From: an uncultured Chloroflexia bacterium
Lineage (GTDB): Bacteria; Chloroflexota; Limnocylindria; Limnocylindrales; CSP1-4
Direction of reading: 5' to 3'
NCBI GenBank assembly: GCA_963731635.1
Contig: CAVSWB010000002.1
Location: forward strand, 418,465 to 482,464
DNA: 64,000 nucleotides
Positions 1 to 64,000 of the stretch are shown here, piece by piece. The notes below the pieces were generated by a model. That model searched no databases, was not told the DNA's origin, and was given only the letters and a program-made list of their open reading frames with translations. Position numbers and translations under genes: made by a program. How positions within the stretch are numbered: the first letter of the stretch is position 1; each line of letters starts with the position of its first letter.

Positions 1-1
1 C

Positions 2-352
2 AAGGAGCACGGCGACCTGGCCGAGAACGCCGAATACGAGGACGCCAAGAACGAGCAGGCATTCGTCGAGGGCCAGATCCAGCGACTCGAGTCTCTGATC
101 AAGAACGCGACGATCATCGATAGCACTCACGGCACGGACCACGTCCAGATCGGCTCCACCGTGAAGGTCCAGGGCACCGAGGGTGCCGAGCAGTTCACGA
201 TCGTCGGGTCTACGGAGGCCAATCCGCGCGACGGCAAGATATCCAACGAGTCGCCGGTCGGCCGCTCGCTGCTGGGCAAGCACAAGGGCGAGTCCGTCGT
301 CGTGCACGTTCCGGCCGGCGATTTCACGTACAAGATCGTCGAAATCAGCTAG
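2..352 (+). CDS. greA: Transcription elongation factor GreA, C-terminal part (5' end outside window)
   Basis: Translation KEHGDLAENAEYEDAKNEQAFVEGQIQRLESLI...GKISNESPVGRSLLGKHKGESVVVHVPAGDFTYKIVEIS matches the GreA coiled-coil C-terminus and FKBP-like domain. Ends at TAG 350-352. Confidence 0.85.
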   Translation, partial: KEHGDLAENAEYEDAKNEQAFVEGQIQRLESLIKNATIIDSTHGTDHVQIGSTVKVQGTEGAEQFTIVGSTEANPRDGKISNESPVGRSLLGKHKGESVVVHVPAGDFTYKIVEIS

Positions 353-365
353 CCGTCCCGCCGCC

Positions 366-1949
366 GTGTACTGGGCCGACGAAATTGCCACCCAGGTCGC
401 GGGTCCGCAGGTAGTCAACGACTCGAAATCGCCTTCCGGTACGGTTCACGTCGGCAGCCTCCGCGGCGTAGTGCTGCACGACGCGATCTACCGTGCCCTT
501 CGCCAGGCCGGCCACGCGGCGACGTTCCTGTACGGCGTCGACGACATGGACGCCATGGATTCGCAGGCCCTGCTGACCCCGGACGCGGTGGATCGTTACA
601 TGGGCGTGCCGCTGTCGCGCGTCCCGGCTCCCGAGGGCAGTGCCGCGACCAGCTACGCACGCCATTTCGTCGGCGAGATCTTCTTCCGGACCTTCGAGCC
701 GCTCGGCATCAAACCCGAGTTCTACTGGGTCAGCGAACTGTACGGCGCCGGCCAAATGGACTCGTACGTCACGCTCGCGCTCGATCGGGCCGACCGTGTT
801 CGCTCGATCTATCAGCGGGTCAGCCACGTCGAGCGTTCGGCCGCCTGGCTGCCGATCCAGGTCATCTGCGAAAACTGCGGCCGGATAGGTACGACCTATG
901 CCACCGATTGGGACGGCGAGACGGTTGCGTACGTCTGCAAGCCCGACATGGTGACGTGGGCCCGAGGTTGCGGCCACGAAGGGCGAGTCTCGCCACTCGG
1001 CGGCCGGGCCAAGCTGCCCTGGAACCTGGAGTGGGCGGCCAAATGGGGCCTGTTCGGCGTCACCATCGAGGGCTGTGGCAAGGATCTGGCAACCGCCGGA
1101 GGCTCGCGCGACCGCTCCGACGCAATCAGCCGCGAAGTCTTCGAGGTCGAACCGCCGCGCAACGTGGCCTACGAGTTCCTCAACGTCGGCGGCAAGAAGA
1201 TGTCCACATCGCGCGGCCAGGGTGTCGCGGCCCACACGATTGCCGAGGTCCTGCCGCCGGAGCAACTCCGCTTCCTCTTCCTGCGGCCGCGCCCCAGCCA
1301 GGTGATCGATTTCGATCCGGAGGGCGACACGATCCCGCGCCTCTTCGACGAGTTCGACCGCATCGCCGCCGCGACTGCCGGCCGCGAGGTCAAGGGCGAG
1401 CTGCCGGCCGACCACGAGCGACTGTTCGGCTACTCGCTGGTCGCGCCCGCGCCGAACGTTGAGGCTGCCGCAGCGGCGTTCAGGCCCGCGTTTGCCCACC
1501 TGGCCCTGCTGCTGCAGATCCCGGGCGTCGATATTGAAGAACGGATGACGGCCGAGAAAGGTTCGCCCCTGACCGAGCTCGAGCAGTCGGTGCTGGCCCA
1601 ACGCGTCGCCTCGGCTCGGGCCTGGTTGGACTCCTATGCCCCCGAACGTGCCCGCCTGGCCGTGCAGCATGATGCCGTCCCGCCCGCGGTCGCCGACCTA
1701 GCCGCGGAACAGCGCTCCTACCTCGCCGCGCTCGCCGTGGCCGCGGAAGGGGAAGGGCCGCGATCGGGCGACGCGTGGCAGACCCTCATATTCCGCGTGG
1801 CCTCCGAATCGGGACTCGCTCCCGGCCGCGCCTTCGGGGCGCTGTACGCGGCATTCCTGGGTCGCACCAACGGCCCGCGCGCCGGCTGGCTGCTGGCCAG
1901 CCTCGAGCCGGCCTTCGTTTTGGCGCGTTTGCGAGCTGCCGCAGGGTAG
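366..1949 (+). CDS. lysS: Lysine--tRNA ligase, class I (archaeal-type LysRS)
   Basis: N-terminus VYWADEIA...SGTVHVGSLRG (HIGH-like motif) and KMSTSRG (KMSKS motif). Same overall layout as class I LysRS (Pyrococcus/Borrelia type). GTG start at 366 just after the greA stop; the long upstream in-frame extension overlapping greA is rejected. Confidence 0.85.
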   Translation: MYWADEIATQVAGPQVVNDSKSPSGTVHVGSLRGVVLHDAIYRALRQAGHAATFLYGVDDMDAMDSQALLTPDAVDRYMGVPLSRVPAPEGSAATSYARHFVGEIFFRTFEPLGIKPEFYWVSELYGAGQMDSYVTLALDRADRVRSIYQRVSHVERSAAWLPIQVICENCGRIGTTYATDWDGETVAYVCKPDMVTWARGCGHEGRVSPLGGRAKLPWNLEWAAKWGLFGVTIEGCGKDLATAGGSRDRSDAISREVFEVEPPRNVAYEFLNVGGKKMSTSRGQGVAAHTIAEVLPPEQLRFLFLRPRPSQVIDFDPEGDTIPRLFDEFDRIAAATAGREVKGELPADHERLFGYSLVAPAPNVEAAAAAFRPAFAHLALLLQIPGVDIEERMTAEKGSPLTELEQSVLAQRVASARAWLDSYAPERARLAVQHDAVPPAVADLAAEQRSYLAALAVAAEGEGPRSGDAWQTLIFRVASESGLAPGRAFGALYAAFLGRTNGPRAGWLLASLEPAFVLARLRAAAG

Positions 1950-2478
1950 GGGAGCCGATGGCGCCGCTGCTTGCCGAATTCCCGCCAGAGCGGCCGTAGG
2001 CAACCCACGGCTGGCCACACCGCCGGTCCGACGACCTTCCTCAAGGTCGTCGAGCGTGCTCCACGAGCACCGGACGGAGCTGAGACCCCGCGGCCGCTGC
2101 CGGTGCCCATCAAGCTTCCATAAGCTCGGATTGGCGGGAAATCGGCAAGTCCGGGAAAGCGGTGCCGCTGCGTGGCGTCGGTCAGCTCTTGCCTGACGAA
2201 CATCACCACGACAACGGGTAAGGTCTCGCTTCGGCTCGACTCTCTTCGGTGGGCCGAATCGACGCTCAAGAACCTTCGGTCGTGCTCTGCAGCACCCTTC
2301 GGACCAGACTCCGGACGCTCCGGACGGGTTCAGTGAGCCCAGGTTGATCAATTTCGTTCTCGTTTGCATTAGGAAGAAGCGGGCGAAGTTGACCGGCCCG
2401 ACGACGGTCGGCGCAGACTAGGAACCGAGGGTTGCGGCGGCAGTAAACAATCCAGGCTTCGCCGCATACCAGAAAAGC

Positions 2479-2982
2479 GTGGAAGCCATTTCCTCGACGT
2501 CCGACGCCTTGGTCGATTTCGACGCGGCCTACGCCCGGCTCTTCGACGAGCTGTGCGCGCTGTGCCGTGCGTTGGGCGCGCCGGATGATGCGGAGGATGT
2601 GGCGCAGGAAGCGCTGCTGTACGGCCGCGCGCACCTGCGCGACCTGCGCGACGAGCGGAATCTCAGGCCGTGGTTGCGCCGGATCGCGGCCCGCGGGGCT
2701 GCGCAGGCGCGCCGGCGCCGACTACCCAGCCTCGACGGAACCGAGCCGAGCTACGTCCCCGTCGACCCGGAGGCGAACATCGACTGCGCGGCGGCCGTAG
2801 CAAGGCTGCCCGAGCGCGAGCAATTCGCGATAGCGCTGGTCTACGGACTCGGCTACCCGCAGGAGGAAGCGGCCCAGGTGCTCGGCATTGCCCGAGGGAC
2901 AGTGGCCGCAAGTCTCTGGAAAGCCCGCCGGAAGCTCGCACGTGAGCTCGCCCCAGCGTCGGGCAAGGAGTTGGAACGATGA
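2479..2982 (+). CDS. ECF-type RNA polymerase sigma factor (sigma-70 region 2 + region 4)
   Basis: DVAQEALLYGRAHL (region 2-like) and C-terminal LPEREQFAIALVYGLGYPQEEAAQVLGIARGTVAASLWKARRKL (region 4 HTH). Stop overlaps the start of the next ORF (translational coupling). Confidence 0.75.
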   Translation: MEAISSTSDALVDFDAAYARLFDELCALCRALGAPDDAEDVAQEALLYGRAHLRDLRDERNLRPWLRRIAARGAAQARRRRLPSLDGTEPSYVPVDPEANIDCAAAVARLPEREQFAIALVYGLGYPQEEAAQVLGIARGTVAASLWKARRKLARELAPASGKELER

Positions 2983-4502
2983 GGATCGTCGGACTTCGGG
3001 CCCCCCATGTGAACGAGCGACGCCTTGCCGAGGCGGCCGAGGTCGGCGCTCCGGCGGGATTGACCGAAGCGGAGCAGCGGCACCTGACGGCGTGCAAACG
3101 ATGCCGCCGCCTCTTCGAGGGGCACAGTCAGGTCGCTCGCCTATTCGCCGCCCAGTGGCAGCGGGTGGACACGCTTCGGGCGCCCCTGCCCGCATGGCGG
3201 CGGCACAGGGTGATGCGGTGGGCTCAGCTCGCGGCGGCCTTCGCCATTGCGGTGGCGCTGACCGCGGTGCTGCTCAACTGGCGCCAGGGCGTCACTCCGG
3301 TAGGTCCCGCCGGCACGCCAACGTCTTCTGCCAGCACTTCGCCGACCGGCGTGCCAACCGCGTCGTCAAGGCTGAGCTCGCCGTTCCCTACGGAAACCAA
3401 GTATCCGATCGAGTCCCCCAACTCGACCCCTTCGAGCGCTGCGATCGTGCTCGATATACCCGCAGCGCTGCGGACCGACGTTCCGTTGCCAGCCGGCGCA
3501 CAGGTCGACACGGGCGTCCTGGTGGCGGACGGCGACTGGCTGGTCATGGGCATCTACTACCCGTACCCTTCGACCATCGAAGCCTTGTACGCCGCAAACC
3601 TGCACACAGGTGCGCTGCGCAAGATACTCGACTCGATCCCGCAGGACGTCTCGGTCGCGGGCTCACAGGCGGCGTGGGTTGATGAAACCTGCCACGAGTC
3701 GATGCCGTCGCCCCTCCCGACCGAGCAGGCGCACATTCCGCCGCTAGTCAACTGCGGCAGCTGGCGGGTGATCCTGGCCGATCTCGACACCGGAGCCAGC
3801 CGAGTGGTTGCCCAGGGAAGCAATCCGCCCGTCGTCAATGACCTCCTTTCGGAGGGAGGGGACCCGCCGCATCCGGTCGTGCCTGCGGCCGCTCTGGGCG
3901 ACGGCGTACTCGCCTACACGACGGGTGACCTCACCCATGGCATCAAGCTCAACCTGTTGACGCTCTCGTCTGGCGCCATGCGAACGATCGCGGTCGCGGC
4001 CCCAATTGCAGAGATGAAGTGGGCGGGCCAGGACCTCGCATGGGTGGAGGACTCGGATCTTCAACCGGCTGGGGGCCTGGGCGGCTCGCCCTACCCGTGG
4101 TATTCGGGGTCTCACCTCATGCTGCTGTCCCAGGGTGCCTCCGCTGCTCGCCAGATCGCCGATGGCGCCTACTTCCTGGACGCGGACACGGGCGAGATCG
4201 CCTGGGACGTAGGCGGCTGCGATACGGGGACCGCGTCAGCTCCGGGCTGGGTGCCCGTGGATACCCATTACGACTACGCCTGCTCGCTGTTCGTCTCGGA
4301 CGGCTGGCTCGGCTGGACGGTGGAGTACCCAAACGCGAACTTCCTGCTCCTCGGACCCTCGGCTTCCGAGCCCGTCGGGATCCTGGACGGCGTTGCGCTC
4401 ACCGGCGGTTGGCTCGTCCTTGGTCCGCAACCGGCCTACCAACGGGGGACCACCTTGATCCCGACGAAGTTGCAGGTCGTCCGGGTTTCCGGCCTGCCTT
4501 AA
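2979..4502 (+). CDS. Putative membrane anti-sigma factor (zinc-finger N-domain, single TM, large extracytoplasmic domain)
   Basis: N-terminal HLTACKRCRRLFEGH resembles a zinc-finger anti-sigma motif (HxxxCxxC). A hydrophobic helix WAQLAAAFAIAVALTAVLL follows, then Ser/Thr/Pro-rich linker and an extracytoplasmic domain. Coupled to the upstream ECF sigma. Confidence 0.5.
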   Translation: MRIVGLRAPHVNERRLAEAAEVGAPAGLTEAEQRHLTACKRCRRLFEGHSQVARLFAAQWQRVDTLRAPLPAWRRHRVMRWAQLAAAFAIAVALTAVLLNWRQGVTPVGPAGTPTSSASTSPTGVPTASSRLSSPFPTETKYPIESPNSTPSSAAIVLDIPAALRTDVPLPAGAQVDTGVLVADGDWLVMGIYYPYPSTIEALYAANLHTGALRKILDSIPQDVSVAGSQAAWVDETCHESMPSPLPTEQAHIPPLVNCGSWRVILADLDTGASRVVAQGSNPPVVNDLLSEGGDPPHPVVPAAALGDGVLAYTTGDLTHGIKLNLLTLSSGAMRTIAVAAPIAEMKWAGQDLAWVEDSDLQPAGGLGGSPYPWYSGSHLMLLSQGASAARQIADGAYFLDADTGEIAWDVGGCDTGTASAPGWVPVDTHYDYACSLFVSDGWLGWTVEYPNANFLLLGPSASEPVGILDGVALTGGWLVLGPQPAYQRGTTLIPTKLQVVRVSGLP

Positions 4503-4615
4503 CCTTTCGCCGCCGTCCTTCGCCCTGCGTGGAGGCGCGCCCGGCTAAACTCAGTGGCAATGCCTCTGTTCCGCCGCGAGCGGACCGGCGCAAGACGCAA
4601 CGGGAGTAGCGACGC

Positions 4616-5929
4616 ATGAGCATCGGGCTGGCAAGGCTGCGCGAGGAGCCGGATCGCATCCGTCAGGGCGCGATCGACAAGGGCGAGGACCCGTCCATCG
4701 TGGATCAGGCCCTCGTGCTCGAAGGCAGGCGCCGCGAGCTGCTCCAGGATTCCGACCGCCTCAAGGCCGAACGCAACGCCGCGTCCAGGCAGATCGGCGA
4801 TGCCATCCACGGCGGCGCCGCCCCCAACGGGCCGGAAGTGGCCGAGCTCCGCGCCGCCTCCACCCGGGCCGGCGAGCAAATCACGACCATGGACGCCGAC
4901 CTCGCCGCCACCGAAGCCGCACTCGAGGACCTGCTCCTTCGCATTCCCAACCCCGCCGACCCGGACGTGCCGATCGGCGACGAGTCGGCCAACCAGGTCG
5001 TCAGAACCTGGGGCGAGGTCCTCCCCAGGGAAGAAGCGCTTCCCAGCGGCGCGATATGGAACCGCCGCCCCCACTGGGAAGTGGCCGAGTCCCTCCACAT
5101 GTTCGACCTGGCGCGGGGCGCCAAAATCACCGGCTCCGGCTTCCCGGTCTACACGGGCCAGGGCTCGAGGCTCCAGCGCGCGCTGATCGATTTCATGCTC
5201 GACGTCCACACGGCGGAGCACGGGATGATCGAGGTCTGGCCGCCCGCGCTCGTCAATGCCGCCTCCGCGCGCGGCACGGGCCAGATCCCGGACAAGGAAG
5301 ACCTGATGTACGTCGCCACGCGCGACGAGCTCTACCTCGTGCCCACCGCCGAGGTGCCGGTCACGAACCTCCATCGAGACGAGATCTTCGAGGCCGCGGA
5401 CCTTCCCCTCCGCTACGCCGCCTACTCGCCGTGCTTCCGCCGCGAGGCGGGCGCCGCCGGCAAGGACACCCGCGGCATCCTCCGCGTCCACCAGTTCGAC
5501 AAGGTCGAGATGGTCTTCTTCGAAAAGCCGGAGGATTCGGCGGAGGCGCTCGAATGGCTGGTCGGGCGGGCGGAGGTCATCCTCCAGCGGCTCGGCCTGG
5601 CATATCGGGTCCTGTTAATGGCGACTGGCGACATGGGCTTCGTTCAGGCCAAGAAGTTCGACCTCGAGGTATGGGCGCCCGGCGTCGAGCGCTGGCTCGA
5701 GGTCAGCTCGTGTTCGAACTTCCGCGACTACCAGGCCCGCCGGATGGCGATCCGGTACAGGCCGGAACCCGGCGCGAAGCCGGAGCTGGTCCACACGCTC
5801 AACGGCTCCGGTCTCGCCCTGGCTCGAACCGTGGCCGCGATCATCGAGACTTACCAGCTCCCCGACGGCACGCTCCTGATCCCGGAAGCCCTCCAGCCAT
5901 ATATGCACACGGACAGAGTCGGCGCATAG
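4616..5929 (+). CDS. serS: Serine--tRNA ligase
   Basis: N-terminal coiled-coil arm (MSIGLARLREEPDRIRQGAIDKGED...) and class II catalytic core (FRREAGAAGKDTRGILRVHQFDKVEMV, TLNGSGLALARTVAAIIE). Typical SerS length of 437 aa. Confidence 0.9.
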   Translation: MSIGLARLREEPDRIRQGAIDKGEDPSIVDQALVLEGRRRELLQDSDRLKAERNAASRQIGDAIHGGAAPNGPEVAELRAASTRAGEQITTMDADLAATEAALEDLLLRIPNPADPDVPIGDESANQVVRTWGEVLPREEALPSGAIWNRRPHWEVAESLHMFDLARGAKITGSGFPVYTGQGSRLQRALIDFMLDVHTAEHGMIEVWPPALVNAASARGTGQIPDKEDLMYVATRDELYLVPTAEVPVTNLHRDEIFEAADLPLRYAAYSPCFRREAGAAGKDTRGILRVHQFDKVEMVFFEKPEDSAEALEWLVGRAEVILQRLGLAYRVLLMATGDMGFVQAKKFDLEVWAPGVERWLEVSSCSNFRDYQARRMAIRYRPEPGAKPELVHTLNGSGLALARTVAAIIETYQLPDGTLLIPEALQPYMHTDRVGA

Positions 5930-6171
5930 CCGGGCCTGTATATTCCGCGCAGACGCCAACCGGCCGCCAGGCCCCGATAGGGAGATGATCGGGACCAGGT
6001 TTCGTAGGGTTTCTGCTTGCCCCCGCGACGTCCAGTCCAGTTCCCGCGTCGGCGCCCGACCTTCATTTGCATATGCCGTAACTGGGCGACCCGGGCACGT
6101 TGCATGGCTGCCGGTAGCGCCGCACAAGGTCGGGCTATCCGGCCTCATTCGAGTGGGAGAGGTGTTCAGCC

Positions 6172-6708
6172 ATGCGACGAATTCTCGGTCTGTCTCTGGT
6201 GCTGGTCGTCTTCGCCGCGGCATGCGGTTCGAGTGGCGCGAGCACCGCGCCGACTACCGCTGACGGATCCCCGTCCGGGGCCACTCAGACCGCCGCCGAC
6301 ACGGGCAACGGCAGCAACAACGGCACCGGCTGCGGCTCGGGCAAGTACCTTACCTACACGACCACGACGTTCTGCGGCTCCGCCAAAGCCAGCGTCAAAG
6401 TGGACTCCACGACATTCGAATTGACCCAGGGGATGTGTGTCGACGATCCCAGCATCGGCTTTGCCGTGAGTGTCGGAACCACGGTCATCGGAGGGGCCAA
6501 CCTGCCTACCGACGCACCGAACTATTTCGGCGTGGTCCAGCAGCCCGGCGAGCAGGCCATGGCGACCGGGCTTCTGGGCGGCCAGGGATTTGTCGTCATG
6601 GACGGCGGCGGTTCCGGTACAGTCAAGATTGCCGCGGACAAGAAGAGCGGCAGCGTGAGCGGCACCGATCTGGGCGGCAAGACCGTCGTCGCCACGTTTA
6701 CCTGCTGA
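6172..6708 (+). CDS. Secreted lipoprotein of unknown function
   Basis: Signal peptide plus lipobox (LVLVVFAAACGSS) and a Thr/Gly-rich mature region. RBS-like GGGAGAGG upstream. Confidence 0.6.
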   Translation: MRRILGLSLVLVVFAAACGSSGASTAPTTADGSPSGATQTAADTGNGSNNGTGCGSGKYLTYTTTTFCGSAKASVKVDSTTFELTQGMCVDDPSIGFAVSVGTTVIGGANLPTDAPNYFGVVQQPGEQAMATGLLGGQGFVVMDGGGSGTVKIAADKKSGSVSGTDLGGKTVVATFTC

Positions 6709-6748
6709 GTCGGCCCGGTCGGGGTCGCGAGGCTGGAGGGATATCGAC

Positions 6749-7084
6749 GTGAAGCCAACGGCGCAACCCGGCTCGTTCGACGACCTCGACATCAGGATCG
6801 GGCGCGTGGTGTCGGCCCAGGAGGCGAGAACTCGCAAGCCGACCTACCGCATGGTCATCGATTTCGGAGCCGAGCTCGGAACGAAGGTCTCGTGCGGCGC
6901 ATACCGCAATTACGCCGCCGACGATCTGGTAGGGCGCCTGGTGGTCGCGGTCGTGAACCTCGGCACCAAGCAGATGGGTCCCGAAATGTCGGAAGTGCTG
7001 GTGCTGGGCGTGACCAAACCCGACGGTGGCACGACCGCTCTGGAACCCGAGTCGGAGGTTTCGCTCGGCTCCGCGGTGTCCTAG
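6749..7084 (+). CDS. tRNA-binding protein (CsaA/YgjH, EMAP/Myf-like OB-fold)
   Basis: FDDLDIRIGRVVSAQEARTRKPTYRMVIDFGAELGTKVSCGAYRNY...LVVAVVNLGTKQMGPEMSEVLVLG matches the CsaA-type tRNA-binding domain. Size of 111 aa is typical. Confidence 0.7.
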   Translation: MKPTAQPGSFDDLDIRIGRVVSAQEARTRKPTYRMVIDFGAELGTKVSCGAYRNYAADDLVGRLVVAVVNLGTKQMGPEMSEVLVLGVTKPDGGTTALEPESEVSLGSAVS

Positions 7085-7452
7085 AACCGTCGAATGCGAC
7101 GCTCGGCGCACCAGGTGGATTCAGAAACCCCCGGCGACCTACCCGGATGGGGCTCGAGTAACATCGCGCCACCGAATTTGGCGAAGCCGAACTCCGACGA
7201 ACCGGGACAAAAGCCTGAACGAGGGCCTCGTAACCAAACGGCAACCTTCTCGGAGGCTGCACACAATCCTGATCTGCAGAAGTCCCCTTGCGTGGAGTCG
7301 GCGGTTGGGTAACCTACGTCGCAAGGCTTGGGCTGGCGTTCCCATATCCGAGTCTGCCGGCGGTGGCGCCTCATTTGCCAGTGGAGGAAATCTGGCTCCT
7401 GGGCAACCGGGTCGGCTCCTTGTCGTATGGAAGTGAGTGGAGGATGGGCCAT

Positions 7453-8710
7453 ATGAAGCCCAAAGCGCTCGTGATCGTGGCCGTGGTCGCGCTGGTGGGG
7501 TCCGCTTGTAGCTCGGCTACAAGCAGCCCGACAGGCTCCGGCGGGTCGGCGGCCAACAAAGTAGTAACCCTCGGCGTGGATCTGCCCCTCTCGGGCGCCG
7601 AAACGCCGAACGGCCAGCCCACGCTCGACGGCGTGAAGCTAGCCGTCAAAGAGAATCCGGTTCCGGGCTACACGATCAACGTCGAGGCCAAGGACGACGC
7701 CCTCAACGGTAAGCACGATCCCCAGACGGGCGCGACCAACATTGGCCAGCTCGTGACGGACTCCTCCGTCTTCGCAGTCGTCGGCCCGTTCAACTCGAAC
7801 GTCGCCCAGGCTGAGATCCCGGTCTCCAACGCCGCGGGCCTGATCCAGTGCAGCCCCGCCAACACCAACCCGGCTCTGACCAAGGGCGCCGCGGCCGCCG
7901 CGCTTCGGGCCACCAACCCGAACCAAGATCGCGTACGTTCGCGTCGCCACCACAGACGACATCCAGGGCCAGGCCGGTGCAGACATCGCCTACACCGTTG
8001 CCGGTGCCAAGACCGCATACGTCGTCGATGACACCGAGACCTACGGCAAGGGTCTCGCCGACCAGTTCGTGACCTCGTTCACGGCTCTCGGCGGAACCAT
8101 CGTCGGTCGCGATGGCGTGGGCGCCAGCGGCCAGTCCGACTTCACCGCGCTTCTCACGGCTGCCAAGGCCAAGAACCCGCAATTCGTTTACTTCGGCGGC
8201 GTGACCGCCACGGGCGGCGGACTGCTGCGCAAGCAGATGGTCCAGAACGGCATGGGCAGCATCCCGTTCGGCGGCGGTGACGGCATCAGCGACGGCTCGG
8301 CCGCAACGGCCAGCTCGTTCCTGAACGTCGCGGGCCCCGACGGCGACCTCAACACCTACATGACCGTGGCGGCCATCCACGACATCCCGAACGCGGCCAA
8401 GTTCGCGGCCGACTACAAGGCCGCGTACGGCACCGAAGCCGGCGCCTACAGCGCCTCCGGCTATGCCTGCGCGCAGATCTTCCTGCAGGCGCTCGCCAAG
8501 GTCGGCAGCAGCCGTGAAGCGGTTCGCGCTTACGTGACGACCACCTCCAACAAGTTCGCGACCGTGCTCGGCGACATCTCGTTCGATGCGAACGGCGACA
8601 CCAGCCAGCACATCATCAGCTACTACAAGTTCGACCCGACCACGAAGGACTGGAAGTACTTCGAGCAGAAGGACTTCACCACCGGAGTGACCACCACAGC
8701 CGCTCCGTAA
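7453..8710 (+). pseudogene. livJ: Branched-chain amino-acid ABC transporter substrate-binding protein (LivJ/LivK-like), interrupted by a +/-1 frameshift near 7900-7925
   Basis: Signal peptide/lipobox MKPKALVIVAVVALVGSAC plus a type I periplasmic binding fold. The N-terminal part reads in frame 1 up to ...ALRATNPNQ. The continuation KIAYVRVATTDDIQGQAGADIAYTVAGAKTAYVVDDTETYGKGLADQFVTSFTALGG reads cleanly in frame 2 from about 7925 into the 8069..8710 ORF. A single indel is the simplest explanation. Confidence 0.7.
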
Positions 8711-8735
8711 GGGCCCGGTTCTCGAATCGATTTCA

Positions 8736-8766
8736 GGGGGCCGGAGCTTATACTCCGGCCCCCTCT
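8736..8766 (+). terminator. GC-rich hairpin downstream of livJ (putative intrinsic terminator/attenuator)
   Basis: Inverted repeat GGGGGCCGGAG-cttata-CTCCGGCCCCC immediately after the livJ stop. There is no clear U-tract, as is common in high-GC genomes. Confidence 0.3.
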
Positions 8767-8809
8767 CCCATCCGCCAGTTTCCCAAACCAGGCTGACCCA
8801 GGAGACTCC

Positions 8810-9775
8810 GTGGACGTCGGGATCGTCATCCAACAGACGCTCAACGCCCTGACCATCGGGGCCATGTATGCGCTGATCGCGCTCGGCTACACGATGGTCT
8901 ACGGCATCATCGAGCTGATCAACTTCGCCCACGGCGATGTCTTCATGGTCGGCTCGTTCGTGACCCTGTGGTTGCTGACAACGATCGGAGTCCAGGGTTC
9001 GATCGACAACCCGGTCCAGCTCGTCATCTTGCTGATCGTGATGTTCGCCTTCGTCATGATCGTAATGGGCCTGGTGGGCGTCCTCATCGAGCGAGTCGCG
9101 TACCGGCCGTTACGGAACGCGCCACGACTGGCGCCGCTCATCACGGCTATCGGCGTGAGCTTCATCCTCCAAAACATCATTCAGGCGACGTACAGCACCG
9201 CCAACTTCAACATCCCCCAGGTCATCGATCCGGGAGCCAAAGTCACCTTCACCCCGCCCAGCTTCAATCTGGCCGGCGTGGCGGTGAAATCGTCGGCAGT
9301 GGACGCGACCGCGGTCCATATCTTCATCGTCGTTCTAGCGATCGCGATGATCGTGGCCCTGCAGATCTTCGTGCGCCGGACCAGGCTCGGCCGGGCCATG
9401 CGATCGACCGCAATCGACCGTGAGGCGGCTCAGCTGATGGGCGTCGACATCAACACCACGATCGCCCTCACCTTCTTCATCGGCTCGGCCCTGGCCGGTG
9501 CGGCCGGAGTGGCCTGGTCGCTCAACTACGGCCTGACGAAGTTCGACATCGGATTCCAGGCCGGTCTCAAGTCCTTTACGGCGGCGGTCCTGGGAGGGAT
9601 CGGCAACACGACCGGCGCCGCGCTCGGTGGGTTCCTGATCGCGTTCATCGAGGTCTTCAGCTCACAGCTCGGCTATTCCCGCTGGAGCGAGGCAATCGTG
9701 TTCGGCATCCTCGTGCTGGTGCTCGTCTTCCGACCCACCGGCATCCTCGGTCAGCAACTGGCGGAACGAGCATGA
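8810..9775 (+). CDS. livH: Branched-chain amino-acid ABC transporter permease LivH
   Basis: Polytopic membrane protein with the LivH-type N-terminus (TLNALTIGAMYALIALGYTMVYGIIELINFAHGD). GGAG RBS upstream. Stop overlaps the livM start. Confidence 0.85.
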   Translation: MDVGIVIQQTLNALTIGAMYALIALGYTMVYGIIELINFAHGDVFMVGSFVTLWLLTTIGVQGSIDNPVQLVILLIVMFAFVMIVMGLVGVLIERVAYRPLRNAPRLAPLITAIGVSFILQNIIQATYSTANFNIPQVIDPGAKVTFTPPSFNLAGVAVKSSAVDATAVHIFIVVLAIAMIVALQIFVRRTRLGRAMRSTAIDREAAQLMGVDINTTIALTFFIGSALAGAAGVAWSLNYGLTKFDIGFQAGLKSFTAAVLGGIGNTTGAALGGFLIAFIEVFSSQLGYSRWSEAIVFGILVLVLVFRPTGILGQQLAERA

Positions 9776-10989
9776 ACCCGTTGCGTGTACTCCTGTTCTG
9801 GCGTCCCGGTTCCTACCTGCGGCAGGGCTACGCGAACCTGCGGTTGCGCAGCCGGCCCATCACGTCCCCGACGGGCCGGTTCTTCGGTGCCCATCAGTCG
9901 CTGTCGGTCATCGTCGGCATGTCGATCGTGACCGCTCTGCTGCCCTTCATCATCCTGCTGCCGCCGTTCTCAGGCTTCAACAACCAGACCAGCTTCGTCG
10001 ACGGCTTCGCTCAGGCCGGTGTCTGGGTGCTGCTCGCCGTCGGCCTGAACGTGGTCGTGGGCCTGGCCGGCCTGCTTGACCTCGGCTATGCCGCCTTCTT
10101 CGCAATCGGTGCCTACACGTATGCGTATGGGGCCTCGCCGTTTTCCCACAACGCCATCCCGTTCTGGCCGATGCTGCTCGTCGGTGCGGCCGTGGCGGCC
10201 ATCTTCGGTCTGCTGCTGGGCGCTCCGACGCTGCGTTTGCGGGGCGACTACCTGGCCATCGTGACCCTGGGGTTCGGCGAGATCGTCCCGGTGGTCTTCA
10301 ACAACTCGGACACCTACACCAACGGCACTAACGGCATCACCGCCCTGTCCCAGCCCTCGCTGCCGATCTACGGGAGCTTCGGCTTCGGCAACCCGGTGCC
10401 CTACTACATAACCGTGGCGGCGATCATCGCGATAGCCATGTGCCTGTTGTATCGGTTGCAGGATTCCAGGTTGGGGCGGGCCTGGATGGCGGTCCGCGAG
10501 GACGAGCTGGCCGCGTCCAGCATGGGCATCAACACCGTGACGACCAAGCTGCTGGCCTTCGCCATCGGCGCATCGACTTCCGGTCTCGCCGGCGTGTATC
10601 TGAGCTCCAAGCTGGCGATCGTTTCGCCGTCCCAGTTCGGGTTCACGGTCAGCTTCACCGTGCTGGCGATGGTCGTGCTCGGCGGCATGGGCAACATCTG
10701 GGGTGTCGCGGCTGGGGCGTTCGTCATCTACGAGATCCAGAGCCAGGGCCTGAAGCAGCTCAACGTTTTCTTCCAGAGCGTCAACCTGCCCGCGATACAT
10801 CTCGGCTTCGTGAACATCGACCTCTCGACGATCAACTTCCTCGACTACCAGTACCTGCTCTACGGGCTCGCTCTCGTCGGGATGATGCTCTTGAGACCCG
10901 AGGGCCTGTTCCCGAGTCGCCGGCGGAGGGCCGAGCTGCACGACGTGGAAGACGCGGGCCTCTCGAACCAGGAGATCACCGTGGCATGA
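9772..10989 (+). CDS. livM: Branched-chain amino-acid ABC transporter permease LivM
   Basis: Polytopic permease with LivM-type conserved segments (GYAAFFAIGAYTYAY, TLGFGEIV, SMGINTVTTKLLAFAIGASTSGLAGV). Coupled to livH and livG. Confidence 0.85.
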   Translation: MNPLRVLLFWRPGSYLRQGYANLRLRSRPITSPTGRFFGAHQSLSVIVGMSIVTALLPFIILLPPFSGFNNQTSFVDGFAQAGVWVLLAVGLNVVVGLAGLLDLGYAAFFAIGAYTYAYGASPFSHNAIPFWPMLLVGAAVAAIFGLLLGAPTLRLRGDYLAIVTLGFGEIVPVVFNNSDTYTNGTNGITALSQPSLPIYGSFGFGNPVPYYITVAAIIAIAMCLLYRLQDSRLGRAWMAVREDELAASSMGINTVTTKLLAFAIGASTSGLAGVYLSSKLAIVSPSQFGFTVSFTVLAMVVLGGMGNIWGVAAGAFVIYEIQSQGLKQLNVFFQSVNLPAIHLGFVNIDLSTINFLDYQYLLYGLALVGMMLLRPEGLFPSRRRRAELHDVEDAGLSNQEITVA

Positions 10990-11990
10990 GCGACGAGACG
11001 GCACCCCCGGTTCTGCGCACCGTCGCCCTGACGAAGGCTTTCGGCGGACTCGTTGCCGTACGAAGCGTCGACTTCGAAGTCCGGCCGGGCTCGATAACCA
11101 GCCTCATCGGGCCCAACGGCGCGGGCAAGACCACGCTCTTCAACATAGTCGCCGGGCTCTATGAGCCGACGTCCGGGCAGGTCGAGTTCCTGGGCCAGCG
11201 GGTCATCGCTTCGCCTGAACGCGGCTGGCTGGAGCCGATCCTGTGGATCTTGCCGGCCTTCCTGGCCTGGGGCCTGACCTACCTCGCCGCGACTGCGGGC
11301 GCGGGCACGAACGCCCTCCAGATCCTGATCCTGATCGGCCTGGCTCTGCTCATCACGACCTTGATCACGGCCGTCATCCGACCGGCCTGGTACACCCGAA
11401 TGCTCGTACGGCTGGGGATCTTCAAGAGCGCCCGTCCCAACGACATGGTCATCGCGGGCATCGGCAGGACGTTCCAGAACATCCGGCTCTTCGCCAACAT
11501 GTCCGCCATGGAGAACGTCCTCGTCGGCATGCACGGCAAACTCCAGGCCAGCCCGCTCGACGCAGTGCTCCGAACCCGCAAGCAGGTTCGGGAGGAAGCT
11601 GCGTCCGCCGAGGAGGCGCGGCGCCTCCTGCGGTACGTGGGCCTGACTGGCCGTGACGACGAGCTCGCTCGGAACCTTCCGTACGGCGACCAGCGCCGGC
11701 TAGAGATCGCTCGGGCGCTGGCGACAAAGCCCAAGCTGCTGCTGCTCGATGAGCCCACGGCAGGCATGAACCCGTCCGAGACCGCTTCGATGATGGCGCT
11801 CTTCGGCCGGATCAGAACCGAGCTCGGCCTGCCCATCCTGCTGATCGAACACGACATGCGGGTGGTCATGGGAGTCAGTGACCGGGTTACGGTCCTCGAC
11901 CACGGCGAGAAGATCGCCGAGGGCACACCGGCCGAGGTCAGGGCCAACAGCCGGGTCATCGAAGCCTATCTCGGGAAGGGTGCGGTCTGA
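10986..11990 (+). CDS. livG: Branched-chain amino-acid ABC transporter ATP-binding protein LivG, with an unusual ~75-aa hydrophobic insertion
   Basis: Walker A GPNGAGKTT, Q-loop region RTFQNIRLF, signature and Walker B LLLLDEPTAGMNPSE, and LivG-type C-terminus VIEAYLG. The ATG at 10986 follows the livM stop. The upstream ORF-track extension from 10440 is wrong-frame overlap and is rejected. Confidence 0.85.
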   Translation: MSDETAPPVLRTVALTKAFGGLVAVRSVDFEVRPGSITSLIGPNGAGKTTLFNIVAGLYEPTSGQVEFLGQRVIASPERGWLEPILWILPAFLAWGLTYLAATAGAGTNALQILILIGLALLITTLITAVIRPAWYTRMLVRLGIFKSARPNDMVIAGIGRTFQNIRLFANMSAMENVLVGMHGKLQASPLDAVLRTRKQVREEAASAEEARRLLRYVGLTGRDDELARNLPYGDQRRLEIARALATKPKLLLLDEPTAGMNPSETASMMALFGRIRTELGLPILLIEHDMRVVMGVSDRVTVLDHGEKIAEGTPAEVRANSRVIEAYLGKGAV

Positions 11991-11993
11991 CAC

Positions 11994-12759
11994 ATGGCTC
12001 AAGCGAGTAGCAAGCCCCGCCCATCCCGCCCCGCCCGACCCGGGAGCCGTTCTCCTGTCGCTCCACGACGTCCATGCCGTCGTACGGCCGGATCGAGGCA
12101 CTGCAGGGAATTTCCTCGAGGTCCGCCGCGGCGAGATCGTGGCCATGCTCGGCGGCAACGGCGCCGGCAAGTCGACTACCCTCAAGACGATCAGCGGCTT
12201 GATGCACCCCCGCTCCGGTTCGATCGAGTTCGACGGCCAGGACGTCATCGACGGTACCCGGCGCATCGCCTGGTGCGGCTCGGTATTGGTCACGCGCCGG
12301 AGGGAAGGCGCATCTTCGGCCGCATGACGGTCCTCGAGAACCTCCAGATGGGCGCCTACTCGCGAAGCGACAAGTCCGAGATGACCGCGGACTACGACCG
12401 CGTCTTCGGCCTCTTTCCACGCCTGCTCGAACGGAAGGGCCAGGCTGCCGGAACCCTGTCCGGCGGCGAGCAGCAGATGCTGGCGATCGGGCGGGCTCTG
12501 ATGGCACGACCCAAGCTGCTCCTGCTCGATGAACCTTCGATGGGGCTGGCCCCCGATCTCGTTGAGCAGATCTTCGAGATCATCACGCGACATCAACTCG
12601 CAGGGCACGACGATCCTGCTCGTCGAGCAGAACGCGCTGATGGCCCTCCACGTCGCGAGTCGCGGATACATCCTCCAGACCGGCAAGATCGTCCTCGCCG
12701 ACAGTTCCGAGGCGTTGGCAGCGAACGAAGACGTCAAGAAGGCGTATCTGGGCGCGTAG
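11994..12759 (+). pseudogene. livF: Branched-chain amino-acid ABC transporter ATP-binding protein LivF with at least 3 frameshifts (possible sequencing indels)
   Basis: LivF segments are spread over frames. The ATG at 11994 is in frame 0. [10 protein letters not shown]...[42 protein letters not shown] is in frame 1. [25 protein letters not shown]...[42 protein letters not shown] is in frame 0. [55 protein letters not shown] is in frame 1. Two compensating indels near 12085-12115 replace the expected [11 protein letters not shown] with [11 protein letters not shown]. Confidence 0.7.
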
Positions 12760-12807
12760 ATCGGCCCCTCGCCGAGCCGAGCCGGCCCTCGCCGAGCCGA
12801 GCCGGCG

Positions 12808-13908
12808 CTAGCGAACCACGCGTCCCGAAGCGCCGCGTATGACCGCTTCCACCTCGTCTCGAGTGGCCATGCTCGCGTCGCCCGGCGTCGTCATCGCGAG
12901 CGCCCCGTGGGCGGCGCCCCACTCGACCGCTTCCGTCGGCGATAGTCCGGAGAGGAACGCATAAACGAGCCCCGAGGCAAACAAATCGCCGCCTCCGACG
13001 CGGTCCAGAACCTCGAGGCCGGGCCGCATCTTCGCCTGGTAGATCGACCCGCCCGCCCACAGGATCGCTCCCCAGTCGTTCCGAGACGCCGTATGGGCGG
13101 TTCGGAGGGTCGTCGCAACGACCCGCAGATTGGGATAGGCGGCAACGACTCGCTCGACCATCCGCGCGTAGCTTTCCGGGTCGAGCTCTGACAGGGACTC
13201 GCCGACACCCTCGACATCGAAGCCGAGAGCGGCGGTGAAGTCCTCTTCGTTGCCGAGCAGCACGTCGACCTGCGCCACCAGCTCGCGGTTGACTTCCTGC
13301 GCCCGAACCCTGCCTCCGATCGCCTGCCAGAGCGAGGGTCGGTAGTTGAGGTCATAGGAGACAACGCAGCCATGTCGCCTGGCCGCCCGCATTCCCTCCA
13401 GGGCGACCGCCGGTGTCGTGTCGGACAGCGCCGCGAAGATGCCGCCGGTATGGAACCAGCGGGCCTTCTCGGTTCCGAAGATCGTCGGCCAGGCCACGTC
13501 GCCCGCCCTGATTTGCGAAACGGCGGTGTGGCCGCGGTCCGAGCACCCCAGCGCGGACCGAATGCCGAAGCCGCGCTCCGTGAAGTTGAGTCCGTTGCGC
13601 GCCGTGCGGCCGACCCCGTCGAAGGGCCGCCATATGAGATGCGAGCGGTCGACGCCGCCGGCCAGGATGAGGTCCTCGACAAGTCGGCCGATCGGGTTGT
13701 CAACGAGGGCGGTGACGACGGCGGTCCGCATCCCGAATGTACGACTGAGGCCGCGGGCAACGTTGTATTCGCCGCCGCCTTCCCAGGTCCGGAACGTCCG
13801 AGCGCGACTGATGCGGTCCTCTCCGGGGTCGAGCCGCAGCATCACCTCGCCGAGCGCAACGCAGTCCCAGCGCGCGCCGTCGGCGGGCGCGATGTTCAGG
13901 ATGGCCAC
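12808..13908 (-). CDS. PfkB-family sugar-acid kinase (2-dehydro-3-deoxygluconokinase KdgK-like)
   Basis: Ribokinase-like fold with the C-terminal anion hole [18 protein letters not shown] and [13 protein letters not shown]. It is a paralog of the kinase at 15754..16833. Confidence 0.75.
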
Positions 13909-14594
13909 GCCGCGCCTCCTTGCCCTGCTCTGATCCGCCGGACGATCCCGACCGCTGCGGCCGCACGGGCCGCTATCTCGTCGAACCGCCCCGCCGCGAC
14001 ATCAGCGCGGGGCGCAACCCAGCTTCCACCGCAGGCGAGGACGGATTCGATCGCCAGATAGCCGGGCAGACTCGCGGCCGTGATGCCGCCGGTCGGGTTC
14101 CAGGCCATCGTGGAGTACGGAGCGGCGAGCGCCCTGAGGTAGGGCAGGCCGCCGATCGGTTCTATGGGAAAGAGCTTCACCGCACGGATCCCGAGCGAGA
14201 TGGCGGCCTCGACCTCGCTCGGGGTGCATACGCCGGGCATCATGGGAACTCCGAGCCGGCCCGCATATTCGACCACGGCACGGTTGAGGCCCGGTGCCAC
14301 GAGCAGTCTGGCGCCGGCGTCGAACGCGACGTCGGCCTGCCGGGTCGAAGTCACCGTGCCGGCGATCAAGAACACGCCGGGCGCGTCGCGTGCGACCCGG
14401 CGCAAGGCTTCAGCGGCAGCCTCGGTCCGGAACGTGACCTCGACGATCGGCAGGCCGCCGGCTTCGAGTGCCTGGGCCAGGGCAACCGCACGCCCGGCGT
14501 CCTCGACCTCGACCACCGGCACCACGCCGGCGGCGCGGAGTCGATCGGCAAAGGTCACCGCTGCACCACCGGAGCCGGGCACGATGGCGGCCAT
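13896..14594 (-). CDS. eda: KDPG/KHG aldolase (2-dehydro-3-deoxy-6-phosphogluconate aldolase family)
   Basis: VVPVVEVEDAGRAVALAQALEAGGLPIVEVTFRT...GAGTV...GVCTPSEVEAAISLGIRAVKLFP is an Eda-type TIM barrel with the Schiff-base lysine region. Start moved to the internal ATG at 14594, dropping a 28-aa Arg-rich extension. Confidence 0.75.
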   Translation of the reverse strand: MAAIVPGSGGAAVTFADRLRAAGVVPVVEVEDAGRAVALAQALEAGGLPIVEVTFRTEAAAEALRRVARDAPGVFLIAGTVTSTRQADVAFDAGARLLVAPGLNRAVVEYAGRLGVPMMPGVCTPSEVEAAISLGIRAVKLFPIEPIGGLPYLRALAAPYSTMAWNPTGGITAASLPGYLAIESVLACGGSWVAPRADVAAGRFDEIAARAAAAVGIVRRIRAGQGGAAWPS

Positions 14595-14649
14595 TGCCGA
14601 TTCCTCCAGTCTCGATGCGGAGCCGTCTCCTTTACGGAGCAGCCTCGGG

Positions 14650-15669
14650 CTAGCTCTTCTTTTCGAGGTGGCCTCCAAAGCCGAAACGCATTGCGGAGAG
14701 GACCTTGTCGCCGTAGTCGGCCTCTCCTCGAGAGGTGAAGCGCGAGTACAGCGCGGTCGTCAGAACGGGGGCCGGCGTGCTGACGTCGATCGCGGCGATG
14801 CTGGTCCAGCGGCCTTCGCCCGAGTCGGAGACCCGACCCGAGAAGTCAGCCAGATCCGGGCTTTCACGCAGGGCCTGGGCGGTGAGGTCGAGCAACCAGG
14901 ATGCGATCACGCTTCCGCGGCGCCAGACCTCGGTCACGGCCGGCAGGTCGAGGTTGTACTGGTACATCTCCGGCTCTCGCAGCGGCGACGTTTCGGCGTC
15001 GATCTCGCGCTGGTTCAAACCCACACCGGCGTGGTGCAGGATGTTGAGGCCCTCGGCGTAAGCGGCCATGACGCCGTACTCGATGCCGTTGTGGACCATT
15101 TTGACGAAGTGGCCTGCGCCGACCGGGCCGCAGTGCAGGTAGCCCTGCTCGGCCTTGTCCGGCTCGCCTTCGCGGCCGGGCGTGCGCGGGGCCGACGCAA
15201 CTCCCGGGGCCAGCGCCTTGAACAGAGGATCGAGGTGCGCGACGGCGGCGTCGGGTCCGCCGATCATCAGGCAGTAACCGCGCTCGAGGCCCCACACGCC
15301 ACCGCTGGTGCCACAGTCGACGTAGCAGATCCCGGCCGGCTCGAGTTCCTTCGAGCGGCGGATGTCGTCGCGATAGTAGGAATTGCCGCCGTCGATGACG
15401 ATGTCGTCGGCCGCCAGCAAAGGAATGAGTTGATCGAGCGTTGCGTCGACGGAGGCCGCCGGAACCATGAGCCACAGGATGCGCGGCTTTTCGAGCTTGG
15501 CGACGAGGTCTGCCAGCGAGCTGGCTCCGCCCGAAAGCGCGCCGTCGGCCACGAGTCCGTCGACGGTCGCCTTCGTCCGAGCGTATCCGAACACGGTATG
15601 GCCGTTTTGCAGCCAACGCCGCGAAATGTTGGCGCCCATTCGGCCGAGTCCGACGAGTCCGACTTGCAT
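14650..15669 (-). CDS. Short-form 6-phosphogluconate dehydrogenase-like NAD(P)-dependent dehydrogenase (Gnd/GntZ/YqeC-like)
   Basis: Rossmann motif MQVGLVGLGRMGANI. Gnd hallmarks GNSYYRDDIRRSKEL, YCLMIGG and HNGIEYGVMAAYAEG. Start at the ATG that gives MQVGLVG. Confidence 0.7.
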   Translation of the reverse strand: MQVGLVGLGRMGANISRRWLQNGHTVFGYARTKATVDGLVADGALSGGASSLADLVAKLEKPRILWLMVPAASVDATLDQLIPLLAADDIVIDGGNSYYRDDIRRSKELEPAGICYVDCGTSGGVWGLERGYCLMIGGPDAAVAHLDPLFKALAPGVASAPRTPGREGEPDKAEQGYLHCGPVGAGHFVKMVHNGIEYGVMAAYAEGLNILHHAGVGLNQREIDAETSPLREPEMYQYNLDLPAVTEVWRRGSVIASWLLDLTAQALRESPDLADFSGRVSDSGEGRWTSIAAIDVSTPAPVLTTALYSRFTSRGEADYGDKVLSAMRFGFGGHLEKKS

Positions 15670-15753
15670 GAAACGATCCTCCTGATCTGATCTGGCTAGA
15701 GTCCGGTGCCGATCCGGCAAGTTCTGTGTTCGATTACCGGAGAGCCGCCATTG

Positions 15754-16833
15754 TCAACGCTGGATTCGGGCGGAGCCGCCCCGAGCGAAAGCCTGAACCT
15801 GTTCGAGCGTGACCATGGTCGTGTCGCCCGGCGTGGTTGTGAGCAGGGCACCGTGCGCCCAGCCAAGTCTGACGGCATCCTCGGCCGTGGCCCCGCTGAG
15901 CAGACCGTATATGAAACCCGAGGCGAAACCGTCTCCGCCGCCGACACGATCCAGAATATCCAGCTCGCAGGTTGGCGCCCGCACGGACCGACCGTCGATC
16001 CAGGCTACGGCGCTCCAGGTGTGGTGGTGGGTTGAATGGACTTCCCGGAGCGTCGTCGCCACGGCCTTCACCGAAGGGAACTTAGCTCTCACATCGTCGA
16101 TCATGCCGAGGAAGACATCGGCGTCGAGCGAGGAGGTCGACTTCACTTCGGGGCCGCGGATGCCGAGGCTCTTCTGGAGGTCCTCCTCGTTTCCAAGCAG
16201 GACGTCGACGTTCGATACGATCTGGCCGATGATCGATTGCGCCCTGTCCGCGCCGCCCCAGATGCCCCAGAGCTTCTCCCGATAGTTGAGATCGAAGCTC
16301 GTGATGGCCCCGGCCTTCTTGGCGGCTTTCATCGCTTCGATGATGAGAGGGCCTGTGGTTTCCGAGAGCGACGCAAAGATCCCGCCCGAGTGGAACCAGC
16401 GAAGTCCATCGGAGAACAGGGCGTCCCAGTCGAAATCTCCGGGCGCGAGTCGCGCGGCGGCCTCGTTTGAGCGGTTGTAGAAGACCACCGGGGCTCTGAC
16501 GCCGTAACCACGGTCGCTGAAGACGGTCGCCATGTTCGGTCCGGTTACGCCGTTGTGGGCGAAGCGTTTGTAGATGCCTCGAACGCCGACGGCTCGGACG
16601 CGTTCGGCGATGAGGTCCCCGATCGGATAGTCGACCATGGCCGACGCGATCGCCGTGTTCATACGGAAGCAGTCAGCCAGGTTGGCGGCCACGTTGAACT
16701 CGCCGCCGCTGACGTAAATGTTGCACTCGGTCGCCTTGCGGAATGGAACGATCCCGGGGTCGAGCCGGTGAACGAGCCCGCCCAGGGATACAAGGTCCAG
16801 AGCGCCTTCCCGGGGGATCATCAGTTGCGCCAT
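15754..16833 (-). CDS. PfkB-family sugar-acid kinase (KdgK/IolC-like), paralog 2
   Basis: Ribokinase-like fold with DRVGGGDGFASGFIYGLLSG and AHGALLTTTPGD. Roughly 45% identical by eye to the kinase at 12808..13908. Confidence 0.75.
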   Translation of the reverse strand: MAQLMIPREGALDLVSLGGLVHRLDPGIVPFRKATECNIYVSGGEFNVAANLADCFRMNTAIASAMVDYPIGDLIAERVRAVGVRGIYKRFAHNGVTGPNMATVFSDRGYGVRAPVVFYNRSNEAAARLAPGDFDWDALFSDGLRWFHSGGIFASLSETTGPLIIEAMKAAKKAGAITSFDLNYREKLWGIWGGADRAQSIIGQIVSNVDVLLGNEEDLQKSLGIRGPEVKSTSSLDADVFLGMIDDVRAKFPSVKAVATTLREVHSTHHHTWSAVAWIDGRSVRAPTCELDILDRVGGGDGFASGFIYGLLSGATAEDAVRLGWAHGALLTTTPGDTTMVTLEQVQAFARGGSARIQR

Positions 16834-16887
16834 GGCTTCTCCAGTCCTAGAACTCAGCAGTTGTTGGCTGCGGCCTGCATGCCTACG

Positions 16888-18171
16888 CTAGCCGACGGCC
16901 GGGACGGACGCGTCGTCCGGGTCCGCCCACTCTTCGTTGGGAACGCGCGCATACCAGCCGGGCCGGCCCGGATCGCGATCGTACGGATAGCCGCCCAGCT
17001 GCTGGAAGAGGGCCGCATAGCGGGCCACTTTCTCATGGTCGAGACGGACGCCAAGCCCAGGTCCGTCGGGAACCGCGATCGAGCCATCGTGATAGGGGAG
17101 CGGGCCGCCCTCGATGATGTCGTCCGCGAGCTGATGGTAGTGGGCGTCCGCGGCGAATTGCATCGAGGGCAAGGCCGCACCGAAGTGGAGCATGGTCGCG
17201 AGCTGTATACCGAGCTCGCCTGAAGAGTGCACGCCGATTCCCAGCTGGAATGTCTCGCACACCGCGGCTGCCTTGAGAACGGGGCGGATGCCGCCCCAGA
17301 AGGTTGTGTCGAGGAGAACCACGTCGACCGCGGGGTCACGGACGTTTGCGGCGAGCTGCTCGAGGTTGGTGACAACGGTATTCGTCGCGATCGGCAGGCC
17401 GACGGCCTGGCGGACCTGGCGCAGGCCGTTCATGCCCCAGGTCGGGTCTTCGTAATAGTCGTTGCGGAGTCCCTTGATGGCATGGCCGATGCGAATTGCG
17501 TCGCGGACGCTGTAAGACGCATTCGGGTCGATTCGCAGGGAGTCGTTCGGAAACGCTTCGGCCAGAGCCAGCAGGCAGCGCAGTTCGTAGTCCGGCGGGA
17601 AAACGCCCGCCTTCAGCTTGTGGGTCGTGAAGCCGCAGCTCGCCTTGAGGGCACGAGCGTGCTCGACCAGCTGATCGACCGTCCGGACCTCCCCGGCGCC
17701 GCTCGCCGAGTTGGGATATCTGAAGAACAGATACGCGGCGAAGGGAACGGCGCTGCGCATCTTGCCGCCCAGCAGGTCGTAGACCGGAACCTCCAGCATC
17801 TTGCCCACGGCGTCGAGGCAGGCGAACTCGAGTGCCGCGTGGATCTGCGTGCGGTTGTCGTATAACGCCGCGGTCGGATTGAGGATCTTGAACCAGAGCG
17901 CGGTCGCGTCGAAGACATCGTGGCCGAGCAGCTTCGGCCTCAGCGATTCAACCGTCAGCTGGGCGCTCTGGCCTCCACCGCCCATCTCGCCGAGTCCGAT
18001 GACGCCGCTCTCCGTTTCTATCTCGATGATGGTCCTGACGAAGCGGCCCCAGTGGGCTCCGGCGGCATGGCGAAGCGGAGCCTCGAGGGGGACGCTGACC
18101 GTGGTCGCTCGCACGTCGGCGATCCTCGATCCACGCGGCGGCCTTCCGTTCCTGGCTCCAGATGCATTCAT
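16888..18171 (-). CDS. gudD: Enolase-superfamily dehydratase, glucarate dehydratase (GudD) subgroup
   Basis: Segments [10 protein letters not shown]...[11 protein letters not shown]...AIKGL...YEDP...[10 protein letters not shown]...DTTFWGG...[28 protein letters not shown]...[12 protein letters not shown]...[12 protein letters not shown] align block-by-block with E. coli GudD from memory (FKLKGGVL...ITLDPNGAWSL...IKIGKYLKG...AEDP...GLPTATNMIA...DPHFWT...[27 protein letters not shown]...PGLGVEIDMDQV). Size 427 aa. Confidence 0.65.
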
Positions 18172-19526
18172 TTCGGCGCTCCTTCATCCGGCGTGGGCGT
18201 CTCGGGTGCCGGCGGCTGCGTGGCGCGTGCGAGCGAAGCCGCACGGTCGAGGACCACCCGTACGGGGACGCCAAGCCGTTCCGCCGCTGCCGCGGCGTCT
18301 GAGTATTCCGTCTGCGTTGTCACGGGCTCACCATCCAGAAGGCCGCGCTTGACCCTGATTTCGGAACCGTCGACATGCACGAGGACTTCGTCGCGAGGCA
18401 GCGCCAGGCGCGCGACCGGCCGCCAGCGGACTCCGAGCGTGGTCGAGGCGGTAAAGAGTGCGCGGGCCGCGGCGTCGAGCGCATGTTCCGAGACAAGGGC
18501 GGTCACAACGTGCCCGGGCCGGCCCTTACGCATGACGACCGGCGTCAGCCAGGCATCCGCGGCGCCGGCCTGGACCAGCGCGTCGAGGACGGCGGGCCAG
18601 AGACGTGGATCGAGATCGTCCACGGTCGCCTCGAGCTCCATCAGGTCGTCCCGACGCCACGGAACCAGGCCCGGGGTAAGGGCGCTGCCGAGAACGACCC
18701 GCATCACGTTGGCCCTTCCGGGCGGATCCTTCGAACCGGCGCCGACACCGACACCGTCGATACGCATCTGCGGCACGGGGCCCCAGTCGTCCGCGAGGAC
18801 TGCCAGCAGGGCCGCCCCGGTTGGCGTGCAGAGTTCCCCCTCGCCGCCTGCCGTGACGGCAGCACCGCGCCCGGTGAGGATCGCCAGCACGGCCGGCACG
18901 GGAACCGGCAATCGCCCATGCGACGACTCGATCGTTCCGCTGCCGACTGCTACGGGGCTGACGACGACCCGGGCACGCGGCTCGAGCAGGCCGAGAACGT
19001 CGAGCGCGGCGGCGCAACCGATGACATCGGCAATCGAGTCCAGCGCACCGACCTCGTGGAGGTGAACCTGATCCAGGCTCTCCCCATGGACGCCGGCCTC
19101 GGCATTGCCCATCAGCAGGAAGACGTCACGGGCAAAGGCGGCTATTGCAGGCGCAAGCGTCGCCGCCCCGGCGACGATCGCCAGCACGTCGCCGACGCTG
19201 CGCGGCGCCGCTGTCTCGGAAACCTGAACGTCGGCCTTGGTGGCACGCAGCCCGTGGCGCCTGGTCGGGCCGGCGCGGACTTCGATTGGTTCGACATCCA
19301 GCGCTCCGATTGCAGCCGTCACGGCTGCGACCGGCGCACCGGCATCCAGCAGCGCGCCCAGCAGCATGTCGCCGGAGGCGCCGGCGGAGGCATCGATCCA
19401 GACGCAGCGGCTGCCTTGTGCCACAGAAATCTCCTCGCGAGGGCGCAACTCGTCCGGCGCAACAGCCGGCCGAAGTCTGACCTCAGTGGGGCCGGGTAGC
19501 AGGACGCCGCGCGATTTGGCAATCAT
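18168..19526 (-). CDS. larC: LarC, nickel-pincer nucleotide (NPN) biosynthesis nickel insertase (DUF111 family)
   Basis: N-terminal [21 protein letters not shown] matches the LarC/DUF111 signature (LDCFSGISGDMxLGAL). C-terminal LarC-like domain present. Start is uncertain: ATG at 19526, alternative GTG near 19427. Stop overlaps the gudD start. Confidence 0.7.
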
Positions 19527-19540
19527 GTAACAACTTGACA
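19495..19540. promoter_or_regulatory. Putative operator palindromes in the larC/lacI divergent intergenic region
   Basis: CAACTtgacAGTTG (5-4-5) immediately followed by GTTGCtGCAAC (5-1-5) within aatcatgtaacaacttgacagttgctgcaaccg. Position fits a LacI-family operator and includes a TTGACA -35-like box. Confidence 0.25.
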
Positions 19541-19570
19541 GTTGCTGCAACCGCTTTCATTCTATGGCCG

Positions 19571-20644
19571 ATGCACCAGCGAAACGGCCCTTCCGCAGCC
19601 TCGATCCGGGATGTCGCCCTCAGTGCGAACGTCTCGGCTGCGACCGTTTCGAGAGCCTTTGCCGCGCCCGACCTCGTCCGCCAGGAAACCCTGGCGCGCG
19701 TCCTTGCCGTCGCCGAGGAGTTGCACTACCGGCCGAGCCGGGCGGCGCGAAGCCTCACGACGGGCAAGACCGGCAACATCGGCGTGATCGTGCCGGATCT
19801 GGGGAACCCGTTCTTCCCGGCGATTCTGAAGGGCAGCCAGGCCCGAGCCCGGGAGGCCGACTACGCCGTCTTCCTGGCCGACTCCGATGAAAGCCCCCGG
19901 CTCGAGATCGAGCTGGTGCGTGCGATGTTGAGGCAGGTCGACGGCATCGTGATCTGCTCGTCCCGGCTGGCCGAGGCGCAGCTTCAGCAGCTCCGGAGGG
20001 ACACGACCCTCGTTCTGCTCAACCGCCGGGTGCGCGGCGCGTCTTCCGTCCTGCTCGACAGCGCCGGGGGCATGCGTCAGGCGGTGGAGCACCTCGTCGC
20101 GTTGGGCCACCGGAAGATTGCCTTCGTGAGCGGTCCCGCCGGGTCGTGGTCCAATCGCGAGCGGCGCCGGGGCCTACGGGCGGGCTCGCGGGGAAGGATG
20201 CTCGAGGTCGTCGACTTCGGTCCGTTCGCGCCCGGTTTCGAGGCCGGGCAGCACGCGGCCGACCTGGCAGTAGCGGCCGACGTGACGGCCGTGATCGCCT
20301 ACAACGACCTGATGGCCCTGGGCATTCTCAGTCGACTCGCCGACCGGGGCATCCCCGTGCCGGAGTACATAAGCGTGGTCGGCTTCGACAACATCTCGAT
20401 GGCCGGAATGTCCACTCCCGCGCTTACGACCGTGGCGCTGCCGCTCGAGCAGGCCGGCCGTGTCGCTATCGAGCTGCTGCTTGAGCAGCTTGCCCATCCA
20501 GGGTCGGGCACGCACGAACAGAGCTTGCCGGCCCAGTTGATCGTTCGACCTTCCACAGGACCCCCACGAAGCGGGTCGCGGTCGGACGTGCGGGTTATGC
20601 GTGGAGGGCCCGCCCAGGACACACCGGTCACCGCGGAGAGGTAG
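19571..20644 (+). CDS. LacI-family transcriptional regulator
   Basis: N-terminal HTH ASIRDVALSANVSAATVSRAF followed by a periplasmic-binding-protein-like sugar-binding domain (GNIGVIVPDLGNPFF...AYNDLMALG...VVGFDN). Confidence 0.85.
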   Translation: MHQRNGPSAASIRDVALSANVSAATVSRAFAAPDLVRQETLARVLAVAEELHYRPSRAARSLTTGKTGNIGVIVPDLGNPFFPAILKGSQARAREADYAVFLADSDESPRLEIELVRAMLRQVDGIVICSSRLAEAQLQQLRRDTTLVLLNRRVRGASSVLLDSAGGMRQAVEHLVALGHRKIAFVSGPAGSWSNRERRRGLRAGSRGRMLEVVDFGPFAPGFEAGQHAADLAVAADVTAVIAYNDLMALGILSRLADRGIPVPEYISVVGFDNISMAGMSTPALTTVALPLEQAGRVAIELLLEQLAHPGSGTHEQSLPAQLIVRPSTGPPRSGSRSDVRVMRGGPAQDTPVTAER

Positions 20645-20675
20645 CGGAGAGAGAGCAAGTAGGGAAGGTGAACAG

Positions 20676-21940
20676 ATGAGACTCAGTTCTTGGGACAAGC
20701 GGCTGGGGATCGTCCTGGCCGTGGGAATGGTCGCGTCGGCTTGCGGTACCTCAAGCCCGACGACCACACCGACACCGACAATCGGCCCGTCGGCTACGAC
20801 CGGCGCGAGCAACTCCGCTGCCGCGAGCGGTTCGGCGGCCGCGGCCTCCATGAAGGTTCCGTCCGCGCCCGTCACCCTCAACATCCTCGACGTCGCCGGC
20901 AACCTCCAGCTCACCAAGGGGATGATCGAGAACTTCAAGGCGGCTCATCCCGAGATCGTCAGCAACGTCACCTACTCGACCGCAACCGCGCCGGAGCTTG
21001 CGGGCAAGCTGCAGGCCCAGCAGCAGGGCGGCAACGTTCAGATCAATCTCGTCCTGACCGGCACCGACGGCCTGTCGGCGGGCATCAAGAACAATCTTCT
21101 GACCAAGGTCATTCCTGACCATCAGGACATGTTCCCCGGTCTGATGGACAACTACCTCGCACCGGCGGCCGACATGCAAGGCCTGGCACAGGGATACGGC
21201 ATTGAAGTCGTTTACTACCCGTCCGGCCCGCTAATCGAGTACAACCCGGCCAAGGTCACCACCCCTCCGACCACGCCCGCAGAGCTGCTCGCCTGGGCGA
21301 AGGCTCATCCCGGCAGGTTCGAGTACGCCCGTCCGGCCAACTCCGGCCCGGGCCGCACGTTCCTGATGGCGCTTGCCGTATCTGCTCGGCGACAAGGACT
21401 CCGACCGACCCGGTCAATGGCTGGACCAACACCTGGGCATACCTCAAGGACCTGGGCCAGTACATCAACGTCTATCAGACCGGCACCACCGCGACCATGA
21501 AGGATCTTGCCGCCGGCACCGTCGACATGATCGCCACCACGACCGGTTGGTACATCAACCCGATCATCCTCGGGACCGTCCCGAAGACGACCGCGGTCGG
21601 CAACTTCGCGAACATGACCTGGGTCACTGACGCGCAGTACGTCGTTATCCCGAACGGTGTCTCGGCCGACGTTCTCACCGCGGACCTGGATCTCATCGCC
21701 TGGATGCTCAAGCCCGATCAGCAGGCCATCGCCTACGACAAGGGCTACTTCTATCCGGGCCCGGCAGTCAAGGGCGTCACCCTCGACATGGCTCCGGCCG
21801 ACAGCCAGGCCGCGCTCAAGGGCGTGGTTCCGGCCCAGTTCGACCAGTGGATTGCGCAGTTCCCCAAGGTCACGTCGCTGCCCGCCGACCAGCAGGTCAC
21901 CGCGTTCGACCTGTGGGACCAGAATGTTGGCAAGAAGTAG
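20676..21940 (+). pseudogene. ABC transporter substrate-binding lipoprotein (PotD/AfuA-like, family 1 SBP) with two closely spaced frameshifts (~21375 and ~21420)
   Basis: Lipobox LAVGMVASACG. The protein reads ...GPGRTFLMAL in frame 0, PYLLGDKDSDRP in frame 1, then VNGWTNTWAYLKDLGQYINVYQTGTTATMKDLAAGTVDMIATTTGWY... in frame 2 through to 21940. Both shifts sit at short homopolymer runs. Confidence 0.65.
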
Positions 21941-22017
21941 GCGGATCGTCGCCACCGATCAGGAATTGACCTGTTAGCAAAGGAAACCAGCCGTGCGCGA
22001 CCAACAGCTTCTCTGAA

Positions 22018-23086
22018 TTGCGTCTCGACCGCATCGGCCGCAACTTCGGCGAGCAGGCCGCACTGAGCGATCTCAGTCTGACGATCCGAGGAGGCGAGTT
22101 CATCGCCCTCCTCGGGCCGTCGGGTTGCGGCAAATCGACGGCTCTCAACTGTCTGGCCGGGCTGCTGCCGCTCTCCAGCGGCAGCATCTGGCTCGACGAT
22201 CGAGCGCATCGACGGGCTGGCCCCCGAGCAGCGTGGCTTCGGGATGGTCTTCCAGAACTACGCGCTCTTCCCGCACATGACCGTTCGCGACAACGTCGCT
22301 TTCGGGCTCAAGATGCGCAAGACGCCTCGCCCGGAATTGCGCCGCCGGGTGGACGAGGCAATGGCTCTGGTCCGGCTCGAGGATCAGGCGACCAAGCTGC
22401 CGGCCCAGCTGTCGGGCGGGCAGCAGCAGCGCGTCGCCATCGCCCGCGCGGTTGTCTATGAGCCGCCGCTCGTGCTCATGGACGAGCCGCTATCCAACCT
22501 TGACGCCCAGCTGCGGCTGGCCATGCGGACCGAGATCCGGCGTCTCCATCAAACGCTCGGCCTGACGACGATCTACGTCACGCACGATCAGGAAGAAGCC
22601 CTTTCGATGGCCGACCGCCTGGTCCTGCTCCGCGAGGGCATTGTCCAGCAGGTCGGCACGCCCGACGACGTCTACGCCCATCCAGCCAATCGTTATGTGG
22701 CGGGCTTCATGGGCTATCGGAACATGCTCGAATTCGACCTCGAGAGCGCCTCCGGAGGCTCGGCGGTGCTCGCTTCCAAGGACGTGCGCCTGACCGGCAT
22801 GACGTTCGGGCCGATCGAGTCGAAGCGAGCCGTGGCCGCGATCCGGCCCGAGGACGTGGTCGTGGACGGGCCCGAGCCGAACCGGTTCCAGGTGACCGCC
22901 GAGGTTGTCGAGTATCACGGTCGCGAACTGCTGATCCTGGCTCGGCTGCCCGCCGGCGAACCACTCTACCTGCGGACCGAGAAGCGGTTCGCCGCCGGCG
23001 ACGCCATCGCAGTTTCGGTGCCGCCGGAACGCGTTCTCGTCTACCCGGCCGATGCACCCGCGGCGCCGACGGAGGCAGTCGTATGA
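22018..23086 (+). pseudogene. ABC transporter ATP-binding protein (PotA/FbpC-like, with C-terminal TOBE/MOP-like domain), frameshift near 22210
   Basis: Walker A GPSGCGKST, then a frame switch. The expected IWLDDRRIDGLAPEQRGFGMVFQNYALFPH is restored by deleting one base in gatcgaGcgcatc. Downstream: LSGGQQQRVAIARA, VLMDEPLSNLDAQLR, YVTHDQEEA. Confidence 0.7.
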
Positions 23087-24000
23087 CGGCCGCGTCTGGC
23101 CTGGCGCCGCGCCCGGCGGCCGCGGGACGCTCGCTCAAGCACCGCCTTGCCGATCGCGGCATCGACCGCGTGCTGCTCTTGCTCCTGCCCGGCGTCCTGT
23201 TTCTGGTGCTGCTCTTCGTGTACCCGTTCCTTTACGGGCTGCAGCTGTCATTCGCCCCCCAAGGCGGTGGCGGACCGCTCGCGAACTATCAGACTTTCTT
23301 CTCGGACCCGTACCTGCGCGACACCATCTGGACAACCCTCAGTCTCGGCGTACCGGCAGCGCTTCTCAACGTGCTGGTCTCCGTGCCGATCGCGTACCGG
23401 ATGCGCGGCGCGTTTCGCGGCAAGCGGACCCTCACCACGCTGCTGGTGGTCCCGATCGCCCTCGGCACGGTCCTCACGGCCGAAGGCCTCATCGAGTTCC
23501 TCGGCCCCTCGGGCTGGCTCAACAAATTCCTGAAGGACTTCGGTCTCGTCGACCAGCCGGTCCTGCTGGTCCACAACTACTGGGGCGTCTTCTTCTCGCT
23601 GGTGATCACGGGCTTCCCGTTCGCGTTCCTGCTCGTGCTCTCGTACCTCTCGGGTATCGATCCGAACCTCGAGCGGGCGGCCTCGGTGATGGGAGCCGGT
23701 TGGGTGCAGCGGTTCCGCCGTATCACCTTCCCGCTGCTCGTCCCGGGTCTGGCCATCACCTTCTGCCTGTCGTTCGTGCTCGCCTTCTCGGTCTTCCCCT
23801 CGGCCAACCTTGTCGGTGATCCGTCCGGCACTACGCGCGTGATATCGATCGCGGCGTACCACGCTGCCTTCGAGCAGTTCGATTATTCGATGGGTTCGAC
23901 GATCTCCATGATCATGGGCGCAGTCATGCTCGGGATTATTGCCATCGTCCTGGGCTGGCGAAGCACGCTCTTCCGAGGAGCCACCGGAGGTAAGGGCTGA
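23083..24000 (+). CDS. ABC transporter permease (PotB-like)
   Basis: Six-TM permease with the ABC inner-membrane EAA-like region (ERAASVMGAGWVQRFRRITFPLLVPG). Coupled to the flanking genes. Confidence 0.8.
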   Translation: MTAASGLAPRPAAAGRSLKHRLADRGIDRVLLLLLPGVLFLVLLFVYPFLYGLQLSFAPQGGGGPLANYQTFFSDPYLRDTIWTTLSLGVPAALLNVLVSVPIAYRMRGAFRGKRTLTTLLVVPIALGTVLTAEGLIEFLGPSGWLNKFLKDFGLVDQPVLLVHNYWGVFFSLVITGFPFAFLLVLSYLSGIDPNLERAASVMGAGWVQRFRRITFPLLVPGLAITFCLSFVLAFSVFPSANLVGDPSGTTRVISIAAYHAAFEQFDYSMGSTISMIMGAVMLGIIAIVLGWRSTLFRGATGGKG

Positions 24001-24875
24001 TGGCCGCCGCGATGAATGCTCCCACCACTGCCGCGCCGCGCGCTTCGAGGCGGAGCTTCCGGCCGTCGAACATCGGGGGCTGGGTGGTCTGGGGCCTGGT
24101 CGCTTTCTTCTTCATCAACCTCGCGGGTCTGATCTCCACAGTCGTCCTCTCGTCGTTCGCGACCACGTGGTTCGGGTCCTGGATCCCCGACGGCTTCACG
24201 ACCCACTGGTACGGCGACGCCTGGGCCGAGTTCGATCTGTCCGACGTGCTCACGGTCACGGCCCAGGTGGCAATCACAGTCGTGGTCGTGTCCGCCCTCA
24301 TCGGCGTTCCGGCAGCCTATGCGCTGGCTCGGCGCAACTTCCCCGGCAAAGCCCTGATTACGGTCCTCTTCCTGCTGCCGATTCTCATTCCGCCGATCAC
24401 CTACGGCATCCCCCTCGCGACCGTGCTCTACAAGGTGCACCTGGCCGGCAGCCTGTCCGGCGTGATCGTGGCGAACCTGGTACCGACGGTGCCGTTCGTT
24501 GTCCTGGTCATGATTCCCTTCATCGAACAGATAGACCCGAAGATCGAGGCGGCGGCGCGGATGTGCGGCGCGGGCACTTTCACGGTCTTCACGCGCATCC
24601 TCGGGCCGCTCCTGGTGCCCGGCATTCTCGCCGCGGCGATCCTGGTACTCGTCCGGACGGTCGGCATGTTCGAGTTGACCTTCCTGACGTCGGGCCCGAC
24701 AAGCTCGACGCTCGTCGTGGTCCTGTATTCGGCGGTGTTCGGAGCCGGCATCAGGGCTCCACAAGAAGTCGACGCGATGGCGGTCGTCTATACAGCCTCG
24801 ATGATGGTGCTGCTCGTGATCGCCCTGCGCTTTGTCAATCCGACTCAGCTGGTAACGCGCGTAGGAAACCGCTGA
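24000..24875 (+). CDS. ABC transporter permease (PotC-like)
   Basis: Polytopic permease with EAA-like loop EAAARMCGAGTFTVFTRILGPLLVPG. ATGA overlap with the upstream permease. Confidence 0.8.
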   Translation: MAAAMNAPTTAAPRASRRSFRPSNIGGWVVWGLVAFFFINLAGLISTVVLSSFATTWFGSWIPDGFTTHWYGDAWAEFDLSDVLTVTAQVAITVVVVSALIGVPAAYALARRNFPGKALITVLFLLPILIPPITYGIPLATVLYKVHLAGSLSGVIVANLVPTVPFVVLVMIPFIEQIDPKIEAAARMCGAGTFTVFTRILGPLLVPGILAAAILVLVRTVGMFELTFLTSGPTSSTLVVVLYSAVFGAGIRAPQEVDAMAVVYTASMMVLLVIALRFVNPTQLVTRVGNR

Positions 24876-24962
24876 GTCGAGCCACCCCCGGCCTCGTCCG
24901 CCGGCGTAGCGGACTGAGGCGCGCTCTGTTCGAGCGCGTCCGGCGAAACCGAAAGGATTGTC

Positions 24963-25715
24963 ATGACCCGAACCGTCGTTGCCCCCGAGCGGCCGGGCGA
25001 CCTGATTGGACTCGCTATTGCCGACCTCGAACCCGGTCAGTCGTTCGAGTCGCCGGGCGATCTCGAAACCGTGGTCGTCGTACTCGGCGGCGTTGTGGAC
25101 GTCGAAGCGAACGGCGAATCGCTCGGGTCGGCCGGGGGACGAGCGTCCGTCTTCGAGGGCCCCGGTCACGCCGTCTACGCTCCTCCAGGCACGCGGCTCC
25201 GACTGAAGGCCACGACCTCAGCTCAGCTCGCCATTGCCACGGCACCCGCCGGCGGATCGTCGCCGGCCGGCGCGCGCGTAATCGGGCCCGGGGACCAGCG
25301 CCTTGCGGACGTTGGCAAAGGGAATTGGGCTCGCACCGTTCGAACCATCCTCGGCCCCGAGCACGCCGCCGGCAGGCTCCTGCTGGGTGAGACGATCAAC
25401 CCGCCGGGCAACTGGTCTTCGTACCCGCCACACCGGCACGATCGCGAGACGCCCGGCGAGGAGGTCAGGCTCGAGGAGGTCTACCTGTTCAAGGTCGATC
25501 CGCCAGAGGGTTTCGGGGTTCAGATCCGTTATGACGAGGCCGCCACCGAAGCCTTCACCGTTCGGGACGGCGACGCGGCAGTCATCCGCACCGGCTACCA
25601 CCCGGTCGTGGCGGCGCCGGGTTACTCCCTCTACTACCTGTGGGTCATGGCCGGCGAAGGCCGAGAAATGATCCCTCACTTCGACCCGGCCCACGCCTGG
25701 GTTCAGAAGTCATGA
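24963..25715 (+). CDS. KduI/IolB-family cupin sugar-acid isomerase (5-deoxy-glucuronate isomerase IolB-like)
   Basis: GNWSSYPPHRHDRETPGEEVRLEEVYLFKVDPPEGFGVQIRYDE...VIRTGYHPVVAAPGYSLYYLWVMAGEGREMIPHFDPAHAWV matches B. subtilis IolB nearly motif-for-motif from memory (GNWSSYPPHKHDQDN...EETYYHELDPGQGFVFQRVY...VPAGYHPVGVPDGYTSYYLNVMAG...HNDPAHEWI). Confidence 0.7.
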   Translation: MTRTVVAPERPGDLIGLAIADLEPGQSFESPGDLETVVVVLGGVVDVEANGESLGSAGGRASVFEGPGHAVYAPPGTRLRLKATTSAQLAIATAPAGGSSPAGARVIGPGDQRLADVGKGNWARTVRTILGPEHAAGRLLLGETINPPGNWSSYPPHRHDRETPGEEVRLEEVYLFKVDPPEGFGVQIRYDEAATEAFTVRDGDAAVIRTGYHPVVAAPGYSLYYLWVMAGEGREMIPHFDPAHAWVQKS

Positions 25716-27247
25716 GCACGCAGCAAGGCTCGACGGAGTCGAGCGAGGCCATCTCGATCCTCCGGCAGGCGGGTGCCCTGGAGGACTCGCTCACGAGCAT
25801 CGAAGGCGGCGGGGCGGGGATCCGGGCCGAAAACCGGGGCTGGGAGATCCTCTTCTGGGCTCCATCGGGACAGCCGGTGCCGGGTGGCATGACGGGCCAA
25901 TCGTCAGAGCTCGGCGGCGGGACGCTGCTCACCGGGGATCCGGACCATGCGAACGCGACCGCTTTGCGCGGTCTCATGCCGTGGCTCCAGCCGCGCACCG
26001 TCGGCGCGGTCACCTCGGTTGGGGTCGGCGACCGGCTGGGCATCGCGACCGTGGGCCATATCGCCGCCTTCCGCGACAATCCGGGAATCGTCCCGGTCCT
26101 GGCTCAGCAGTCCGCTCGCGAGCTTGCGCGGACCGGCCGATCCTTTCGCGATGTAGTCGACGCGGCCACCTTCGGGGCGCTCGCCGCCGGCTGGCGCGAC
26201 GGCTACGGCGCCGATGCCGATCACCTCAAGACCGTCGACGACATCGATGCGGGCCTCGACGCGGGCTGCACCCTGTTCACGGCCGATCCGGGCGACTTCG
26301 TCGTCGACCTGCCGCCAGACGCGCCGCAGGCGGCGATCGAAGCCGCATTCGCTGCGGTGCCTTGGGCCGCTCTCGAAGATGACCCGACCACCTTCGGGCG
26401 GCGCTATCCGGCCCGGCTGGATCTGGATTCGGGCTCGCTCGAGCTTCCCCCGGCAGCCCTCCGGGCCGCCGCCGCGCGATTTGGGCCGGCCGTCGTCCAG
26501 GTGGTGTCAATGTACCGGCACCTGGCCTCAAAGCGCGCCGCCGGCTCGTTCGAGTTCGAGGTGGCAGCCGATGAGATAGAGAACCCCACGACTCTCATCG
26601 GCCATGTGTACGTCGCGACCGAGTTGCGCCGGCTCGGCGTTGACTGGGTGAGCCTCGCCCCCAAGTTCGTGGGCGAATTCGAGAAGGGCATCGACTATCT
26701 CGGAGACCAGGCCGAGTTCGCGGCCGACGTGGAACTCCACGCCGCCATTGCCCGGCGCCTCGGCGACTACAAACTGAGCATTCACTCGGGTTCGGACAAG
26801 TACTCCATCTACGACGCGATCGCCCGTGGGACTCACGATCGGGTCCATCTCAAGACGTCCGGCACGAGCTATCTCGTGGCTCTCGAGACGATCGCGGCCG
26901 CCGAGCCCGAACTCATGCGCCGGATCTGGCGGGTGGCTCTCGGGGCTTATACGGCAGCGAGGGCGACCTATCACGTCTCGGCCAACCCGGCCGGCGCGAC
27001 TTCGCCGGAAGGAGCCTCCGCCGCGGCGCTGGCTGGTCTTCTCAGCGATCCCAACACGCGCGAAATCCTCCATGTCACCTACGGCGCGGTGCTTCACGAC
27101 GATGCCGTGCTCGGCAACGACGTTCGCGCGGCCATCTGGTCGAGGCGCGAGCATTACTGGGCCAACCTCGAAGCCCACATCGGTCGCCACTTGCGGCCGT
27201 TCTCACGGGCCGCCGCACGGGCAGCCGCGAAAGGAGACTCTCGATGA
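25712..27247 (+). CDS. UxaE-like tagaturonate/fructuronate epimerase family protein (assignment tentative)
   Basis: Blocks GADADHLKTVDDIDAGLDAGCTLFTADPGD, LAPKFVGEFEKGIDYLGD, HAAIARRLGDYKLSIHSGSDKYS, HLKTSGTSYLVALE and ILHVTYGAVL resemble recalled Thermotoga UxaE motifs (ADADHVKT, LAPKFPGQFQK, SVHSGSDKFS, HLKTAGTSFLEA, VLHITYGSVL). ATG at 25712 overlaps the upstream stop (ATGA). Confidence 0.5.
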   Translation: MSTQQGSTESSEAISILRQAGALEDSLTSIEGGGAGIRAENRGWEILFWAPSGQPVPGGMTGQSSELGGGTLLTGDPDHANATALRGLMPWLQPRTVGAVTSVGVGDRLGIATVGHIAAFRDNPGIVPVLAQQSARELARTGRSFRDVVDAATFGALAAGWRDGYGADADHLKTVDDIDAGLDAGCTLFTADPGDFVVDLPPDAPQAAIEAAFAAVPWAALEDDPTTFGRRYPARLDLDSGSLELPPAALRAAAARFGPAVVQVVSMYRHLASKRAAGSFEFEVAADEIENPTTLIGHVYVATELRRLGVDWVSLAPKFVGEFEKGIDYLGDQAEFAADVELHAAIARRLGDYKLSIHSGSDKYSIYDAIARGTHDRVHLKTSGTSYLVALETIAAAEPELMRRIWRVALGAYTAARATYHVSANPAGATSPEGASAAALAGLLSDPNTREILHVTYGAVLHDDAVLGNDVRAAIWSRREHYWANLEAHIGRHLRPFSRAAARAAAKGDSR

Positions 27248-28047
27248 GCAACCTCCAAGCTGCCGGCTCGGCCTCGGGTATCGGCCTCTTCGACCTCACC
27301 GGCCGGGTGGCCGCGGTTGTCGGCGGCGCCGGCGTCCTCGGCGGCACGGTTTGCCACGGCTTCGGCGATGCCGGGGCCGCGATCGCGGTGCTCGATCGCT
27401 CGCAGGAGCGCGCCGACGAACTGGTGGCGGCGCTCAAGGCCAAGGGCGTCAGGGCGGCCGCCTTCGTGTTGGATGCCTCGGATCAGGCGTCTGTCGAGGC
27501 GGCGCACAAGGCGGTCGAGGCGGCGCTCGGCCCGGTCGACATCCTCGTCAATGCCGTCGGCATCAACAGCGGGACGCCCTTCTTCGAACTCGGGCTGGAG
27601 GAGTGGAACCGCGTTCTCCAGGTGAACCTGACCTCGTGCCTGCTGGCTTGCCAGATCTTCGGCAAGGCCATGGTCGATCGCGGGCAGGGCGGGTCGATCA
27701 TCAACTTCTCGTCGGCGTCCTCGGAAGTGCCGCTCTCACGCGTGCTGACGTATTCGGTGTCCAAGGCCGGGATCAACATCCTGACGCGCTACCTGGCGCG
27801 CGAGCTGGCGCCACACAAGATCCGGGTCAACGCCATCGTGCCGGGGTTCTTCCCGGCCGAGCAAAATCGCAAGCTGCTCGATGACGCCCGGATCGAGTCG
27901 ATCATCCGCCACACCCCGGCCGGCCGGCTCGGCGAGGCCGAGGAGCTGGTCGGAACCATGATCTGGCTCGCCTCGGACCGCGCCTCCGGCTTCGTGACGG
28001 GGTCCCTCGTCCGCGTGGACGGCGGCTTCAGCGCGATGACAATCTGA
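27244..28047 (+). CDS. Short-chain dehydrogenase/reductase (UxuB/KduD-like sugar-acid oxidoreductase)
   Basis: Gly-rich NAD(P) motif VVGGAGVLGGTV, NAVG, catalytic S...YSVSKAG triad, PG motif. Coupled to the UxaE-like gene. Confidence 0.8.
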   Translation: MSNLQAAGSASGIGLFDLTGRVAAVVGGAGVLGGTVCHGFGDAGAAIAVLDRSQERADELVAALKAKGVRAAAFVLDASDQASVEAAHKAVEAALGPVDILVNAVGINSGTPFFELGLEEWNRVLQVNLTSCLLACQIFGKAMVDRGQGGSIINFSSASSEVPLSRVLTYSVSKAGINILTRYLARELAPHKIRVNAIVPGFFPAEQNRKLLDDARIESIIRHTPAGRLGEAEELVGTMIWLASDRASGFVTGSLVRVDGGFSAMTI

Positions 28048-28077
28048 GCCCGGGAGCCGGCGCTCCGCCGAGAGGCG

Positions 28078-28854
28078 TCAGCCCACCCGGCCCCGAGCGA
28101 TGAGCGCTCCGACCGTGCCCGCCCCAACGCCGTCGTCCACTCCCACGATGGCCACTCCGGGCGCGCACGACGAGATCATCGCCAGCAGCGCGCTCAATCC
28201 GCCGAAGGTCGAACCGTAGCCCACGCTCGTCGGACAGGCGATTACCGGTACACGTGCCAGCCCGCCGACGACGCTGGCCAGCGCCGCGTCCATGCCCGCC
28301 ACGACGACGATCGCGTCGGCTCGCTCGATTTGGGGCTCTTCGGCGAGAAGTCGGTGAAGCCCGGCGACGCCGACATCTGCGATCACGTGGACCTCGGCTC
28401 CCAGGAGCCGGGCGACTTGAGCGGCCTCGTCGGCTACCGGCAGGTCCGAGGTTCCGGCAGTGAGTACCAGGAGCCGCCCCCGAACTTCCGGGACCGCCCG
28501 GGGAATAGCCAGCAGACCCGGACGCTCGTGCCATTCGGTCTGCAGGCCTCGCGCCTGCGCCAGAACCTGGATAGCGCCGGCTTGCTCGGCCGTGACGCGT
28601 GTCACGACCACGCTGGATTCGTCCTGATCCAGCTGCGATTCGACGATTGCCAAGAGCTGATCGAGCGTCTTGCCGGGGGCATAGACGAACTCCACGATGC
28701 CCTGACGAATGCCGCGGTGGTGATCGACGCGGGCGAAGCCGAGGTCGCCGAACGGCAGCCGGCGCAGCGATTCGAGCGCCTCTGAGACCGGCACCGTGCC
28801 CTTGGAAACCCCCAGCAAGAGATCCTCCAGGCCGGAGGCGTAGACGTCAGGCAC
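28078..28854 (-). CDS. larB: LarB, pyridinium-3,5-biscarboxylic acid mononucleotide synthase (PurE-like NPN biosynthesis carboxylase)
   Basis: C-terminal PurE-like fold (LVLTAGTSDLPVADEAAQVARLLGAEVHVIADVGVAGLHRL...VVVAGMDAALASVVGGLARVPVIACPTSVGYG). The N-terminal LarB-specific domain is present. Start trimmed to a GTG near 28854 to avoid a 100-bp overlap with larE. Confidence 0.65.
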   Translation of the reverse strand: MPDVYASGLEDLLLGVSKGTVPVSEALESLRRLPFGDLGFARVDHHRGIRQGIVEFVYAPGKTLDQLLAIVESQLDQDESSVVVTRVTAEQAGAIQVLAQARGLQTEWHERPGLLAIPRAVPEVRGRLLVLTAGTSDLPVADEAAQVARLLGAEVHVIADVGVAGLHRLLAEEPQIERADAIVVVAGMDAALASVVGGLARVPVIACPTSVGYGSTFGGLSALLAMISSCAPGVAIVGVDDGVGAGTVGALIARGRVG

Positions 28855-29782
28855 TCGGCCCGTCTCCGGCGCCGGTTCCTGCGTAGGCCGCCGGCGACCA
28901 GCTCTCGAACCCGAGCTGGACAAGACGGGCCTGGACGTCGTCAGCACTGATCCGCAGCCTGGTCAGTTCGTCCGCCTCAACCTCCACCCGGGCGTGGCTC
29001 CCGAAGTCTCGGACGCGGACCTGGGCAAAGCCGAGCGCTCGAAGGGCGAGTTCGGCCGCCTCGACCCGCCGCAGCCGATCGGCGGTTATCGGCTCGCCGA
29101 ATGGGATCCGGCTTGCCAGGCAGGCCGACGCCGGCCGATCCCAGCCGGAAATGCCCAGCGATCGAGCCAGGCTGCGCAGCTGGTCCTTGGTGATTCCGGC
29201 TTCGGCGAGGGGAGAGCGGACGTGGAGTTCGGCGCCGGCGGCCATGCCCGGGCGGTCGGTCCGGACCGTGTCCGAGGCGTTCGTGCCGTCGACGACCCAG
29301 GCGTATCCCTCGGCCCTCGCGGTCGCGGAGGCGGCGCCGTAGACCTCCAGCTTGCAGAAATAGCAGCGCGACCTGGGGTTGCGCGCATAGCGCGGATCGT
29401 CGAGCTCCTTGGTCGGGACCATGCGCCAGCGGGCCCCGTGGCGGCCGGCTTCGCCGGCGGCGACCGCCGCATCGGCGCGATCCCACGCCGGCACTGCGGC
29501 CGAGTCTCCGGTGAGGGCAAGGCAGCGCTCGCCCAGGATGGGCGACGCGACCGCCAGCAGAAAGCTCGAGTCGATTCCGCCCGAGAGCGCCAGGACGCAT
29601 GAGCCCAGCCCCTCGACGATCGAGAGCAAGCGCTCGAACCGCTCGATCGCCAGGGCGTCGGTCCCTGCCGGTCCGCTCTTCGCCAGCTCCAGCAGCAGAC
29701 GCGACGCCGTCGCGGTCGCGGTCGCGGTCGCGGTCGAGGTCGCTCCTGAGGTTCGGTTGGTCGGAGGGCCGTTGCCTGACAT
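28847..29782 (-). CDS. larE: LarE, ATP-dependent sacrificial sulfur transferase of NPN cofactor biosynthesis (PP-loop ATPase)
   Basis: PP-loop SGGIDSS. Conserved Cys-containing SACLASRIPFGEP matches the LarE sulfur-donor cysteine region. Overall LarE/QueC-like alpha/beta ATPase. The N-terminus carries a (Thr-Ala)n hexanucleotide repeat. Confidence 0.75.
   Translation of the reverse strand: MSGNGPPTNRTSGATSTATATATATASRLLLELAKSGPAGTDALAIERFERLLSIVEGLGSCVLALSGGIDSSFLLAVASPILGERCLALTGDSAAVPAWDRADAAVAAGEAGRHGARWRMVPTKELDDPRYARNPRSRCYFCKLEVYGAASATARAEGYAWVVDGTNASDTVRTDRPGMAAGAELHVRSPLAEAGITKDQLRSLARSLGISGWDRPASACLASRIPFGEPITADRLRRVEAAELALRALGFAQVRVRDFGSHARVEVEADELTRLRISADDVQARLVQLGFESWSPAAYAGTGAGDGPSA
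29711..29740. repeat. Hexanucleotide microsatellite (CGCGGT)x4 plus one imperfect unit inside the larE 5' region, encoding (Thr-Ala)n
   Basis: Seen directly: cgcggtcgcggtcgcggtcgcggtcgaggt. On the minus strand it encodes ...STATATATATASR in LarE. Confidence 0.6.
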
Positions 29783-29887
29783 CGGCCTGACGATACATCC
29801 TCTTCACCGTCCGCGCGCCGGGCGCTCTCGCCGGGCCGGGGGCCGCTCGGTGTAGAGTTGAGCCCTCGTACGAGGCGAGCCACGATC

Positions 29888-31258
29888 ATGAACCAGGACA
29901 CCGCCCACCCCACGGTCAAGCCCGAAACGCTCGCCGATCCGCCGGCTTCGGCCGCTGCGCCGACCCCGTCGCCGGCGTCCCACCTCGAGCCGTTCGCCGA
30001 ATTCATGGGCGGAACCCTGCCGCGCTGGGCGCTCGTCCGCCACCACATGCATGTGGACGAAGTGGCCGACGTGACCGCGGCGGTCGGCGAAGCGCTGGAG
30101 CCCGTTCGAGTGCTCATCCGGCCCGGTTCGCGCGTGTGTCTGGCGGTCGGCAGCCGCGGTATCGACAGGATCGATGAGGTCGTTCGCGCGGCGGTCGCCT
30201 GGGTCCGGTCAGCCGGCGCCGAGGTCTTCGTCGTGCCGTCCATGGGCAGCCACGGAGGCGCTACGGCGGAGGGCCAGCTCGAGGTGCTCGCGTCCTACGG
30301 CATGACTCCCGAATCGATCGGCTGCGAGATTCGATCGAGCATGGAGACGGTCGAGCTGGGCGAGGTTCGTCCCGGAATCCCGGTCTTCGTGGATCGCAAC
30401 GCTTTCGAAGGCGCCGACATCATCGTGCCGATCAATCGCGTCAAGCCGCACACGGACTTCAGCGGCGAGATCGAGAGCGGTCTCATGAAGATGATCGCGA
30501 TCGGGCTGGGTAAGCAAAAGGGCGCCGACACGTTCCATCGCCAGGGTTTCGCGACGTTCCATGAGCTGATTCCGATGGTGGCCGAGTTCACGCTCTCAAA
30601 GGCCAATATCCCGTTCGGCCTGGCCCTCGTCGAGAACGGCTACGCGAGGTTGTCGCGGATCGAGGCGGTGCCGCGGGACAGGATCTGGGAGCGCGAGCGT
30701 GAGCTGCTGGCGGAGGCTCGAGAGCAGATGGCGAGGCTTCCTCTCGCAAAAATCGACGTGCTGGTGCTCGACTACATCGGCAAGGACATCAGCGGCCTGG
30801 GCATGGATTCCAACGTGGTGGGCCGTTACTACACCGGGCCGACGGGCGACGGCCCGAGCATCCAGCGGATCGTCGTCGGCGATCTTACGGAGGAAACCGA
30901 GGGCAACGCCGTCGGCATCGGCATGGCCGACGTAGTGCTGAGGCGCGCGGTCGAGAAGATGGACTCGTACAAGACCTACATGAACTGCATCACGGCCAAG
31001 ACGCCGGAAGGCGCACGCGTGGCCCTGACCATGGATACGGACCGGCACGCCCTCCTCGTGGCAATCGCCTCCTGCCTCAAGGTAGAGCCGGCCACCGCCA
31101 GGATCGTCCGGATTCGCGACACCAAACACCTCGGGATGCTCTATGTGAGCGAGCCGGCACTCGCAGACGTGCTGGCGACGGGTCGTTGCGACATCGTGCG
31201 GCCGCTCGAGGCGATCGAGTTCGATCAGGGCGGGATGTACGCGTCGGCAGTGGGGTAG
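29888..31258 (+). CDS. LarA-family nickel-pincer-dependent 2-hydroxyacid racemase/epimerase homolog (DUF2088/LarA)
   Basis: Motif PINRVKPHTDFSGEIESGLMKMIAIGLG fits the LarA KPH...SGG-K region that tethers the NPN cofactor. Size of about 456 aa and domain order are consistent with LarA-family proteins. Gene is divergent from larE and larB. Start at the ATG giving MNQDTAHP. Confidence 0.65.
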   Translation: MNQDTAHPTVKPETLADPPASAAAPTPSPASHLEPFAEFMGGTLPRWALVRHHMHVDEVADVTAAVGEALEPVRVLIRPGSRVCLAVGSRGIDRIDEVVRAAVAWVRSAGAEVFVVPSMGSHGGATAEGQLEVLASYGMTPESIGCEIRSSMETVELGEVRPGIPVFVDRNAFEGADIIVPINRVKPHTDFSGEIESGLMKMIAIGLGKQKGADTFHRQGFATFHELIPMVAEFTLSKANIPFGLALVENGYARLSRIEAVPRDRIWERERELLAEAREQMARLPLAKIDVLVLDYIGKDISGLGMDSNVVGRYYTGPTGDGPSIQRIVVGDLTEETEGNAVGIGMADVVLRRAVEKMDSYKTYMNCITAKTPEGARVALTMDTDRHALLVAIASCLKVEPATARIVRIRDTKHLGMLYVSEPALADVLATGRCDIVRPLEAIEFDQGGMYASAVG

Positions 31259-31294
31259 GCGCCCGGGGCGCGTCTCGGGGCGGGCCAACTCGTC

Positions 31295-31984
31295 TCAGCG
31301 GAAGTCCTGCGCGTTGAACCACTTCCCGCTCGTGCCGTCCTCGAGCAGCACCGGAACGAGGGCGCCCGGCAGCACCGATTCCACAGCCCCGGGTGCCCTC
31401 GGGCCGCCGAGGTCGGTGCGCAGCCAGCCTGGATCGAGCAGGTTCAGGCACACGCCGGTTCCCGCCAGATGGGGCGCCATGTCGTACACGTACTTGTCGA
31501 GAGCCGCCTTGGACGCGGCGTAGGCCATGAGCTGCGGCTGGTCCTTGATGCCCGACGTGAGGTTCACCACCCGACCGAACTTCCGCTCGATCATGCCGGG
31601 AAGCAGCATGTTGGAAAGAGTGATGGGCGCGATGGCGTTCACCTGGAAGCTGAGCTCGTACTCGGCCGCGTCCGTGGTGAACATGTCCTCGTGCCAGGGC
31701 ATCTGGATGCCGGCGTTGTTGAAGAGGATGTCGATGCCGCCGGAGATTTCGAGGGCGTCCCGGCCCAGCGCGAGGACCTGCACCTGGTCCGAGAGTTCGG
31801 CCTCGAGCGCGTGCACCGTCAGGCCACGAGCCTTGAACCGGGCCACAAGCTCGGCCGTATGTTCGCGTTTGCGGCTGTGCAGGATCAGACGGCAGCCCAT
31901 GTCCGCCAGCGCCGCGGCAACCTGCCGGCCGACGCCTCGACTAGACCCGGTGAGCAGCACCCACTTGCCCGAAATATCCAACAT
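31295..31984 (-). CDS. Short-chain dehydrogenase/reductase
   Basis: LLTGSSRGVGRQVA Rossmann motif, NNAG, and catalytic S...YAASKAALD. Convergent with the LarA-family gene. Confidence 0.75.
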   Translation of the reverse strand: MLDISGKWVLLTGSSRGVGRQVAAALADMGCRLILHSRKREHTAELVARFKARGLTVHALEAELSDQVQVLALGRDALEISGGIDILFNNAGIQMPWHEDMFTTDAAEYELSFQVNAIAPITLSNMLLPGMIERKFGRVVNLTSGIKDQPQLMAYAASKAALDKYVYDMAPHLAGTGVCLNLLDPGWLRTDLGGPRAPGAVESVLPGALVPVLLEDGTSGKWFNAQDFR

Positions 31985-32111
31985 GCGATCTCCCATCGTT
32001 CGGCCACCGCCCGCGTCGACATGATCCCATGGCCGGGCGCGGCTCGAGGCACTGCGGGGTGGCAGGTTCTCGCCAGGGTCGCCCCAGGTAAACTGAGCGC
32101 GCCGGCGCCGC

Positions 32112-32197
32112 GGAGAGGTGGCAGAGCGGTCTATTGCGGCGGTCTTGAAAACCGCTGGACGAGAGTCCCGTGAGTTCGAATCTCACCCTCTCCGCCA
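32112..32197 (+). tRNA. tRNA-Ser (anticodon TGA)
   Basis: Acceptor GGAGAGG/CCTCTCC plus discriminator G and CCA. Anticodon stem-loop GCGGT-CTTGAAA-ACCGC with TGA centred. Long variable arm TGGACGAGAGTCCCG, T-arm GAGTTCGAATCTCAC. Class II tRNA length. Confidence 0.85.
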
Positions 32198-32210
32198 AGA
32201 TTGCCCTCGT

Positions 32211-33524
32211 GAAATGGCCCGTCTGGTGCATCGAGCCAGGTCAACGACAGAACACTGGCAGCTTCATGGCAGCTTCGCGAGTACAGTACGGAGCAAGAGC
32301 GAAGGTGCCAGGGTCGGACCGGAAGCCTTCACCGGCGCTCCTGTATCGGAGCAACGCACGGTGGACCAGGAGACCAAACGGCCGAGGCGGTCGGCCGGCG
32401 AAGGGGCCATCTACGAAACCGCGGATGGCCGGCTCCGCGGATCCGTTCTGGTTGACCTCCCAGACGGTCGCCAGAAGCGCGTCTATGTCAGCGGCCGAAC
32501 GCGAGCTGACGTCGTGCGGAAGCTCGACGCGAAGCGCAAGGAAAGCGCTGCCGGCGCGGTGACCGGCGAGACGCTCGGCGAGTATCTCGCCCGCTGGATC
32601 GTCGCCTGCAAGCCGCGTCTTCGGCCTGCGACGCACACCGAATACGCCCGCCACGTCGCCCAATACTGGGCCGCACTGGCCAGGACGCCACTGACACGCC
32701 TTCGGCCGCTTGATGTCGAGCAGAGGCTTGGACAGCTGCTCGAGCGCGGCCTCTCGCCTCAGACCGTCCGGCACGCCCGCTCAACGCTGCGGCGGGCGCT
32801 GAACGACGCAATCCGCGAGGGCATTCTGAACCGCAACGCTGCGGCGCTGGCGCGGCCGCCACGAGTCGCCGGCCGGGAAATGCGGGCGCTCTCCCCATCG
32901 GAGGCTGGCCGTCTCCTCTCGGGGACGGCTGAAGATCCTGGGGGGCCACTCTACGCCGTCGCTCTCGGTACGGGCTGCCGCCTCGGCGAGCTGCTCGGCC
33001 TCTCATGGGACGACATGGCCGACGACGGTGCCTCGATCGTCATCCGACGTTCGCTCGCCGCGGTAGACAACATCGACCCTGAGACCGGCAAGCGACACCG
33101 AACGTGGAGGCTGGCCGAGCCCAAGACGGCCAAGAGCCGACGGACCGTCATGCTCCCGACGATCGCGACTGAGGCCCTGAGGCGTCAGAAGGCCCGCCAG
33201 GCGGCCGCCAGACTTGCGGCCGGTGCAGCGTGGCAGGACCGGCACAACCTCATCTTCACCGACGCGTTGGGCCGCCCCGCGCGCCCGGACAATGTCTCGG
33301 GATACTTCCGCGCGGCGGTCGATAGGCTCGGCCTGCCACACGTTCGCTTCCACGATCTCAGGCATTCCGCGGCGACCCTCATGCTGTCCCAGGGCGTGCC
33401 GCTCAAGGTCGTGAGCGAGACCCTGGGTCATAGCTCGATCGCTATCACTGCCGACGTGTACCAGCACGTCACCCCGGATCTCCGGCGCGAGGCCGCCGAA
33501 GCGATGGACCGGGCCCTGAAGTGA
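32211..33524 (+). CDS. int: Tyrosine-type site-specific integrase
   Basis: C-terminal catalytic domain with R...HDLRHSAATLM...LGHSSIAITADVYQHV (R-H-R-Y tetrad) and an N-terminal SAM-like domain. Directly 3' of tRNA-Ser. Start set at the first ATG after the tRNA. Confidence 0.85.
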   Translation, partial: EMARLVHRARSTTEHWQLHGSFASTVRSKSEGARVGPEAFTGAPVSEQRTVDQETKRPRRSAGEGAIYETADGRLRGSVLVDLPDGRQKRVYVSGRTRADVVRKLDAKRKESAAGAVTGETLGEYLARWIVACKPRLRPATHTEYARHVAQYWAALARTPLTRLRPLDVEQRLGQLLERGLSPQTVRHARSTLRRALNDAIREGILNRNAAALARPPRVAGREMRALSPSEAGRLLSGTAEDPGGPLYAVALGTGCRLGELLGLSWDDMADDGASIVIRRSLAAVDNIDPETGKRHRTWRLAEPKTAKSRRTVMLPTIATEALRRQKARQAAARLAAGAAWQDRHNLIFTDALGRPARPDNVSGYFRAAVDRLGLPHVRFHDLRHSAATLMLSQGVPLKVVSETLGHSSIAITADVYQHVTPDLRREAAEAMDRALK

Positions 33525-33542
33525 CAGTGCGGCTGGCGGGCA

Positions 33543-33770
33543 TCAGCTTCGACCTGACGCGACCTCGCTGATGGCTGAGGACGGAACCAACCGTCGCCGG
33601 CCCACCTTCACACTCCGGATGCGTCGAGCCGAGATCTCCGAATACAGGGCCGACCGGCCGATCCCAAGAGCCCGGGCGGCCTCAGAGATGCTAAGCAGGC
33701 GATCTGGCTCGCGCGCGCTCGGACGAGCTTCAATGGCTATCTCATCGCGCAACGCCTCGACGAGTTCCAT
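33543..33770 (-). CDS. Excisionase/MerR-like HTH DNA-binding protein (Xis-like)
   Basis: LLSISEAARALGIGRSALYSEISARRIRSVKVGRRRLV is an HTH_17/excisionase-type motif. The longer 116-aa ORF is rejected because it overlaps the rep stop. Confidence 0.5.
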   Translation of the reverse strand: MELVEALRDEIAIEARPSAREPDRLLSISEAARALGIGRSALYSEISARRIRSVKVGRRRLVPSSAISEVASGRS

Positions 33771-33889
33771 GACGGCAGCACGCAGCCGGTGGCTCACCAG
33801 GTCAGGTTCGTTCCCGAATGGCCTGCTCGATGACTGGCGCTCGACTCGGTGTAGTCGCTCGGGGGAAGGCCCCCGCCTCTGCAGCTCGT

Positions 33890-35305
33890 TCATGGCGACG
33901 CGCGATTCCGAGACCAGTGGAGTCCCGCTTCACTGCGCCCCGAACGACCCGGCGAGAACGCGCTTGCTCGAAAGCCCGCGGCCACGGCCCGCTCAGCCGG
34001 ACTCAGCCCCGACCCGGCGTAGTGGAAGCTCCGTCGAACAACGATCTGGTCGCCTATGGCCTTGGTGCGAACCTCCGCTAGCCAGGGATCGGCCTGGGCT
34101 TGGTATTCCGCCCGGACGGCTCGGAGAGCCGAGAACGTTACGGAGTAGCGTCGGGCTTTGGTTAGGAAGTGGCCACGAAAGCCGAGGTTGTGCGCCCAGC
34201 GCGGGCTGATGGTCCAGGCAGATCGCATGAGCGAGCGGGCATGATCCGAGAGCTCGGCTCGCTCGATCACGGCGCCCACTCGGATCCGTTTGTCAAGTCC
34301 GCCCGCGGCTCCTGCGTCCTTTGTTGCGTACTTTGCTAGGTACGATGCGATTGCCGTCCGATCGCCGTCGTCACGGTTCGCGTTGCGCTCTACGGGCCGG
34401 ACGTCGACCTGCATGCCCCAGCGGATCATCAACTCGCGACCGTCGGGTCCTGCCACCGTCACCGCTACTCGCGCCGCGGTGCGGGCGACGGCCTCCGCTA
34501 GACGCTGCGCCGTCGCTCCGCCCGCCGGCGCGGTGTCGGGACCGTCGGGTCCGTCGAGCCGGATGACCGCATGGACGTGCACGGCACCACGGGCCTGGAA
34601 CTCCGCGACCTTGGCGTAGGCGATGCGGACCTGCGATCGCAGTAGCGCCACGCTAAGTCCGCCCAAGGCCGCGAGCTCGCGTGGTAGATACGTGATCGTT
34701 CGACGCCATAGGGCGCCGAGGTTCGCGTTCCACAGAGCCGCGGCCTCGTAGTCATAGCAGTCGGGGCAGATTGCCTGACCGATCCGGGGATCGCCGTCGG
34801 CATGGCGGTCGAGGCAACGCACCGACACTCCGTGTTCGCAGGTTTCCGCCGGATCATGTGGCCGGCAGGGGCGCACGCCACCCGCGTCGACGATGCGGCG
34901 ATGGACTGCGCCGAACGATGGTGCGGTGAACGTGGCGAACACGAGCGGATGCGAGGCGACAGAGGGCGAGACGCCTCGATCCTCGTCACCCGCCAACCCA
35001 GCCGCCACCAGGAAGTAGGCGTCGCGACGATATCGCTCCGAGCACGGTGGGCAGCGCGACTCGCGTCGGTTGCCGCAGGCGACGAGGACGAAGCCTGGGG
35101 CCTGCGCTCTCGTCGACCGCCGAGCCAGGACTGCTCCCGAGCGTCCCGAGACCGCGACCGACTCACCTTCGAGGCGGATCGGCGACGTGCAGCCGCCGGT
35201 TCGGCGGATCAACTCGACGACGGCCGGTGCGCCGGCGCCGTAGCGGCGTGTGAGCACCGCCCAGGACGCCGGCTCGAAGGTCGTGCGAGACGTAGCGACC
35301 AGCAT
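33890..35305 (-). CDS. Replication initiator protein of actinomycete integrative element type (RepSA/pSAM2-like)
   Basis: Conserved blocks FATFTAPSFGAVH, RCLDRHADGDPRIGQAICPDCYDYEAAALWN and GAVHVHAVIRLDG are typical of RepSA-like rolling-circle initiators. Start moved to the internal ATG (MLVATSR), dropping a 110-aa Arg-rich wrong-frame extension. Confidence 0.6.
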   Translation of the reverse strand: MLVATSRTTFEPASWAVLTRRYGAGAPAVVELIRRTGGCTSPIRLEGESVAVSGRSGAVLARRSTRAQAPGFVLVACGNRRESRCPPCSERYRRDAYFLVAAGLAGDEDRGVSPSVASHPLVFATFTAPSFGAVHRRIVDAGGVRPCRPHDPAETCEHGVSVRCLDRHADGDPRIGQAICPDCYDYEAAALWNANLGALWRRTITYLPRELAALGGLSVALLRSQVRIAYAKVAEFQARGAVHVHAVIRLDGPDGPDTAPAGGATAQRLAEAVARTAARVAVTVAGPDGRELMIRWGMQVDVRPVERNANRDDGDRTAIASYLAKYATKDAGAAGGLDKRIRVGAVIERAELSDHARSLMRSAWTISPRWAHNLGFRGHFLTKARRYSVTFSALRAVRAEYQAQADPWLAEVRTKAIGDQIVVRRSFHYAGSGLSPAERAVAAGFRASAFSPGRSGRSEAGLHWSRNRASP

Positions 35306-35315
35306 CACCCTTGCC

Positions 35316-35741
35316 TCAGGCGCCCTGCTCCGCGCGGTGGAGCGCCTGCGGGACCTGCCCTTTCGGCGTCGCTGCACGCACGGCAGTCGCTCGGAACGAC
35401 CAGGCCTGGCGCGGCCGGGATCCCGAGGTATCCACGTAGGCAGTCGCCGTGAGACCCTCGAACGACACCGCGGGGAACGGGGACCCCGCCGGAGCCTGGG
35501 GAAGAACGGGCGCAGTGCGAGACGCGATCTTGACCCGGACGACCTTGGTTCGCGCCTCGGGATCGGCGTCGAACACCGAGATCGCCCACAACGGAAGTCC
35601 CGAGTCTCGATCGTGCGCCTGGACCCGTTGCTCACGGGTCGAGGCCTCGAAGTCGATGACCTGCTCTACGCCGCCAACCGCGTATGCCCCATGCGGGAAC
35701 AACAGCTCGCTGGTGATGGGAATGTGTCTGCTAAGTGCCAT
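35316..35741 (-). CDS. Hypothetical protein (island-borne, upstream of rep)
   Basis: 141-aa ORF with coding-like composition, co-oriented and contiguous with rep (11-bp gap). No recognisable motif. Confidence 0.4.
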   Translation of the reverse strand: MALSRHIPITSELLFPHGAYAVGGVEQVIDFEASTREQRVQAHDRDSGLPLWAISVFDADPEARTKVVRVKIASRTAPVLPQAPAGSPFPAVSFEGLTATAYVDTSGSRPRQAWSFRATAVRAATPKGQVPQALHRAEQGA

Positions 35742-35837
35742 GACATTCGCTCCTATGTGGTTTGGAACAGCCAGAAACAGCCGACGCTTTGCTCACAGCT
35801 ATCGCCGTGAAGAGCTCGCGTAGGGGCTCTGAAATGT

Positions 35838-36185
35838 GGGGGCGAGCGCTCTCTTTTGGTCCGGTGTGCCTTACCGGGACCTGCGCCAATCGCCACCGAA
35901 AACGCTAGGCCGACCGATCCGGACAGTCAAGAAGTGTGCGTACGGCCTTGCGTACCATTTGCGGCACGAAATTCCCGAGCAATCGTCCGGAGTCTGCAAC
36001 TGGTCGTTCCAGTTCCATCGACAAGCTCGCGGAGGCGGTCCGGGAAAGTTGGGGCGAGCGCTCTCTTTTGGTCCGGTGTGCCTTACCTGGACCTGGGCCA
36101 ATCGCCACTGAAGACGCTAGGCCGACCAACTGGGAGAGTCAACGTCTTCTGCGTACCATTCGGCGTACCATCGGGAGCAGAATCC
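35838..36185. repeat. Two copies of a ~140-bp direct repeat (unit ggggcgagcgctctcttttggtccggtgtgccttacc-ggacctg-gccaatcgccac-gaa-acgctaggccgacc...) separated by ~70 bp
   Basis: Copy A runs from 35838 and copy B from 36047. The first ~100 bp are over 90% identical, then a divergent tail still shares gagtcaa...tgcgtaccat. Non-coding by ORF inspection. Lies between the rep cluster and the protease gene. Confidence 0.7.
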
Positions 36186-36559
36186 GGTTGAGACACCGTC
36201 AGGGGGTGTGGAAACGACACTCCTGAGCTCGGTGGCTGGCCGAGATCGCGCGCCAACCGCAGCTTCACGCCGGGCCTGTCGGTGTCAACGACGGCTTTCG
36301 CCAGATCGCTGCGACCGGCGAGTGTGGCCCGATGCACGGGGTCATCGGGCGGGTTCGCCTCTTATCGCCGCGATCCGCTCGTCGAAGCACCCCGGGAGGG
36401 GCGGTGGCTTGTTACGACTTTCTCTACGAGATCGAGATCGGGATCCAATACTTGACTATGGCAATGACAAGAGACCAAGATAGGCTGGCTTAGGGGGGAG
36501 CACCAATGAGGGTTTCCAGATCGGCGATCCGCCTCCTTGGGCACGGAAAGGGCGGTCCG

Positions 36560-37864
36560 ATGCCTAGGAACGTATCACGCCGGATTCCGCTGGCCGCAAT
36601 AGCTGGCGTCCTAGTGGCAGCGACGGCGATGGGAGCGCAGACCGGTTATGCGGCCGCCGCGACGCCATACCCCGGCGAAACGCTCGACCCAAGCGGGATC
36701 TCCCTGGTGGGGCTGACTCCGTACCAGGTCCGAACTATCAATGACCAGCAGGCTCAGGCATATTCGAGTGCCATGGATCTGGCCCAGAGGAACCCGAACG
36801 ACATGGGGTATCCGTGGCTTGATACCGCCACCAACGTGCTGACCTTCGCTCCGACAACTGGTCGGGGGGAATCACTCGCCGTGGCAGCCACGACCGCAGC
36901 CACGACCGGCTCTGTGTCTCGGTCCATCCAACCGGCACAGGCCTCGATCGCTCGACTTTCGAACATCGCTGACTTGGTGACGCGTCTCAACGCCAAGGGT
37001 GTCGCGCACGCAGATCTGATCTGGAAAACATCGCCGGACGAAGAGCACAATCGGACCATCATCACTGTCAGCGCCCTCAACAGCGACCTGATGTCCACCC
37101 TAGCAACGTCGTTTGGCACCAATCTCATCGCAGTTCGGATAGACCCGCACAAGCTAATGGCATCCTCGGACACCCGTTCGAGGGACACAAGCCCGTTCTG
37201 GGGAGGAGCCAACGTTTACGTTCCCGCGGGCCAGTGCTCCACCGGGTTCCCTTGGAACGTCGGTGGTGGCGTCTACGGCATGCTGACCGCAGGGCATTGC
37301 GCGCCTACGGGCGGCACCGTATCTAACGCTGCTTACTATCCCAACACCTGGGGGACTGTCACCAGCGGTTCCGAAGAGAACTGGCAAACCGGCAGCGGTA
37401 CGGCCTACTACAACGGGCAGAGCACCTATAGGGGCGATGTGTCGCTTATCCGCATCGACCACGGAGCCACGTCCCAGGCCGAGATCTATACCAATGACGG
37501 CACCACCAGCCGGATAGTGGGCGCAATGAGTGGCTGGGTTGGTCTCGGAAACTCCGTCTGTTTCAGTGGCAACGTTACGAACTATTGGTGTGGCATGGTC
37601 ACCGAGACAGGCGTGAATATGTGGTACGCCGGCGATGGGGTGAACGTTTGGGCGAGGAACGTTGACGATGCGTCTGCCGTAGGGGCCACGTGTCCGACAC
37701 ATGGCGACTCCGGCGGCCCCGTCTATCAGTGGCGCTCCGACGGGAGAGCGATCGCGCAGGGCATCCTGAGCGGGTCAGCGCCGGAAATTCTCGCTTGCGA
37801 CATGTTCTTCACCGACATCAATAACTCGTACATCGCGCTCCCTGGTTACTTGATGGTGAGTTAG
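36560..37864 (+). CDS. Secreted S1 (chymotrypsin-fold) serine protease, alpha-lytic/streptogrisin-like with N-terminal pro-region
   Basis: Signal peptide RRIPLAAIAGVLVAATAMGAQTGYAAA. Catalytic His in LTAGHCA and Ser in GDSGGPVY. Pro-domain plus mature domain layout of S1E proteases. Confidence 0.8.
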   Translation: MPRNVSRRIPLAAIAGVLVAATAMGAQTGYAAAATPYPGETLDPSGISLVGLTPYQVRTINDQQAQAYSSAMDLAQRNPNDMGYPWLDTATNVLTFAPTTGRGESLAVAATTAATTGSVSRSIQPAQASIARLSNIADLVTRLNAKGVAHADLIWKTSPDEEHNRTIITVSALNSDLMSTLATSFGTNLIAVRIDPHKLMASSDTRSRDTSPFWGGANVYVPAGQCSTGFPWNVGGGVYGMLTAGHCAPTGGTVSNAAYYPNTWGTVTSGSEENWQTGSGTAYYNGQSTYRGDVSLIRIDHGATSQAEIYTNDGTTSRIVGAMSGWVGLGNSVCFSGNVTNYWCGMVTETGVNMWYAGDGVNVWARNVDDASAVGATCPTHGDSGGPVYQWRSDGRAIAQGILSGSAPEILACDMFFTDINNSYIALPGYLMVS

Positions 37865-37942
37865 CGATCGCACGAGGATATCTATGATCTGAGGGCGGGC
37901 GGCCACTAGGTCGGCCCGCCTTCTCATGACCGTGCACCGACT

Positions 37943-38401
37943 TTGACGTTTCGCCGACCAGCAAAGGGAATTGTGCCGATGACATCAGATGTGGGTGAAG
38001 CCACCCAGCGAACCAGGAGGAGGAGGCCCAAGGTGAGGCGACGCTGGCTTGCGGCGGCGGTGTGCCTCGTTGTGGTCCTATTGTCAATACGTGCTCTAGA
38101 CCGCGATACGCGGATCGACTACTACCGAGTCCTCGACCCGCAGACGATCGGCGTTGAGACTACTGGCGGGGCGGACTCATGGACACGGATCACGAGCGTG
38201 GTTGAGACTTCGTCGAGCGTGACGATCAAGGTCAGCTCGCTTTCGGTGCCTTTCCTGCCCGGCACGGCGGACGGCAGGTTCGTGGAACTTAGCGTAAGGC
38301 TGAGTCAGCCGCTCGGAGTGCGGGCGGTCATCGATGGCAGTCGTGGCGACACGCTCGCTCCAGCGCCGAGTCCCTGGCCCCCGCAACTCGGGAATCCCTA
38401 G
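37943..38401 (+). CDS. Hypothetical membrane-anchored protein
   Basis: Arg-rich N-terminus then a single TM (WLAAAVCLVVVLLSI) and about 100-aa extracytoplasmic domain. A minus-strand ORF overlaps (38177..38650), so this call is weak. Confidence 0.35.
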   Translation: MTFRRPAKGIVPMTSDVGEATQRTRRRRPKVRRRWLAAAVCLVVVLLSIRALDRDTRIDYYRVLDPQTIGVETTGGADSWTRITSVVETSSSVTIKVSSLSVPFLPGTADGRFVELSVRLSQPLGVRAVIDGSRGDTLAPAPSPWPPQLGNP

Positions 38402-38929
38402 GAGCTTGGGCGACCGGTCTGGGTCCCGAGTCGACACGACGAACTCGCGGTCATCCACGGATAACCGCAGCGGTGCTCGGAACAACGCCACTTCTGTAGC
38501 ACACCCAGCCCCGGCGCGGGATCGCGAGATCGATCGTTCCGACGCGGGTGTCCCAGCGGTGTTCCCGATATCTATTGCGGGTTGTTCGGCATCGCCGTCC
38601 GCACTCGCCTTCCGCAGCATCTCGAGCACGGCCATCCTGTCCTCGGCCATCGCGGTGTTCCTTTCGTCGTCGGTTGCAACTCCAACGACGCGAGAATGAC
38701 GCGATGGCCGCTGTTGTGGTCGGCCGGTTCAGCTGTTACACCACGTTGCTGGGTGATCTAGTCAACAGTCTATTGACATTGGCGGTACGCTGACTTTGGT
38801 TCGGTCGAGACCGCGAGGGCGGTGGCAGGAGACTCCGGCGAGGGAATTGGGGTCCGACGTCAGCGACTTGGTCCGTAGAAGCTGCTGCCACGGCGTCGGG
38901 CCTCAAAGCGTTCGTTGGAGGGAAGCGCA

Positions 38930-39841
38930 ATGAGTTTCTCAGTTGATGGAACCCTGGCCTACCCGAGACATGGAGGCCGATGCAGGTGGTCCGTCTTTGG
39001 TGCCCTGGTCGTCGCGTGCGCGATAGCCGTTCTCGCCGCGTCGCCAGCTTTCGCAGCCGATCCGAATGTCACAGTCCAATCGACGAGCGGCTCACCAGGA
39101 ATCGCGATTGATCCGAATGGTCCACGCACGCCAGCACAGCTGGGATACACCCAATCCTACGCTGACGCCAAGCACGCCCAGTTCAATGCCGCGGTCGCAG
39201 CCAAGACAACATCCGGGAACGTATCGCCGGCAGGCCAATACTATTCCGAGCAGCTGAATGGCTACGTCCAGTACCACCAGAAGACAGACCACTGGTGCCT
39301 AGCGGCCGATCTTCAGAGCCTCCTCGCGTGGAACTTTGGGACTGCCACGTACGTCGGGTCCAGCGTGCTGACGCATCAAACGACCATCGCGACAGCCATA
39401 AATACGGGCCCATATGGAGCCGACGACTATACCGCCCTTGCGTACGCAAATAGCGCGTTCAGCTATTGGGGCAAGAACTTCCGCTATGTTCCGACCTACG
39501 ACATGACGTCCGCCGCCTTTCAGAACCAGATTACAAACGAGATCGACATCTACTACGAACCCCTGTACGCCCGGGTCAACGTCAGCAGTCCCTACTACGT
39601 TTGGCATCAAACAGGCACTGCATACCACGCGACATTGAGCGTCGGATACTCAAGCAATGGTTTGACTACCATGATCGGCGATCCGTTCACCGCCAGCACG
39701 AGCGGCTGCCCGGAAGGCATCGGCTATCCAGGCTACAGCCCTAACCCTGACTATGGCTGTGTCTACTGGGGTTTCTCTACCTCTAGCTACTACAGGGCCG
39801 TGAGCGGCATGGTCAATGGCGAGGACCCGGAGTGGTTCTAG
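38930..39841 (+). CDS. Secreted protein, putative papain-like/C39-like cysteine peptidase
   Basis: Signal peptide VFGALVVACAIAVLAASPAFAADP. Candidate Cys-His dyad in DHWCLAADLQSLLAW and TAYHATLSVGY. Lower GC than surroundings. Confidence 0.45.
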   Translation: MSFSVDGTLAYPRHGGRCRWSVFGALVVACAIAVLAASPAFAADPNVTVQSTSGSPGIAIDPNGPRTPAQLGYTQSYADAKHAQFNAAVAAKTTSGNVSPAGQYYSEQLNGYVQYHQKTDHWCLAADLQSLLAWNFGTATYVGSSVLTHQTTIATAINTGPYGADDYTALAYANSAFSYWGKNFRYVPTYDMTSAAFQNQITNEIDIYYEPLYARVNVSSPYYVWHQTGTAYHATLSVGYSSNGLTTMIGDPFTASTSGCPEGIGYPGYSPNPDYGCVYWGFSTSSYYRAVSGMVNGEDPEWF

Positions 39842-39863
39842 TTCCGGGCCTGGAAGACCGCGC

Positions 39864-41096
39864 ATGAGGCGAGCCGCATGCAGTCTCCTGGCCGCATCGA
39901 TGATGATTCTTGTGTCGGCGGGTTGCCACTCGGGTCCGATTGTCTCGCCCCGTTCGAGCCCGCCGACTAACCAACACATCCAAGACAGCGCTTCGGCGTC
40001 ACTGCCCTTCGTCGCGCAGTCCCCGACATCGGTGGCGCCCACTGAGACTACTGCAGGCTCAACAACTCCCCCAGCCTTTGATGTGGTCGCGCTTCCGGAC
40101 TCGTATCGCGAACACCGAATGTCTTCGGATGGACCACGCGTCGTGTTGGACGAGGTCCCTTCCACGAACGACGCCAACGTCGGGAGTGTTGTCATCGTCG
40201 ATCTTGCGACGCACACCTGGGAACCGCTCGCGGATGCGGCGTCGGGCTACCAACCGTGGAACCCGGTCATCCGCGGCGACACGGCCGCTTGGGTCGAGTG
40301 GAAGTACGCCAGCCCGCCGGCCTCTGGATCGTGCTCATGGCGGATTGTCGTGATGAGCCTGAGCAGCGGGAAGAGCCACGTGATCGCGAGCGGGACCAAC
40401 ACGCGGTTTCAAGGCCTCGGTGCTCCGCCGCCGCCTCTCGCTCTCGATGGCACACAACTCGCCTACGCTGTCCAGGCGACCTCGGGTTCAAGGCCTTTCG
40501 GCTGGCAAATCCGCGTGTTGGATCTGGCTAGCGGGCGTGTCCAGCGGACGATCGACACTGGCGAGGAGATCTACGGTTTCGGCCTCTCCAACGGTGCCGT
40601 GGCGTACTCCGAGGGACTTGTCGATGAGGGCCGCGGCTTCGTCTACAAGACGAGGCTTATGCTCTCGACGCTCGAGAGGCCAGCTCCACGCCAGCTCGCG
40701 TCTGATGCGTTCGAACTCTCCTTCCGCGATGGCAGGCTGGCCTGGGCGGCCGACCCAACCAGTAGCCAGGAGCGGGGAGGGCGCCCGGCTGCACCGCGCG
40801 TCTGGACGGCCGCGGATCCCGATTGGCGCCCAGTTGCCGTCGCGGACCAGCCATCGGACTCTGTCCAGCAGGCGTGGCCCGCAGCTTCGCAACTGGGAGT
40901 GAGCTTCACCGCGATGGATCCAACAAATCCGGATCCGAACGGGCTTATGCTCTGGTTCTGGGATCCTAAGACGGGTCGGGCAGATGCAGTTCCGGGCTCT
41001 GAAGGAACGATTCTTTCGAGTCAGGGTTCGGGCTGGCTTACCTTCGCCGGCGGCCTAGGAGACGCGGTCACCGTCTCAGGTTTGGCCAAGCCATAA
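39864..41096 (+). CDS. Lipoprotein with beta-propeller-like repeats (TolB-like, unknown function)
   Basis: Lipobox LLAASMMILVSAGC followed by a Ser/Thr/Pro linker. Repeated segments of the form ...G..LA/WA...D suggest a propeller. Confidence 0.5.
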   Translation: MRRAACSLLAASMMILVSAGCHSGPIVSPRSSPPTNQHIQDSASASLPFVAQSPTSVAPTETTAGSTTPPAFDVVALPDSYREHRMSSDGPRVVLDEVPSTNDANVGSVVIVDLATHTWEPLADAASGYQPWNPVIRGDTAAWVEWKYASPPASGSCSWRIVVMSLSSGKSHVIASGTNTRFQGLGAPPPPLALDGTQLAYAVQATSGSRPFGWQIRVLDLASGRVQRTIDTGEEIYGFGLSNGAVAYSEGLVDEGRGFVYKTRLMLSTLERPAPRQLASDAFELSFRDGRLAWAADPTSSQERGGRPAAPRVWTAADPDWRPVAVADQPSDSVQQAWPAASQLGVSFTAMDPTNPDPNGLMLWFWDPKTGRADAVPGSEGTILSSQGSGWLTFAGGLGDAVTVSGLAKP

Positions 41097-41356
41097 GCTT
41101 GGTCGGACACTGGCGTGCTGGCGGCCCCTAAGCCTGGCCGTGGACCAAGGTCGCGGCGATCGAGGCCGGCACCACAATCCGACGGCGGGAACGGCCGGCT
41201 CTCGTAGAGCCTCCAAGATGATGACCTGGCGAGCCGGACTTGGCAGCTTCGCTGGCATCTTCGCCGGCGAACAGAGGCGGACGGCGAGGCGCCAGGTCGG
41301 ATCACCTCGCGCTCAAATCGAACGCTGACGGACCCTCGCGACCGCTCTAGAGCACC

Positions 41357-41410
41357 CTTGAAAACCGCAGACCGGAAGGTCCCAGGGTTCGAATCCCTGC
41401 CTCTCCGCCA
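41357..41410 (+). repeat. att-like junction B: divergent 3' half of a tRNA-Ser (cttgaaaaccgcagaccggaaggtcccagggttcgaatccctgcctctccgcca)
   Basis: Retains the anticodon-loop 3' side, a variable arm, a T-arm and the acceptor CCTCTCCGCCA, but differs from the intact tRNA in the variable and T arms. Flanked by 'ccggtagcaa' motif repeats. Confidence 0.6.
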
Positions 41411-41544
41411 AGAATTTGAGCGTGAATAGGCCATTTGTATCGCTGAAACCGGCACATTCTGTCCGAAGCCGGTAGCAATCCGTGGTAGCAACTGAACCGC
41501 CCTGGGTCTGATGGAGGCTCCATCTCTTGGAGGATGATGGAGCA

Positions 41545-41886
41545 ATGTCAGAGAACCAAGGCAGTCACGACCACCGTCACCGTTACCCGCCAGAGCTTCG
41601 AGAGCGCGCCGTTCGGATGGTCTTCGAGACGATCGAGCAGTCCGGCGAACGCACCGGTGCCGTCACCCGAGTAGCTCGCAACCTCGGCGTCGGAACCGAG
41701 TCGCTTCGCCAGTGGGTCCGCCAGGCCGAAGTCGACAAGGGCGCTCGAGCCGGCCTCACGACCGAAGAGCGCCGGCGCATCGTCGAGCTCGAGAAGGAGA
41801 ACCGGGAGCTGCGCCGCTCCAACGAGATCCTCAAGAGCGCCGCAGCTTTCTTCGGGGCGGAGCTCGACCGCCGCTCGCAGAAGTGA
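41545..41886 (+). CDS. IS3-family transposase OrfA (HTH)
   Basis: RYPPELRERAVRMV...GAVTRVARNLGVGTESLRQWVRQ HTH and leucine-zipper-like RRIVELEKENRELRRSNEILK, typical of IS3 OrfA. Confidence 0.8.
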   Translation: MSENQGSHDHRHRYPPELRERAVRMVFETIEQSGERTGAVTRVARNLGVGTESLRQWVRQAEVDKGARAGLTTEERRRIVELEKENRELRRSNEILKSAAAFFGAELDRRSQK

Positions 41887-42767
41887 CCCGCTACATCGAT
41901 CAGAACCGTGGCTCCTATGGGGTCGAGCCGATCTGCGCTGAACTGCAGATCGCCCCCAGCTCCTACTACGCCGCTCGCAGTCGGCCCCCATCGGCGCGGG
42001 CCGTTTCTGACTCGATGCTCAAAGACGTCATCATTCGCGTTCACCGGGCCAACTTCGGGGTATACGGGGCCCGCAAGGTCTGGAAGGCCCTCCACCGCCT
42101 GGGCATGGACGCTGGCCGCGACCAGGTCGCCCGCCTGATGAAGGCCGTGGCACTGCAGGGCGTCACGCGGGAAAAGACGATCCGGACGACCAAACCCGAC
42201 GATCAGGCTTCCCGACCGGCCGACCTCGTCGAGCGCAGCTTCACCGCATCGGGGCCCAATCGGCTCTGGCTCGCTGACCTCACGTATGTCTGGACCGACG
42301 CCGGCTTCGCCTACACCGCCTTCATCACCGATGCCTTCTCGCGACGGATCGTCGGCTGGCGGACGAGCGCGAATCTCCGGACCGATCTCGCGCTCGACGC
42401 CCTTGAGATGGCGCTCGCCTTCCGGGGAAAGGAGCTGCCCGGCCTGGTCCACCATTCCGATCGCGGAGTGCAATACCTCGCCATTCGCTACACCGAGCGC
42501 CTCGATGAGGCCAAGGCCGTCAACTCCGTCGGGAGCAAGGGCGACAGCTACGACAACGCCCTGGCCGAGTCGGTCAACGGCCTCTACAAGGCCGAGCTCA
42601 TCCGCCGGCGGAAACGCTGGCGAACGCTCGGGGAGCTCGAACTCGCGACCGCGGCGTGGGTTCACTGGTACAACATCGAGCGGCTCCACGGCACCTGCGG
42701 CGACATCCCTCCGGCCGAGTTCGAGGAGGCCTACTATCGCCAACTAGAAGAGGCGCATGCCGCCTGA
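41883..42767 (+). CDS. IS3-family transposase OrfB (DDE integrase core), expressed as OrfAB via -1 frameshift near the end of orfA
   Basis: DDE motif context: LWLADLTYVWTDAGFAYTAFITDAFSRRIVGW (D), HHSDRGVQY (D), DNALAESVNGLYKAE (E). The frame is -1 relative to orfA. The exact slip site is not resolved, so the 5' coordinate is approximate. Confidence 0.75.
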   Translation: MTRYIDQNRGSYGVEPICAELQIAPSSYYAARSRPPSARAVSDSMLKDVIIRVHRANFGVYGARKVWKALHRLGMDAGRDQVARLMKAVALQGVTREKTIRTTKPDDQASRPADLVERSFTASGPNRLWLADLTYVWTDAGFAYTAFITDAFSRRIVGWRTSANLRTDLALDALEMALAFRGKELPGLVHHSDRGVQYLAIRYTERLDEAKAVNSVGSKGDSYDNALAESVNGLYKAELIRRRKRWRTLGELELATAAWVHWYNIERLHGTCGDIPPAEFEEAYYRQLEEAHAA

Positions 42768-43110
42768 TTCCAATTCCGGGAGTCTCCACGATTCCCAGGG
42801 CGGTTCAAACGGCGCACACAGCCGAACAGCGCCGAACAGAGCGCAAGGTCCTCAGACCGGACTCCATTGCCAGCATGCACCTGTAGTCTCGACGTCCGCG
42901 ATCCTTGTACCGAACAACCTCAGCGCGGCGGTGAGAAGGGGCGACCGACAGCGAAGAACTCGGAGAGAGCGCGATCTCGTCGGCTGAGGTGGTCGACTTC
43001 GGCGCTAGCCGCCTCCAGTGCGCTCTATGATCACGTCAAGTGGCCCCACCGTGATCACCAGAGTTGGCCCCACCCCGACCGGTGTGATGGCCTTCTGACA
43101 GGTCTCTAGA

Positions 43111-43893
43111 TCAGGTCGCTGGCGATCCCTCCTTTCGCTTTGTCTGGCTGGTCCGGAGCCGATACGAGGCCGATCCGGTCTCGAGAATGTGGGCCCGGAA
43201 TGTGAGCCGGTCGACGACCGCGGCCGCCAGGCGCGGGTCGGTGAAGGTCTGGCCCCACTCGCTGAATGGGGCGTTGGACGCGACCGCGATCGAGGCTCGC
43301 TCGTCGCGTTCGGTCAGAACCTGGAAGAGCAACTCGGCGCCCCGACGATCCAGATGGAGGTAGCCGAGTTCGTCGAGACAGAGCAGGTCCAGGCGCCCAT
43401 AACGGCCGATGACTCTGGAGAGTTCGCGCTCGTCCTCGGCTTCCACGAGCTCGTTGACGAGGGCCGCCGCAGTCACGTAGCGAACCCGGCGACCCTGCTC
43501 GCAGGCGGCGATGCCAAGACCGATCAGCAGGTGCGTCTTGCCGGTCCCGGAATTGCCCAGCAGCACGACCGGCTCGCCCTCACCGATCCAGTTGCAGGTT
43601 GCGAGAGCCGCCAGAGTCCCCGGAGCGATCGTTGGCGTGGCGCCCAGATCGAACTCGGAGAGGCGCTTGATGCGAGGGAAGCGGGCTTCGGCGATCCGGC
43701 GCTCCCGTCGCCGAGACTCCCTGTCCTCGACTTCGGCCGCGAGCAGTTCGGCCAGATACGCCCGGTGGGTGACCCGATCGCGGACGGCCGCAGCGGCAAG
43801 CTCGTCGGCCTGCGCGCGGACGGTCGGCAGATGCAGGACGCGGGTGGCAACGTCGATCCCGACCGAGGCCGCTTCTTCGGTCAGACCTCTCAT
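43111..43893 (-). CDS. istB: IS21-family helper ATPase IstB
   Basis: Walker A LLGNSGTGKTHL and Walker B LLCLDELGY in an AAA+ DnaC-like fold. Confidence 0.85.
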   Translation of the reverse strand: MRGLTEEAASVGIDVATRVLHLPTVRAQADELAAAAVRDRVTHRAYLAELLAAEVEDRESRRRERRIAEARFPRIKRLSEFDLGATPTIAPGTLAALATCNWIGEGEPVVLLGNSGTGKTHLLIGLGIAACEQGRRVRYVTAAALVNELVEAEDERELSRVIGRYGRLDLLCLDELGYLHLDRRGAELLFQVLTERDERASIAVASNAPFSEWGQTFTDPRLAAAVVDRLTFRAHILETGSASYRLRTSQTKRKEGSPAT

Positions 43894-45467
43894 CGGGTGG
43901 TCCCCCCAAGGAGGCCGTCATAGACGGTCAGGGCCGGAGCCGACCGGTCATAACGTGCCAGATGGGTGGCCGAAGGAACGGTCGAGCCGGTCGGGCCGCG
44001 GTGCTCGGCGATCCGTCTGGCCTCGATGGCCACGAGGGCAGCATCTGCCGAGCCCATGGAGTTGACGGCTTCGAGAGCGGCGTGGACCGCCGGGAATGGC
44101 ATCCGTCGGTGGAGCAGGAGCACCTCGATAAGCGCCCGCGTGCCGCCCGCGTCGCCGAACTTGCGTCGCGCCCTGGCCCAAAACGCCTCATGTGCGGCCG
44201 TGAGCACGCCCCGCTCACGGGCCTGATGGGTCGCGAGGGCACCGGGCATCGCGCCTGGCTTGCGGGACAGGATCTCCAGATAGTGGTCGAGCACCAGGGT
44301 CTGGCTGCCCCGGATCGTGCTGCGCTCGTGGGAGGCGACGACTGTGCCGCCATCGACGACCTCGATGCGGGTGCCACCGATCCGAGCAGATAGCTGCCTG
44401 CCGGCGTATCTGGCGGGCACCGAATAGAAGCATTGGCGGACGCAGACCCGGGCCTTGGAGTCGACCCGGACGGTCGCGATCCGGGCCGCATCGAAGGGAG
44501 CATCAGGCAGCGGTTGCAATGCCGCCCGATCGGCCTCGCCCATCGTCCCGACGGTCAGACGGCGGGTGCCGATGTGGCGGGCGAGGTCGCGCCGGTCCGC
44601 CTCTTCGAGGCGGCGGTTGAGATCGGCGAGGCTCTTGACCTTGGGCACAGGCACGAAGAAGTGGCGGCGCTGGCGGCCGACCTCGCCCTCGATGCCGCCC
44701 TTCTCGTGGGCACCTTCCTCGCCCGGGATGCAGAAGAAGGAGTCGAAGCCATAGTGGGAGCGCAGGGCGATGAAACGCTCGGTCTCGGTTCGGTCTCGTC
44801 CACGCAGGACCCGGGCCACAAGGGAGCGGGCGTTGTCGTATCGGATCCGGGCCGGCACCCCGCCGATGCGGGCAAAGGCGGTGACGTGGCCCTCGAGGAA
44901 CGCCTCCTGGCCCTCCGATCCGAAGGCGACGTGGATAGCGACGCCCGAATGGGACAGGCGCAGCTCGAAGACCGAGACCGAGGTGCGCTCGCCGGCCATG
45001 ATCACGTCGGCGAGACCGAAGTCGACCTGGGCTTCCGAGCCAGCCAGATGATGAGCCACGATCGCAACGTCGCGGTGCTCGAGGTGCAGCTCGCGGCGGC
45101 ACTCGCGGACATAGCGGCGGACGGTGCTCTCGGCCACATCGGCGCCGTGCTCATCGACCAGACGCTCCCAGATCCGCCGGGCCGTGTGGCGCTGCTTTCG
45201 CGGTGCGTCGGCATCGGCGACGAGCCAGGCCCGGATGGTGGCCGCATGCGGTCCGACCGCCGGTGCGACCCGCGACTCGACGGGCTTGCGTGGCGGCGGG
45301 ACCGCGCAGGCGAGGGCCTGGCGGACCGCTCGCCGGTGCACCCCATGACGGCGCGCCAACTCGCGGATCGACACCCCTTCCTCCCGGTGGTCTCGGCGGA
45401 TACGCTCGAACTGCTCCACCCTCGACAACTCCTTCCTCCGTCGCTCGTGATGGCCTCGCAAGACCAA
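43890..45467 (-). CDS. istA: IS21-family transposase IstA
   Basis: N-terminal HTH (IRRDHREEGVSIRELARRHGVHRRAVRQAL) and a DDE core (QVDFGLA..., ...YDNARSLV...) typical of IstA. Length 525 aa. Confidence 0.85.
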   Translation of the reverse strand: MVLRGHHERRRKELSRVEQFERIRRDHREEGVSIRELARRHGVHRRAVRQALACAVPPPRKPVESRVAPAVGPHAATIRAWLVADADAPRKQRHTARRIWERLVDEHGADVAESTVRRYVRECRRELHLEHRDVAIVAHHLAGSEAQVDFGLADVIMAGERTSVSVFELRLSHSGVAIHVAFGSEGQEAFLEGHVTAFARIGGVPARIRYDNARSLVARVLRGRDRTETERFIALRSHYGFDSFFCIPGEEGAHEKGGIEGEVGRQRRHFFVPVPKVKSLADLNRRLEEADRRDLARHIGTRRLTVGTMGEADRAALQPLPDAPFDAARIATVRVDSKARVCVRQCFYSVPARYAGRQLSARIGGTRIEVVDGGTVVASHERSTIRGSQTLVLDHYLEILSRKPGAMPGALATHQARERGVLTAAHEAFWARARRKFGDAGGTRALIEVLLLHRRMPFPAVHAALEAVNSMGSADAALVAIEARRIAEHRGPTGSTVPSATHLARYDRSAPALTVYDGLLGGTTR

Positions 45468-45572
45468 TCGAGCCTACGGAATTGAGGTCGGGGGTGGGGC
45501 CAACTCTGATGATCGAACCGGCCGAAAGTGGGGCCGGTTTAGGTCTCGTATGCAACAGCAGACGTAGAGTGT

Positions 45573-46370
45573 ATGATCCAGCATATGAGCGACCTGCGGG
45601 ACTGGATCCTCGGACTGCCCGGACATGGCCAGTACACGTTCTCGACGCGGGATGCCTGCGACCAGCAACCTGCCATCAGCGCCGCGAGCACGAACGCTGC
45701 GCTCGCGCGGGCGGAGGCTGCGGGCCTGATCGTCACGCCCGTCCGCGGTTTCCACGTCGTAGTTCCCCTAGAGGATCGGGGAGTTGGCGCACCGTCCTGG
45801 CGCATCTTCCTCGACCCGATGATGACGCACCTCAGTCTCACGTACTACGTTGGCCTTTTGACCGCGGCCGCCCAACATGGCGCTTCTCCTCAGGCGGGCC
45901 AGATTACGCAGGTGGTTGTGCCACGGCAGAGACGGCCCATTGATGTAGGCCGAGGCCGGATCGAGTTCGTGGTCTGCCAAGACACGGCGAGCGCGCCGAT
46001 CGAGTTCGTAAACGCGCCGTCGGGCCGCTACCGCATGGCGACGCCGGAACTCACTGCCCTTGACCTCGTCCGCTATAGCTCCCGTGCCGGGGGGTGGGGG
46101 AACGTCATGAGCGTCCTGCGCGACCTCGCACCCGCGCTTCGCCCGAGTCACTTTCGGCCTGTACTTGCGATGGAGCCCGCGGCAGCAGACATCGCGCGGC
46201 TCGGCTATCTCCTCGAGCAGCTTGGCGCGGCCGACGCAGCGGCCCCGCTCCGCCGTTGGATCGAGGTGCGCCCGGAAAGCTGGGTGCCGCTCGTGCCGGG
46301 GTCCGGCCGAGCCGGAGTCCGCGATCCGCGTTGGCGGATCGTCGTCAACGAATCCATCGAGGCCGATTGA
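45573..46370 (+). CDS. AbiEi-family antitoxin/transcriptional regulator (type IV toxin-antitoxin/abortive infection)
   Basis: N-terminal wHTH-like region, and gene immediately upstream of, and overlapping (TGATG), a DUF1814 nucleotidyltransferase. 265 aa is a typical AbiEi size. Confidence 0.65.
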   Translation: MIQHMSDLRDWILGLPGHGQYTFSTRDACDQQPAISAASTNAALARAEAAGLIVTPVRGFHVVVPLEDRGVGAPSWRIFLDPMMTHLSLTYYVGLLTAAAQHGASPQAGQITQVVVPRQRRPIDVGRGRIEFVVCQDTASAPIEFVNAPSGRYRMATPELTALDLVRYSSRAGGWGNVMSVLRDLAPALRPSHFRPVLAMEPAAADIARLGYLLEQLGAADAAAPLRRWIEVRPESWVPLVPGSGRAGVRDPRWRIVVNESIEAD

Positions 46371-47152
46371 TGCTGCCGCGCGGGGAGATCCTGGCATGGC
46401 GGGCGGACCATGCACCGTGGGCTGACGAAGACGACGTCGAGCAGGACCTGCTCCTGACCCGCGCCCTATGCGACATTTTTGCTGACCCGTTTCTCCATGA
46501 GCGTCTGGCGTTCCGGGGCGGGACGGCCCTTCACAAGCTGCACCTTCCTCCGGCGGCGCGCTACTCGGAGGACCTCGACTTCGTGCAACGCAAGCCAGAA
46601 CCGATCGGGCCGACGCTTGATCGGCTGCGTTCTGTCCTGGGTTGGCTTGGGCGGGGCCGCTCGGAGATCGGCGAGCACCCGAAACTGAGCTTCCAGTTCG
46701 CTACCGAGGCGACTCGACAGACCCGGCGTCTCAAGATCGAAATCAACACCCACGAGCATTTCGGGAGCGTCCTCGAGTTGCCGTTCACGGTGACCTCGCG
46801 CCCGCTGACAGCAAAGGTCGCGATCCCGACCTACTCGCTCAACGAACTCCTCGCGACCAAGCTCCGGGCTCTGTACCAGCGGCGCAAGGGGCGCGACTTG
46901 TTCGATCTCTGGTATGCGAACGAGAGAGGGAAGATCGCGCCCCAAGAGATCGTTCGGCTATTCGGCGTCTACTTCGCAGGCTCCGGGCTCGCGGTCCCGA
47001 GCCGCGCGAGCTTCGAGCGCAATCTCGCGGCCAAGGGGTCTTCTGGCGTGTTCGCCGAGGTCGGCCCGCTGCTCCGACCGGGGATCGCTTGGGACCCTGC
47101 GACCGCTCTCGAGTGGCTCAGTGCCGAGTTACTGCAGTACCTCTACAGCTGA
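46370..47152 (+). CDS. AbiEii/AbiGii-family nucleotidyltransferase toxin (DUF1814)
   Basis: NTase motif FRGGTALHKLHLPPAARYSEDLDF (hG[GS]...D.D) and conserved K/R-rich C-terminal region. Translationally coupled to AbiEi. Confidence 0.75.
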   Translation: MLPRGEILAWRADHAPWADEDDVEQDLLLTRALCDIFADPFLHERLAFRGGTALHKLHLPPAARYSEDLDFVQRKPEPIGPTLDRLRSVLGWLGRGRSEIGEHPKLSFQFATEATRQTRRLKIEINTHEHFGSVLELPFTVTSRPLTAKVAIPTYSLNELLATKLRALYQRRKGRDLFDLWYANERGKIAPQEIVRLFGVYFAGSGLAVPSRASFERNLAAKGSSGVFAEVGPLLRPGIAWDPATALEWLSAELLQYLYS

Positions 47153-47173
47153 TGAGCGGGCGCGGCGGTTGCC

Positions 47174-49564
47174 ATGAGTGAGCGCGATGCCGTGAACCCC
47201 GACGAGCTGCGCCTTGAGCTGGAGGGTCTCCGGGCCGAGAACCGGCGCCTGCGGTCGCTGCTCGGGTTGGATGTCCCCGAAAGGGCGACGTCCGCACCGC
47301 CGCCCGCGCCCGACTGGGAGCCAACGCTCTTCCGTGATCCGTTGGCGTCAACGGGTCGGGTGCCCGTGGACAACCGTTCCTCACCGGAGTCCAAGGTTGC
47401 GCTCTTCCGGTCGTTGTTCGCGGGGCGCGGTGACGTCTACGCCGCGAGGTGGGAGAACGAGCGCAGCGGGAAGTCGGGATGGAGCCCTGTGGTCGTCGGT
47501 GGTCCGGCCAACGCTCGGCGGCAAGATCGTGAGTACGTGCCGCTGGACGACGGGATCATCGCTGCGCACCTGACGGGTCGGGTGCACGTCGGCCTGTACC
47601 CGCTGTTGCGCGACGACAGATGCCGGCTTCTCGTGTGCGACTTCGACGGCCCGACCTGGCCCCTCGATGTAGGTGCGTACGTCGACGCGGCGAAGGTCGC
47701 TGGAGTCCCTGTGGCGCTGGAGCGCTCGCGATCGGGCGAGGGCGCCCACGTCTGGATGTTCTTCGGCGGTCCGGTCGTCGCATCGGCCGCGCGGCGGGTC
47801 GGTGCCCACTTGCTGCGCGAAGCGATGACTGTGCGAGCCGAGATCGATCTCGCAAGCTACGACCGGCTCTTCCCGGCCCAGGACTTCATGCCGAATGGAT
47901 CGTTCGGCAACCTGATCGCGCTGCCGCTCCAGGGGGCTTGTCGGCGCCGAGGCACTACCGTCTTCCTGGACCCGTCGACACTTCGGCCATTTGACGACCA
48001 GTGGGCCTTCCTTTCCTTGCTCGGTCGCAGCTCTCCAGAAGCGATCGAGTCAATGGCCGAGTCGGTGCGCCAGGTGGCCGCCGGCCCTCTGGAGTCGACC
48101 TATCGGCCACCGCGTGGGCGTGAAATGCCGAAGGCACCGACTACCGTTATGGCCGATGCCGGGGCGATGCTCTCGATCGATCGGATCGGCCTCCCGCCGG
48201 CTCTGCTCGCGGGGCTCAAGCATCTGGCCTCGCTCCACAACCCCGAGTACTACGAGAAGGAGCGGCTGCGCCTCTCAACCTGGAAGACGCCGCGCTTCCT
48301 TCGCTGCTACGGCGAGTCTTTCGACCGACTGCTGCTACCGCGCGGCCTGCGCGAAGCGGCCGAAGCGATCGTCGCCGAGGCAGGCAGCCGTCTCGTCGTG
48401 CGGGAACAACACCCGGACCTGGCCCGGATCGAGGTTCAGCTGCAGGCGACGCTGCCGGCGGGTCAGCAGGATGCACTCGATGCGCTTTGTCGCCACGATC
48501 TGGGCGTGCTCGTCGCGCCGCCCGGTGCCGGCAAGACCGTGCTGGCGTGCGCGGTCATCGCTCATCGCGCGGTGCCCACGCTCGTGATCGTCGATCGCCA
48601 ACCGCTCCTTGAGCAGTGGCGCGAGCGCCTCGTGACTCACCTTGGCATGAACCGAAAGCAGATCGGCGTCGTCGGGGCGGGCCGACGCCGACCACACGGC
48701 GTCGTCGACATCGCGATGGTGCAGTCGCTGGCACGGCGCGACGATGTCACAGGGTTGACGGCGGGGTACGGGTTCGTGGTCGTCGACGAGTGTCACCACG
48801 TGCCGGCCACCACGTTCGAGCGGGTGGTTCGTGAAATCGGAGCGCCCGCGTGGCTCGGGCTGACGGCCACACCCTACCGGCGCGATGGGCTCGAAGGGCT
48901 GATCACGATGTACTGCGGTCCCATCCGGCACCGCATGGGCGAACGCCAGACCGAGGACTCGGACTTCGTCCGCGCTCTCGTTGTCCATCCGACCGACCAC
49001 GTGGCCGCGCCGGCCGAGGCCGACACCCCGGCCGGAATGTCGATCCAATCGGTCTTTCGGGGCCTCGTCGAGGATGAGGACCGGACGCGGCTGATCTGCG
49101 CGGACGTCGCCACGGCTGTTCGTGCGGGCCGCAATTGCCTCCTCCTGTCGCAGTGGACCGAGCACATCGCATCGCTCGGAGCCTTGCTCGCGGAGCTTGG
49201 AATAGAGGCTGACGTCCTGCAGGGCGGCGTTGGCAAGAAGGCGCGGCGCGTCATCACCGACCGACTTGCCGGGGCTCGATCCGGGGACGGCGTCGTGCTG
49301 CTAGCCACCGGCAGCTTCCTTGGCGAGGGCTTCGACTGCCCGCCGCTTGACACGCTGTTTCTTGCGTTCCCCATCGCGTTCAGGGGACGGTTGGTCCAGT
49401 ACGCCGGTCGCGTCCTGCGACCGATCGACGGCAAGGCGCGGGTCGAGGTCCATGACTACGTGGACGCCCGCGTGCCCGTCCTTGCCCGCATGCATGCCAA
49501 GCGCCTCACGGCCTACGCGAGCCTCGGCTTCGATGTGGGCGAGAGACGGTTGGCACGGTGGTGA
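47174..49564 (+). CDS. Fusion protein: N-terminal archaeo-eukaryotic primase/polymerase (PrimPol) domain + C-terminal superfamily-2 DEAD/DEAH (ResIII/Helicase_C) helicase
   Basis: PrimPol-like N-domain: HLTGRVHVGLYPL, catalytic LLVCDFDGP (DxD) and SGEGAHVWMFF (sxH). Helicase: Walker A APPGAGKT, DExH VVVDECHH, motif III TATP, Helicase_C LLATGSFLGEGFDCP...QYAGRVLR. 796 aa. Confidence 0.6.
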   Translation: MSERDAVNPDELRLELEGLRAENRRLRSLLGLDVPERATSAPPPAPDWEPTLFRDPLASTGRVPVDNRSSPESKVALFRSLFAGRGDVYAARWENERSGKSGWSPVVVGGPANARRQDREYVPLDDGIIAAHLTGRVHVGLYPLLRDDRCRLLVCDFDGPTWPLDVGAYVDAAKVAGVPVALERSRSGEGAHVWMFFGGPVVASAARRVGAHLLREAMTVRAEIDLASYDRLFPAQDFMPNGSFGNLIALPLQGACRRRGTTVFLDPSTLRPFDDQWAFLSLLGRSSPEAIESMAESVRQVAAGPLESTYRPPRGREMPKAPTTVMADAGAMLSIDRIGLPPALLAGLKHLASLHNPEYYEKERLRLSTWKTPRFLRCYGESFDRLLLPRGLREAAEAIVAEAGSRLVVREQHPDLARIEVQLQATLPAGQQDALDALCRHDLGVLVAPPGAGKTVLACAVIAHRAVPTLVIVDRQPLLEQWRERLVTHLGMNRKQIGVVGAGRRRPHGVVDIAMVQSLARRDDVTGLTAGYGFVVVDECHHVPATTFERVVREIGAPAWLGLTATPYRRDGLEGLITMYCGPIRHRMGERQTEDSDFVRALVVHPTDHVAAPAEADTPAGMSIQSVFRGLVEDEDRTRLICADVATAVRAGRNCLLLSQWTEHIASLGALLAELGIEADVLQGGVGKKARRVITDRLAGARSGDGVVLLATGSFLGEGFDCPPLDTLFLAFPIAFRGRLVQYAGRVLRPIDGKARVEVHDYVDARVPVLARMHAKRLTAYASLGFDVGERRLARW

Positions 49565-49776
49565 CGGACCTCGTGGAGGCGACTGATCCAGCCACTCTTC
49601 GGCGGATAGAAGAGGCAGGGCTGACGCCTGCTTCCAGAGGCAATTCCGGCCTCCCTACCGGTAGCAACAGCCGGTAGCAACAGGGGCGAACATCGGCGAA
49701 TTCGAGGCCCGGGAATCGGGCCCATTCCCTCGTGAGATCAGCCATCGGCGAACCCCCGCGAACCCCCTGACCCAGA

Positions 49777-49830
49777 CTTGAAAACCGTAGAGCGCAAGCT
49801 CCCTGGGTTCGAATCCCAGCCTCTCCGCCA
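49777..49830 (+). repeat. att-like junction C: second divergent tRNA-Ser 3' half (cttgaaaaccgtagagcgcaagctccctgggttcgaatcccagcctctccgcca)
   Basis: Same architecture as junction B, with its own variable and T arms. Embedded in a ~330-bp repeat shared with 58440-58860. Confidence 0.6.
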
Positions 49831-50002
49831 ACATTGTGAGCGTGAATTGGCCATTTTCGTGGCCTAAACGGGCCCTTTGTGTCCAAAGCCGGTAGCAATC
49901 GTCGGTAGCAACGGCGCACACAGCCGAACAACGCCGAACAGAACGCAGCGGTCCTCGAGACCGAGCCATTGCCAGCACCGGTGGTCTTTCTAAGCCTCGT
50001 CG

Positions 50003-50233
50003 ATGGCCGGGAGCGCGCTCTGGCTCGTCGCTGGATTGGCCCTCTTCGCCGCCGGGCTCGGTTGGCTCGGGGTGTCGGCTCTCTCGCGCGTGTGGCAGCC
50101 GCTGGCCGTCGGCGGTGCGGCCGTTGGTCTCGTGGTGCTGGTCCTCTTCTTCCACCCGTTCTACCTGGTCGCGGTGCTGATCAACGTGGCGATCTTGGTG
50201 CTCATCTCGGGCGCCCTCGCACCGGCGAGATAA
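50003..50233 (+). CDS. Small hypothetical membrane protein (2 TM)
   Basis: 76-aa ORF, entirely hydrophobic (LWLVAGLALFAAGLGWLGVSALS...). Weak call. Confidence 0.3.
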   Translation: MAGSALWLVAGLALFAAGLGWLGVSALSRVWQPLAVGGAAVGLVVLVLFFHPFYLVAVLINVAILVLISGALAPAR

Positions 50234-50259
50234 GGCGGCCGAGCCCTAGAAGGTTCTAG

Positions 50260-50715
50260 TCACTTGCCGAACATCTCCTGGGCCGGCCATTGCAGCCACA
50301 GCTGCGCCAGGAGAATCGCGACGTTCAGCGTCATCGCAACCCCGGTGTTCAGCATCGAGCGGAGTTCGGTCGGCGACCCTGGCCAGGCGCCTGCGATGAG
50401 CCCGACGCCGGCGATCGACGCGATGGCGGACGCCACCGCGATCTGCCGCCAGGGTGCGTCCGGGACAAGGATCCCCCAGAAGGACAGCGCGGCCAGCAGG
50501 AAACCGACAGTAGCTACGAGCCAGAATGGGATCGCCACAGCTGCTGCCGCATTGGGCCCGAGCCCGGGCACGAGCCACGACCGCACGCCGACAATCGAAG
50601 CTGAGACGCCACCGACGGCCTGACTAGCGAGCCCACCGAGAGCGATGGCGTGCGCGATGGCGTGGGCGCCGAGCGCGACGACGATGATGATCCCTAGAAC
50701 CGAGGGGGAGAACAT
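50260..50715 (-). CDS. Hypothetical 4-TM membrane protein (paralog of 52672..53106)
   Basis: MFSPSVLGIIIVVALGAHAIAHAIALGG...WLVPGLGPN...FWGILVPDAPWR is about 40% identical to the paralog (AAGVLLLHGLGHGGALGA...WLVPSLPTD...FWGVVIPGSVWR). Start trimmed to the ATG giving MFSP. Confidence 0.45.
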   Translation of the reverse strand: MFSPSVLGIIIVVALGAHAIAHAIALGGLASQAVGGVSASIVGVRSWLVPGLGPNAAAAVAIPFWLVATVGFLLAALSFWGILVPDAPWRQIAVASAIASIAGVGLIAGAWPGSPTELRSMLNTGVAMTLNVAILLAQLWLQWPAQEMFGK

Positions 50716-51087
50716 GGCTCCTGTCCTTGTCAGACTTGAGTGGCTGGCGCGGCCCGGTCGGTCGACTGTTCGGAGGTCGGGACTAACCGGAGGATGGGGA
50801 ACGTCCGGTTGGTCGCACGGGCGTACCGCTCGTATGCGGGGTTGCGACGTAGGATCCGCTGCCACCAGTCGGCCGGGCCTAAGGAGGGTCTGTTTGACCT
50901 CAGGTAGTCGAGCCCCTCAGTGAGCGCTGCAGGCCGGCTACCTCAGTCTCTATTAGTGGGGGCACGGTAGCAACGGCGGACAGAGCCGAACAACGCCGAA
51001 CAGAACGCAGCGGTCCTGTAGACCGCGCACGGCCCGTCGACGGGCGAGTAGGGGAGGAGCCGCTGACGAGATCTGAACTTCCGACTG

Positions 51088-51945
51088 TCAATCGGACCGT
51101 CTTTCTACTGGCGTGGGAACGAGGGTCGTTTGTCCGATCGCCCTCGCGAAGTACGCCAGAAGCCAAAGACTGACGCTCGCGATGGCGAGGTGGACCACGA
51201 CCACGGCCGGCTCTAGTGCACGGCCACTGAGTAGCCCGTCTAGCTCGGCAGAAGCAGCGAAGGCCAGCCCATTGAGCCCTGAGACCAGGAGCAATCCGGA
51301 GGCCGCAACGTAGCCAAGGGCTATTCGCCGCCAAAGGAGCGCGCCACCGAGGAGCAGTACCGGCGTGCCCAACGCATAGTCGACGACCCACTGGGGGCGC
51401 ATCCCGGTCTGGCTTGAGGGGTTGCCGAGCGAAGCGCCGACGGTGGCCGTCAAACCGACATAGGCGAGGACGGAGATAAGGACCAGCGCAATCCCAACAC
51501 GTCGTGCGGGTGCCACGGCAAGACGCCGGTGGACCTCCTCGGCGTCAATGCTGGCCACGATGCCGGTCAGTGTCCATGCGCTCAGCGTCACCACGGCGAC
51601 ATACGCGAAGAACAGCCCGCTAAGAGGGGCGGCCACCAGGTACAAGGCGTCGGCATAGAGGGCGTAGAAGAGCGCACCCGGCCAGAGAAGCAGGCCCAGG
51701 AGTGATCCGCGTTTCGCGAGCAAAATCGAGCCCAGCAGAATGGGCAACCCGAGGAAGAGATTGGCGGCGTCGCCTCCGCGCGAAACCTGGACAAGTGGCG
51801 ACTCGGGGTCGTACACGCCGTTAGAGCCCAGCACAAGCCCCGCAATCGAAGCCGCTGCGAGGGCGAGTGCCACCATGAGCGAGGAGGCGTATGCAACGCT
51901 GAGGTCACGCCTGAGTGGCAGGGTGGCTTCGATCTTCGATGTCAT
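51088..51945 (-). CDS. Polytopic membrane protein (about 8 TM), unknown function
   Basis: Start set at the ATG (MTSKIEATL) that overlaps the upstream gene's stop (ATGA). Multiple hydrophobic helices. The Arg-rich N-terminal extension is rejected. Confidence 0.5.
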   Translation of the reverse strand: MTSKIEATLPLRRDLSVAYASSLMVALALAAASIAGLVLGSNGVYDPESPLVQVSRGGDAANLFLGLPILLGSILLAKRGSLLGLLLWPGALFYALYADALYLVAAPLSGLFFAYVAVVTLSAWTLTGIVASIDAEEVHRRLAVAPARRVGIALVLISVLAYVGLTATVGASLGNPSSQTGMRPQWVVDYALGTPVLLLGGALLWRRIALGYVAASGLLLVSGLNGLAFAASAELDGLLSGRALEPAVVVVHLAIASVSLWLLAYFARAIGQTTLVPTPVERRSD

Positions 51946-52643
51946 CAGATGCCTCCTTCGGCCGCCGTGACAGGCCTGAGGCTCGCTGACGGCTTCGCGA
52001 TCCGGAGGGTTACAACGACGACCGTGCAGGCTAGCCAGAGCGCGTAAAGCGGGTAAGGCAGGTACGCGCTCAGCCATCCGTCGGCGGCCAGCGGCCCACC
52101 GTCGATGACAATTCCACACACCGGGATCAGCTGAGCGACGGCGGCTGCCAGCGAGAGCCATCCGAGCCAGGCCGGGAAGATCGCAGCCCGGAATATGAGC
52201 ACGGCGACCGCAAGCAGCATCACCGCGAGCGGCAGGTTTGCGACCACGAATAGGGCATCCATGATTCCTATGAGCGCGGGCTGACCCGCGTCATGCGCGG
52301 CGCTGGCGAGGCCGACCTGGAAGGCGAGCGCCGCGAGCGTGATCGCCGTCGACGCGACGCCCGCGCCCATCGCCAGGTTCGACAGCCGGGCGCTGCCACC
52401 TTCGGCCTGCGAGAGGAAGCTCCGCAGGCTCCCGAGGAACCAGAGGAAGAAGCCAGCGCCGACAACGAACAGCAGGGCTTGAGCCCGGAGCGCCCCCTGA
52501 TTCTCCGCGTAGTGCGCGACGATCGTCGCGACCGGATCGCTCGCACTCAGCGCGCCGCGCTCAAACAGCATCGCGGCAGCGCCAGTCGCGATCGCGCCGA
52601 AGCCACTTGCGGCGCCCCAGCACTCCCATTGCATCTCGTTCAT
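51945..52643 (-). CDS. Membrane protein (4-6 TM), unknown function
   Basis: Hydrophobic helices alternating with short loops. Coupled to the downstream membrane protein gene. Confidence 0.5.
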   Translation of the reverse strand: MNEMQWECWGAASGFGAIATGAAAMLFERGALSASDPVATIVAHYAENQGALRAQALLFVVGAGFFLWFLGSLRSFLSQAEGGSARLSNLAMGAGVASTAITLAALAFQVGLASAAHDAGQPALIGIMDALFVVANLPLAVMLLAVAVLIFRAAIFPAWLGWLSLAAAVAQLIPVCGIVIDGGPLAADGWLSAYLPYPLYALWLACTVVVVTLRIAKPSASLRPVTAAEGGI

Positions 52644-52671
52644 GACAGCACTCCTTGTCTGTGTCGTTCGC

Positions 52672-53106
52672 TCAGCTGACCAACACGGCTGCGGATGGCC
52701 AGCGCAGCCAGAGCACGGCGACGAGGACGGCGACGTTCACGGCCAGGGCCGCGAAGGTGTTGAACATCGGCCACGTACCGAAGAAGAGCGTGATCCCGGC
52801 GATCGAGGCGAGCGCGGACGCCACGGCCAGCGGCCGCCAGACGCTGCCCGGGATGACGACGCCCCAGAACGACATCGCCGCGATGGCGAATCCGGCCAGC
52901 GACGCGATCCAGAGCGCACTGGCGAGCGTCGTCGCCGTGTCCGTCGGAAGGGACGGGACGAGCCACGAGCGGGCCGCGAGCCAGCCGCCCGTCGGCGTGC
53001 CGGGGCGGAACCGGATCCACGCCAGAGCTCCCAGGGCTCCGCCATGGCCGAGCCCGTGCAGGAGCAGCACACCGGCTGCAACGAGCTTGATGGTCTGGTC
53101 AGACAT
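52672..53106 (-). CDS. Hypothetical 4-TM membrane protein (paralog of 50260..50715)
   Basis: See the paralog. Start at the ATG giving MSDQTIKLVAAGVLLLHGLGHGG. Confidence 0.5.
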   Translation of the reverse strand: MSDQTIKLVAAGVLLLHGLGHGGALGALAWIRFRPGTPTGGWLAARSWLVPSLPTDTATTLASALWIASLAGFAIAAMSFWGVVIPGSVWRPLAVASALASIAGITLFFGTWPMFNTFAALAVNVAVLVAVLWLRWPSAAVLVS

Positions 53107-53110
53107 GTCT

Positions 53111-53551
53111 CTACGCCTCCTGTGGCTCGACACGGAACACGGGGTGGTCAGCGGGGTCGGGGAGCGCCGCAAAGAACTCGCGTGCCCGCCAACCCATGTG
53201 CTCGCGGTAGGCGGTCACGACACGGTCGTGTTCGTCGCCGCAGACCTCGACCGCGCGGAACGGCTCGTGCGTCCGGCCCCTCCGCAACTCGCCCTCTCCG
53301 GCAGCCCGCAGGTTGCGCACCCAGTGCGTCTCGCCGCCGCCCGAGACCAGGTAGCGACCGCCTTCGAACTCGAGCGTGGGGACAGGCGTCCTGATCGGGC
53401 GACCCGTTCGGCGACCGCGCACCGTGAGCGTGGGGCCGCCGAGCCAGAGCGTGATGGGGTTCACCACGCGGCTCATGAAGAACCGCGAAGGCACGTACGG
53501 ACGCGGTCCCGGCTCCTTCGTGGACATCGGATCGTCAATCTGCTGCATCGG
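53111..53551 (-). CDS. Deazaflavin (F420H2)-dependent nitroreductase/oxidoreductase, DDN family
   Basis: Signature TGRPIRTPV..EFEGGRYLVSGGGETHWVRNL..GEGEL matches the DDN/PPOX-class F420-dependent family (TGRPR.....DG.YYLV.S.GG....WYRNL). Length about 146 aa. Confidence 0.7.
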   Translation of the reverse strand, partial: PMQQIDDPMSTKEPGPRPYVPSRFFMSRVVNPITLWLGGPTLTVRGRRTGRPIRTPVPTLEFEGGRYLVSGGGETHWVRNLRAAGEGELRRGRTHEPFRAVEVCGDEHDRVVTAYREHMGWRAREFFAALPDPADHPVFRVEPQEA

Positions 53552-53807
53552 AAAGCTCCTTCGATTGTTCGGTTGTCGGCGCTCGGACCTCCGCCGACTC
53601 GGCCGCGGCGTGGATGAGTTGCGCAGCAATGAGCCCAAGGCCCGCGTCCCGCAGTCGGGTCATCAGCCCGTACAGGGCGGCTTGATCGACGGCGGCGAAG
53701 ATCAGCAGCGAGTCGCCGCCCGGCAGCAGCCGGAGCTCTTCGCAACCAAGGAAGCGGGCGCGTCGCTGGTCGAGGTGGCCGGCGACTCGGATCTCGTAGC
53801 GGTTCAT
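53535..53807 (-). CDS. Small hypothetical protein
   Basis: 90-aa ORF between the LAL regulator and DDN (MNRYEIRVAGHLD...). No motif recognised. Confidence 0.3.
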   Translation of the reverse strand: MNRYEIRVAGHLDQRRARFLGCEELRLLPGGDSLLIFAAVDQAALYGLMTRLRDAGLGLIAAQLIHAAAESAEVRAPTTEQSKELSDAAD

Positions 53808-53923
53808 GCCACGATGTTCGGGCTCGGGCATCGCAGACGCGCCTCGCGGAAGGCCGGTCTTTGGGCGCTCGCGTCCCCTGCCAAAAGGAGGGGATCAGGC
53901 AGGGACGAGGCGCCGCCGCGGCT

Positions 53924-56644
53924 TCAGACGAGACCGATCTGCTGGGCGCGCAGGAGCGCCTGGGTTCGGCTCGTCGCGCCGAGCTTGGCGAGAACGTGGC
54001 CGACGTGCCACTTCGCCGTGCCGAGCGAGACTGTCAGGCCAACGGCGATCTCCGCGTTGCTCGCGCCATGGGCCATCAGGCGCAAGACATCGAGCTCGCG
54101 GGCGGTGAGCGTCTCGAGCAGGCGCCCGTCGGCGCCCTGCCGCACCGATGTGCCGGGCACGGGTGGCTGCTGCGAGCCGGCCTCGGTCGGCTCGGTGGCG
54201 AAGGCGCCGATCATAAGGTCCACGAAGGCGGGTGCAACCGGGCGGACGAAGGGCATGAGGTTGGCAATGGGTAGTCCGTCATCGACGAACCGCCGGACGT
54301 AGCCGCCGGGAGCGGCGAGCTCGACCGCCCGTTCCAGTGAGCGCAAGGCGTCGTTTCGACGACCCATCGCGTTGGCAACCACCGCCTCCAGGACGCCGAT
54401 CGAGATAAGGTCAGCCACGGCTCCGGCGGCTTCCTGCGCCTCCTTCGTCCGAGCGAGCAGCTCGCGAGCCTCCTCGAACCTGCCCTGAGCCAGGCGTACC
54501 CGGGCGATCGTCGTGTCCATCGAGCGACGCAGAACCTCCATGAGAGGCGAGCCCGCTGGTGCCTCCGGTATCGCCTGGTCTGCCCAACGCGCGGCGCCGG
54601 CAACATCGCCCATCCTGAGGAGGACACGGGCCTCGGTCTCAGCGGCGACCCCCGGGAGCGCCATGCCGGTCGAGCGAAGGTCACGTTGACTGATCCGGAG
54701 CGCCTCGAGCGCGGCCGCTTCGTCGCCGCAGGCGAGGCGAACCAGCGCGAGGTACGAGATCGCCCAGCCGAGCACGGGACGCCCGACCCCCATCCGGCGT
54801 GCCGCCTCGAATCCCGCCTCGAGCTCGCGACGGGCCTCGACGAGGTCGTTGGCTTCGTAGCGGACGATGCCGAGCACCACGCGCGCGGGCCAGGCGATCG
54901 TTCGGGGTCGGCTCTGTCCATCGGCCTGTTGTGCGAGGACGGTGCGGCAGATGGTTTCGGACTCGCCGCGCAGGCCGACGAGTGTAAGAGCGTGGCATAG
55001 CGGGTTGACTGCGGGCAGGACGGCCATCGGGTTGCCGGCCTCAAGCGCTGCCCGGTAGCCCGCCCGCAGCGTGTCGACGGCGGGACCGTATTCCCCTCGC
55101 GCGAGCGATCCAAGGCCTGCAGCCAGCAGCCCAAACGAGCGGAACAGCGGATCTTCGCCCATGAGCCCGAGTCCCTCGATCGCCAGGCTCTCTGCGTTCG
55201 GCCCGGTTACCGTCGCCATCATTGCCCGGAGGATGAGCAGTCGCCCCTCGGCCGGCCCGCGCGCTCCGGACGAGACAACATGACTCTCCGCGAGGGCCAC
55301 CGCCGCGCCGACCTGGCCCGTCTCGAACAGCCCCCACGCCTGTAGCGAGACCAGCTCCGGGCTTTCTATGACCCGCTCCCCGGGCAAGGCATCGAGCCAG
55401 CCGAGGAGCGTCACGAGCTCGCCGGCCTCGAACGCCGGCCGGGCCGCGCGCTCGATGAGTTGGAGCGCAAGATCGATCGCGCCCGCGGCCAGGGCGTGCT
55501 CGATCGCCTCGGACGCGAGACCCGCCGCCTCGAACCAGCCCGCGGCACGCTCATGGAGCTCGCGTCGGGCGTCTTCGGCGATCTGGGCGCGGAGGTAGTC
55601 GGCGAAGAGGCGGTGGTAGCGATACCAGCGCCGCTCGGCATCGAGTGGGACGAGGAAGAGGTTCGCCCGCTCGGCCCGTTCGAGGAGAGCGGCGGCGTCG
55701 GGGCGACCAGTGAGCTCGCGACAGAGTCCGGCTGTGAACCGCTCGGCGACCGATATCTGGACCAGGAACGCGCGAAGCTCCTCATCGACGCCGCTGAGGA
55801 CCTCGTCGGCGAGGTAGTCGAAGACGAACCGCTGGTTGCCGCCGAAGGCCTCGATGAGTGCCGCCGGGTCAGGCCGGTCGCGCAGCGAGATCGCCGCGAG
55901 CTGGAGGCCTGCAATCCAGCCCTCGGTTCGCTCGACGAGGACTTCGACGAGGCGGGGCTCGAGCGAGATGCCCACGGCCGCGAGGTAAACAGACGCTTCA
56001 TCGCTGGTCCACCGCAGGTCTCCGGCCCGGAGCTCGACGAGCCGGCCGTGGGCCCGGAGCCTGGCTAGCGGCAGCGGTGGGTCCTCGCGCGTTAGCAGGA
56101 CGAGATGGACGAACGGCGGTTCACGTTCGATCAGGAACCGAACGAGGCGATGGACAGGCTCCGCGGTGATGAGCTGGTAGTCGTCGATGACCAGCACGAA
56201 CTGGTCGTCGCTCGCGGTCAACGCATCGACCAGCGAAGCGCTGACGAGCTCCGGGCTCGGGGTCGACCCGGGCCCGAAGAGGTCTGCCGCGTTGGCAGCC
56301 GCCGGTCTGACTGTTGCCAGGGCCGCGGCGAGGTACCGGGTGAAACGCGCGAGATCATTGTCGGCGGGATCGAGCGAGAGCCAGGCGTAGCCGATCCCCC
56401 GGGACCCGAGCCAGTCGACGGCGGCGACGGTCTTCCCATAACCAGGTGGAGCCGAGAGCAGGATCAGCCGCGTGCTGTCCTCGAGTCCGCGATCGAGCAA
56501 TGCGCTGAGCCGCTGCCGTTCTCGATGACCCGCGCCCGTGGCCGGTGCCCGCAGCTTCGTTGAGACGAGCGGCGCCACAAATGCTCGCTCCTGGGGTTGG
56601 GAGCGAGCGACGCGCGGGGCTGGCGCGCTTGATGGGTTCATCAA
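53924..56644 (-). CDS. LAL/MalT-type large ATP-binding LuxR-family transcriptional regulator
   Basis: N-terminal P-loop NTPase (LLSAPPGYGKT), long TPR-like helical middle, and C-terminal LuxR HTH (LTARELDVLRLMAHGASNAEIAVGLTVSLGTAKWHVGHVLAKLG). 906 aa. Confidence 0.75.
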   Translation of the reverse strand: MMNPSSAPAPRVARSQPQERAFVAPLVSTKLRAPATGAGHRERQRLSALLDRGLEDSTRLILLSAPPGYGKTVAAVDWLGSRGIGYAWLSLDPADNDLARFTRYLAAALATVRPAAANAADLFGPGSTPSPELVSASLVDALTASDDQFVLVIDDYQLITAEPVHRLVRFLIEREPPFVHLVLLTREDPPLPLARLRAHGRLVELRAGDLRWTSDEASVYLAAVGISLEPRLVEVLVERTEGWIAGLQLAAISLRDRPDPAALIEAFGGNQRFVFDYLADEVLSGVDEELRAFLVQISVAERFTAGLCRELTGRPDAAALLERAERANLFLVPLDAERRWYRYHRLFADYLRAQIAEDARRELHERAAGWFEAAGLASEAIEHALAAGAIDLALQLIERAARPAFEAGELVTLLGWLDALPGERVIESPELVSLQAWGLFETGQVGAAVALAESHVVSSGARGPAEGRLLILRAMMATVTGPNAESLAIEGLGLMGEDPLFRSFGLLAAGLGSLARGEYGPAVDTLRAGYRAALEAGNPMAVLPAVNPLCHALTLVGLRGESETICRTVLAQQADGQSRPRTIAWPARVVLGIVRYEANDLVEARRELEAGFEAARRMGVGRPVLGWAISYLALVRLACGDEAAALEALRISQRDLRSTGMALPGVAAETEARVLLRMGDVAGAARWADQAIPEAPAGSPLMEVLRRSMDTTIARVRLAQGRFEEARELLARTKEAQEAAGAVADLISIGVLEAVVANAMGRRNDALRSLERAVELAAPGGYVRRFVDDGLPIANLMPFVRPVAPAFVDLMIGAFATEPTEAGSQQPPVPGTSVRQGADGRLLETLTARELDVLRLMAHGASNAEIAVGLTVSLGTAKWHVGHVLAKLGATSRTQALLRAQQIGLV

Positions 56645-57009
56645 GCATCAGGGTAGCGCGCGCAACATCCCCTGTACCGCCGAGACCGGCCCTGAGACAC
56701 CAGCGTCGGGACCGCTCCCCCAGAGCTTGGATTTGCGTCGTGCTGGCCGACATCGAGACTGGAGAGCGGGAATGGGCACGTCATCTTGGGCGTTAACCCC
56801 GAAGGCAATATTGACGTGCCCGACTCTACCAAGCCCAACGGTTGGGTAGGCCTGGCCGCGCAGAGTATGTCTCCAAGCGACCCGACACGGGTCCCTCTTG
56901 TTGTCCTCCTGCTCGGAACCGTGCTCCGCGGAGTCATCTTCACCCGCCGCGCCCTGCGCTGGGTCGACGTAAACGCTGCGCTCGCGCGGACGGAGGCCGC
57001 TGGCGTCTA

Positions 57010-57052
57010 GCACTACAAGATATTGACTGTAGTGGTACCACTCGTGTAGTGT
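57010..57052 (+). promoter_or_regulatory. Putative promoter/operator of the second AbiE module: inverted repeat CACTACA-agatattgac-TGTAGTG around a TTGAC -35-like box
   Basis: Palindromic arms flank ttgact 10-50 bp upstream of the 57059 start. AbiEi proteins are known to autoregulate through inverted repeats in their promoter. Confidence 0.3.
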
Positions 57053-57058
57053 CAGCGC

Positions 57059-57826
57059 ATGAGCGAGAAGTCCGAAGGCGCCAAACTGGTTGAGGTGGTG
57101 CACCTGGCGTTCCTCCAGGTTCTGCCTTCCTATATGCCGGTTGGCGACTACGTTGTAAAGGGCGGAGCGAACCTGCGTCTGTGGTTTGACAGTCGCAGAC
57201 GGTCCCAGGACATCGATCTTGACTACCTGCGGGCAGAACGTTTCTACCTCGTAGAGGATCAGATCGACAAGACCCTGGCTGCCCGCGCGTTCCGCGAGAT
57301 CCTCCGCTCCGGAGGCGTGTCGATCTCTGACCCAACCAAGCCGAAGCAGACCTCGACGACCCGCCGATGGAAGTTCGTCGCGAGCGGTCCAGCGGGCCTG
57401 TTGAACACGAAGATCGAATTCTCGTCGAGGGTTGGAACGGTGGATCCCGAACATGCCTTCCAGCAGGCTCGTGCCGACGTAGGCGCCGGCCTCGGCCTCC
57501 GGGTCGTAAAGGCTGAGCACTACCTAGCACCGGCCGCGATCCGCCAGAAGATCGGCGCGCTTGCAGGCCGCTCCGAGACCGAACCCAGAGACGTGTTCGA
57601 CCTTGACCTTCTTTTGGGCGCATACCCGAACGCTCTGACGCCGGGGCACGTGGACCCAGCCTTGATCGACAAGGCTGTCGCCGCGGCTATGGGCATCGCC
57701 TACGACTCCTACCATGACCTCGTGGTTGACTTCCTCGAAGAGGAATTCGTGCCCATCTACGGCCGGCCGGACGTCTGGACCAGCATGGTGCTCGAGGTCG
57801 TCGAGCGCCTTGAGGCTTTGAAGTGA
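57059..57826 (+). CDS. AbiEii-like nucleotidyltransferase toxin (DUF1814 family)
   Basis: NTase motif VKGGANLRLWFDSRRRSQDIDLDY and conserved C-terminal basic region. Followed by an overlapping AbiEi-like gene. Confidence 0.65.
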   Translation: MSEKSEGAKLVEVVHLAFLQVLPSYMPVGDYVVKGGANLRLWFDSRRRSQDIDLDYLRAERFYLVEDQIDKTLAARAFREILRSGGVSISDPTKPKQTSTTRRWKFVASGPAGLLNTKIEFSSRVGTVDPEHAFQQARADVGAGLGLRVVKAEHYLAPAAIRQKIGALAGRSETEPRDVFDLDLLLGAYPNALTPGHVDPALIDKAVAAAMGIAYDSYHDLVVDFLEEEFVPIYGRPDVWTSMVLEVVERLEALK

Positions 57827-58434
57827 GCTTGCTCGAAGCCGAGACCATCCTCGACCGGATCGGGCCGGTCATCGAGACGCGAGAGGCGGCCGCGGCCTTG
57901 TTGCGCAGCGTTCCTTCGACCAGCCGTACTCTGGGCGCCCTCGCCGAGGCCGGCCATGCCCACAGGATTCGCCACGGCCTGTGGTCCATCGGACCGACGC
58001 CGCCGGATCCTTACCAGATCGTAGGCGATCTGACCCGGCCGCATCCTTCATACGTGTCCTTCCAGTCCGCGCTCAACTTCCATGGGATGATCGATCAGAT
58101 CCCGCGCGACACCACGGTAGCCTCGCTCGATCGCGCCCGCCGGATCACGACGACGATCGGCACCTACGCGGTCCACCACATCCCAGGCGAACTCTTCGGC
58201 GGATGGACCAAGGGGACGCGGGGACGCGTAGCGACGCCCGAGAAGGCCATCTTTGACCTCGCGTACATCAGCGCGGCGCGAGGCGCGCCGCCTCGTCGCG
58301 TACCCGAGATCGATCTGCCAGCGGGCTTCGATCGCGCCGCGATCGACGAGTGGATCGCCAAAATAGCCGACCCGCGCATCGCCACCATGACCAACAGGGG
58401 TGTGCGACAGATTCTGGCGAGGGCCGTTCGCTAG
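57823..58434 (+). CDS. AbiEi-like antitoxin (wHTH), located downstream of its cognate toxin
   Basis: N-terminal region LLRSVPSTSRTLGALAEAGHAHRIRHGLWSIG resembles the AbiEi N-terminal wHTH (..RV.RGVY..). C-terminal domain about 120 aa. 4-bp overlap with the toxin gene. Confidence 0.55.
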   Translation: MSLLEAETILDRIGPVIETREAAAALLRSVPSTSRTLGALAEAGHAHRIRHGLWSIGPTPPDPYQIVGDLTRPHPSYVSFQSALNFHGMIDQIPRDTTVASLDRARRITTTIGTYAVHHIPGELFGGWTKGTRGRVATPEKAIFDLAYISAARGAPPRRVPEIDLPAGFDRAAIDEWIAKIADPRIATMTNRGVRQILARAVR

Positions 58435-58595
58435 GGGTAGTTGCGGGATGGCCGTGGTCTCGAATCCTGGGTCGTCTACCGGTAGCAACAGCCGGTGGCA
58501 ACAGAGCCGAACACCGGCGGATTCGGGGCCCTAGAATCGCCCAATTCCCTCGTGAATCGGTCATCCACGGACCCCCGCGAACGCGCTGAGTGAGA

Positions 58596-58654
58596 CTTGA
58601 AAACCGCTGGACGAGAGTCCCGTGAGTTCGAATCTCACCCTCTCCGCCAAGATT
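58596..58654 (+). repeat. Direct repeat (attR-like): exact copy of the 3' 59 nt of tRNA-Ser(TGA)
   Basis: Identical to 32144-32202. Flanked on both sides by the ccggtagcaac-motif repeat family. Confidence 0.8.
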
Positions 58655-59160
58655 TTGAGCGTGGATCGGCCGTTGCGGTCGCCGAAAACCGGCCCGACTT
58701 GTCCGAAGCCGGTAGCAACAGCCGGTAGCAACAGCCTACGCGGCCGAGCGACGCCGAACGGAACGCAGCGGTTCCAGGACCGAAGGCGCTGCTCCTCCAC
58801 ACAGCCCGTCGACGGGCGATTAGGGGAGTAGCCGCTGACTAGATCTGGGCATTCGAGCTCGAGGTCTGGCTCGGCGAACTGGACCGGCATTCGGTGCGCG
58901 TCGGGCTGTATGCCGAGGGCGTTGACGGCGGTGTCCCGGTGCGGCAGGAGATGAAGCGCGGTCGACGGCAGGCGGGCACGGCTGGCAGCTTCGTCTACGG
59001 CGCGGTCGTAGGAGCGGACCGCTCGGTTTCGGACTACACGCCCCGAGTGATTCCGCACCGCGCCGGAGTTTCGATACCACTGGAAGACTCGCGCATCCGC
59101 TGGCAGCGTTGATCGGCCGAGAAGTATTGCCCGGGACTCGGGTTCCTGTGGAAGCTATAG

Positions 59161-61681
59161 CTACGCGGCCTTGACCAGCGAGTGCGCCTGCTTCTTTGGT
59201 CGCGCCGCGTTTGGCGGTGCGGCCTTGGCAGGATCGAGTAGCCGATATGCGAGCACTTTGACCTGGTCGTTCACGAGGAACCACGCCAGCGCGTAACCCC
59301 AAACGAACAGAGCCCAACCCCAGCCCAGCGGTGTCATGAAGAGCCCATATACGGCTATCAATGTGGCCACTGCCTGAGTGCCGAAGACCGCGAGCAGCAA
59401 TACTCGTGCGGGGCGGATGGTCCAGAACCGACCGCGTGTGCGCGTCAGGAAGATTGTCAGGTGGCCGGCGACAGACAGCTTTAGATACATTAGCGTTTGG
59501 ATGTGGCCCTGGTCGAGATTGAAGACTCGCTCGGCGAGGAAGAACAAACCGAAGGCCGACACGACTCCGATGACCCCGAGCACCGTCGAGATCCCCAGCA
59601 CCATGCGCATATTCCAGGCTTCGGGCTGGTCCTTGTAGTGGACGTTGTCGTAGGCGATGGACAGGATGGCGCCATCGTTGAGCAACGCCAGCATGACGAT
59701 CATCACGGCCGTGACCGGGTAGAAATTGAAGACCAGAATCGCCAGGGTCATGAACAGCAGCACCCGCAGCGTCTCGGCGATGCGGTAGATCGCGTAGCTG
59801 TTCATCCGCTGGAAGATCTTGCGGCTCTCCTTGATCGCCTCGATGATCACCGAGAGGCCGGAGGTCACCAGCACGATGGATGCAGCTGCCCGCGCCGCGT
59901 CAGTTGCGCCCGAGACCGCGATCCCGCAATCGGCCTTCTTGAGCGCCGGGGCGTCGTTCACGCCGTCACCCGTCATGCCCACGATGTGGCCGCGCTTCTG
60001 GAGGATCTCCACGATGTGGAACTTGTGCTCGGGGAACACCTGGGCGAAGCCGTCCGCGCTCTCGATTGATTTCGGACAGCTTTGCGGTCGCTTGATGCTT
60101 GGGATCGCCAAAGCCGCTGGCGTCGAGGATGTTCGTCCCCATCCCGAGCTTCTTGGCAGTCTCGACGGCGATAGCCAGCGCGTCGCCTGTGACCATCTTG
60201 ATGGTCACGCCCATCTGGCGGGCAGTGGCGATGGTCGCCTTGGCCTCAGCCCAGGGCGGATCGAATAGGGGCAGCACTCCGAGGAACTGCCACTTCCCTT
60301 TGCCGTCCGCCCGGGCCACGCCCAGAGAACGGAAGCCCCGCGCCGCAAACTCGTTGACGGCCTTGTCTACGGCGGCCTTGACCTTCCCGGCATTCGCGGA
60401 CATCTCCAGGATCACCTGGGGCGCGCCCTTGGCCACCTGGAACGTCTTGCCATCGGGGCCCTTGACGGTTGCTTCGGTGCGCTTGTGCACCGGGTCGAAG
60501 GGCTGGAAATGGACCACCGCGTAGCTCTTCAGGGCTTTGGTGTCCTTGAGGCCGTCGAGCACCGCCATGTCGATGGTGTCCTTGTCTTCCTCGCGCGAAG
60601 CCAGGGCGGCGCAGAGGATTACCTCATCGGCATCGACGCCGCTGACGCCAAAGGGATCGCCCAGGGTCAGCTTGTTCTGGGTCAGCGTCCCCGTCTTGTC
60701 CGCGCACAGCACGTCCACGCCGGCGAGTTCTTCGATGGCCGCCAGCCGCGTGACGATCGCCTCTCGCTTGGCCAGCAGGCGAGCGCCAACTGCCATGGTC
60801 ACCGACAGCACGGTCGGCATGGCCACCGGGATCGCGGCGACGGTCAGCACCAGGGCGAACTGCAGGGTGGTCAGGATCGGGTCGCCGCGGATGACCGAGA
60901 CGATGATGATCACAGCCACCAGGGCCACCGCCAGGATGATCAGGTAGTCGCCGATCTTGAGCACCGCGCGCTGGAAGTGGCTGACGGTGTGCGCCTCCTG
61001 CACCAGCTCCGCCGTCTTGCCGAAATAGGTATTAGCGCCGGTCGCATAGACGAGCGCACTGATCTCGCCCTGTCGGACGATCGAACCCGAGAACACGGCC
61101 TGGCCCGGCTTTCGCGTCGCGGGCAGCGACTCGCCCGTCAGCGCGGACTGGTCGACCTCGATCGAGTCGCCGTCGAGCAGGCGGGCATCCGCGGGCACGA
61201 TGTCGCCAAGACGAACGCGAATGACGTCGCCTGGCACCAGCTCGCGCGCCGGCGGCGTGACCCATTTGCCGTCCCGCCGCACCCTGGCTTCAACCGCCAG
61301 CTTCGCCTTCAGCGCCGCGATGGCGTTGCCCGCCTGGTGCTCTTCCCAGAACCCGACCACGGCGTTGGCGAGAAGCAGGACAAGGATGATGCCGAAGTCA
61401 GGCCAGTGCTGGGCCACTGCCGAGAGGATTACCGCGGCCTCGATCATCCACGGGATCGGGCCCCACAGGTACGTGAGGAACTTGAGGAACGGGTTGTCCT
61501 TCTTCTCCTCGATCTCGTTGGGACCGTATTGGACCAATCGCTTCGCGGCCTCGGCCTGAGTGAGCCCCTCCGGCGACGACCCCAGCTTCTTCTGGAGTTC
61601 CGCCATGGGCATGGATTGGAAATCGCTCTTGGCCTTGGGGATCGATCTCGGCTCCGCCTTGGGCCGATATGGTTTTGGCAT
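59161..61681 (-). pseudogene. P-type ATPase (type IIIA plasma-membrane H+/cation-ATPase-like) split by a frameshift near 60060-60110
   Basis: The N-terminal ORF (59966..61681) has actuator TGES, phosphorylation site CADKTGTLTQN and KGAP. The C-terminal ORF (59161..60111) has MTGDGVNDAPALKKADCGIAV hinge and C-terminal TM helices. The junction ...KHQATAKL / IESADGFAQVFPEHKF changes frame. Confidence 0.75.
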
Positions 61682-61686
61682 CTGGG

Positions 61687-62493
61687 TCACGCTCCCGAGA
61701 TGTCGCGCCGGGCGACAGCGAACACCCCTGCCGCGGTCAGGATGATCGTCGGCACCGCGAGCGCCGCGTAGCGCCACAGCTCCGTCGCGTTCTCGAGCGG
61801 GTTGCCGCCGAACGCCCAATCCCAGGGCGAAAGGTGTCGCCAGGGTGCGAGAACGGCGCTGAGCGGGAACAGTGAGTTGGCGATCAAACCGGCGAAGGCC
61901 ACGCCGAGACCGATCGCCAGGACCAGCGAAGGGCGCCCGCGGATGCCGGCGACGGCAACCGCCAGGCTCCCGTGGAACGCGGCGAGCAGACCGGAAAGCA
62001 CGACCGTGGAGAGCACGAACCGGATGTCGATCTGAAGGTCGAACGCCGCGTCGCTGGCGAGCTGGGCCAGCAGTGTGACGACCGTGATCACGGCCAGGGC
62101 GATGAGCGCCGCGACCACTCGACCGATCAGGACGACCCGTCGAGAGATGGGCTGGGCGAGAGACAGCTCCATCCGACCGGCAGCCTCCTCGCTCGCAGTT
62201 TGGCCGTTCACAAACAGGACCGCCGCAGCGGCGAGCAGGAGTGGCACAAAGAAGTCATACAGGTTGCCGCGCAGGAACCCGGCGGGCGTGCCGAAGTCCG
62301 CGAGACCGAATGCCTGCACCACGCCCGAGGGCAACTGATCCATCGCCTGAGAGATGCCCGACGAACCCTTGAACGCCGGCCACACGGAGATCGTGCCGGC
62401 GATCAAAGCCGCGAGCCCGAGCGACCACCAGATCGTCGCTCGTCGCATGGCGCGCAGCGGGCCGCCGACCAGTTCGCGGATGCGCCCGTTCAT
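61687..62493 (-). CDS. ABC-2 type exporter permease
   Basis: Six predicted TM helices with ABC-2 family topology. Stop overlaps the start of the upstream ATPase gene. Co-oriented. Confidence 0.6.
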   Translation of the reverse strand: MNGRIRELVGGPLRAMRRATIWWSLGLAALIAGTISVWPAFKGSSGISQAMDQLPSGVVQAFGLADFGTPAGFLRGNLYDFFVPLLLAAAAVLFVNGQTASEEAAGRMELSLAQPISRRVVLIGRVVAALIALAVITVVTLLAQLASDAAFDLQIDIRFVLSTVVLSGLLAAFHGSLAVAVAGIRGRPSLVLAIGLGVAFAGLIANSLFPLSAVLAPWRHLSPWDWAFGGNPLENATELWRYAALAVPTIILTAAGVFAVARRDISGA

Positions 62494-63392
62494 GCCGCCC
62501 CTCCATCGTATAGATCGAGGAACGCCTCTTCGAGATCAGGCTCCTCGACCAGCATCGAACCGACTCGATGACTGGCGAGCAACGCAAGCAGAGGCTGGAT
62601 GGATCCCGATAGGGTTGCGGTGAAGCGGTGGTCGTCGACGACCGGATCGACCACGCCTGGGAGGGCCTTGAGTTGCGCCTCAGGCGGGTCGTCCTCGAAC
62701 CAGACCTCGATGCGCTGGCGGGCACGGCCTCGAAGTTCCGCGACAGTACCCTGCGCCACCAGCTTGCCGGCCCGCAGGATGGCCACCCGGTCCGCCGCCC
62801 TCTGGACTTCGCTCATGACATGCGACGAGAGGAAGACCGTCGCGCCGGCCGCGCGGGCTTCTCGAACCATCGCTAGAAACTCGCGCTGCATCAATGGATC
62901 AAGGCCATTGGTCGGCTCGTCGAGGACGATCAGCTCGGCGTCGAAGAGGAACGCGAGCAGCAGCGCGACCTTGCGCCTGTTGCCCGTCGACAGGTCGCGC
63001 AGGCGGCGGTGCAGGTCGAGTCGGAGTCGCTCGGCGAGCTGGTCGCGACGGGCCGGATCGAATCCGCCCCGCAGGTGCCCGAAACTGGTGGCCAACTCCA
63101 TTCCGGTAAGTCGGTCTGGCAGCCTCAGCTCGCCGGGCACATAGGTGAGCCGGCGCCGCAACGCCACCCCGTCACGGGTCGCATCGAGGCCGAAGGCGCC
63201 GATGCGACCGGCGGTGGGCCGCAGCAGCCCGAGCAGGCAGCGGATCGTGGTGCTCTTGCCCGAACCGTTGGGCCCGAGAAAGCCGAAGACCTCGCCGCGC
63301 GCCACCTTCAGGTCTATGCCGCGAACGGCCTCGACTTTGCCGTAGTGCTTCACGAGGCCGTCGATCACGACGACCGGATCCGCGGCCTTCAT
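62490..63392 (-). CDS. ABC transporter ATP-binding protein (ABC-2/CcmA-like)
   Basis: Walker A GPNGSGKST, signature LSTGNRRKVALLLA, Walker B LIVLDEPTNGLD, H-loop SSHVM. Start set at the internal ATG (MKAADPVVVIDG). Confidence 0.75.
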   Translation of the reverse strand: MKAADPVVVIDGLVKHYGKVEAVRGIDLKVARGEVFGFLGPNGSGKSTTIRCLLGLLRPTAGRIGAFGLDATRDGVALRRRLTYVPGELRLPDRLTGMELATSFGHLRGGFDPARRDQLAERLRLDLHRRLRDLSTGNRRKVALLLAFLFDAELIVLDEPTNGLDPLMQREFLAMVREARAAGATVFLSSHVMSEVQRAADRVAILRAGKLVAQGTVAELRGRARQRIEVWFEDDPPEAQLKALPGVVDPVVDDHRFTATLSGSIQPLLALLASHRVGSMLVEEPDLEEAFLDLYDGGAA

Positions 63393-64000
63393 GACGCCTC
63401 CGCTCCTGAGGCGATGCGGCTCGCGAGCAATGACTGCAATGCCTCCCGCGCCGTCGGGCGCTGTGAAGACGGTCAGGTGATCGCCCGCTTCGAGGACGAC
63501 GTTGCCGCGCGGCACGATGACCTTCTCCCCGCGCATGACCGAGACGAGCACGCTGTCTCGCGGCCAGGCCGTCTCCGATACCCGCTTTCCGGCGAGGACA
63601 GAGCCCGGCCCGATTTCGGCTTCGAGCAGGCTACCGGTCGAGCCGACCGTGTTGACCTGGCGGACGTTTGCGGCCAGGGCCCCTCGGTATGCCGCCACGA
63701 CGTCCCGTGTGGACAGGATGCCGGCCAGGCGATCGTTGGCCACGACCGGAACCCACGACTGGTGCCCGTCGGCGAGAACTCCGAGGACATCGTCGAGGGA
63801 GTCGTCCGCTGAGACGAAGGTTCCGTCCAGGGCGAGATCGCCGACCTTTGCCGCCTGATCGGCCGCGACGAGAGCGGTGAGGTCGACACTGCCGCGCAGC
63901 GAGCCACCCCGATCGACGACAGGGGCGCCGGGCACGCCAGAGGACTCAAGTCGTGCGCGCGCCGCCGCCACGTTCTGATCCGAGTCGAGCACCACCCGCG
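63393..64000 (-). CDS. CBS-pair + TrkA-C-like domain region continuous in-frame with the downstream ABC ATPase (5' end beyond window)
   Basis: Two CBS-like units (VVDRGGSLRGSVDLTAL..., VVANDRLAGILSTRDVVAAY) then a TrkA-C-like segment (EAEIGPGSVLAGKRVSE...VLVSVMRGEKVIVPRGNVVLEAGDHLTVF). There is no stop codon before the ABC ATPase methionine, so this is either a fusion or a frameshifted upstream gene. Confidence 0.4.

Follow-up and report, generated by a model that had tools for sequence, protein, structure and literature searches.

What a protein that joins a primase-polymerase to a helicase might be doing directly behind an abortive-infection gene pair, on an island segment that also carries insertion sequences, is the question raised by the last gene of a small cassette in the 64,000-nucleotide stretch of Chloroflexota DNA analysed here (the window). 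The earlier note, drawn from the letters of the DNA, had described the gene as a fusion of a primase-polymerase (AEP) with an SF2 helicase, and had offered two readings of it, either as the replication initiator of an integrase-less, satellite-like element or as a defence component co-functioning with AbiE. The open reading frame is real, and its parts are given below, the family being named after IEE, the "IS-excision enhancer" of E. coli.

47174-49564, plus strand: gene for the IEE-family protein, an AEP polymerase joined to an SF2 translocase (796 aa, intact, ATG start).
47198-47260, plus strand: N-terminal coiled-coil helix (aa 9-29) with the motif ELxxLRAENxRLxxLL (helix H9-29 of the AF2 model, pLDDT ~85).
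47393-48052, plus strand: AEP (primase-polymerase) domain (aa 74-293), matched by PF22548, by PADLOC PrimPol and by a CAPP profile search.
48053-48451, plus strand: conserved middle alpha/beta domain (aa 294-426) between the AEP domain and the helicase core, delimited from the alignment and the AF2 secondary structure.
48452-49465, plus strand: SF2 helicase/translocase core (aa 427-764), matched by ResIII, DEAD and Helicase_C and by PDB and Foldseek searches.

Both halves of the fusion stood up to profile searches for Prim-Pol, ResIII and Helicase_C domains, a check that the earlier note had called for. PF22548 (AEP-TOTE) aligns over model positions 2-229 of 230 with 252.8 bits (E=4e-75, cut-off 27) and ResIII over aa 427-569 (E=5e-21), while Helicase_C (aa 649-749) scores slightly below its cut-off (22.3 against 23.5 bits); motif VI of this region, QYAGR, nonetheless aligns with R735 of IEE. 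The NCBIfam matches (XPB, RadD and PrimPol_Msp) are all sub-threshold. [quoted passage not shown] Since the AF2 model of the whole protein is of moderate confidence (pLDDT 72.8, low in aa 224-261) and its Foldseek matches fall mostly in the helicase half (best matches XPB, from TFIIH and from archaea, and T4 UvsW, E~1e-18), the AEP fold was confirmed by a search of the AEP-domain profile against PDB sequences, which led to the Marinitoga CAPP structures 7NQD/7NQF (E=1.4e-20). For the helicase half, the PDB sequence matches are XPB/Rad25 and RadD. The middle domain, in which mean family identity to the residue of the 796-aa protein is 61%, is collinear with IEE residues ~290-420 and has P341, K349, N356-P357, R366 and P389-R390-G391 as invariant residues in the family alignment.

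The resemblance to IEE from E. coli O157:H7 (ECs1305/Z1568; Kusumoto 2011; Calvo 2023, PMC9943667) runs from end to end. In BLASTP, aa 15-788 of the protein align with aa 9-777 of IEE (ECs_1305) at 38% identity and 53% positives (E=9e-165), and IEE, which is 786 aa long, presents the coiled coil, the PF22548 AEP domain (329 bits, E=2e-98), the conserved middle domain and the SF2 core in the same order; ResIII and Helicase_C are laid out alike in the two. The ELxxLRAENxRLxxLL motif is common to the two proteins in the alignments. The residues of IEE that were mutated or assigned as catalytic, D142, D144, D216 and H178 for the polymerase and K451 and R735 for the ATPase, correspond to D156, D158, D230, H192, K454 and R746, and all six are at least 96% conserved in the alignment of 76 family members. 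Because the PF22548 AEP domain, the SF2 core, the end-to-end homology and the catalytic residues are all retained, the gene is, as judged by homology, a full-length member of the IEE or 'Z1568-like' AEP-SF2 family (Pfam PF22548). The two proteins come from different phyla (the Chloroflexota DNA has a GC content of 68%), and the genes differ in what precedes them, namely a DUF3987 protein and a small ORF for iee and an AbiE pair for the Chloroflexota gene. The idea that an SF2 partner is unusual for an AEP proved wrong, as this family has thousands of members, one of them biochemically characterised: a search at E<=1e-10 gave 4703 protein clusters, in which the ~800-aa AEP-SF2 architecture predominates, and one with just the AEP domain gave 6552 representatives at 50% identity.

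The AEP domain also brings two known systems into consideration. TOTE stands for TPR, OB, TBP, Effector conflict systems (Aravind, Iyer & Burroughs 2022, as far as they are summarised in PMC12458937); the Pfam family of the AEP domain takes its name from them, and some homologues are so named by NCBI. By the definition given in that summary, however, the 796-aa gene differs in having neither a TPR-OB nor a TBP partner. No TPR-OB (cold-shock-domain) partner is encoded in the 41.4-49.8 kb segment, no TPR/CSD family is a repeated neighbour among the three genes on either side (-3 to +3) at 83 related loci or among the genes preceding the homologue at 18 distant ones, and no TBP-domain partner was found in the scanned ORFs of the window or among the recurrent neighbour families of the related and distant loci. 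Membership in a TOTE system was set aside for want of a recurrent partner, although the AEP-TOTE effector domain is present. The nearest TPR protein is a MalT/LuxR-type regulator at 53924-56644, on a different island. The profile comparisons do show, at the level of homology, that the Pfam AEP-TOTE family is the IEE family, and no mention of TOTE was found in the IEE papers. As for CAPP, it is the closest solved AEP fold, and motifs A, B and C align; the chains of 7NQD/7NQF comprise the AEP domain only, and the comparison covers that domain. The best PADLOC model for the protein is the Cas-associated PrimPol PDLC01465 (E=2e-79). A CRISPR association was rejected despite this homology: there is no CRISPR array within the 64-kb window, and there are no cas genes near the ORF or among the neighbour families of the surveyed loci.

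IEE polymerises DNA in a Mn-dependent and error-prone manner and also joins ends by microhomology. It promotes the excision of IS3/IS1/IS30-family elements, for which an active transposase is required, and in vitro, as LigD PolDom and PrimPolC do, it uses microhomology to join 3' overhangs and displaces strands when filling gaps (PMC9943667). XPB/UvsW is the template family reported for its helicase half too (10.1101/2023.06.07.543989). By analogy with IEE, the 796-aa protein would share Mn-dependent extension and 3'-end microhomology synapsis with the bacterial NHEJ/MMEJ AEPs (LigD PolDom, mycobacterial PrimPolC). Such in vitro activities, and a helicase half whose nearest relatives are the repair helicases XPB and RadD, would suit a host DNA-repair enzyme, that is, a stand-alone MMEJ/gap-filling polymerase-translocase for double-strand breaks whose effects on insertion sequences are a by-product. 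We find this quite improbable, given that excision promoted by IEE depends on the transposase, that no ligase or Ku gene adjoins the IEE homologue at any surveyed locus, and that the gene does not behave as a conserved core gene. The protein itself differs from LigD PolDom and PrimPolC in lacking a ligase, phosphoesterase or Ku partner, in belonging to another AEP family and in being fused to a translocase. The earlier note had allowed for homologues being consistently chromosomal core genes; they prove to be accessory, lying in parts of chromosomes and large plasmids that are rich in IS elements, integrases and TA genes, with a patchy distribution over islands and megaplasmids and beside integrases, and they are frequently frameshifted or truncated in related genomes.

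The setting of the gene in the window is likewise that of an accessory gene, the cassette segment being the middle unit, devoid of an integrase, in an array of tandem islands at tRNA-Ser. Apart from the cassette itself, the segment contains:

41357-41410, plus strand: tRNA-Ser 3'-half remnant, the left boundary of the segment (junction alignment).
41493-42807, plus strand: intact IS3-family element with OrfA and OrfB (rve/HTH_21/rve_3), 29-nt IRs and a 3-bp AAC target duplication.
43053-45514, minus strand: IS21-family element (Mu-transpos_C_2/rve; IstB_IS21, E=8e-63) with 24-nt IRs that are 96% complementary.
49777-49832, plus strand: tRNA-Ser 3'-half remnant, the att junction closing the cassette segment (direct-repeat family D2; aligned with the other junctions).

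The att junction expected ~200 bp past the ORF is thus the right tRNA-Ser remnant, which starts 213 nt after the stop codon and belongs to the same D2 repeat family as the live tRNA-Ser at 32112-32197. The description of the segment as flanked by IS elements holds for its left side, where the IS3-family and IS21 elements lie 1.7-5.7 kb upstream of the IEE-like gene, but not for its right side, where there is none. The target duplication of the IS3-family element falls inside the att-flank repeat; for the IS21 element (istA 43890-45467, istB 43111-43893) no clear target-site duplication was found. Both elements are still in place, and the window shows no excision footprint. The E. coli gene has a comparable location, in SpLE1, an 86-kb integrative element with an integrase gene at its start and many IS fragments, so that both genes are accessory and lie on an integrated island amid IS elements.

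The pri-rep/prim-pol replication proteins of plasmids and phage satellites, such as ORF904 of pRN1, consist of an AEP and an SF3/D5 helicase. The 796-aa protein resembles them as an AEP joined to an NTP-driven DNA motor on mobile DNA, and it could on this basis be the pri-rep-like initiator of a satellite-type island that lacks an integrase and is mobilised by a helper. Att-like tRNA remnants, accompanied by paired CGGTAGCAA repeats, bound the non-IS part of the segment (~4.6 kb), its neighbour is an integrase-bearing element of helper type, and in SpLE1 iee comes after an integrase/AlpA/DUF3987 module. The motor, however, is an XPB/UvsW-like SF2 helicase and not of the SF3/D5 or DnaB type of pri-rep proteins, and the family is absent from phage genomes: tblastn found a full-length homologue in none of 50,697 of them (the matches are helicase-only). 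Of the 2.9 million contigs of IMG/VR, a single-sequence scan matched none and an alignment scan only some two dozen, whose copies are full-length and 35-41% identical. Many homologues stand alone in chromosomes or megaplasmids amid ordinary genes (at L001, for instance, a kdp operon is followed by the cassette and then by a peptidase, with no element around), and the plasmid copies belong to the accessory parts of replicons that measure 90 kb to 1.4 Mb and have their own replication genes. The adjacent island in the window is a separate element with its own RepSA initiator and integrase. The CGGTAGCAA repeats bracket the att cores in the manner of recombinase arm sites, rather than marking an origin beside the gene. 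Finally, the characterised member of the family promotes IS excision, and only the extension of existing primers is reported for it, de novo priming not being described in the IEE biochemistry paper. A phage or satellite replicase was rejected as a candidate, and the replication-initiator reading is, on this evidence, hardly tenable.

The remaining feature to account for is the gene pair directly upstream, whose identification as AbiEi/AbiEii is borne out by both Pfam and PADLOC.

45573-46370, plus strand: AbiEi antitoxin/transcriptional regulator (265 aa; PF09407 E=7e-33; PADLOC full length, E=3e-68).
46370-47152, plus strand: AbiEii nucleotidyltransferase toxin (260 aa; PF08843 E=4e-32; PADLOC positions 1-259 of 260, E=1e-85).

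AbiE is a type IV toxin-antitoxin and abortive infection system, made up by definition of two genes, AbiEi and AbiEii. Both are full-length here, in the usual overlapping arrangement (1 nt, TGATG), with the true start of AbiEii at aa 93 of a 352-aa ORF, and 21 nt separate the end of AbiEii from the ATG of the IEE-like gene. No terminator is predicted between the cassette genes, and from this and the spacing we infer co-transcription; a promoter scan of 45.4-50.0 kb found nothing, its consensus being probably unsuitable for Chloroflexota. The downstream AEP-helicase, as a third cistron, falls outside any described AbiE system and outside the PADLOC models, none of which covers the trio. The arrangement recurs: AbiEii is the -1 gene at 19 of 74 related loci, as against 2 of 114 at +1/+2 and 2 of 117 at -3/+3 (Fisher p=1e-9, which overstates the support, the loci being phylogenetically non-independent), and at -1 it is always co-oriented with the IEE-like gene, with gaps of about 0-30 bp. 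Three AbiE types with a mutual identity of at most ~25% occupy this slot, and since two loci (L015 and L004) have IEE genes that are 88.6% identical but different AbiEii types, the pairing appears to have been re-created after replacement. HigBA, BrnTA, Fic, HipA and PIN modules occur in the same upstream slot at other related loci.

These observations could indicate a single anti-phage or anti-plasmid defence system, in which the AEP-helicase would sense or process invader DNA in a TOTE-like manner and AbiEii would execute or back up abortive infection. The position-specific and renewed linkage (AbiEii occurs at only ~2% of the other positions) agrees with this, as do the reference to a conflict system in the Pfam and NCBI domain names, the Cas-associated PrimPol as best PADLOC model, and the presence of Fic, HipA, Abi_2, McrBC and Schlafen/AlbA_2 among the upstream genes of distant loci. 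The linkage is nevertheless seen in just one clade of Chloroflexota and one subclade of Acidimicrobiia: an HMM search with the three AbiEii types found none near 29 distant IEE loci, E. coli IEE included, which rules out AbiE linkage as a general trait of the family. The unrelated TA types in the slot run contrary to an AbiE-specific mechanism, and a literature search found no publication linking AbiE with an AEP-helicase. We consider such a defence trio unlikely. Of the co-functioning with AbiE proposed earlier, the position-specific linkage within the clade stands, while the exchange of TA types and the AbiE-free distant homologues point to a generic stabilising or regulatory role of the TA pair. 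A somewhat wider proposal, which we put forward tentatively and with more doubt than conviction, is that in Chloroflexota and some Acidimicrobiia a TA pair (mostly AbiE, of three swapped types) and an IEE-family protein form one functional unit in short operons. Either AbiEi autoregulation or AbiEii activity would then gate the polymerase in an anti-mobile-element or anti-phage module, or the whole would be a self-stabilising 'IS-purging' cassette. Such a unit has not been previously described; the only new point observed here is the lineage-specific position directly behind the AbiE pair.

The reading that we prefer, and hold to be rather probable, is that the gene encodes an IEE-family polymerase-translocase acting on IS transposition intermediates, within an AbiE-headed cassette. 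It is based on analogy with IEE, as supported by the full-length homology, the catalytic residues, the CAPP-like AEP, the XPB/UvsW fold and the IS-rich accessory setting. The XPB/UvsW-like SF2 module at the C-terminus would be a DNA-dependent ATPase that clamps the duplex without unwinding it, and the AEP and SF2 domains would jointly synapse 3' single-stranded ends via microhomologies of at least 4 bp. The likeliest cellular substrates would be the DNA intermediates produced by the DDE transposases of copy-out-paste-in insertion sequences, with the intact upstream IS3-family element as candidate target; the IS21 element, from a family on which IEE has no recorded effect, is a second, less certain candidate. 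Strand switching or end joining would then abort transposition and delete the IS, sometimes with flanking DNA. The iee-like gene would be the last cistron of the compact abiEi-abiEii-iee cassette, whose AbiE pair most likely retains the cassette by addiction and controls it through an autoregulated promoter, rather than acting as the biochemical partner of the polymerase; such a generic role fits the sharing of the slot by three AbiE types and five other TA modules. At 38% identity the function may differ from that of IEE, and a broader anti-invader role would fit equally well with the 'conflict system' name of the family and with the neighbours, which are mostly TA, Abi and restriction genes.

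In soil Chloroflexota such a gene carries no more than the label "DEAD/DEAH box helicase" or "TOTE conflict system AEP protein"; it is hereby tied to IEE, the only member of the family to have been studied by experiment, and this link supplies a concrete and testable activity, namely the removal of insertion sequences guided by microhomology. New in the comparison of loci is the pairing of the gene with AbiE and with further toxin-antitoxin modules, which is tied to one position and has been renewed repeatedly. Should this pairing serve a function, toxin-antitoxin systems would be linked to the control of transposable elements; should it serve none, what remains is an ordinary accessory cassette within an array of islands at tRNA-Ser.

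The gene under study is the last of three adjacent genes:

45573-46370, AbiEi, full length (PADLOC E = 3e-68)
46370-47152, AbiEii, full length (PADLOC E = 1e-85)
47174-49564, + strand, IEE-like ORF (ATG start, 796 aa)

The ORF call and the Pfam searches agree with the earlier note on the position and length of this ORF, on its primase-polymerase (AEP) and SF2 helicase domains and on the complete AbiE pair directly upstream. The AEP domain (Pfam PF22548 "AEP-TOTE", 252.8 bits, E = 4e-75) covers aa 74-293, and C-terminal to it lies an SF2 core composed of ResIII (aa 427-569, Pfam, E = 5e-21), DEAD and Helicase_C. The AEP profile matches crystal structures of the Marinitoga CRISPR-associated primase-polymerase across motifs A-C (E = 1.4e-20). 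In the AlphaFold model (pLDDT 72.8), the C-terminal half groups with XPB and T4 UvsW, and XPB/UvsW were likewise the HHpred templates for the helicase half of IEE, the IS-excision enhancer of E. coli O157 (10.1101/2023.06.07.543989). The SF2 partner had been regarded as unusual for an AEP, a view that does not hold: in a search of 5.8 billion proteins, the candidates scored included 4703 clusters at E<=1e-10, with the same architecture of about 800 aa dominant. Among the matches listed, 120 of 120 have AEP-TOTE and ResIII domains, most being about 800 aa long and some named by NCBI after the TOTE conflict system. The AEP domain alone retrieved 6552 50%-identity representatives, 861 of them at E<=1e-30.

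IEE itself (Z1568/ECs1305) has 786 aa, with a "Z1568-like" AEP at residues 1-290 and an SF2 helicase at 291-786 (PMC9943667). When the window protein was compared with ECs_1305 from the Sakai chromosome, aa 15-788 aligned with aa 9-777 of IEE (38% identity, 53% positives, E = 9e-165). IEE matches PF22548 (329 bits, E = 2e-98) and has the same ResIII and Helicase_C layout, so that AEP-TOTE in Pfam and IEE denote a single family. All residues that have been mutated or assigned in IEE have identical counterparts in the window protein: D142/D144, H178 and D216 (D156/D158, H192 and D230), and K451 and R735 of the ATPase half (K454 and R746). These positions and the DECH box are kept in 96% or more of the 76 family members compared, which come from Chloroflexota, Actinomycetota, Alphaproteobacteria and E. 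coli.

IEE is an error-prone, Mn2+-dependent DNA polymerase with strand displacement, which joins 3' overhangs via microhomologies of 4 bp or more, a reaction that requires both domains; the helicase module hydrolyses ATP in a DNA-dependent way and has no unwinding activity (PMC9943667). In vivo, it promotes the transposase-dependent excision of IS629 and other elements of the IS3, IS1 and IS30 families (PMC9943667). One current model holds that IEE changes from one strand to another at microhomologies while the element is being copied out in transposition (10.1101/2023.06.07.543989). Judging from its sequence, the window protein would act by this same mechanism. Two IS elements lie upstream of the cassette:

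41493-42807, intact IS3-family element (OrfA and OrfB, 29-nt inverted repeats, 3-bp AAC target duplication)
43053-45514, IS21-family element (intact istA and istB, 24-nt inverted repeats, 96%-complementary)

The AbiE-IEE cassette is found just downstream of the IS3-family element. This element is inserted into the att-flank repeat, where it splits the site between GGTAGCAAC and GGCGC and duplicates AAC; the uninterrupted counterpart is at 49903-49920. Inspection of the IS21 flanks revealed no recognisable target-site duplication, which may be due to an adjacent rearrangement.

The cassette and both IS elements form the integrase-less middle unit of an array at a tRNA-Ser gene:

32112-32197, live tRNA-Ser(tga)
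32198-41410, island A, a pSAM2-type (AICE-type) integrative element
about 32.2-33.5 kb, tyrosine integrase of island A
33543-33893, minus strand, HTH_17 Xis-like gene of island A
33890-35635, minus strand, RepSA initiator of island A (E = 3e-133)
41357-41410, tRNA-Ser 3'-half copy, 67% identical to the live tRNA
49777-49832, tRNA-Ser 3'-half copy, 74% identical
about 58597-58655, tRNA-Ser 3'-half copy, identical over 59 nt
57059-57826, second, divergent AbiEii-family gene (E = 1e-11)
41470, 49659/49672, 49890/49903, 50965, 58480 and 58710/58723, copies of CGGTAGCAA

Since three 3'-half copies follow the live gene, the array (32112-58655) consists of three stacked islands, which implies at least three successive integrations. 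The second copy, 213 nt past the stop codon of the IEE-like gene, bears out the att junction proposed there. The CGGTAGCAA motif occurs nine times in the window (0.19 expected), mostly in pairs 13 nt apart that flank the tRNA remnants, with none beside the live tRNA. These pairs resemble arm-type sites for a recombinase or Xis and would belong to a second kind of att, whose integrase was not found within the window. In island A, four ORFs of 152-452 aa had no match in the Pfam search, and an intergenic 98-nt direct repeat just beyond RepSA (35833-35930 and 36045-36142, 89% identical, 212 nt apart) could represent iterons or the origin of the island. The third island encodes a 906-aa MalT/LuxR-type STAND regulator (53924-56644; AAA_16, TPR_MalT and GerE) surrounded by small membrane proteins without family assignment. 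Its AbiEii-family gene overlaps a 203-aa ORF without family match, the pair (57059-58434) lying just ahead of the 58.6-kb att remnant. In L008, a MAG contig whose IEE is 93% identical, the same pair (98% and 92% identical) is directly downstream of IEE (L008:3711-5083); about 7 kb of the window (49.8-57.0 kb) are therefore missing there.

The array also undercuts the earlier reading of the protein as an island replication initiator, because island A has its own RepSA and integrase while the cassette belongs to the integrase-less unit. No full-length homologue was present in 50,697 phage genomes, and such homologues are rare in IMG/VR. Plasmid copies are standalone, in accessory regions of large replicons beside integrases, Tn7-like genes and IS elements, and some chromosomal copies are flanked by ordinary genes (in locus L001, the kdp operon on one side and a peptidase on the other). 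The replicase claim is thus unsupported.

The link to AbiE was surveyed in 83 non-redundant related loci from Chloroflexota and Actinomycetota (49-93% identity). AbiEii is immediately upstream of the IEE gene in 19 of 74 loci, against two of the 114 genes in positions +1/+2 and two of the 117 in positions -3/+3, or about 2% elsewhere (Fisher p = 1e-9, the loci being related and so not independent). The pairs are co-oriented with IEE, the gaps measuring about 0-30 bp, and belong to three types sharing at most about 25% identity, of which A and B are interleaved among close IEE relatives. Loci L015 and L004 have IEE genes that are 88.6% identical, both downstream of the same LeuRS gene, and differ in AbiE type, so the AbiE module was replaced while the arrangement was kept. 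The enrichment and this swap speak for abiEi-abiEii-iee as a true three-gene functional unit, which we nevertheless consider rather unlikely, as the same slot is filled by HigBA, BrnTA, Fic, HipA, PIN or MNT-like genes at other loci, and no AbiE was found near 29 distant loci, E. coli IEE included. Upstream regions of these distant loci carry Fic, HipA, Abi_2, McrBC, Schlafen/AlbA_2 or recombinases instead. The co-function with AbiE suggested earlier is unproven. The two closest homologues without an AbiE pair (L006 and L008, 91-93% identity) retain short AbiEi fragments directly upstream of IEE (L006:2727-2819; L008:1002-1082), and the TA pair was thus deleted in place. We read the IEE gene of this branch as usually closing a cassette that a TA pair heads. 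That pair would probably provide retention together with an autoregulated promoter, a role that we hold likelier than a partnership specific to AbiE. A Schlafen/AlbA_2 and HATPase_c_4 protein is a divergent upstream neighbour of IEE homologues at L005:8103-9992 and at two distant loci in alignment A8, recurring across unrelated lineages.

Splits, truncations or frameshifts affect many related IEE genes (L017, L027, L031, L044, L055, L062, L068, L074, L079, L080 and L083), and C-terminal fragments form an ORF of their own at +1 (cluster c3). Pseudogenisation thus seems to be frequent within the family, although assembly errors in the MAGs may account for some of the cases.

As summarised in PMC12458937, a TOTE system is made up of an effector and two partner proteins, TPR-OB and TBP. 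The window protein shares the domain named after these systems (PF22548), but TPR-OB and TBP partners are absent from the window and not recurrent in any neighbourhood examined. The locus is therefore rejected as a TOTE system under the definition summarised there. The window protein is a new member of the IEE family, which is itself already known, and the main points of interest are the clade-specific TA-IEE cassette and the identity shown between the "AEP-TOTE" and IEE families.

Follow-up and report, generated by a model that had tools for sequence, protein, structure and literature searches.

Why should the 3' half of a single tRNA gene, embedded in about 330 bp of related sequence, recur at several places along one stretch of bacterial DNA? 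This question is raised by a repeat family in 64,000 nucleotides from an uncultured Chloroflexia bacterium; this whole stretch is referred to here as the window. We conclude that the units are very probably the att junctions of an accretion array at a tRNA-Ser(TGA) gene (32112-32197), and we put the probability of the reading as a whole, i.e., stacked integrative elements, hybrid junctions and arm-type repeats, at about 0.8. Structures of this kind are already well known; the phylum in which this one occurs, Chloroflexota, is little studied. Loci used for comparison are designated by an L and a number.

The Repeat Units and Their tRNA Cores

The tRNA-Ser(TGA) at 32112..32197 (+ strand; ARAGORN; Rfam tRNA, 56.9 bits) is the sole intact tRNA in the window, where it would be the integration target and the attL of the whole array. 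Its 5' half occurs once. Copies of its 3' half are present at 41357-41410 (core A), 49777-49830 (core B) and 58596-58649 (core C), all on the + strand and each inside a conserved unit of about 300 bp. They span the tRNA from the anticodon loop CTTGAAAACC, with which all three begin, to its end in CTCCGCCA, and they are 79-100% identical to the resident segment 32144-32197 (+ strand), the core segment common to all of the junctions. Core C matches it at 54 of 54 positions. The three cores are distinct tRNA-Ser 3' half variants (79-89% identity) with compensatory changes in the stems.

Units B (49656-49955) and C (58477-58777) are 79% identical over 306 aligned columns (MAFFT), the P arms and the cores being 82% and the P' arms 76% identical. 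The initial annotation had aligned 49640-49990 with 58440-58860; the roughly 300 bp of alignment and the order of blocks that it listed are reproduced, except that the conserved unit begins at 49656 and not at 49640. Its statement that the family occupies at least four places also holds, with three full cores and one truncated copy. The latter, copy D (50964..51084, + strand), contains the second repeat, the distal P' arm and a tail; the P arm, the core and the first repeat are deleted. Copy D and the distal P' arm of B share 91% identity. The tail, which is also found at an attL in L027, matches 58800-58856 with 86% identity, in agreement with the earlier description of a partial copy at 50940-51060 that has no tRNA half and a tail in common with 58800-58850.

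Copy A is indeed split by an IS3-family element (41493-42807; Pfam rve/HTH_21), as had been proposed, but it extends further than was thought: the tRNA half belongs to it, together with about 28 nt upstream. Terminal inverted repeats TGAACCGCCCTGGG bound the IS3-family element, AAC is duplicated as its 3-bp target, and taking the element out restores the P' arm. An Rfam search of the whole window detected only the tRNA and an ALIL frameshift pseudoknot inside the IS3-family element, and no known structured RNA in the units.

Two kinds of short direct repeats flank the cores, and both had been recognized from the start. The first is the ccggtagcaac repeat: a scan of the window for CCGGTAGCAAC with at most one mismatch gave 10 matches, all on the + strand and all within the units, where 0.68 +/- 0.91 were expected and 0 of 100 shuffles got to 10. 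Two of these CCGGTAGCAAC-type repeats are present in each P arm and two in each P' arm. The second, repeat family D2, consists of gccgaaca/cgccgaaca repeats (GCCGAACA/GGCGAACA type), which a repeat search located on both sides of the core.

A short (about 300 bp), non-coding, multi-copy sequence that holds a tRNA fragment could also be a tRNA-derived miniature mobile repeat, MITE- or SINE-like, that spread by transposition, and this alternative had been offered originally. However, an inverted-repeat search showed that terminal inverted repeats are absent from both full units, and no target-site duplications flank the units. Furthermore, all four copies in the window belong to a single array, which lies downstream of the tRNA gene that they match, and every well-preserved copy in other genomes is joined to a tRNA core. 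Complete attL/attR pairs bracket gene cassettes in those genomes, and the tRNA part is always the 3' half from the anticodon loop, the classical integrase identity segment. Consequently, we give the transposition model almost no credence.

Architecture of the Array

Read as att junctions, the units divide the array into the tRNA gene, element 1 (32198-41410), junction A, cassette alpha, junction B, a remnant with the truncated junction D, cassette beta, junction C and, finally, a truncated P' arm fused to an orphan gene fragment. Junctions A and B bound cassette alpha, and junction C marks the end of cassette beta.

Element 1 begins with a P' arm and the int leader (32198..32360, + strand; sequence and motif scan), in which TGGCAGCTTC forms a tandem pair at 32256-32265 and 32267-32276. 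These are followed by the tyrosine integrase Int1 (32361..33524, + strand; Pfam Phage_integrase, 4.6e-25), which has 1105 homologues, the best of them 96-98% identical, and, on the - strand, by an Xis-like HTH_17 protein (33543-33893; Pfam, 5.2e-9) and RepSA, a pSAM2-type replication initiator (33890-35635; Pfam, 2.9e-133). At the far end, the P arm (41239..41356, + strand) carries the pair TGGCAGCTTC (41241-41250) and TGGCATCTTC (41253-41262). This arm aligns positionally with the GGTAGCAAC P arms and is 59% identical to the P arm of B (shuffles, 51.8 +/- 2.3). Thus the element has its own arm repeats, at 32256-32276 and 41241-41262, in positions homologous to the GGTAGCAAC arm repeats. Across the window TGGCAGCTTC is not significantly enriched (9 matches versus 4.1 expected), and so only the placement of tandem pairs at both ends of element 1 is meaningful. 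A TGGCAGCTTC pair is also present upstream of int in L066 and L069.

The integrase, the Xis-like protein and RepSA make up the first part of the gene set of an actinomycete integrative and conjugative element (AICE). An FtsK/SpoIIIE-like (TraB) translocase is absent from all of the ORFs between 35.2 and 41.1 kb, and Nudix and Spd genes were not detected in element 1 (Pfam, NCBIfam and PHROGs in each case); the unnamed ORFs of element 1 and the cassettes gave nothing useful with NCBIfam and PHROGs. Because no FtsK/TraB was found, element 1 is not called an AICE here but only a pSAM2-like integrative replicative element.

Junction A contains core A, which is 79% identical to the resident half and belongs to a variant that is also part of intact tRNAs in L014, L019 and L032, where alpha cassettes have such a tRNA at their attL. 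The P' arm of cassette alpha follows in two pieces (41411-41492 and 42811-42880, + strand; repeats and alignment) around the IS3-family element, with repeats CCGGTAGCAAT (41469-41479) and GGTAGCAAC (41484-41492). Like the IS3-family element, an IS21-family element is a later insertion in this cassette (43028..45547, - strand, ends approximate; Pfam; inverted repeats 43053-43076 and 45491-45514). It encodes IstA (43890-45467) and IstB (43111-43893), and its flanks are contiguous in L014. The cargo proper (45573..49564, + strand; Pfam, PADLOC) consists of AbiEi, AbiEii and a PrimPol(AEP)-helicase protein, and the same trio occurs between the same arms in L060, L075 and L079. The P arm of cassette alpha (49656..49776, + strand; conservation profile) has CCGGTAGCAAC at 49658-49668 and 49671-49681, the last repeat ending 95 nt before core B, which is a second variant of the tRNA-Ser 3' half.

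The P' arm of the element after junction B (49831..49978, + strand; motif scan and conservation profile) contains CCGGTAGCAAT (49889-49899), TCGGTAGCAAC (49902-49912) and then GCCGAACAACGCCGAACAGAACGC. Beyond junction D, cassette beta encodes membrane proteins, a LuxR/MalT regulator and, at its right end, a second AbiE pair (AbiEii-like, 57059-57826; AbiEi-like, 57823-58434; + strand; Pfam, PADLOC). This pair is found beside P arms, with 92-99% amino acid identity, in L004, L022, L051, L053, L056, L059 and L076. The P arm of cassette beta (58477..58595, + strand) has CCGGTAGCAAC (58479-58489) and CCGGTGGCAAC (58492-58502). A further element, truncated, begins on the other side of core C with its P' arm (58650..58856, + strand), which shares its tail with D, has CCGGTAGCAAC at 58709-58719 and 58722-58732, and abuts an orphan 86-codon gene fragment (58852-59109).

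These patterns can be explained if the elements entered one after another at the segment of tRNA-Ser(TGA) from the anticodon loop to the 3' end. Strand exchange would presumably take place within the invariant anticodon-loop segment CTTGAAAACCGC, so that each newcomer brings in a 3' half of its own for the tRNA, and the previous half is moved to the right end of the newcomer. The conservation profile shows CTTGAAAACCG to be invariant, and in L002 and L044 the homology stops directly after it. Each junction would then have, from left to right, the P arm of one element, a displaced 3' half of the tRNA as its core and the P' arm of the next element, and it therefore resembles a whole attP. The units had originally been taken as repeats of one attP, a view that has to be replaced by one of hybrid junctions. 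For example, junction A joins a TGGCAGCTTC P arm to a GGTAGCAAC P' arm, two different arm families, a hybrid of just the sort that accretion predicts, presumably because element 1 came last, into a tRNA that already carried cassette alpha. One feature runs counter to the simple model: the rightmost unit, C, bears a P' arm where the chromosomal flank is expected, so that an extra deletion or truncation event is needed.

A different history would be that one junction was copied by unequal homologous recombination, with no separate integrations. The 91% identity between D and the distal P' arm of B, only 1 kb apart, suits such a segmental duplication, and gene conversion among the arms is likely. 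However, the differences among the cores, with their compensatory stem changes, do not suit it; each core variant is the working 3' half of intact tRNAs elsewhere, and the segments between the junctions are mutually unrelated and are found separately in other genomes. Duplication of a single junction is, therefore, very improbable, and successive integration is the reading used below.

The Short Repeats as Candidate Arm-Type Sites

The CCGGTAGCAAC-type repeats are probably arm-type sites of an integrase. Arranged in pairs, two repeats per arm and at a fixed distance from the core, they would be bound by the N-terminal domain of a heterobivalent lambda-like tyrosine integrase. The position and number of the repeats and their covariation with the integrase clade strongly support this candidate assignment, which comes from sequence comparison.

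In the integrase-bearing relatives, a 9-10-mer identical or related to this repeat is present twice in tandem between the tRNA and int, and its sequence changes with the integrase clade, being GGCAGCTTC, GGCACCTT, GGCAGCAAC or GGTAGCAAC. The pair is TGGCAGCTTC in the window, L066 and L069, TTGGCACCTT in L068, GGCAGCAAC in L091 and L093 (both at tRNA-Ser TGA) and in L092, and GGTAGCAAC in L021, L094, L095 (tRNA-Leu CAA) and L096 (tRNA-Cys GCA). Moreover, the pair tracks the integrase clade across differing replication modules (RepSA versus AAA_25). One of these loci, L094, is a complete element of 6.6 kb; its P' arm has two GGTAGCAAC repeats and its P arm three, the last of which is about 95 nt before the core, the spacing in units B and C. 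Its repeat pairs are in both arms, at 2778 and 9127, and hence also at the end far from int.

The part of the earlier proposal that called ccggtagcaac an arm-type site of attP is thus supported by these relatives; the integrase expected to read it is not the resident one. Int1 is probably not the cognate integrase of the GGTAGCAAC arms, judging from the repeats of its own element. Since its arm repeats differ, binding of Int1 to ccggtagcaac would probably be negative, a result that would leave the arm-site idea intact. The cognate enzyme may instead belong to the clade seen in L021, L094, L096 and L093.

In the window, no ORF with a Pfam integrase match follows the GGTAGCAAC P' arms; a cognate integrase adjoins such an arm only in the relatives L021, L094, L095 and L096. 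Among the genome loci compared, an integrase of the Int1/L021 type directly follows a GGTAGCAAC P' arm only in L021 (tRNA-Leu). Otherwise, L057 has a C-terminal fragment, L024 matches over 32 N-terminal residues, and L058, which is not from Chloroflexota, has a match of 26% identity. At tRNA-Ser(TGA) itself, no full-length integrase was found beside a GGTAGCAAC P' arm, only truncated remnants: L059, L015 and L017 have the tRNA-Ser junction, the GGTAGCAAC pair, the int leader and a truncated region around the int start codon. The full-length tRNA-Ser-specific integrases (L091 and L093) have GGCAGCAAC, one base off GGTAGCAAC. The integrase-bearing tRNA-Ser/Cys elements of L091-L093 showed no second core or P arm, i.e., no attR, in 10 kb of flank.

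One could suppose that the CCGGTAGCAAC pairs bind another protein, such as an excisionase/RDF (HTH_17), a repressor of int or a replication initiator (iterons). In the integrase-bearing relatives the pair is located just upstream of int, a plausible place for an operator, these elements do encode HTH_17 and replication proteins, and the second repeat (GCCGAACA/GGCGAACA) in both arms makes several binding proteins probable. However, the pairs are in both arms, including the one far from int in L094, and RDF sites are not known from more than one arm in the characterized lambda, L5 and P2-type systems. The pairs are also kept in cassettes that have no int, HTH_17 or RepSA to regulate, and the motif follows the integrase clade rather than the replication module. 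Binding of another protein, instead of the integrase, at these pairs is, accordingly, improbable.

Recurrence in Other Genomes

When the genome collection was scanned for the repeat pair, 65 loci were obtained, of which about 45 are from Chloroflexota MAGs. The same cassettes and arms are found again at tRNA-Ser(TGA), in MAG loci of Chloroflexota (about 45) and in metagenome contigs (19). The pair either precedes a tRNA 3' half by about 95 nt or follows the end of a tRNA at about 58 nt. Fifty-two tRNA-Ser(TGA) cores have full flanks: 20 are attR-type (P only), 17 attL-type (P' only), 12 are junctions with both arms and three have neither arm. Complete cassettes of minimal size are those of L060 (4.4 kb: tRNA-Ser, P', AbiEi, AbiEii, PrimPol-helicase, P, core) and L053 (2.3 kb: tRNA-Ser, the beta genes, P, core). 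Elsewhere, the arms are attached to Ser-TGA, Cys-GCA and Leu-CAA tRNA cores and probably to Lys and Asn cores as well. Searching a plasmid collection with the unit matched only the tRNA-Ser part, in unrelated bacteria, and thus no plasmid relative; the repeat-pair scan of IMG/VR viral contigs gave two loci, and the family is not phage-like in that collection.

The layout with two repeats per arm is shared by other loci (28 unique P arms and 23 unique P' arms), an apparent conservation that is inflated by the fact that most of the loci were gathered by an exact search for the motif pair; as a partial control, the pair is present in 11 of the 13 P arms that were not used to pick loci. Conservation of the P arms starts 3 nt before the first repeat; that of the P' arms extends to about 130 nt beyond the tRNA. 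Between cassettes with 98-100% identical cargo, the P arms diverge by about 14%. Purifying selection on the arms relative to the cargo found no support, as the arms are less conserved than the adjacent cargo in close relatives. The divergence is best read as gene conversion among arm copies and not as simple vertical conservation.

Are the Cassettes Still Mobile?

Cassettes alpha and beta lack integration and transfer genes of their own. No integrase was detected with Pfam between 42.9 and 58.4 kb, where the ORFs identified (Pfam, PADLOC) encode only IS transposases, AbiE, PrimPol-helicase, LuxR and membrane proteins. Both cassettes do have attL- and attR-type flanks, as do those of L060 and L053. 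They would move only if a cognate integrase acted on them in trans, whether from an element located elsewhere in the genome or from a newcomer. That they are still mobilisable seems to us a little less than an even bet. Homologues of integrases of the Int1 or L021 type are present in none of the 19 metagenome contigs that have tRNA-Ser and a GGTAGCAAC P' arm, and the cassettes may therefore be immobile relics.

Taken further, this would mean that the units are scars of elements that lost int, with repeats that no longer bind or recombine, and that only homologous recombination and deletion between repeats still alter the array. The absence of an integrase from the cassettes, here and at about 30 other loci, is in line with such decay, and so are the truncated int starts behind the P' arms of L059, L015 and L017, the truncation of junction D, the fusion of unit C to a gene fragment and the IS3 insertion in a P' arm. 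The 14% P-arm divergence among cassettes that are 98-100% identical, which suggests gene conversion, can be counted on the same side. However, the same cassettes appear in different array positions and combinations across genomes, for example, singly in L060 and L053 and in stacks in the window, L051 and L075. In addition, both arms are complete, the repeat pairs are intact in arms outside the ascertainment, and conservation of the arms ends sharply at the outer repeat, as expected of a functional boundary. We consider complete immobility unlikely, while taking it seriously; it bears on present activity only and does not contest what the repeats are.

A bolder proposal, which we regard as speculative and would not favor at present, is that these are not decay products but a maintained system of trans-mobilised cassettes, in which Chloroflexota integrases read a shared arm code of GGYAGCAAC pairs. 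If so, Limnocylindria-type integrases would insert small defence cassettes into tRNA-Ser(TGA) arrays and remove them again, a way of working like that of integrons but built from full lambda-type attP arms, and the same code would be reused with Ser, Cys, Leu and possibly Lys and Asn tRNA cores.

Implications

A puzzling repeat family can, on this reading, be explained as ordinary biology, i.e., a tRNA integration hotspot with stacked elements. Chloroflexota have almost no experimentally studied mobile elements, and the analysis provides a concrete, testable arm-site code for an uncharacterized family of their integrases. The four motif variants that accompany the clades amount to a natural experiment on the evolution of arm-binding specificity. 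Small AbiE and PrimPol-helicase cassettes with complete att arms and no integrase are present in dozens of soil and peat MAGs, which suggests that defence genes in these organisms travel as hitchhiking cassettes. Finally, the junction signature (P arm, tRNA half, P' arm) can be used by annotators to delimit islands in these MAGs.

Comparison with Known Systems

In the attP sites of L5 and pSAM2 the core corresponds to the tRNA gene from the anticodon loop to the 3' end, and the cores in the window are alike. The heterobivalent attP of lambda, L5 and pSAM2 have short direct repeats, not core-like, in both arms within about 120 nt, and int adjoins the P' arm with an Xis-type HTH protein nearby; both features are seen here. 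The differences are the GGTAGCAAC sequence, the strict tandem-pair layout with its 12-13-bp period and the fact that the candidate sites in the window are orphaned from their integrase. Element 1 has int beside a tRNA, an HTH_17 Xis-like gene and RepSA, as do pSAM2-type AICEs (the Pfam family RepSA takes its name from pSAM2), but its host belongs to Chloroflexota and not to Actinomycetota.

Within the same phylum, the Dehalococcoides islands at ssrA also use one small-RNA gene as a repeated target, and repeated integration leaves 3'-end direct repeats between tandem islands (PMC3146451). However, their target is tmRNA instead of tRNA-Ser, and the integrase family and the cargo are different (PMC3146451).

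The tycheposons of Prochlorococcus are tyrosine-recombinase elements at tRNA genes, tRNA-Ser(TGA) included, in which successive integrations drive older elements deeper into the island, partial tRNAs and degraded elements are scattered through it, and defence genes and primase/helicase replication modules are carried as cargo (bioRxiv 10.1101/2020.12.28.424599). All of this resembles the window. However, tycheposons are defined by their own integrase, which the window cassettes do not have (bioRxiv 10.1101/2020.12.28.424599). The integrase and the replication proteins are also different, the latter being RepSA or an AEP fused to a ResIII helicase here, and the arms in the window are long and conserved, with explicit repeat pairs. 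A true integron was rejected, because the junctions are tRNA-based sites of about 300 bp with direct repeats and no attC-like palindrome; the likeness is functional only, i.e., an array of promoter-independent cassettes beside an integrase.

The integrase-less cassettes would be CIME-like derivatives. In Streptococcus thermophilus, tandem accretion of ICEs and IMEs with CIMEs is exemplified by the islands related to ICESt1/ICESt3, and CIMEs, like the cassettes, are integrase-less elements that retain attL and attR, stand in tandem with an integrase-bearing element at one target gene and form arrays with decayed remnants and composite structures (PMC5704250). The window differs in its Chloroflexota host and in its target, the anticodon loop to 3' end of tRNA-Ser(TGA). 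It also differs in that the resident integrase element and the cassettes have different families of arm repeats, which makes mobilization of the cassettes in cis by that element doubtful. Furthermore, the window cassettes are not one-off decay products but members of a recurrent, conserved AbiE and PrimPol-helicase family, putatively mobile, that is found in dozens of MAGs.

Repeat family at tRNA-Ser(TGA)

The sole intact tRNA of the window is a tRNA-Ser(TGA), located at 32112-32197 by tRNA prediction and Rfam. Its 5' half occurs once in the window, and three further places repeat its 3' half (anticodon loop CTTGAAAACC through ...CTCCGCCA): copy A (41357-41410, 79% identity to the resident half), copy B (49777-49830, 82%) and copy C (58596-58649, 100%). 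The variants have paired changes at variable-arm and T-stem positions and are therefore alternative working halves rather than decayed copies, and each variant is present in intact tRNA-Ser genes of other genomes.

SerRS is encoded at 4610-5929 in the window, and 26 kb of ABC transporter and other genes precede the tRNA-Ser(TGA) at 32112. In the relatives L027 and L093, a class-I LysRS and SerRS lie only ~1 kb upstream of this tRNA (window region compared, 165-5929). Either a rearrangement specific to the lineage or one more insertion, on the 5' side, accounts for the wide gap in the window.

The halves are the cores of a ~330-bp repeat family, with a P arm to the left and a P' arm to the right. 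Over 306 columns, units B (49656-49955) and C (58477-58777) share 79% identity, and their alignment reproduced the order of blocks described in the initial annotation. The two partial copies reported there also held up: copy A is broken by an IS3 at 41493-42807, and its normal P' arm is restored when the IS is removed, while copy D (50964-51084), which lacks the tRNA half, is a truncated P' arm. The recurrent ccggtagcaac-type motif, as CCGGTAGCAAC with at most one mismatch, has 10 matches in the window against 0.68 expected, all within the units and all on the plus strand. The three tRNA halves, the B/C alignment, copies A and D and the motif count thus establish the repeat family. The suggestion that it might instead be a MITE fails, as there are no inverted repeats, no target-site duplications and no dispersal. 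An integron identity for the array was also rejected.

Element 1 and its arms

The integrase-bearing element 1 (32198-41410) begins directly after the tRNA with three genes, a tyrosine integrase (Int1, 32361-33524) and, on the minus strand, an HTH_17 Xis-like gene (33543-33893) and a pSAM2-type RepSA (33890-35635). Its right end is junction A. Tandem pairs are present at the left end (TGGCAGCTTC twice, 32256-32276) and the right end (TGGCAGCTTC/TGGCATCTTC, 41241-41262), and when aligned they occupy the same positions as the CCGGTAGCAAC pairs of units B and C. One array in the window contains two arm-repeat families, and the motif pairs are predicted to be arm-type sites for the integrase N-terminal domain. 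This att anatomy matches that of lambda/L5/pSAM2-type heterobivalent integrases. Domain and family profile searches found no FtsK/TraB-type translocase in element 1; therefore, the AICE label was rejected and the element is considered to be a pSAM2-like integrative replicative element. Just past the 5' end of the minus-strand RepSA are two 98-nt direct repeats (35833-35930 and 36045-36142; 89% identical, 212 bp apart), which could be an origin, an iteron region or a small RNA.

We compared the DNA surrounding homologs of Int1 and of a second integrase type from locus L021, which is 46% identical to Int1 and lies downstream of a GGTAGCAAC pair. In every integrase locus compared, a tandem 9-10-mer pair is located between the tRNA end and int, and its sequence tracks the integrase clade: TGGCAGCTTC in the window, L066 and L069; TTGGCACCTT in L068; GGCAGCAAC in L091, L093 (both tRNA-Ser TGA) and L092; and GGTAGCAAC in L021, L094, L095 and L096. 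The complete 6.6-kb element L094 has three repeats in its P arm and two in its P' arm; the last P repeat lies ~95 nt before a tRNA-Leu 3' half, a spacing equal to that in units B and C. The block TCTGAGCRCGAATCGGCC is common to the window units and the P' arms of these integrase-bearing elements, so the cassette arms are homologous to the attP arms of such elements. Three loci (L059, L015 and L017) combine a tRNA-Ser junction and a GGTAGCAAC pair with the hairpin of the int leader and an int start that is truncated; integrase-bearing GGTAGCAAC elements therefore once existed at tRNA-Ser. L069 mixes GGTAGCAAC and GGCAGCAAT within one arm pair, and so, a single integrase may tolerate both variants.

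Two of these loci display other features. The L095 junction (4674-5029) has a tRNA-Leu(CAA) 3' half with three GGTAGCAAC repeats before it and two after it, and then a full-length integrase. An intact tRNA is absent from this locus, which represents a tandem junction or, alternatively, an excised circle that was assembled (a true attP). In L091 (2072-6412), Shedu (SduA) and NERD-domain genes, an extra reverse-oriented tRNA-Ser and a tandemly duplicated tRNA 3' end lie upstream of a tRNA-Ser(TGA) with an integrase-bearing element, making it another defence-rich, rearranged tRNA-Ser hotspot.

Recurrence, crossover and array history

A scan of the genome collection with the exact pattern GGTAGCAAY-N4-GGTAGCAAC identified 65 loci, ~45 of them in Chloroflexota MAGs (Limnocylindrales, 'Chloroflexia' and Stordalen fen bins). 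The pair occurs in two settings: in P arms it precedes a tRNA 3' half by ~95 nt, and in P' arms it follows a tRNA-Ser(TGA) 3' end by ~58 nt. Scanning metagenomes for a P' pair next to a tRNA-Ser end yielded 19 more contigs. Among the 52 tRNA-Ser cores with complete flanks, 20 are of the attR type (P arm only, then unrelated DNA), 17 of the attL type (P' arm only, many on an intact tRNA), 12 are junctions with both arms and three have neither. The same arm repeat accompanies tRNA-Cys(GCA), tRNA-Leu(CAA) and apparently Lys and Asn cores.

Conservation of the P arms (28 unique) increases from ~50% to >90% at 3 nt before the first repeat and stays high up to the core; the P' arms (23 unique) are conserved from the tRNA end to ~+130. 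The majority of the comparison loci were recovered via the motif itself, and arms outside the search pattern served as the control; 11 of 13 such P arms have both repeats.

CTTGAAAACCG is invariant, and homology ends directly behind it in L002 and L044, which points to strand exchange within the anticodon loop. Each incoming element would then bring a new tRNA 3' half and push the old one rightwards. At L002 (~2060) and L044 (~2710, minus strand), the P arm and the anticodon-loop segment CTTGAAAACCGC are followed by unrelated DNA replacing the rest of the tRNA half; these sites may be secondary-site integrations or deletions, and they help to map where crossover takes place. In the window itself, elements are arrayed in tandem at a single tRNA, with P arm-core-P' arm junctions. 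Junction A joins the P arm of element 1 to a tRNA-half variant and a P' arm which, in L014, make up the attL of alpha cassettes, a hybrid suggesting that element 1 arrived last, in a tRNA already occupied by cassette alpha.

Integrase-less cassettes

Cassette alpha, between junctions A and B, encodes AbiEi, AbiEii and a PrimPol(AEP)-ResIII helicase protein, and has an IS21 insertion. The D-C interval encodes a second AbiEii/AbiEi pair together with membrane proteins and a MalT/LuxR regulator. Domain searches of the ORFs from 42.9 to 58.4 kb found no integrase or recombinase gene besides IS transposases. The same arrangement recurs elsewhere. For example, L060 (4.4 kb) reads tRNA-Ser, P', AbiEi, AbiEii, PrimPol-helicase, P and core; L075 and L079 have this cassette at 95-97% amino-acid identity, genes of cassette beta (which ends at junction C) adjoin a P arm in L004, L022, L051, L053, L056, L059 and L076, and an integrase is absent from all of these. 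We infer that the cassettes depend on a trans-acting integrase and that it is not Int1.

Cassettes with 98-100% identity in the adjacent cargo have P arms that differ by ~14%, which indicates gene conversion among many arm copies; the arms seem to undergo exchange or conversion separately from their cassettes. Around 58435-58595 in the window, cargo and intergenic DNA as far as the P arm are 98-100% identical to L022 and L059, and identity falls to 83-86% within the P arm.

The IS3-family element is complete, with 14-bp terminal inverted repeats TGAACCGCCCTGGG, a 3-bp target-site duplication (AAC) and an ALIL frameshift pseudoknot (41841-41957; Rfam); it was inserted exactly behind the second arm repeat of the copy A P' arm. 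The IS21-family element (IstA/IstB; ~43028-45547, ends approximate) separates the P' arm of cassette alpha from AbiEi, and its flanking sequences are contiguous in L014.

Both junction D and the truncated element to the right of C are products of ordinary decay. Beyond unit C, the P' arm is followed by an orphan 86-codon fragment, a disrupted P-type ATPase and ABC transporter genes. The fragment (58852-59109) is fused straight onto the tail of the last P' arm and has no Pfam match; it looks like the C-terminal end of a larger enzyme, our guess being an alpha-glucan phosphorylase. L017 has a glycoside-hydrolase-like C-terminal fragment behind its truncated int start, similar to the end of the window array, and such array ends may be deletion scars. 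The ATPase (minus strand, 59161-61819), just outside the array, appears divided into two overlapping ORFs, one with the HAD C-terminal part (59161-60204) and one with the E1-E2 ATPase part (59966-61819), and is a probable frameshift or pseudogene.

Comparison with known systems

The initial annotation's main reading, integrase arm-type sites around tRNA-Ser halves, was essentially right and the finding is real, but the structure is of a known kind. Its novelty lies in the lineage of the host, an explicit arm code that covaries with integrase clades, and a recurrent family of integrase-less AbiE plus PrimPol-helicase cassettes. The finding would gain importance if these cassettes turn out to be actively trans-mobilised. 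The accretion/CIME model of streptococcal ICEs and IMEs matches the window structure (PMC5704250), and the array resembles both tycheposon islands with partial tRNAs (bioRxiv 10.1101/2020.12.28.424599) and the tandem ssrA islands of Dehalococcoides (PMC3146451).
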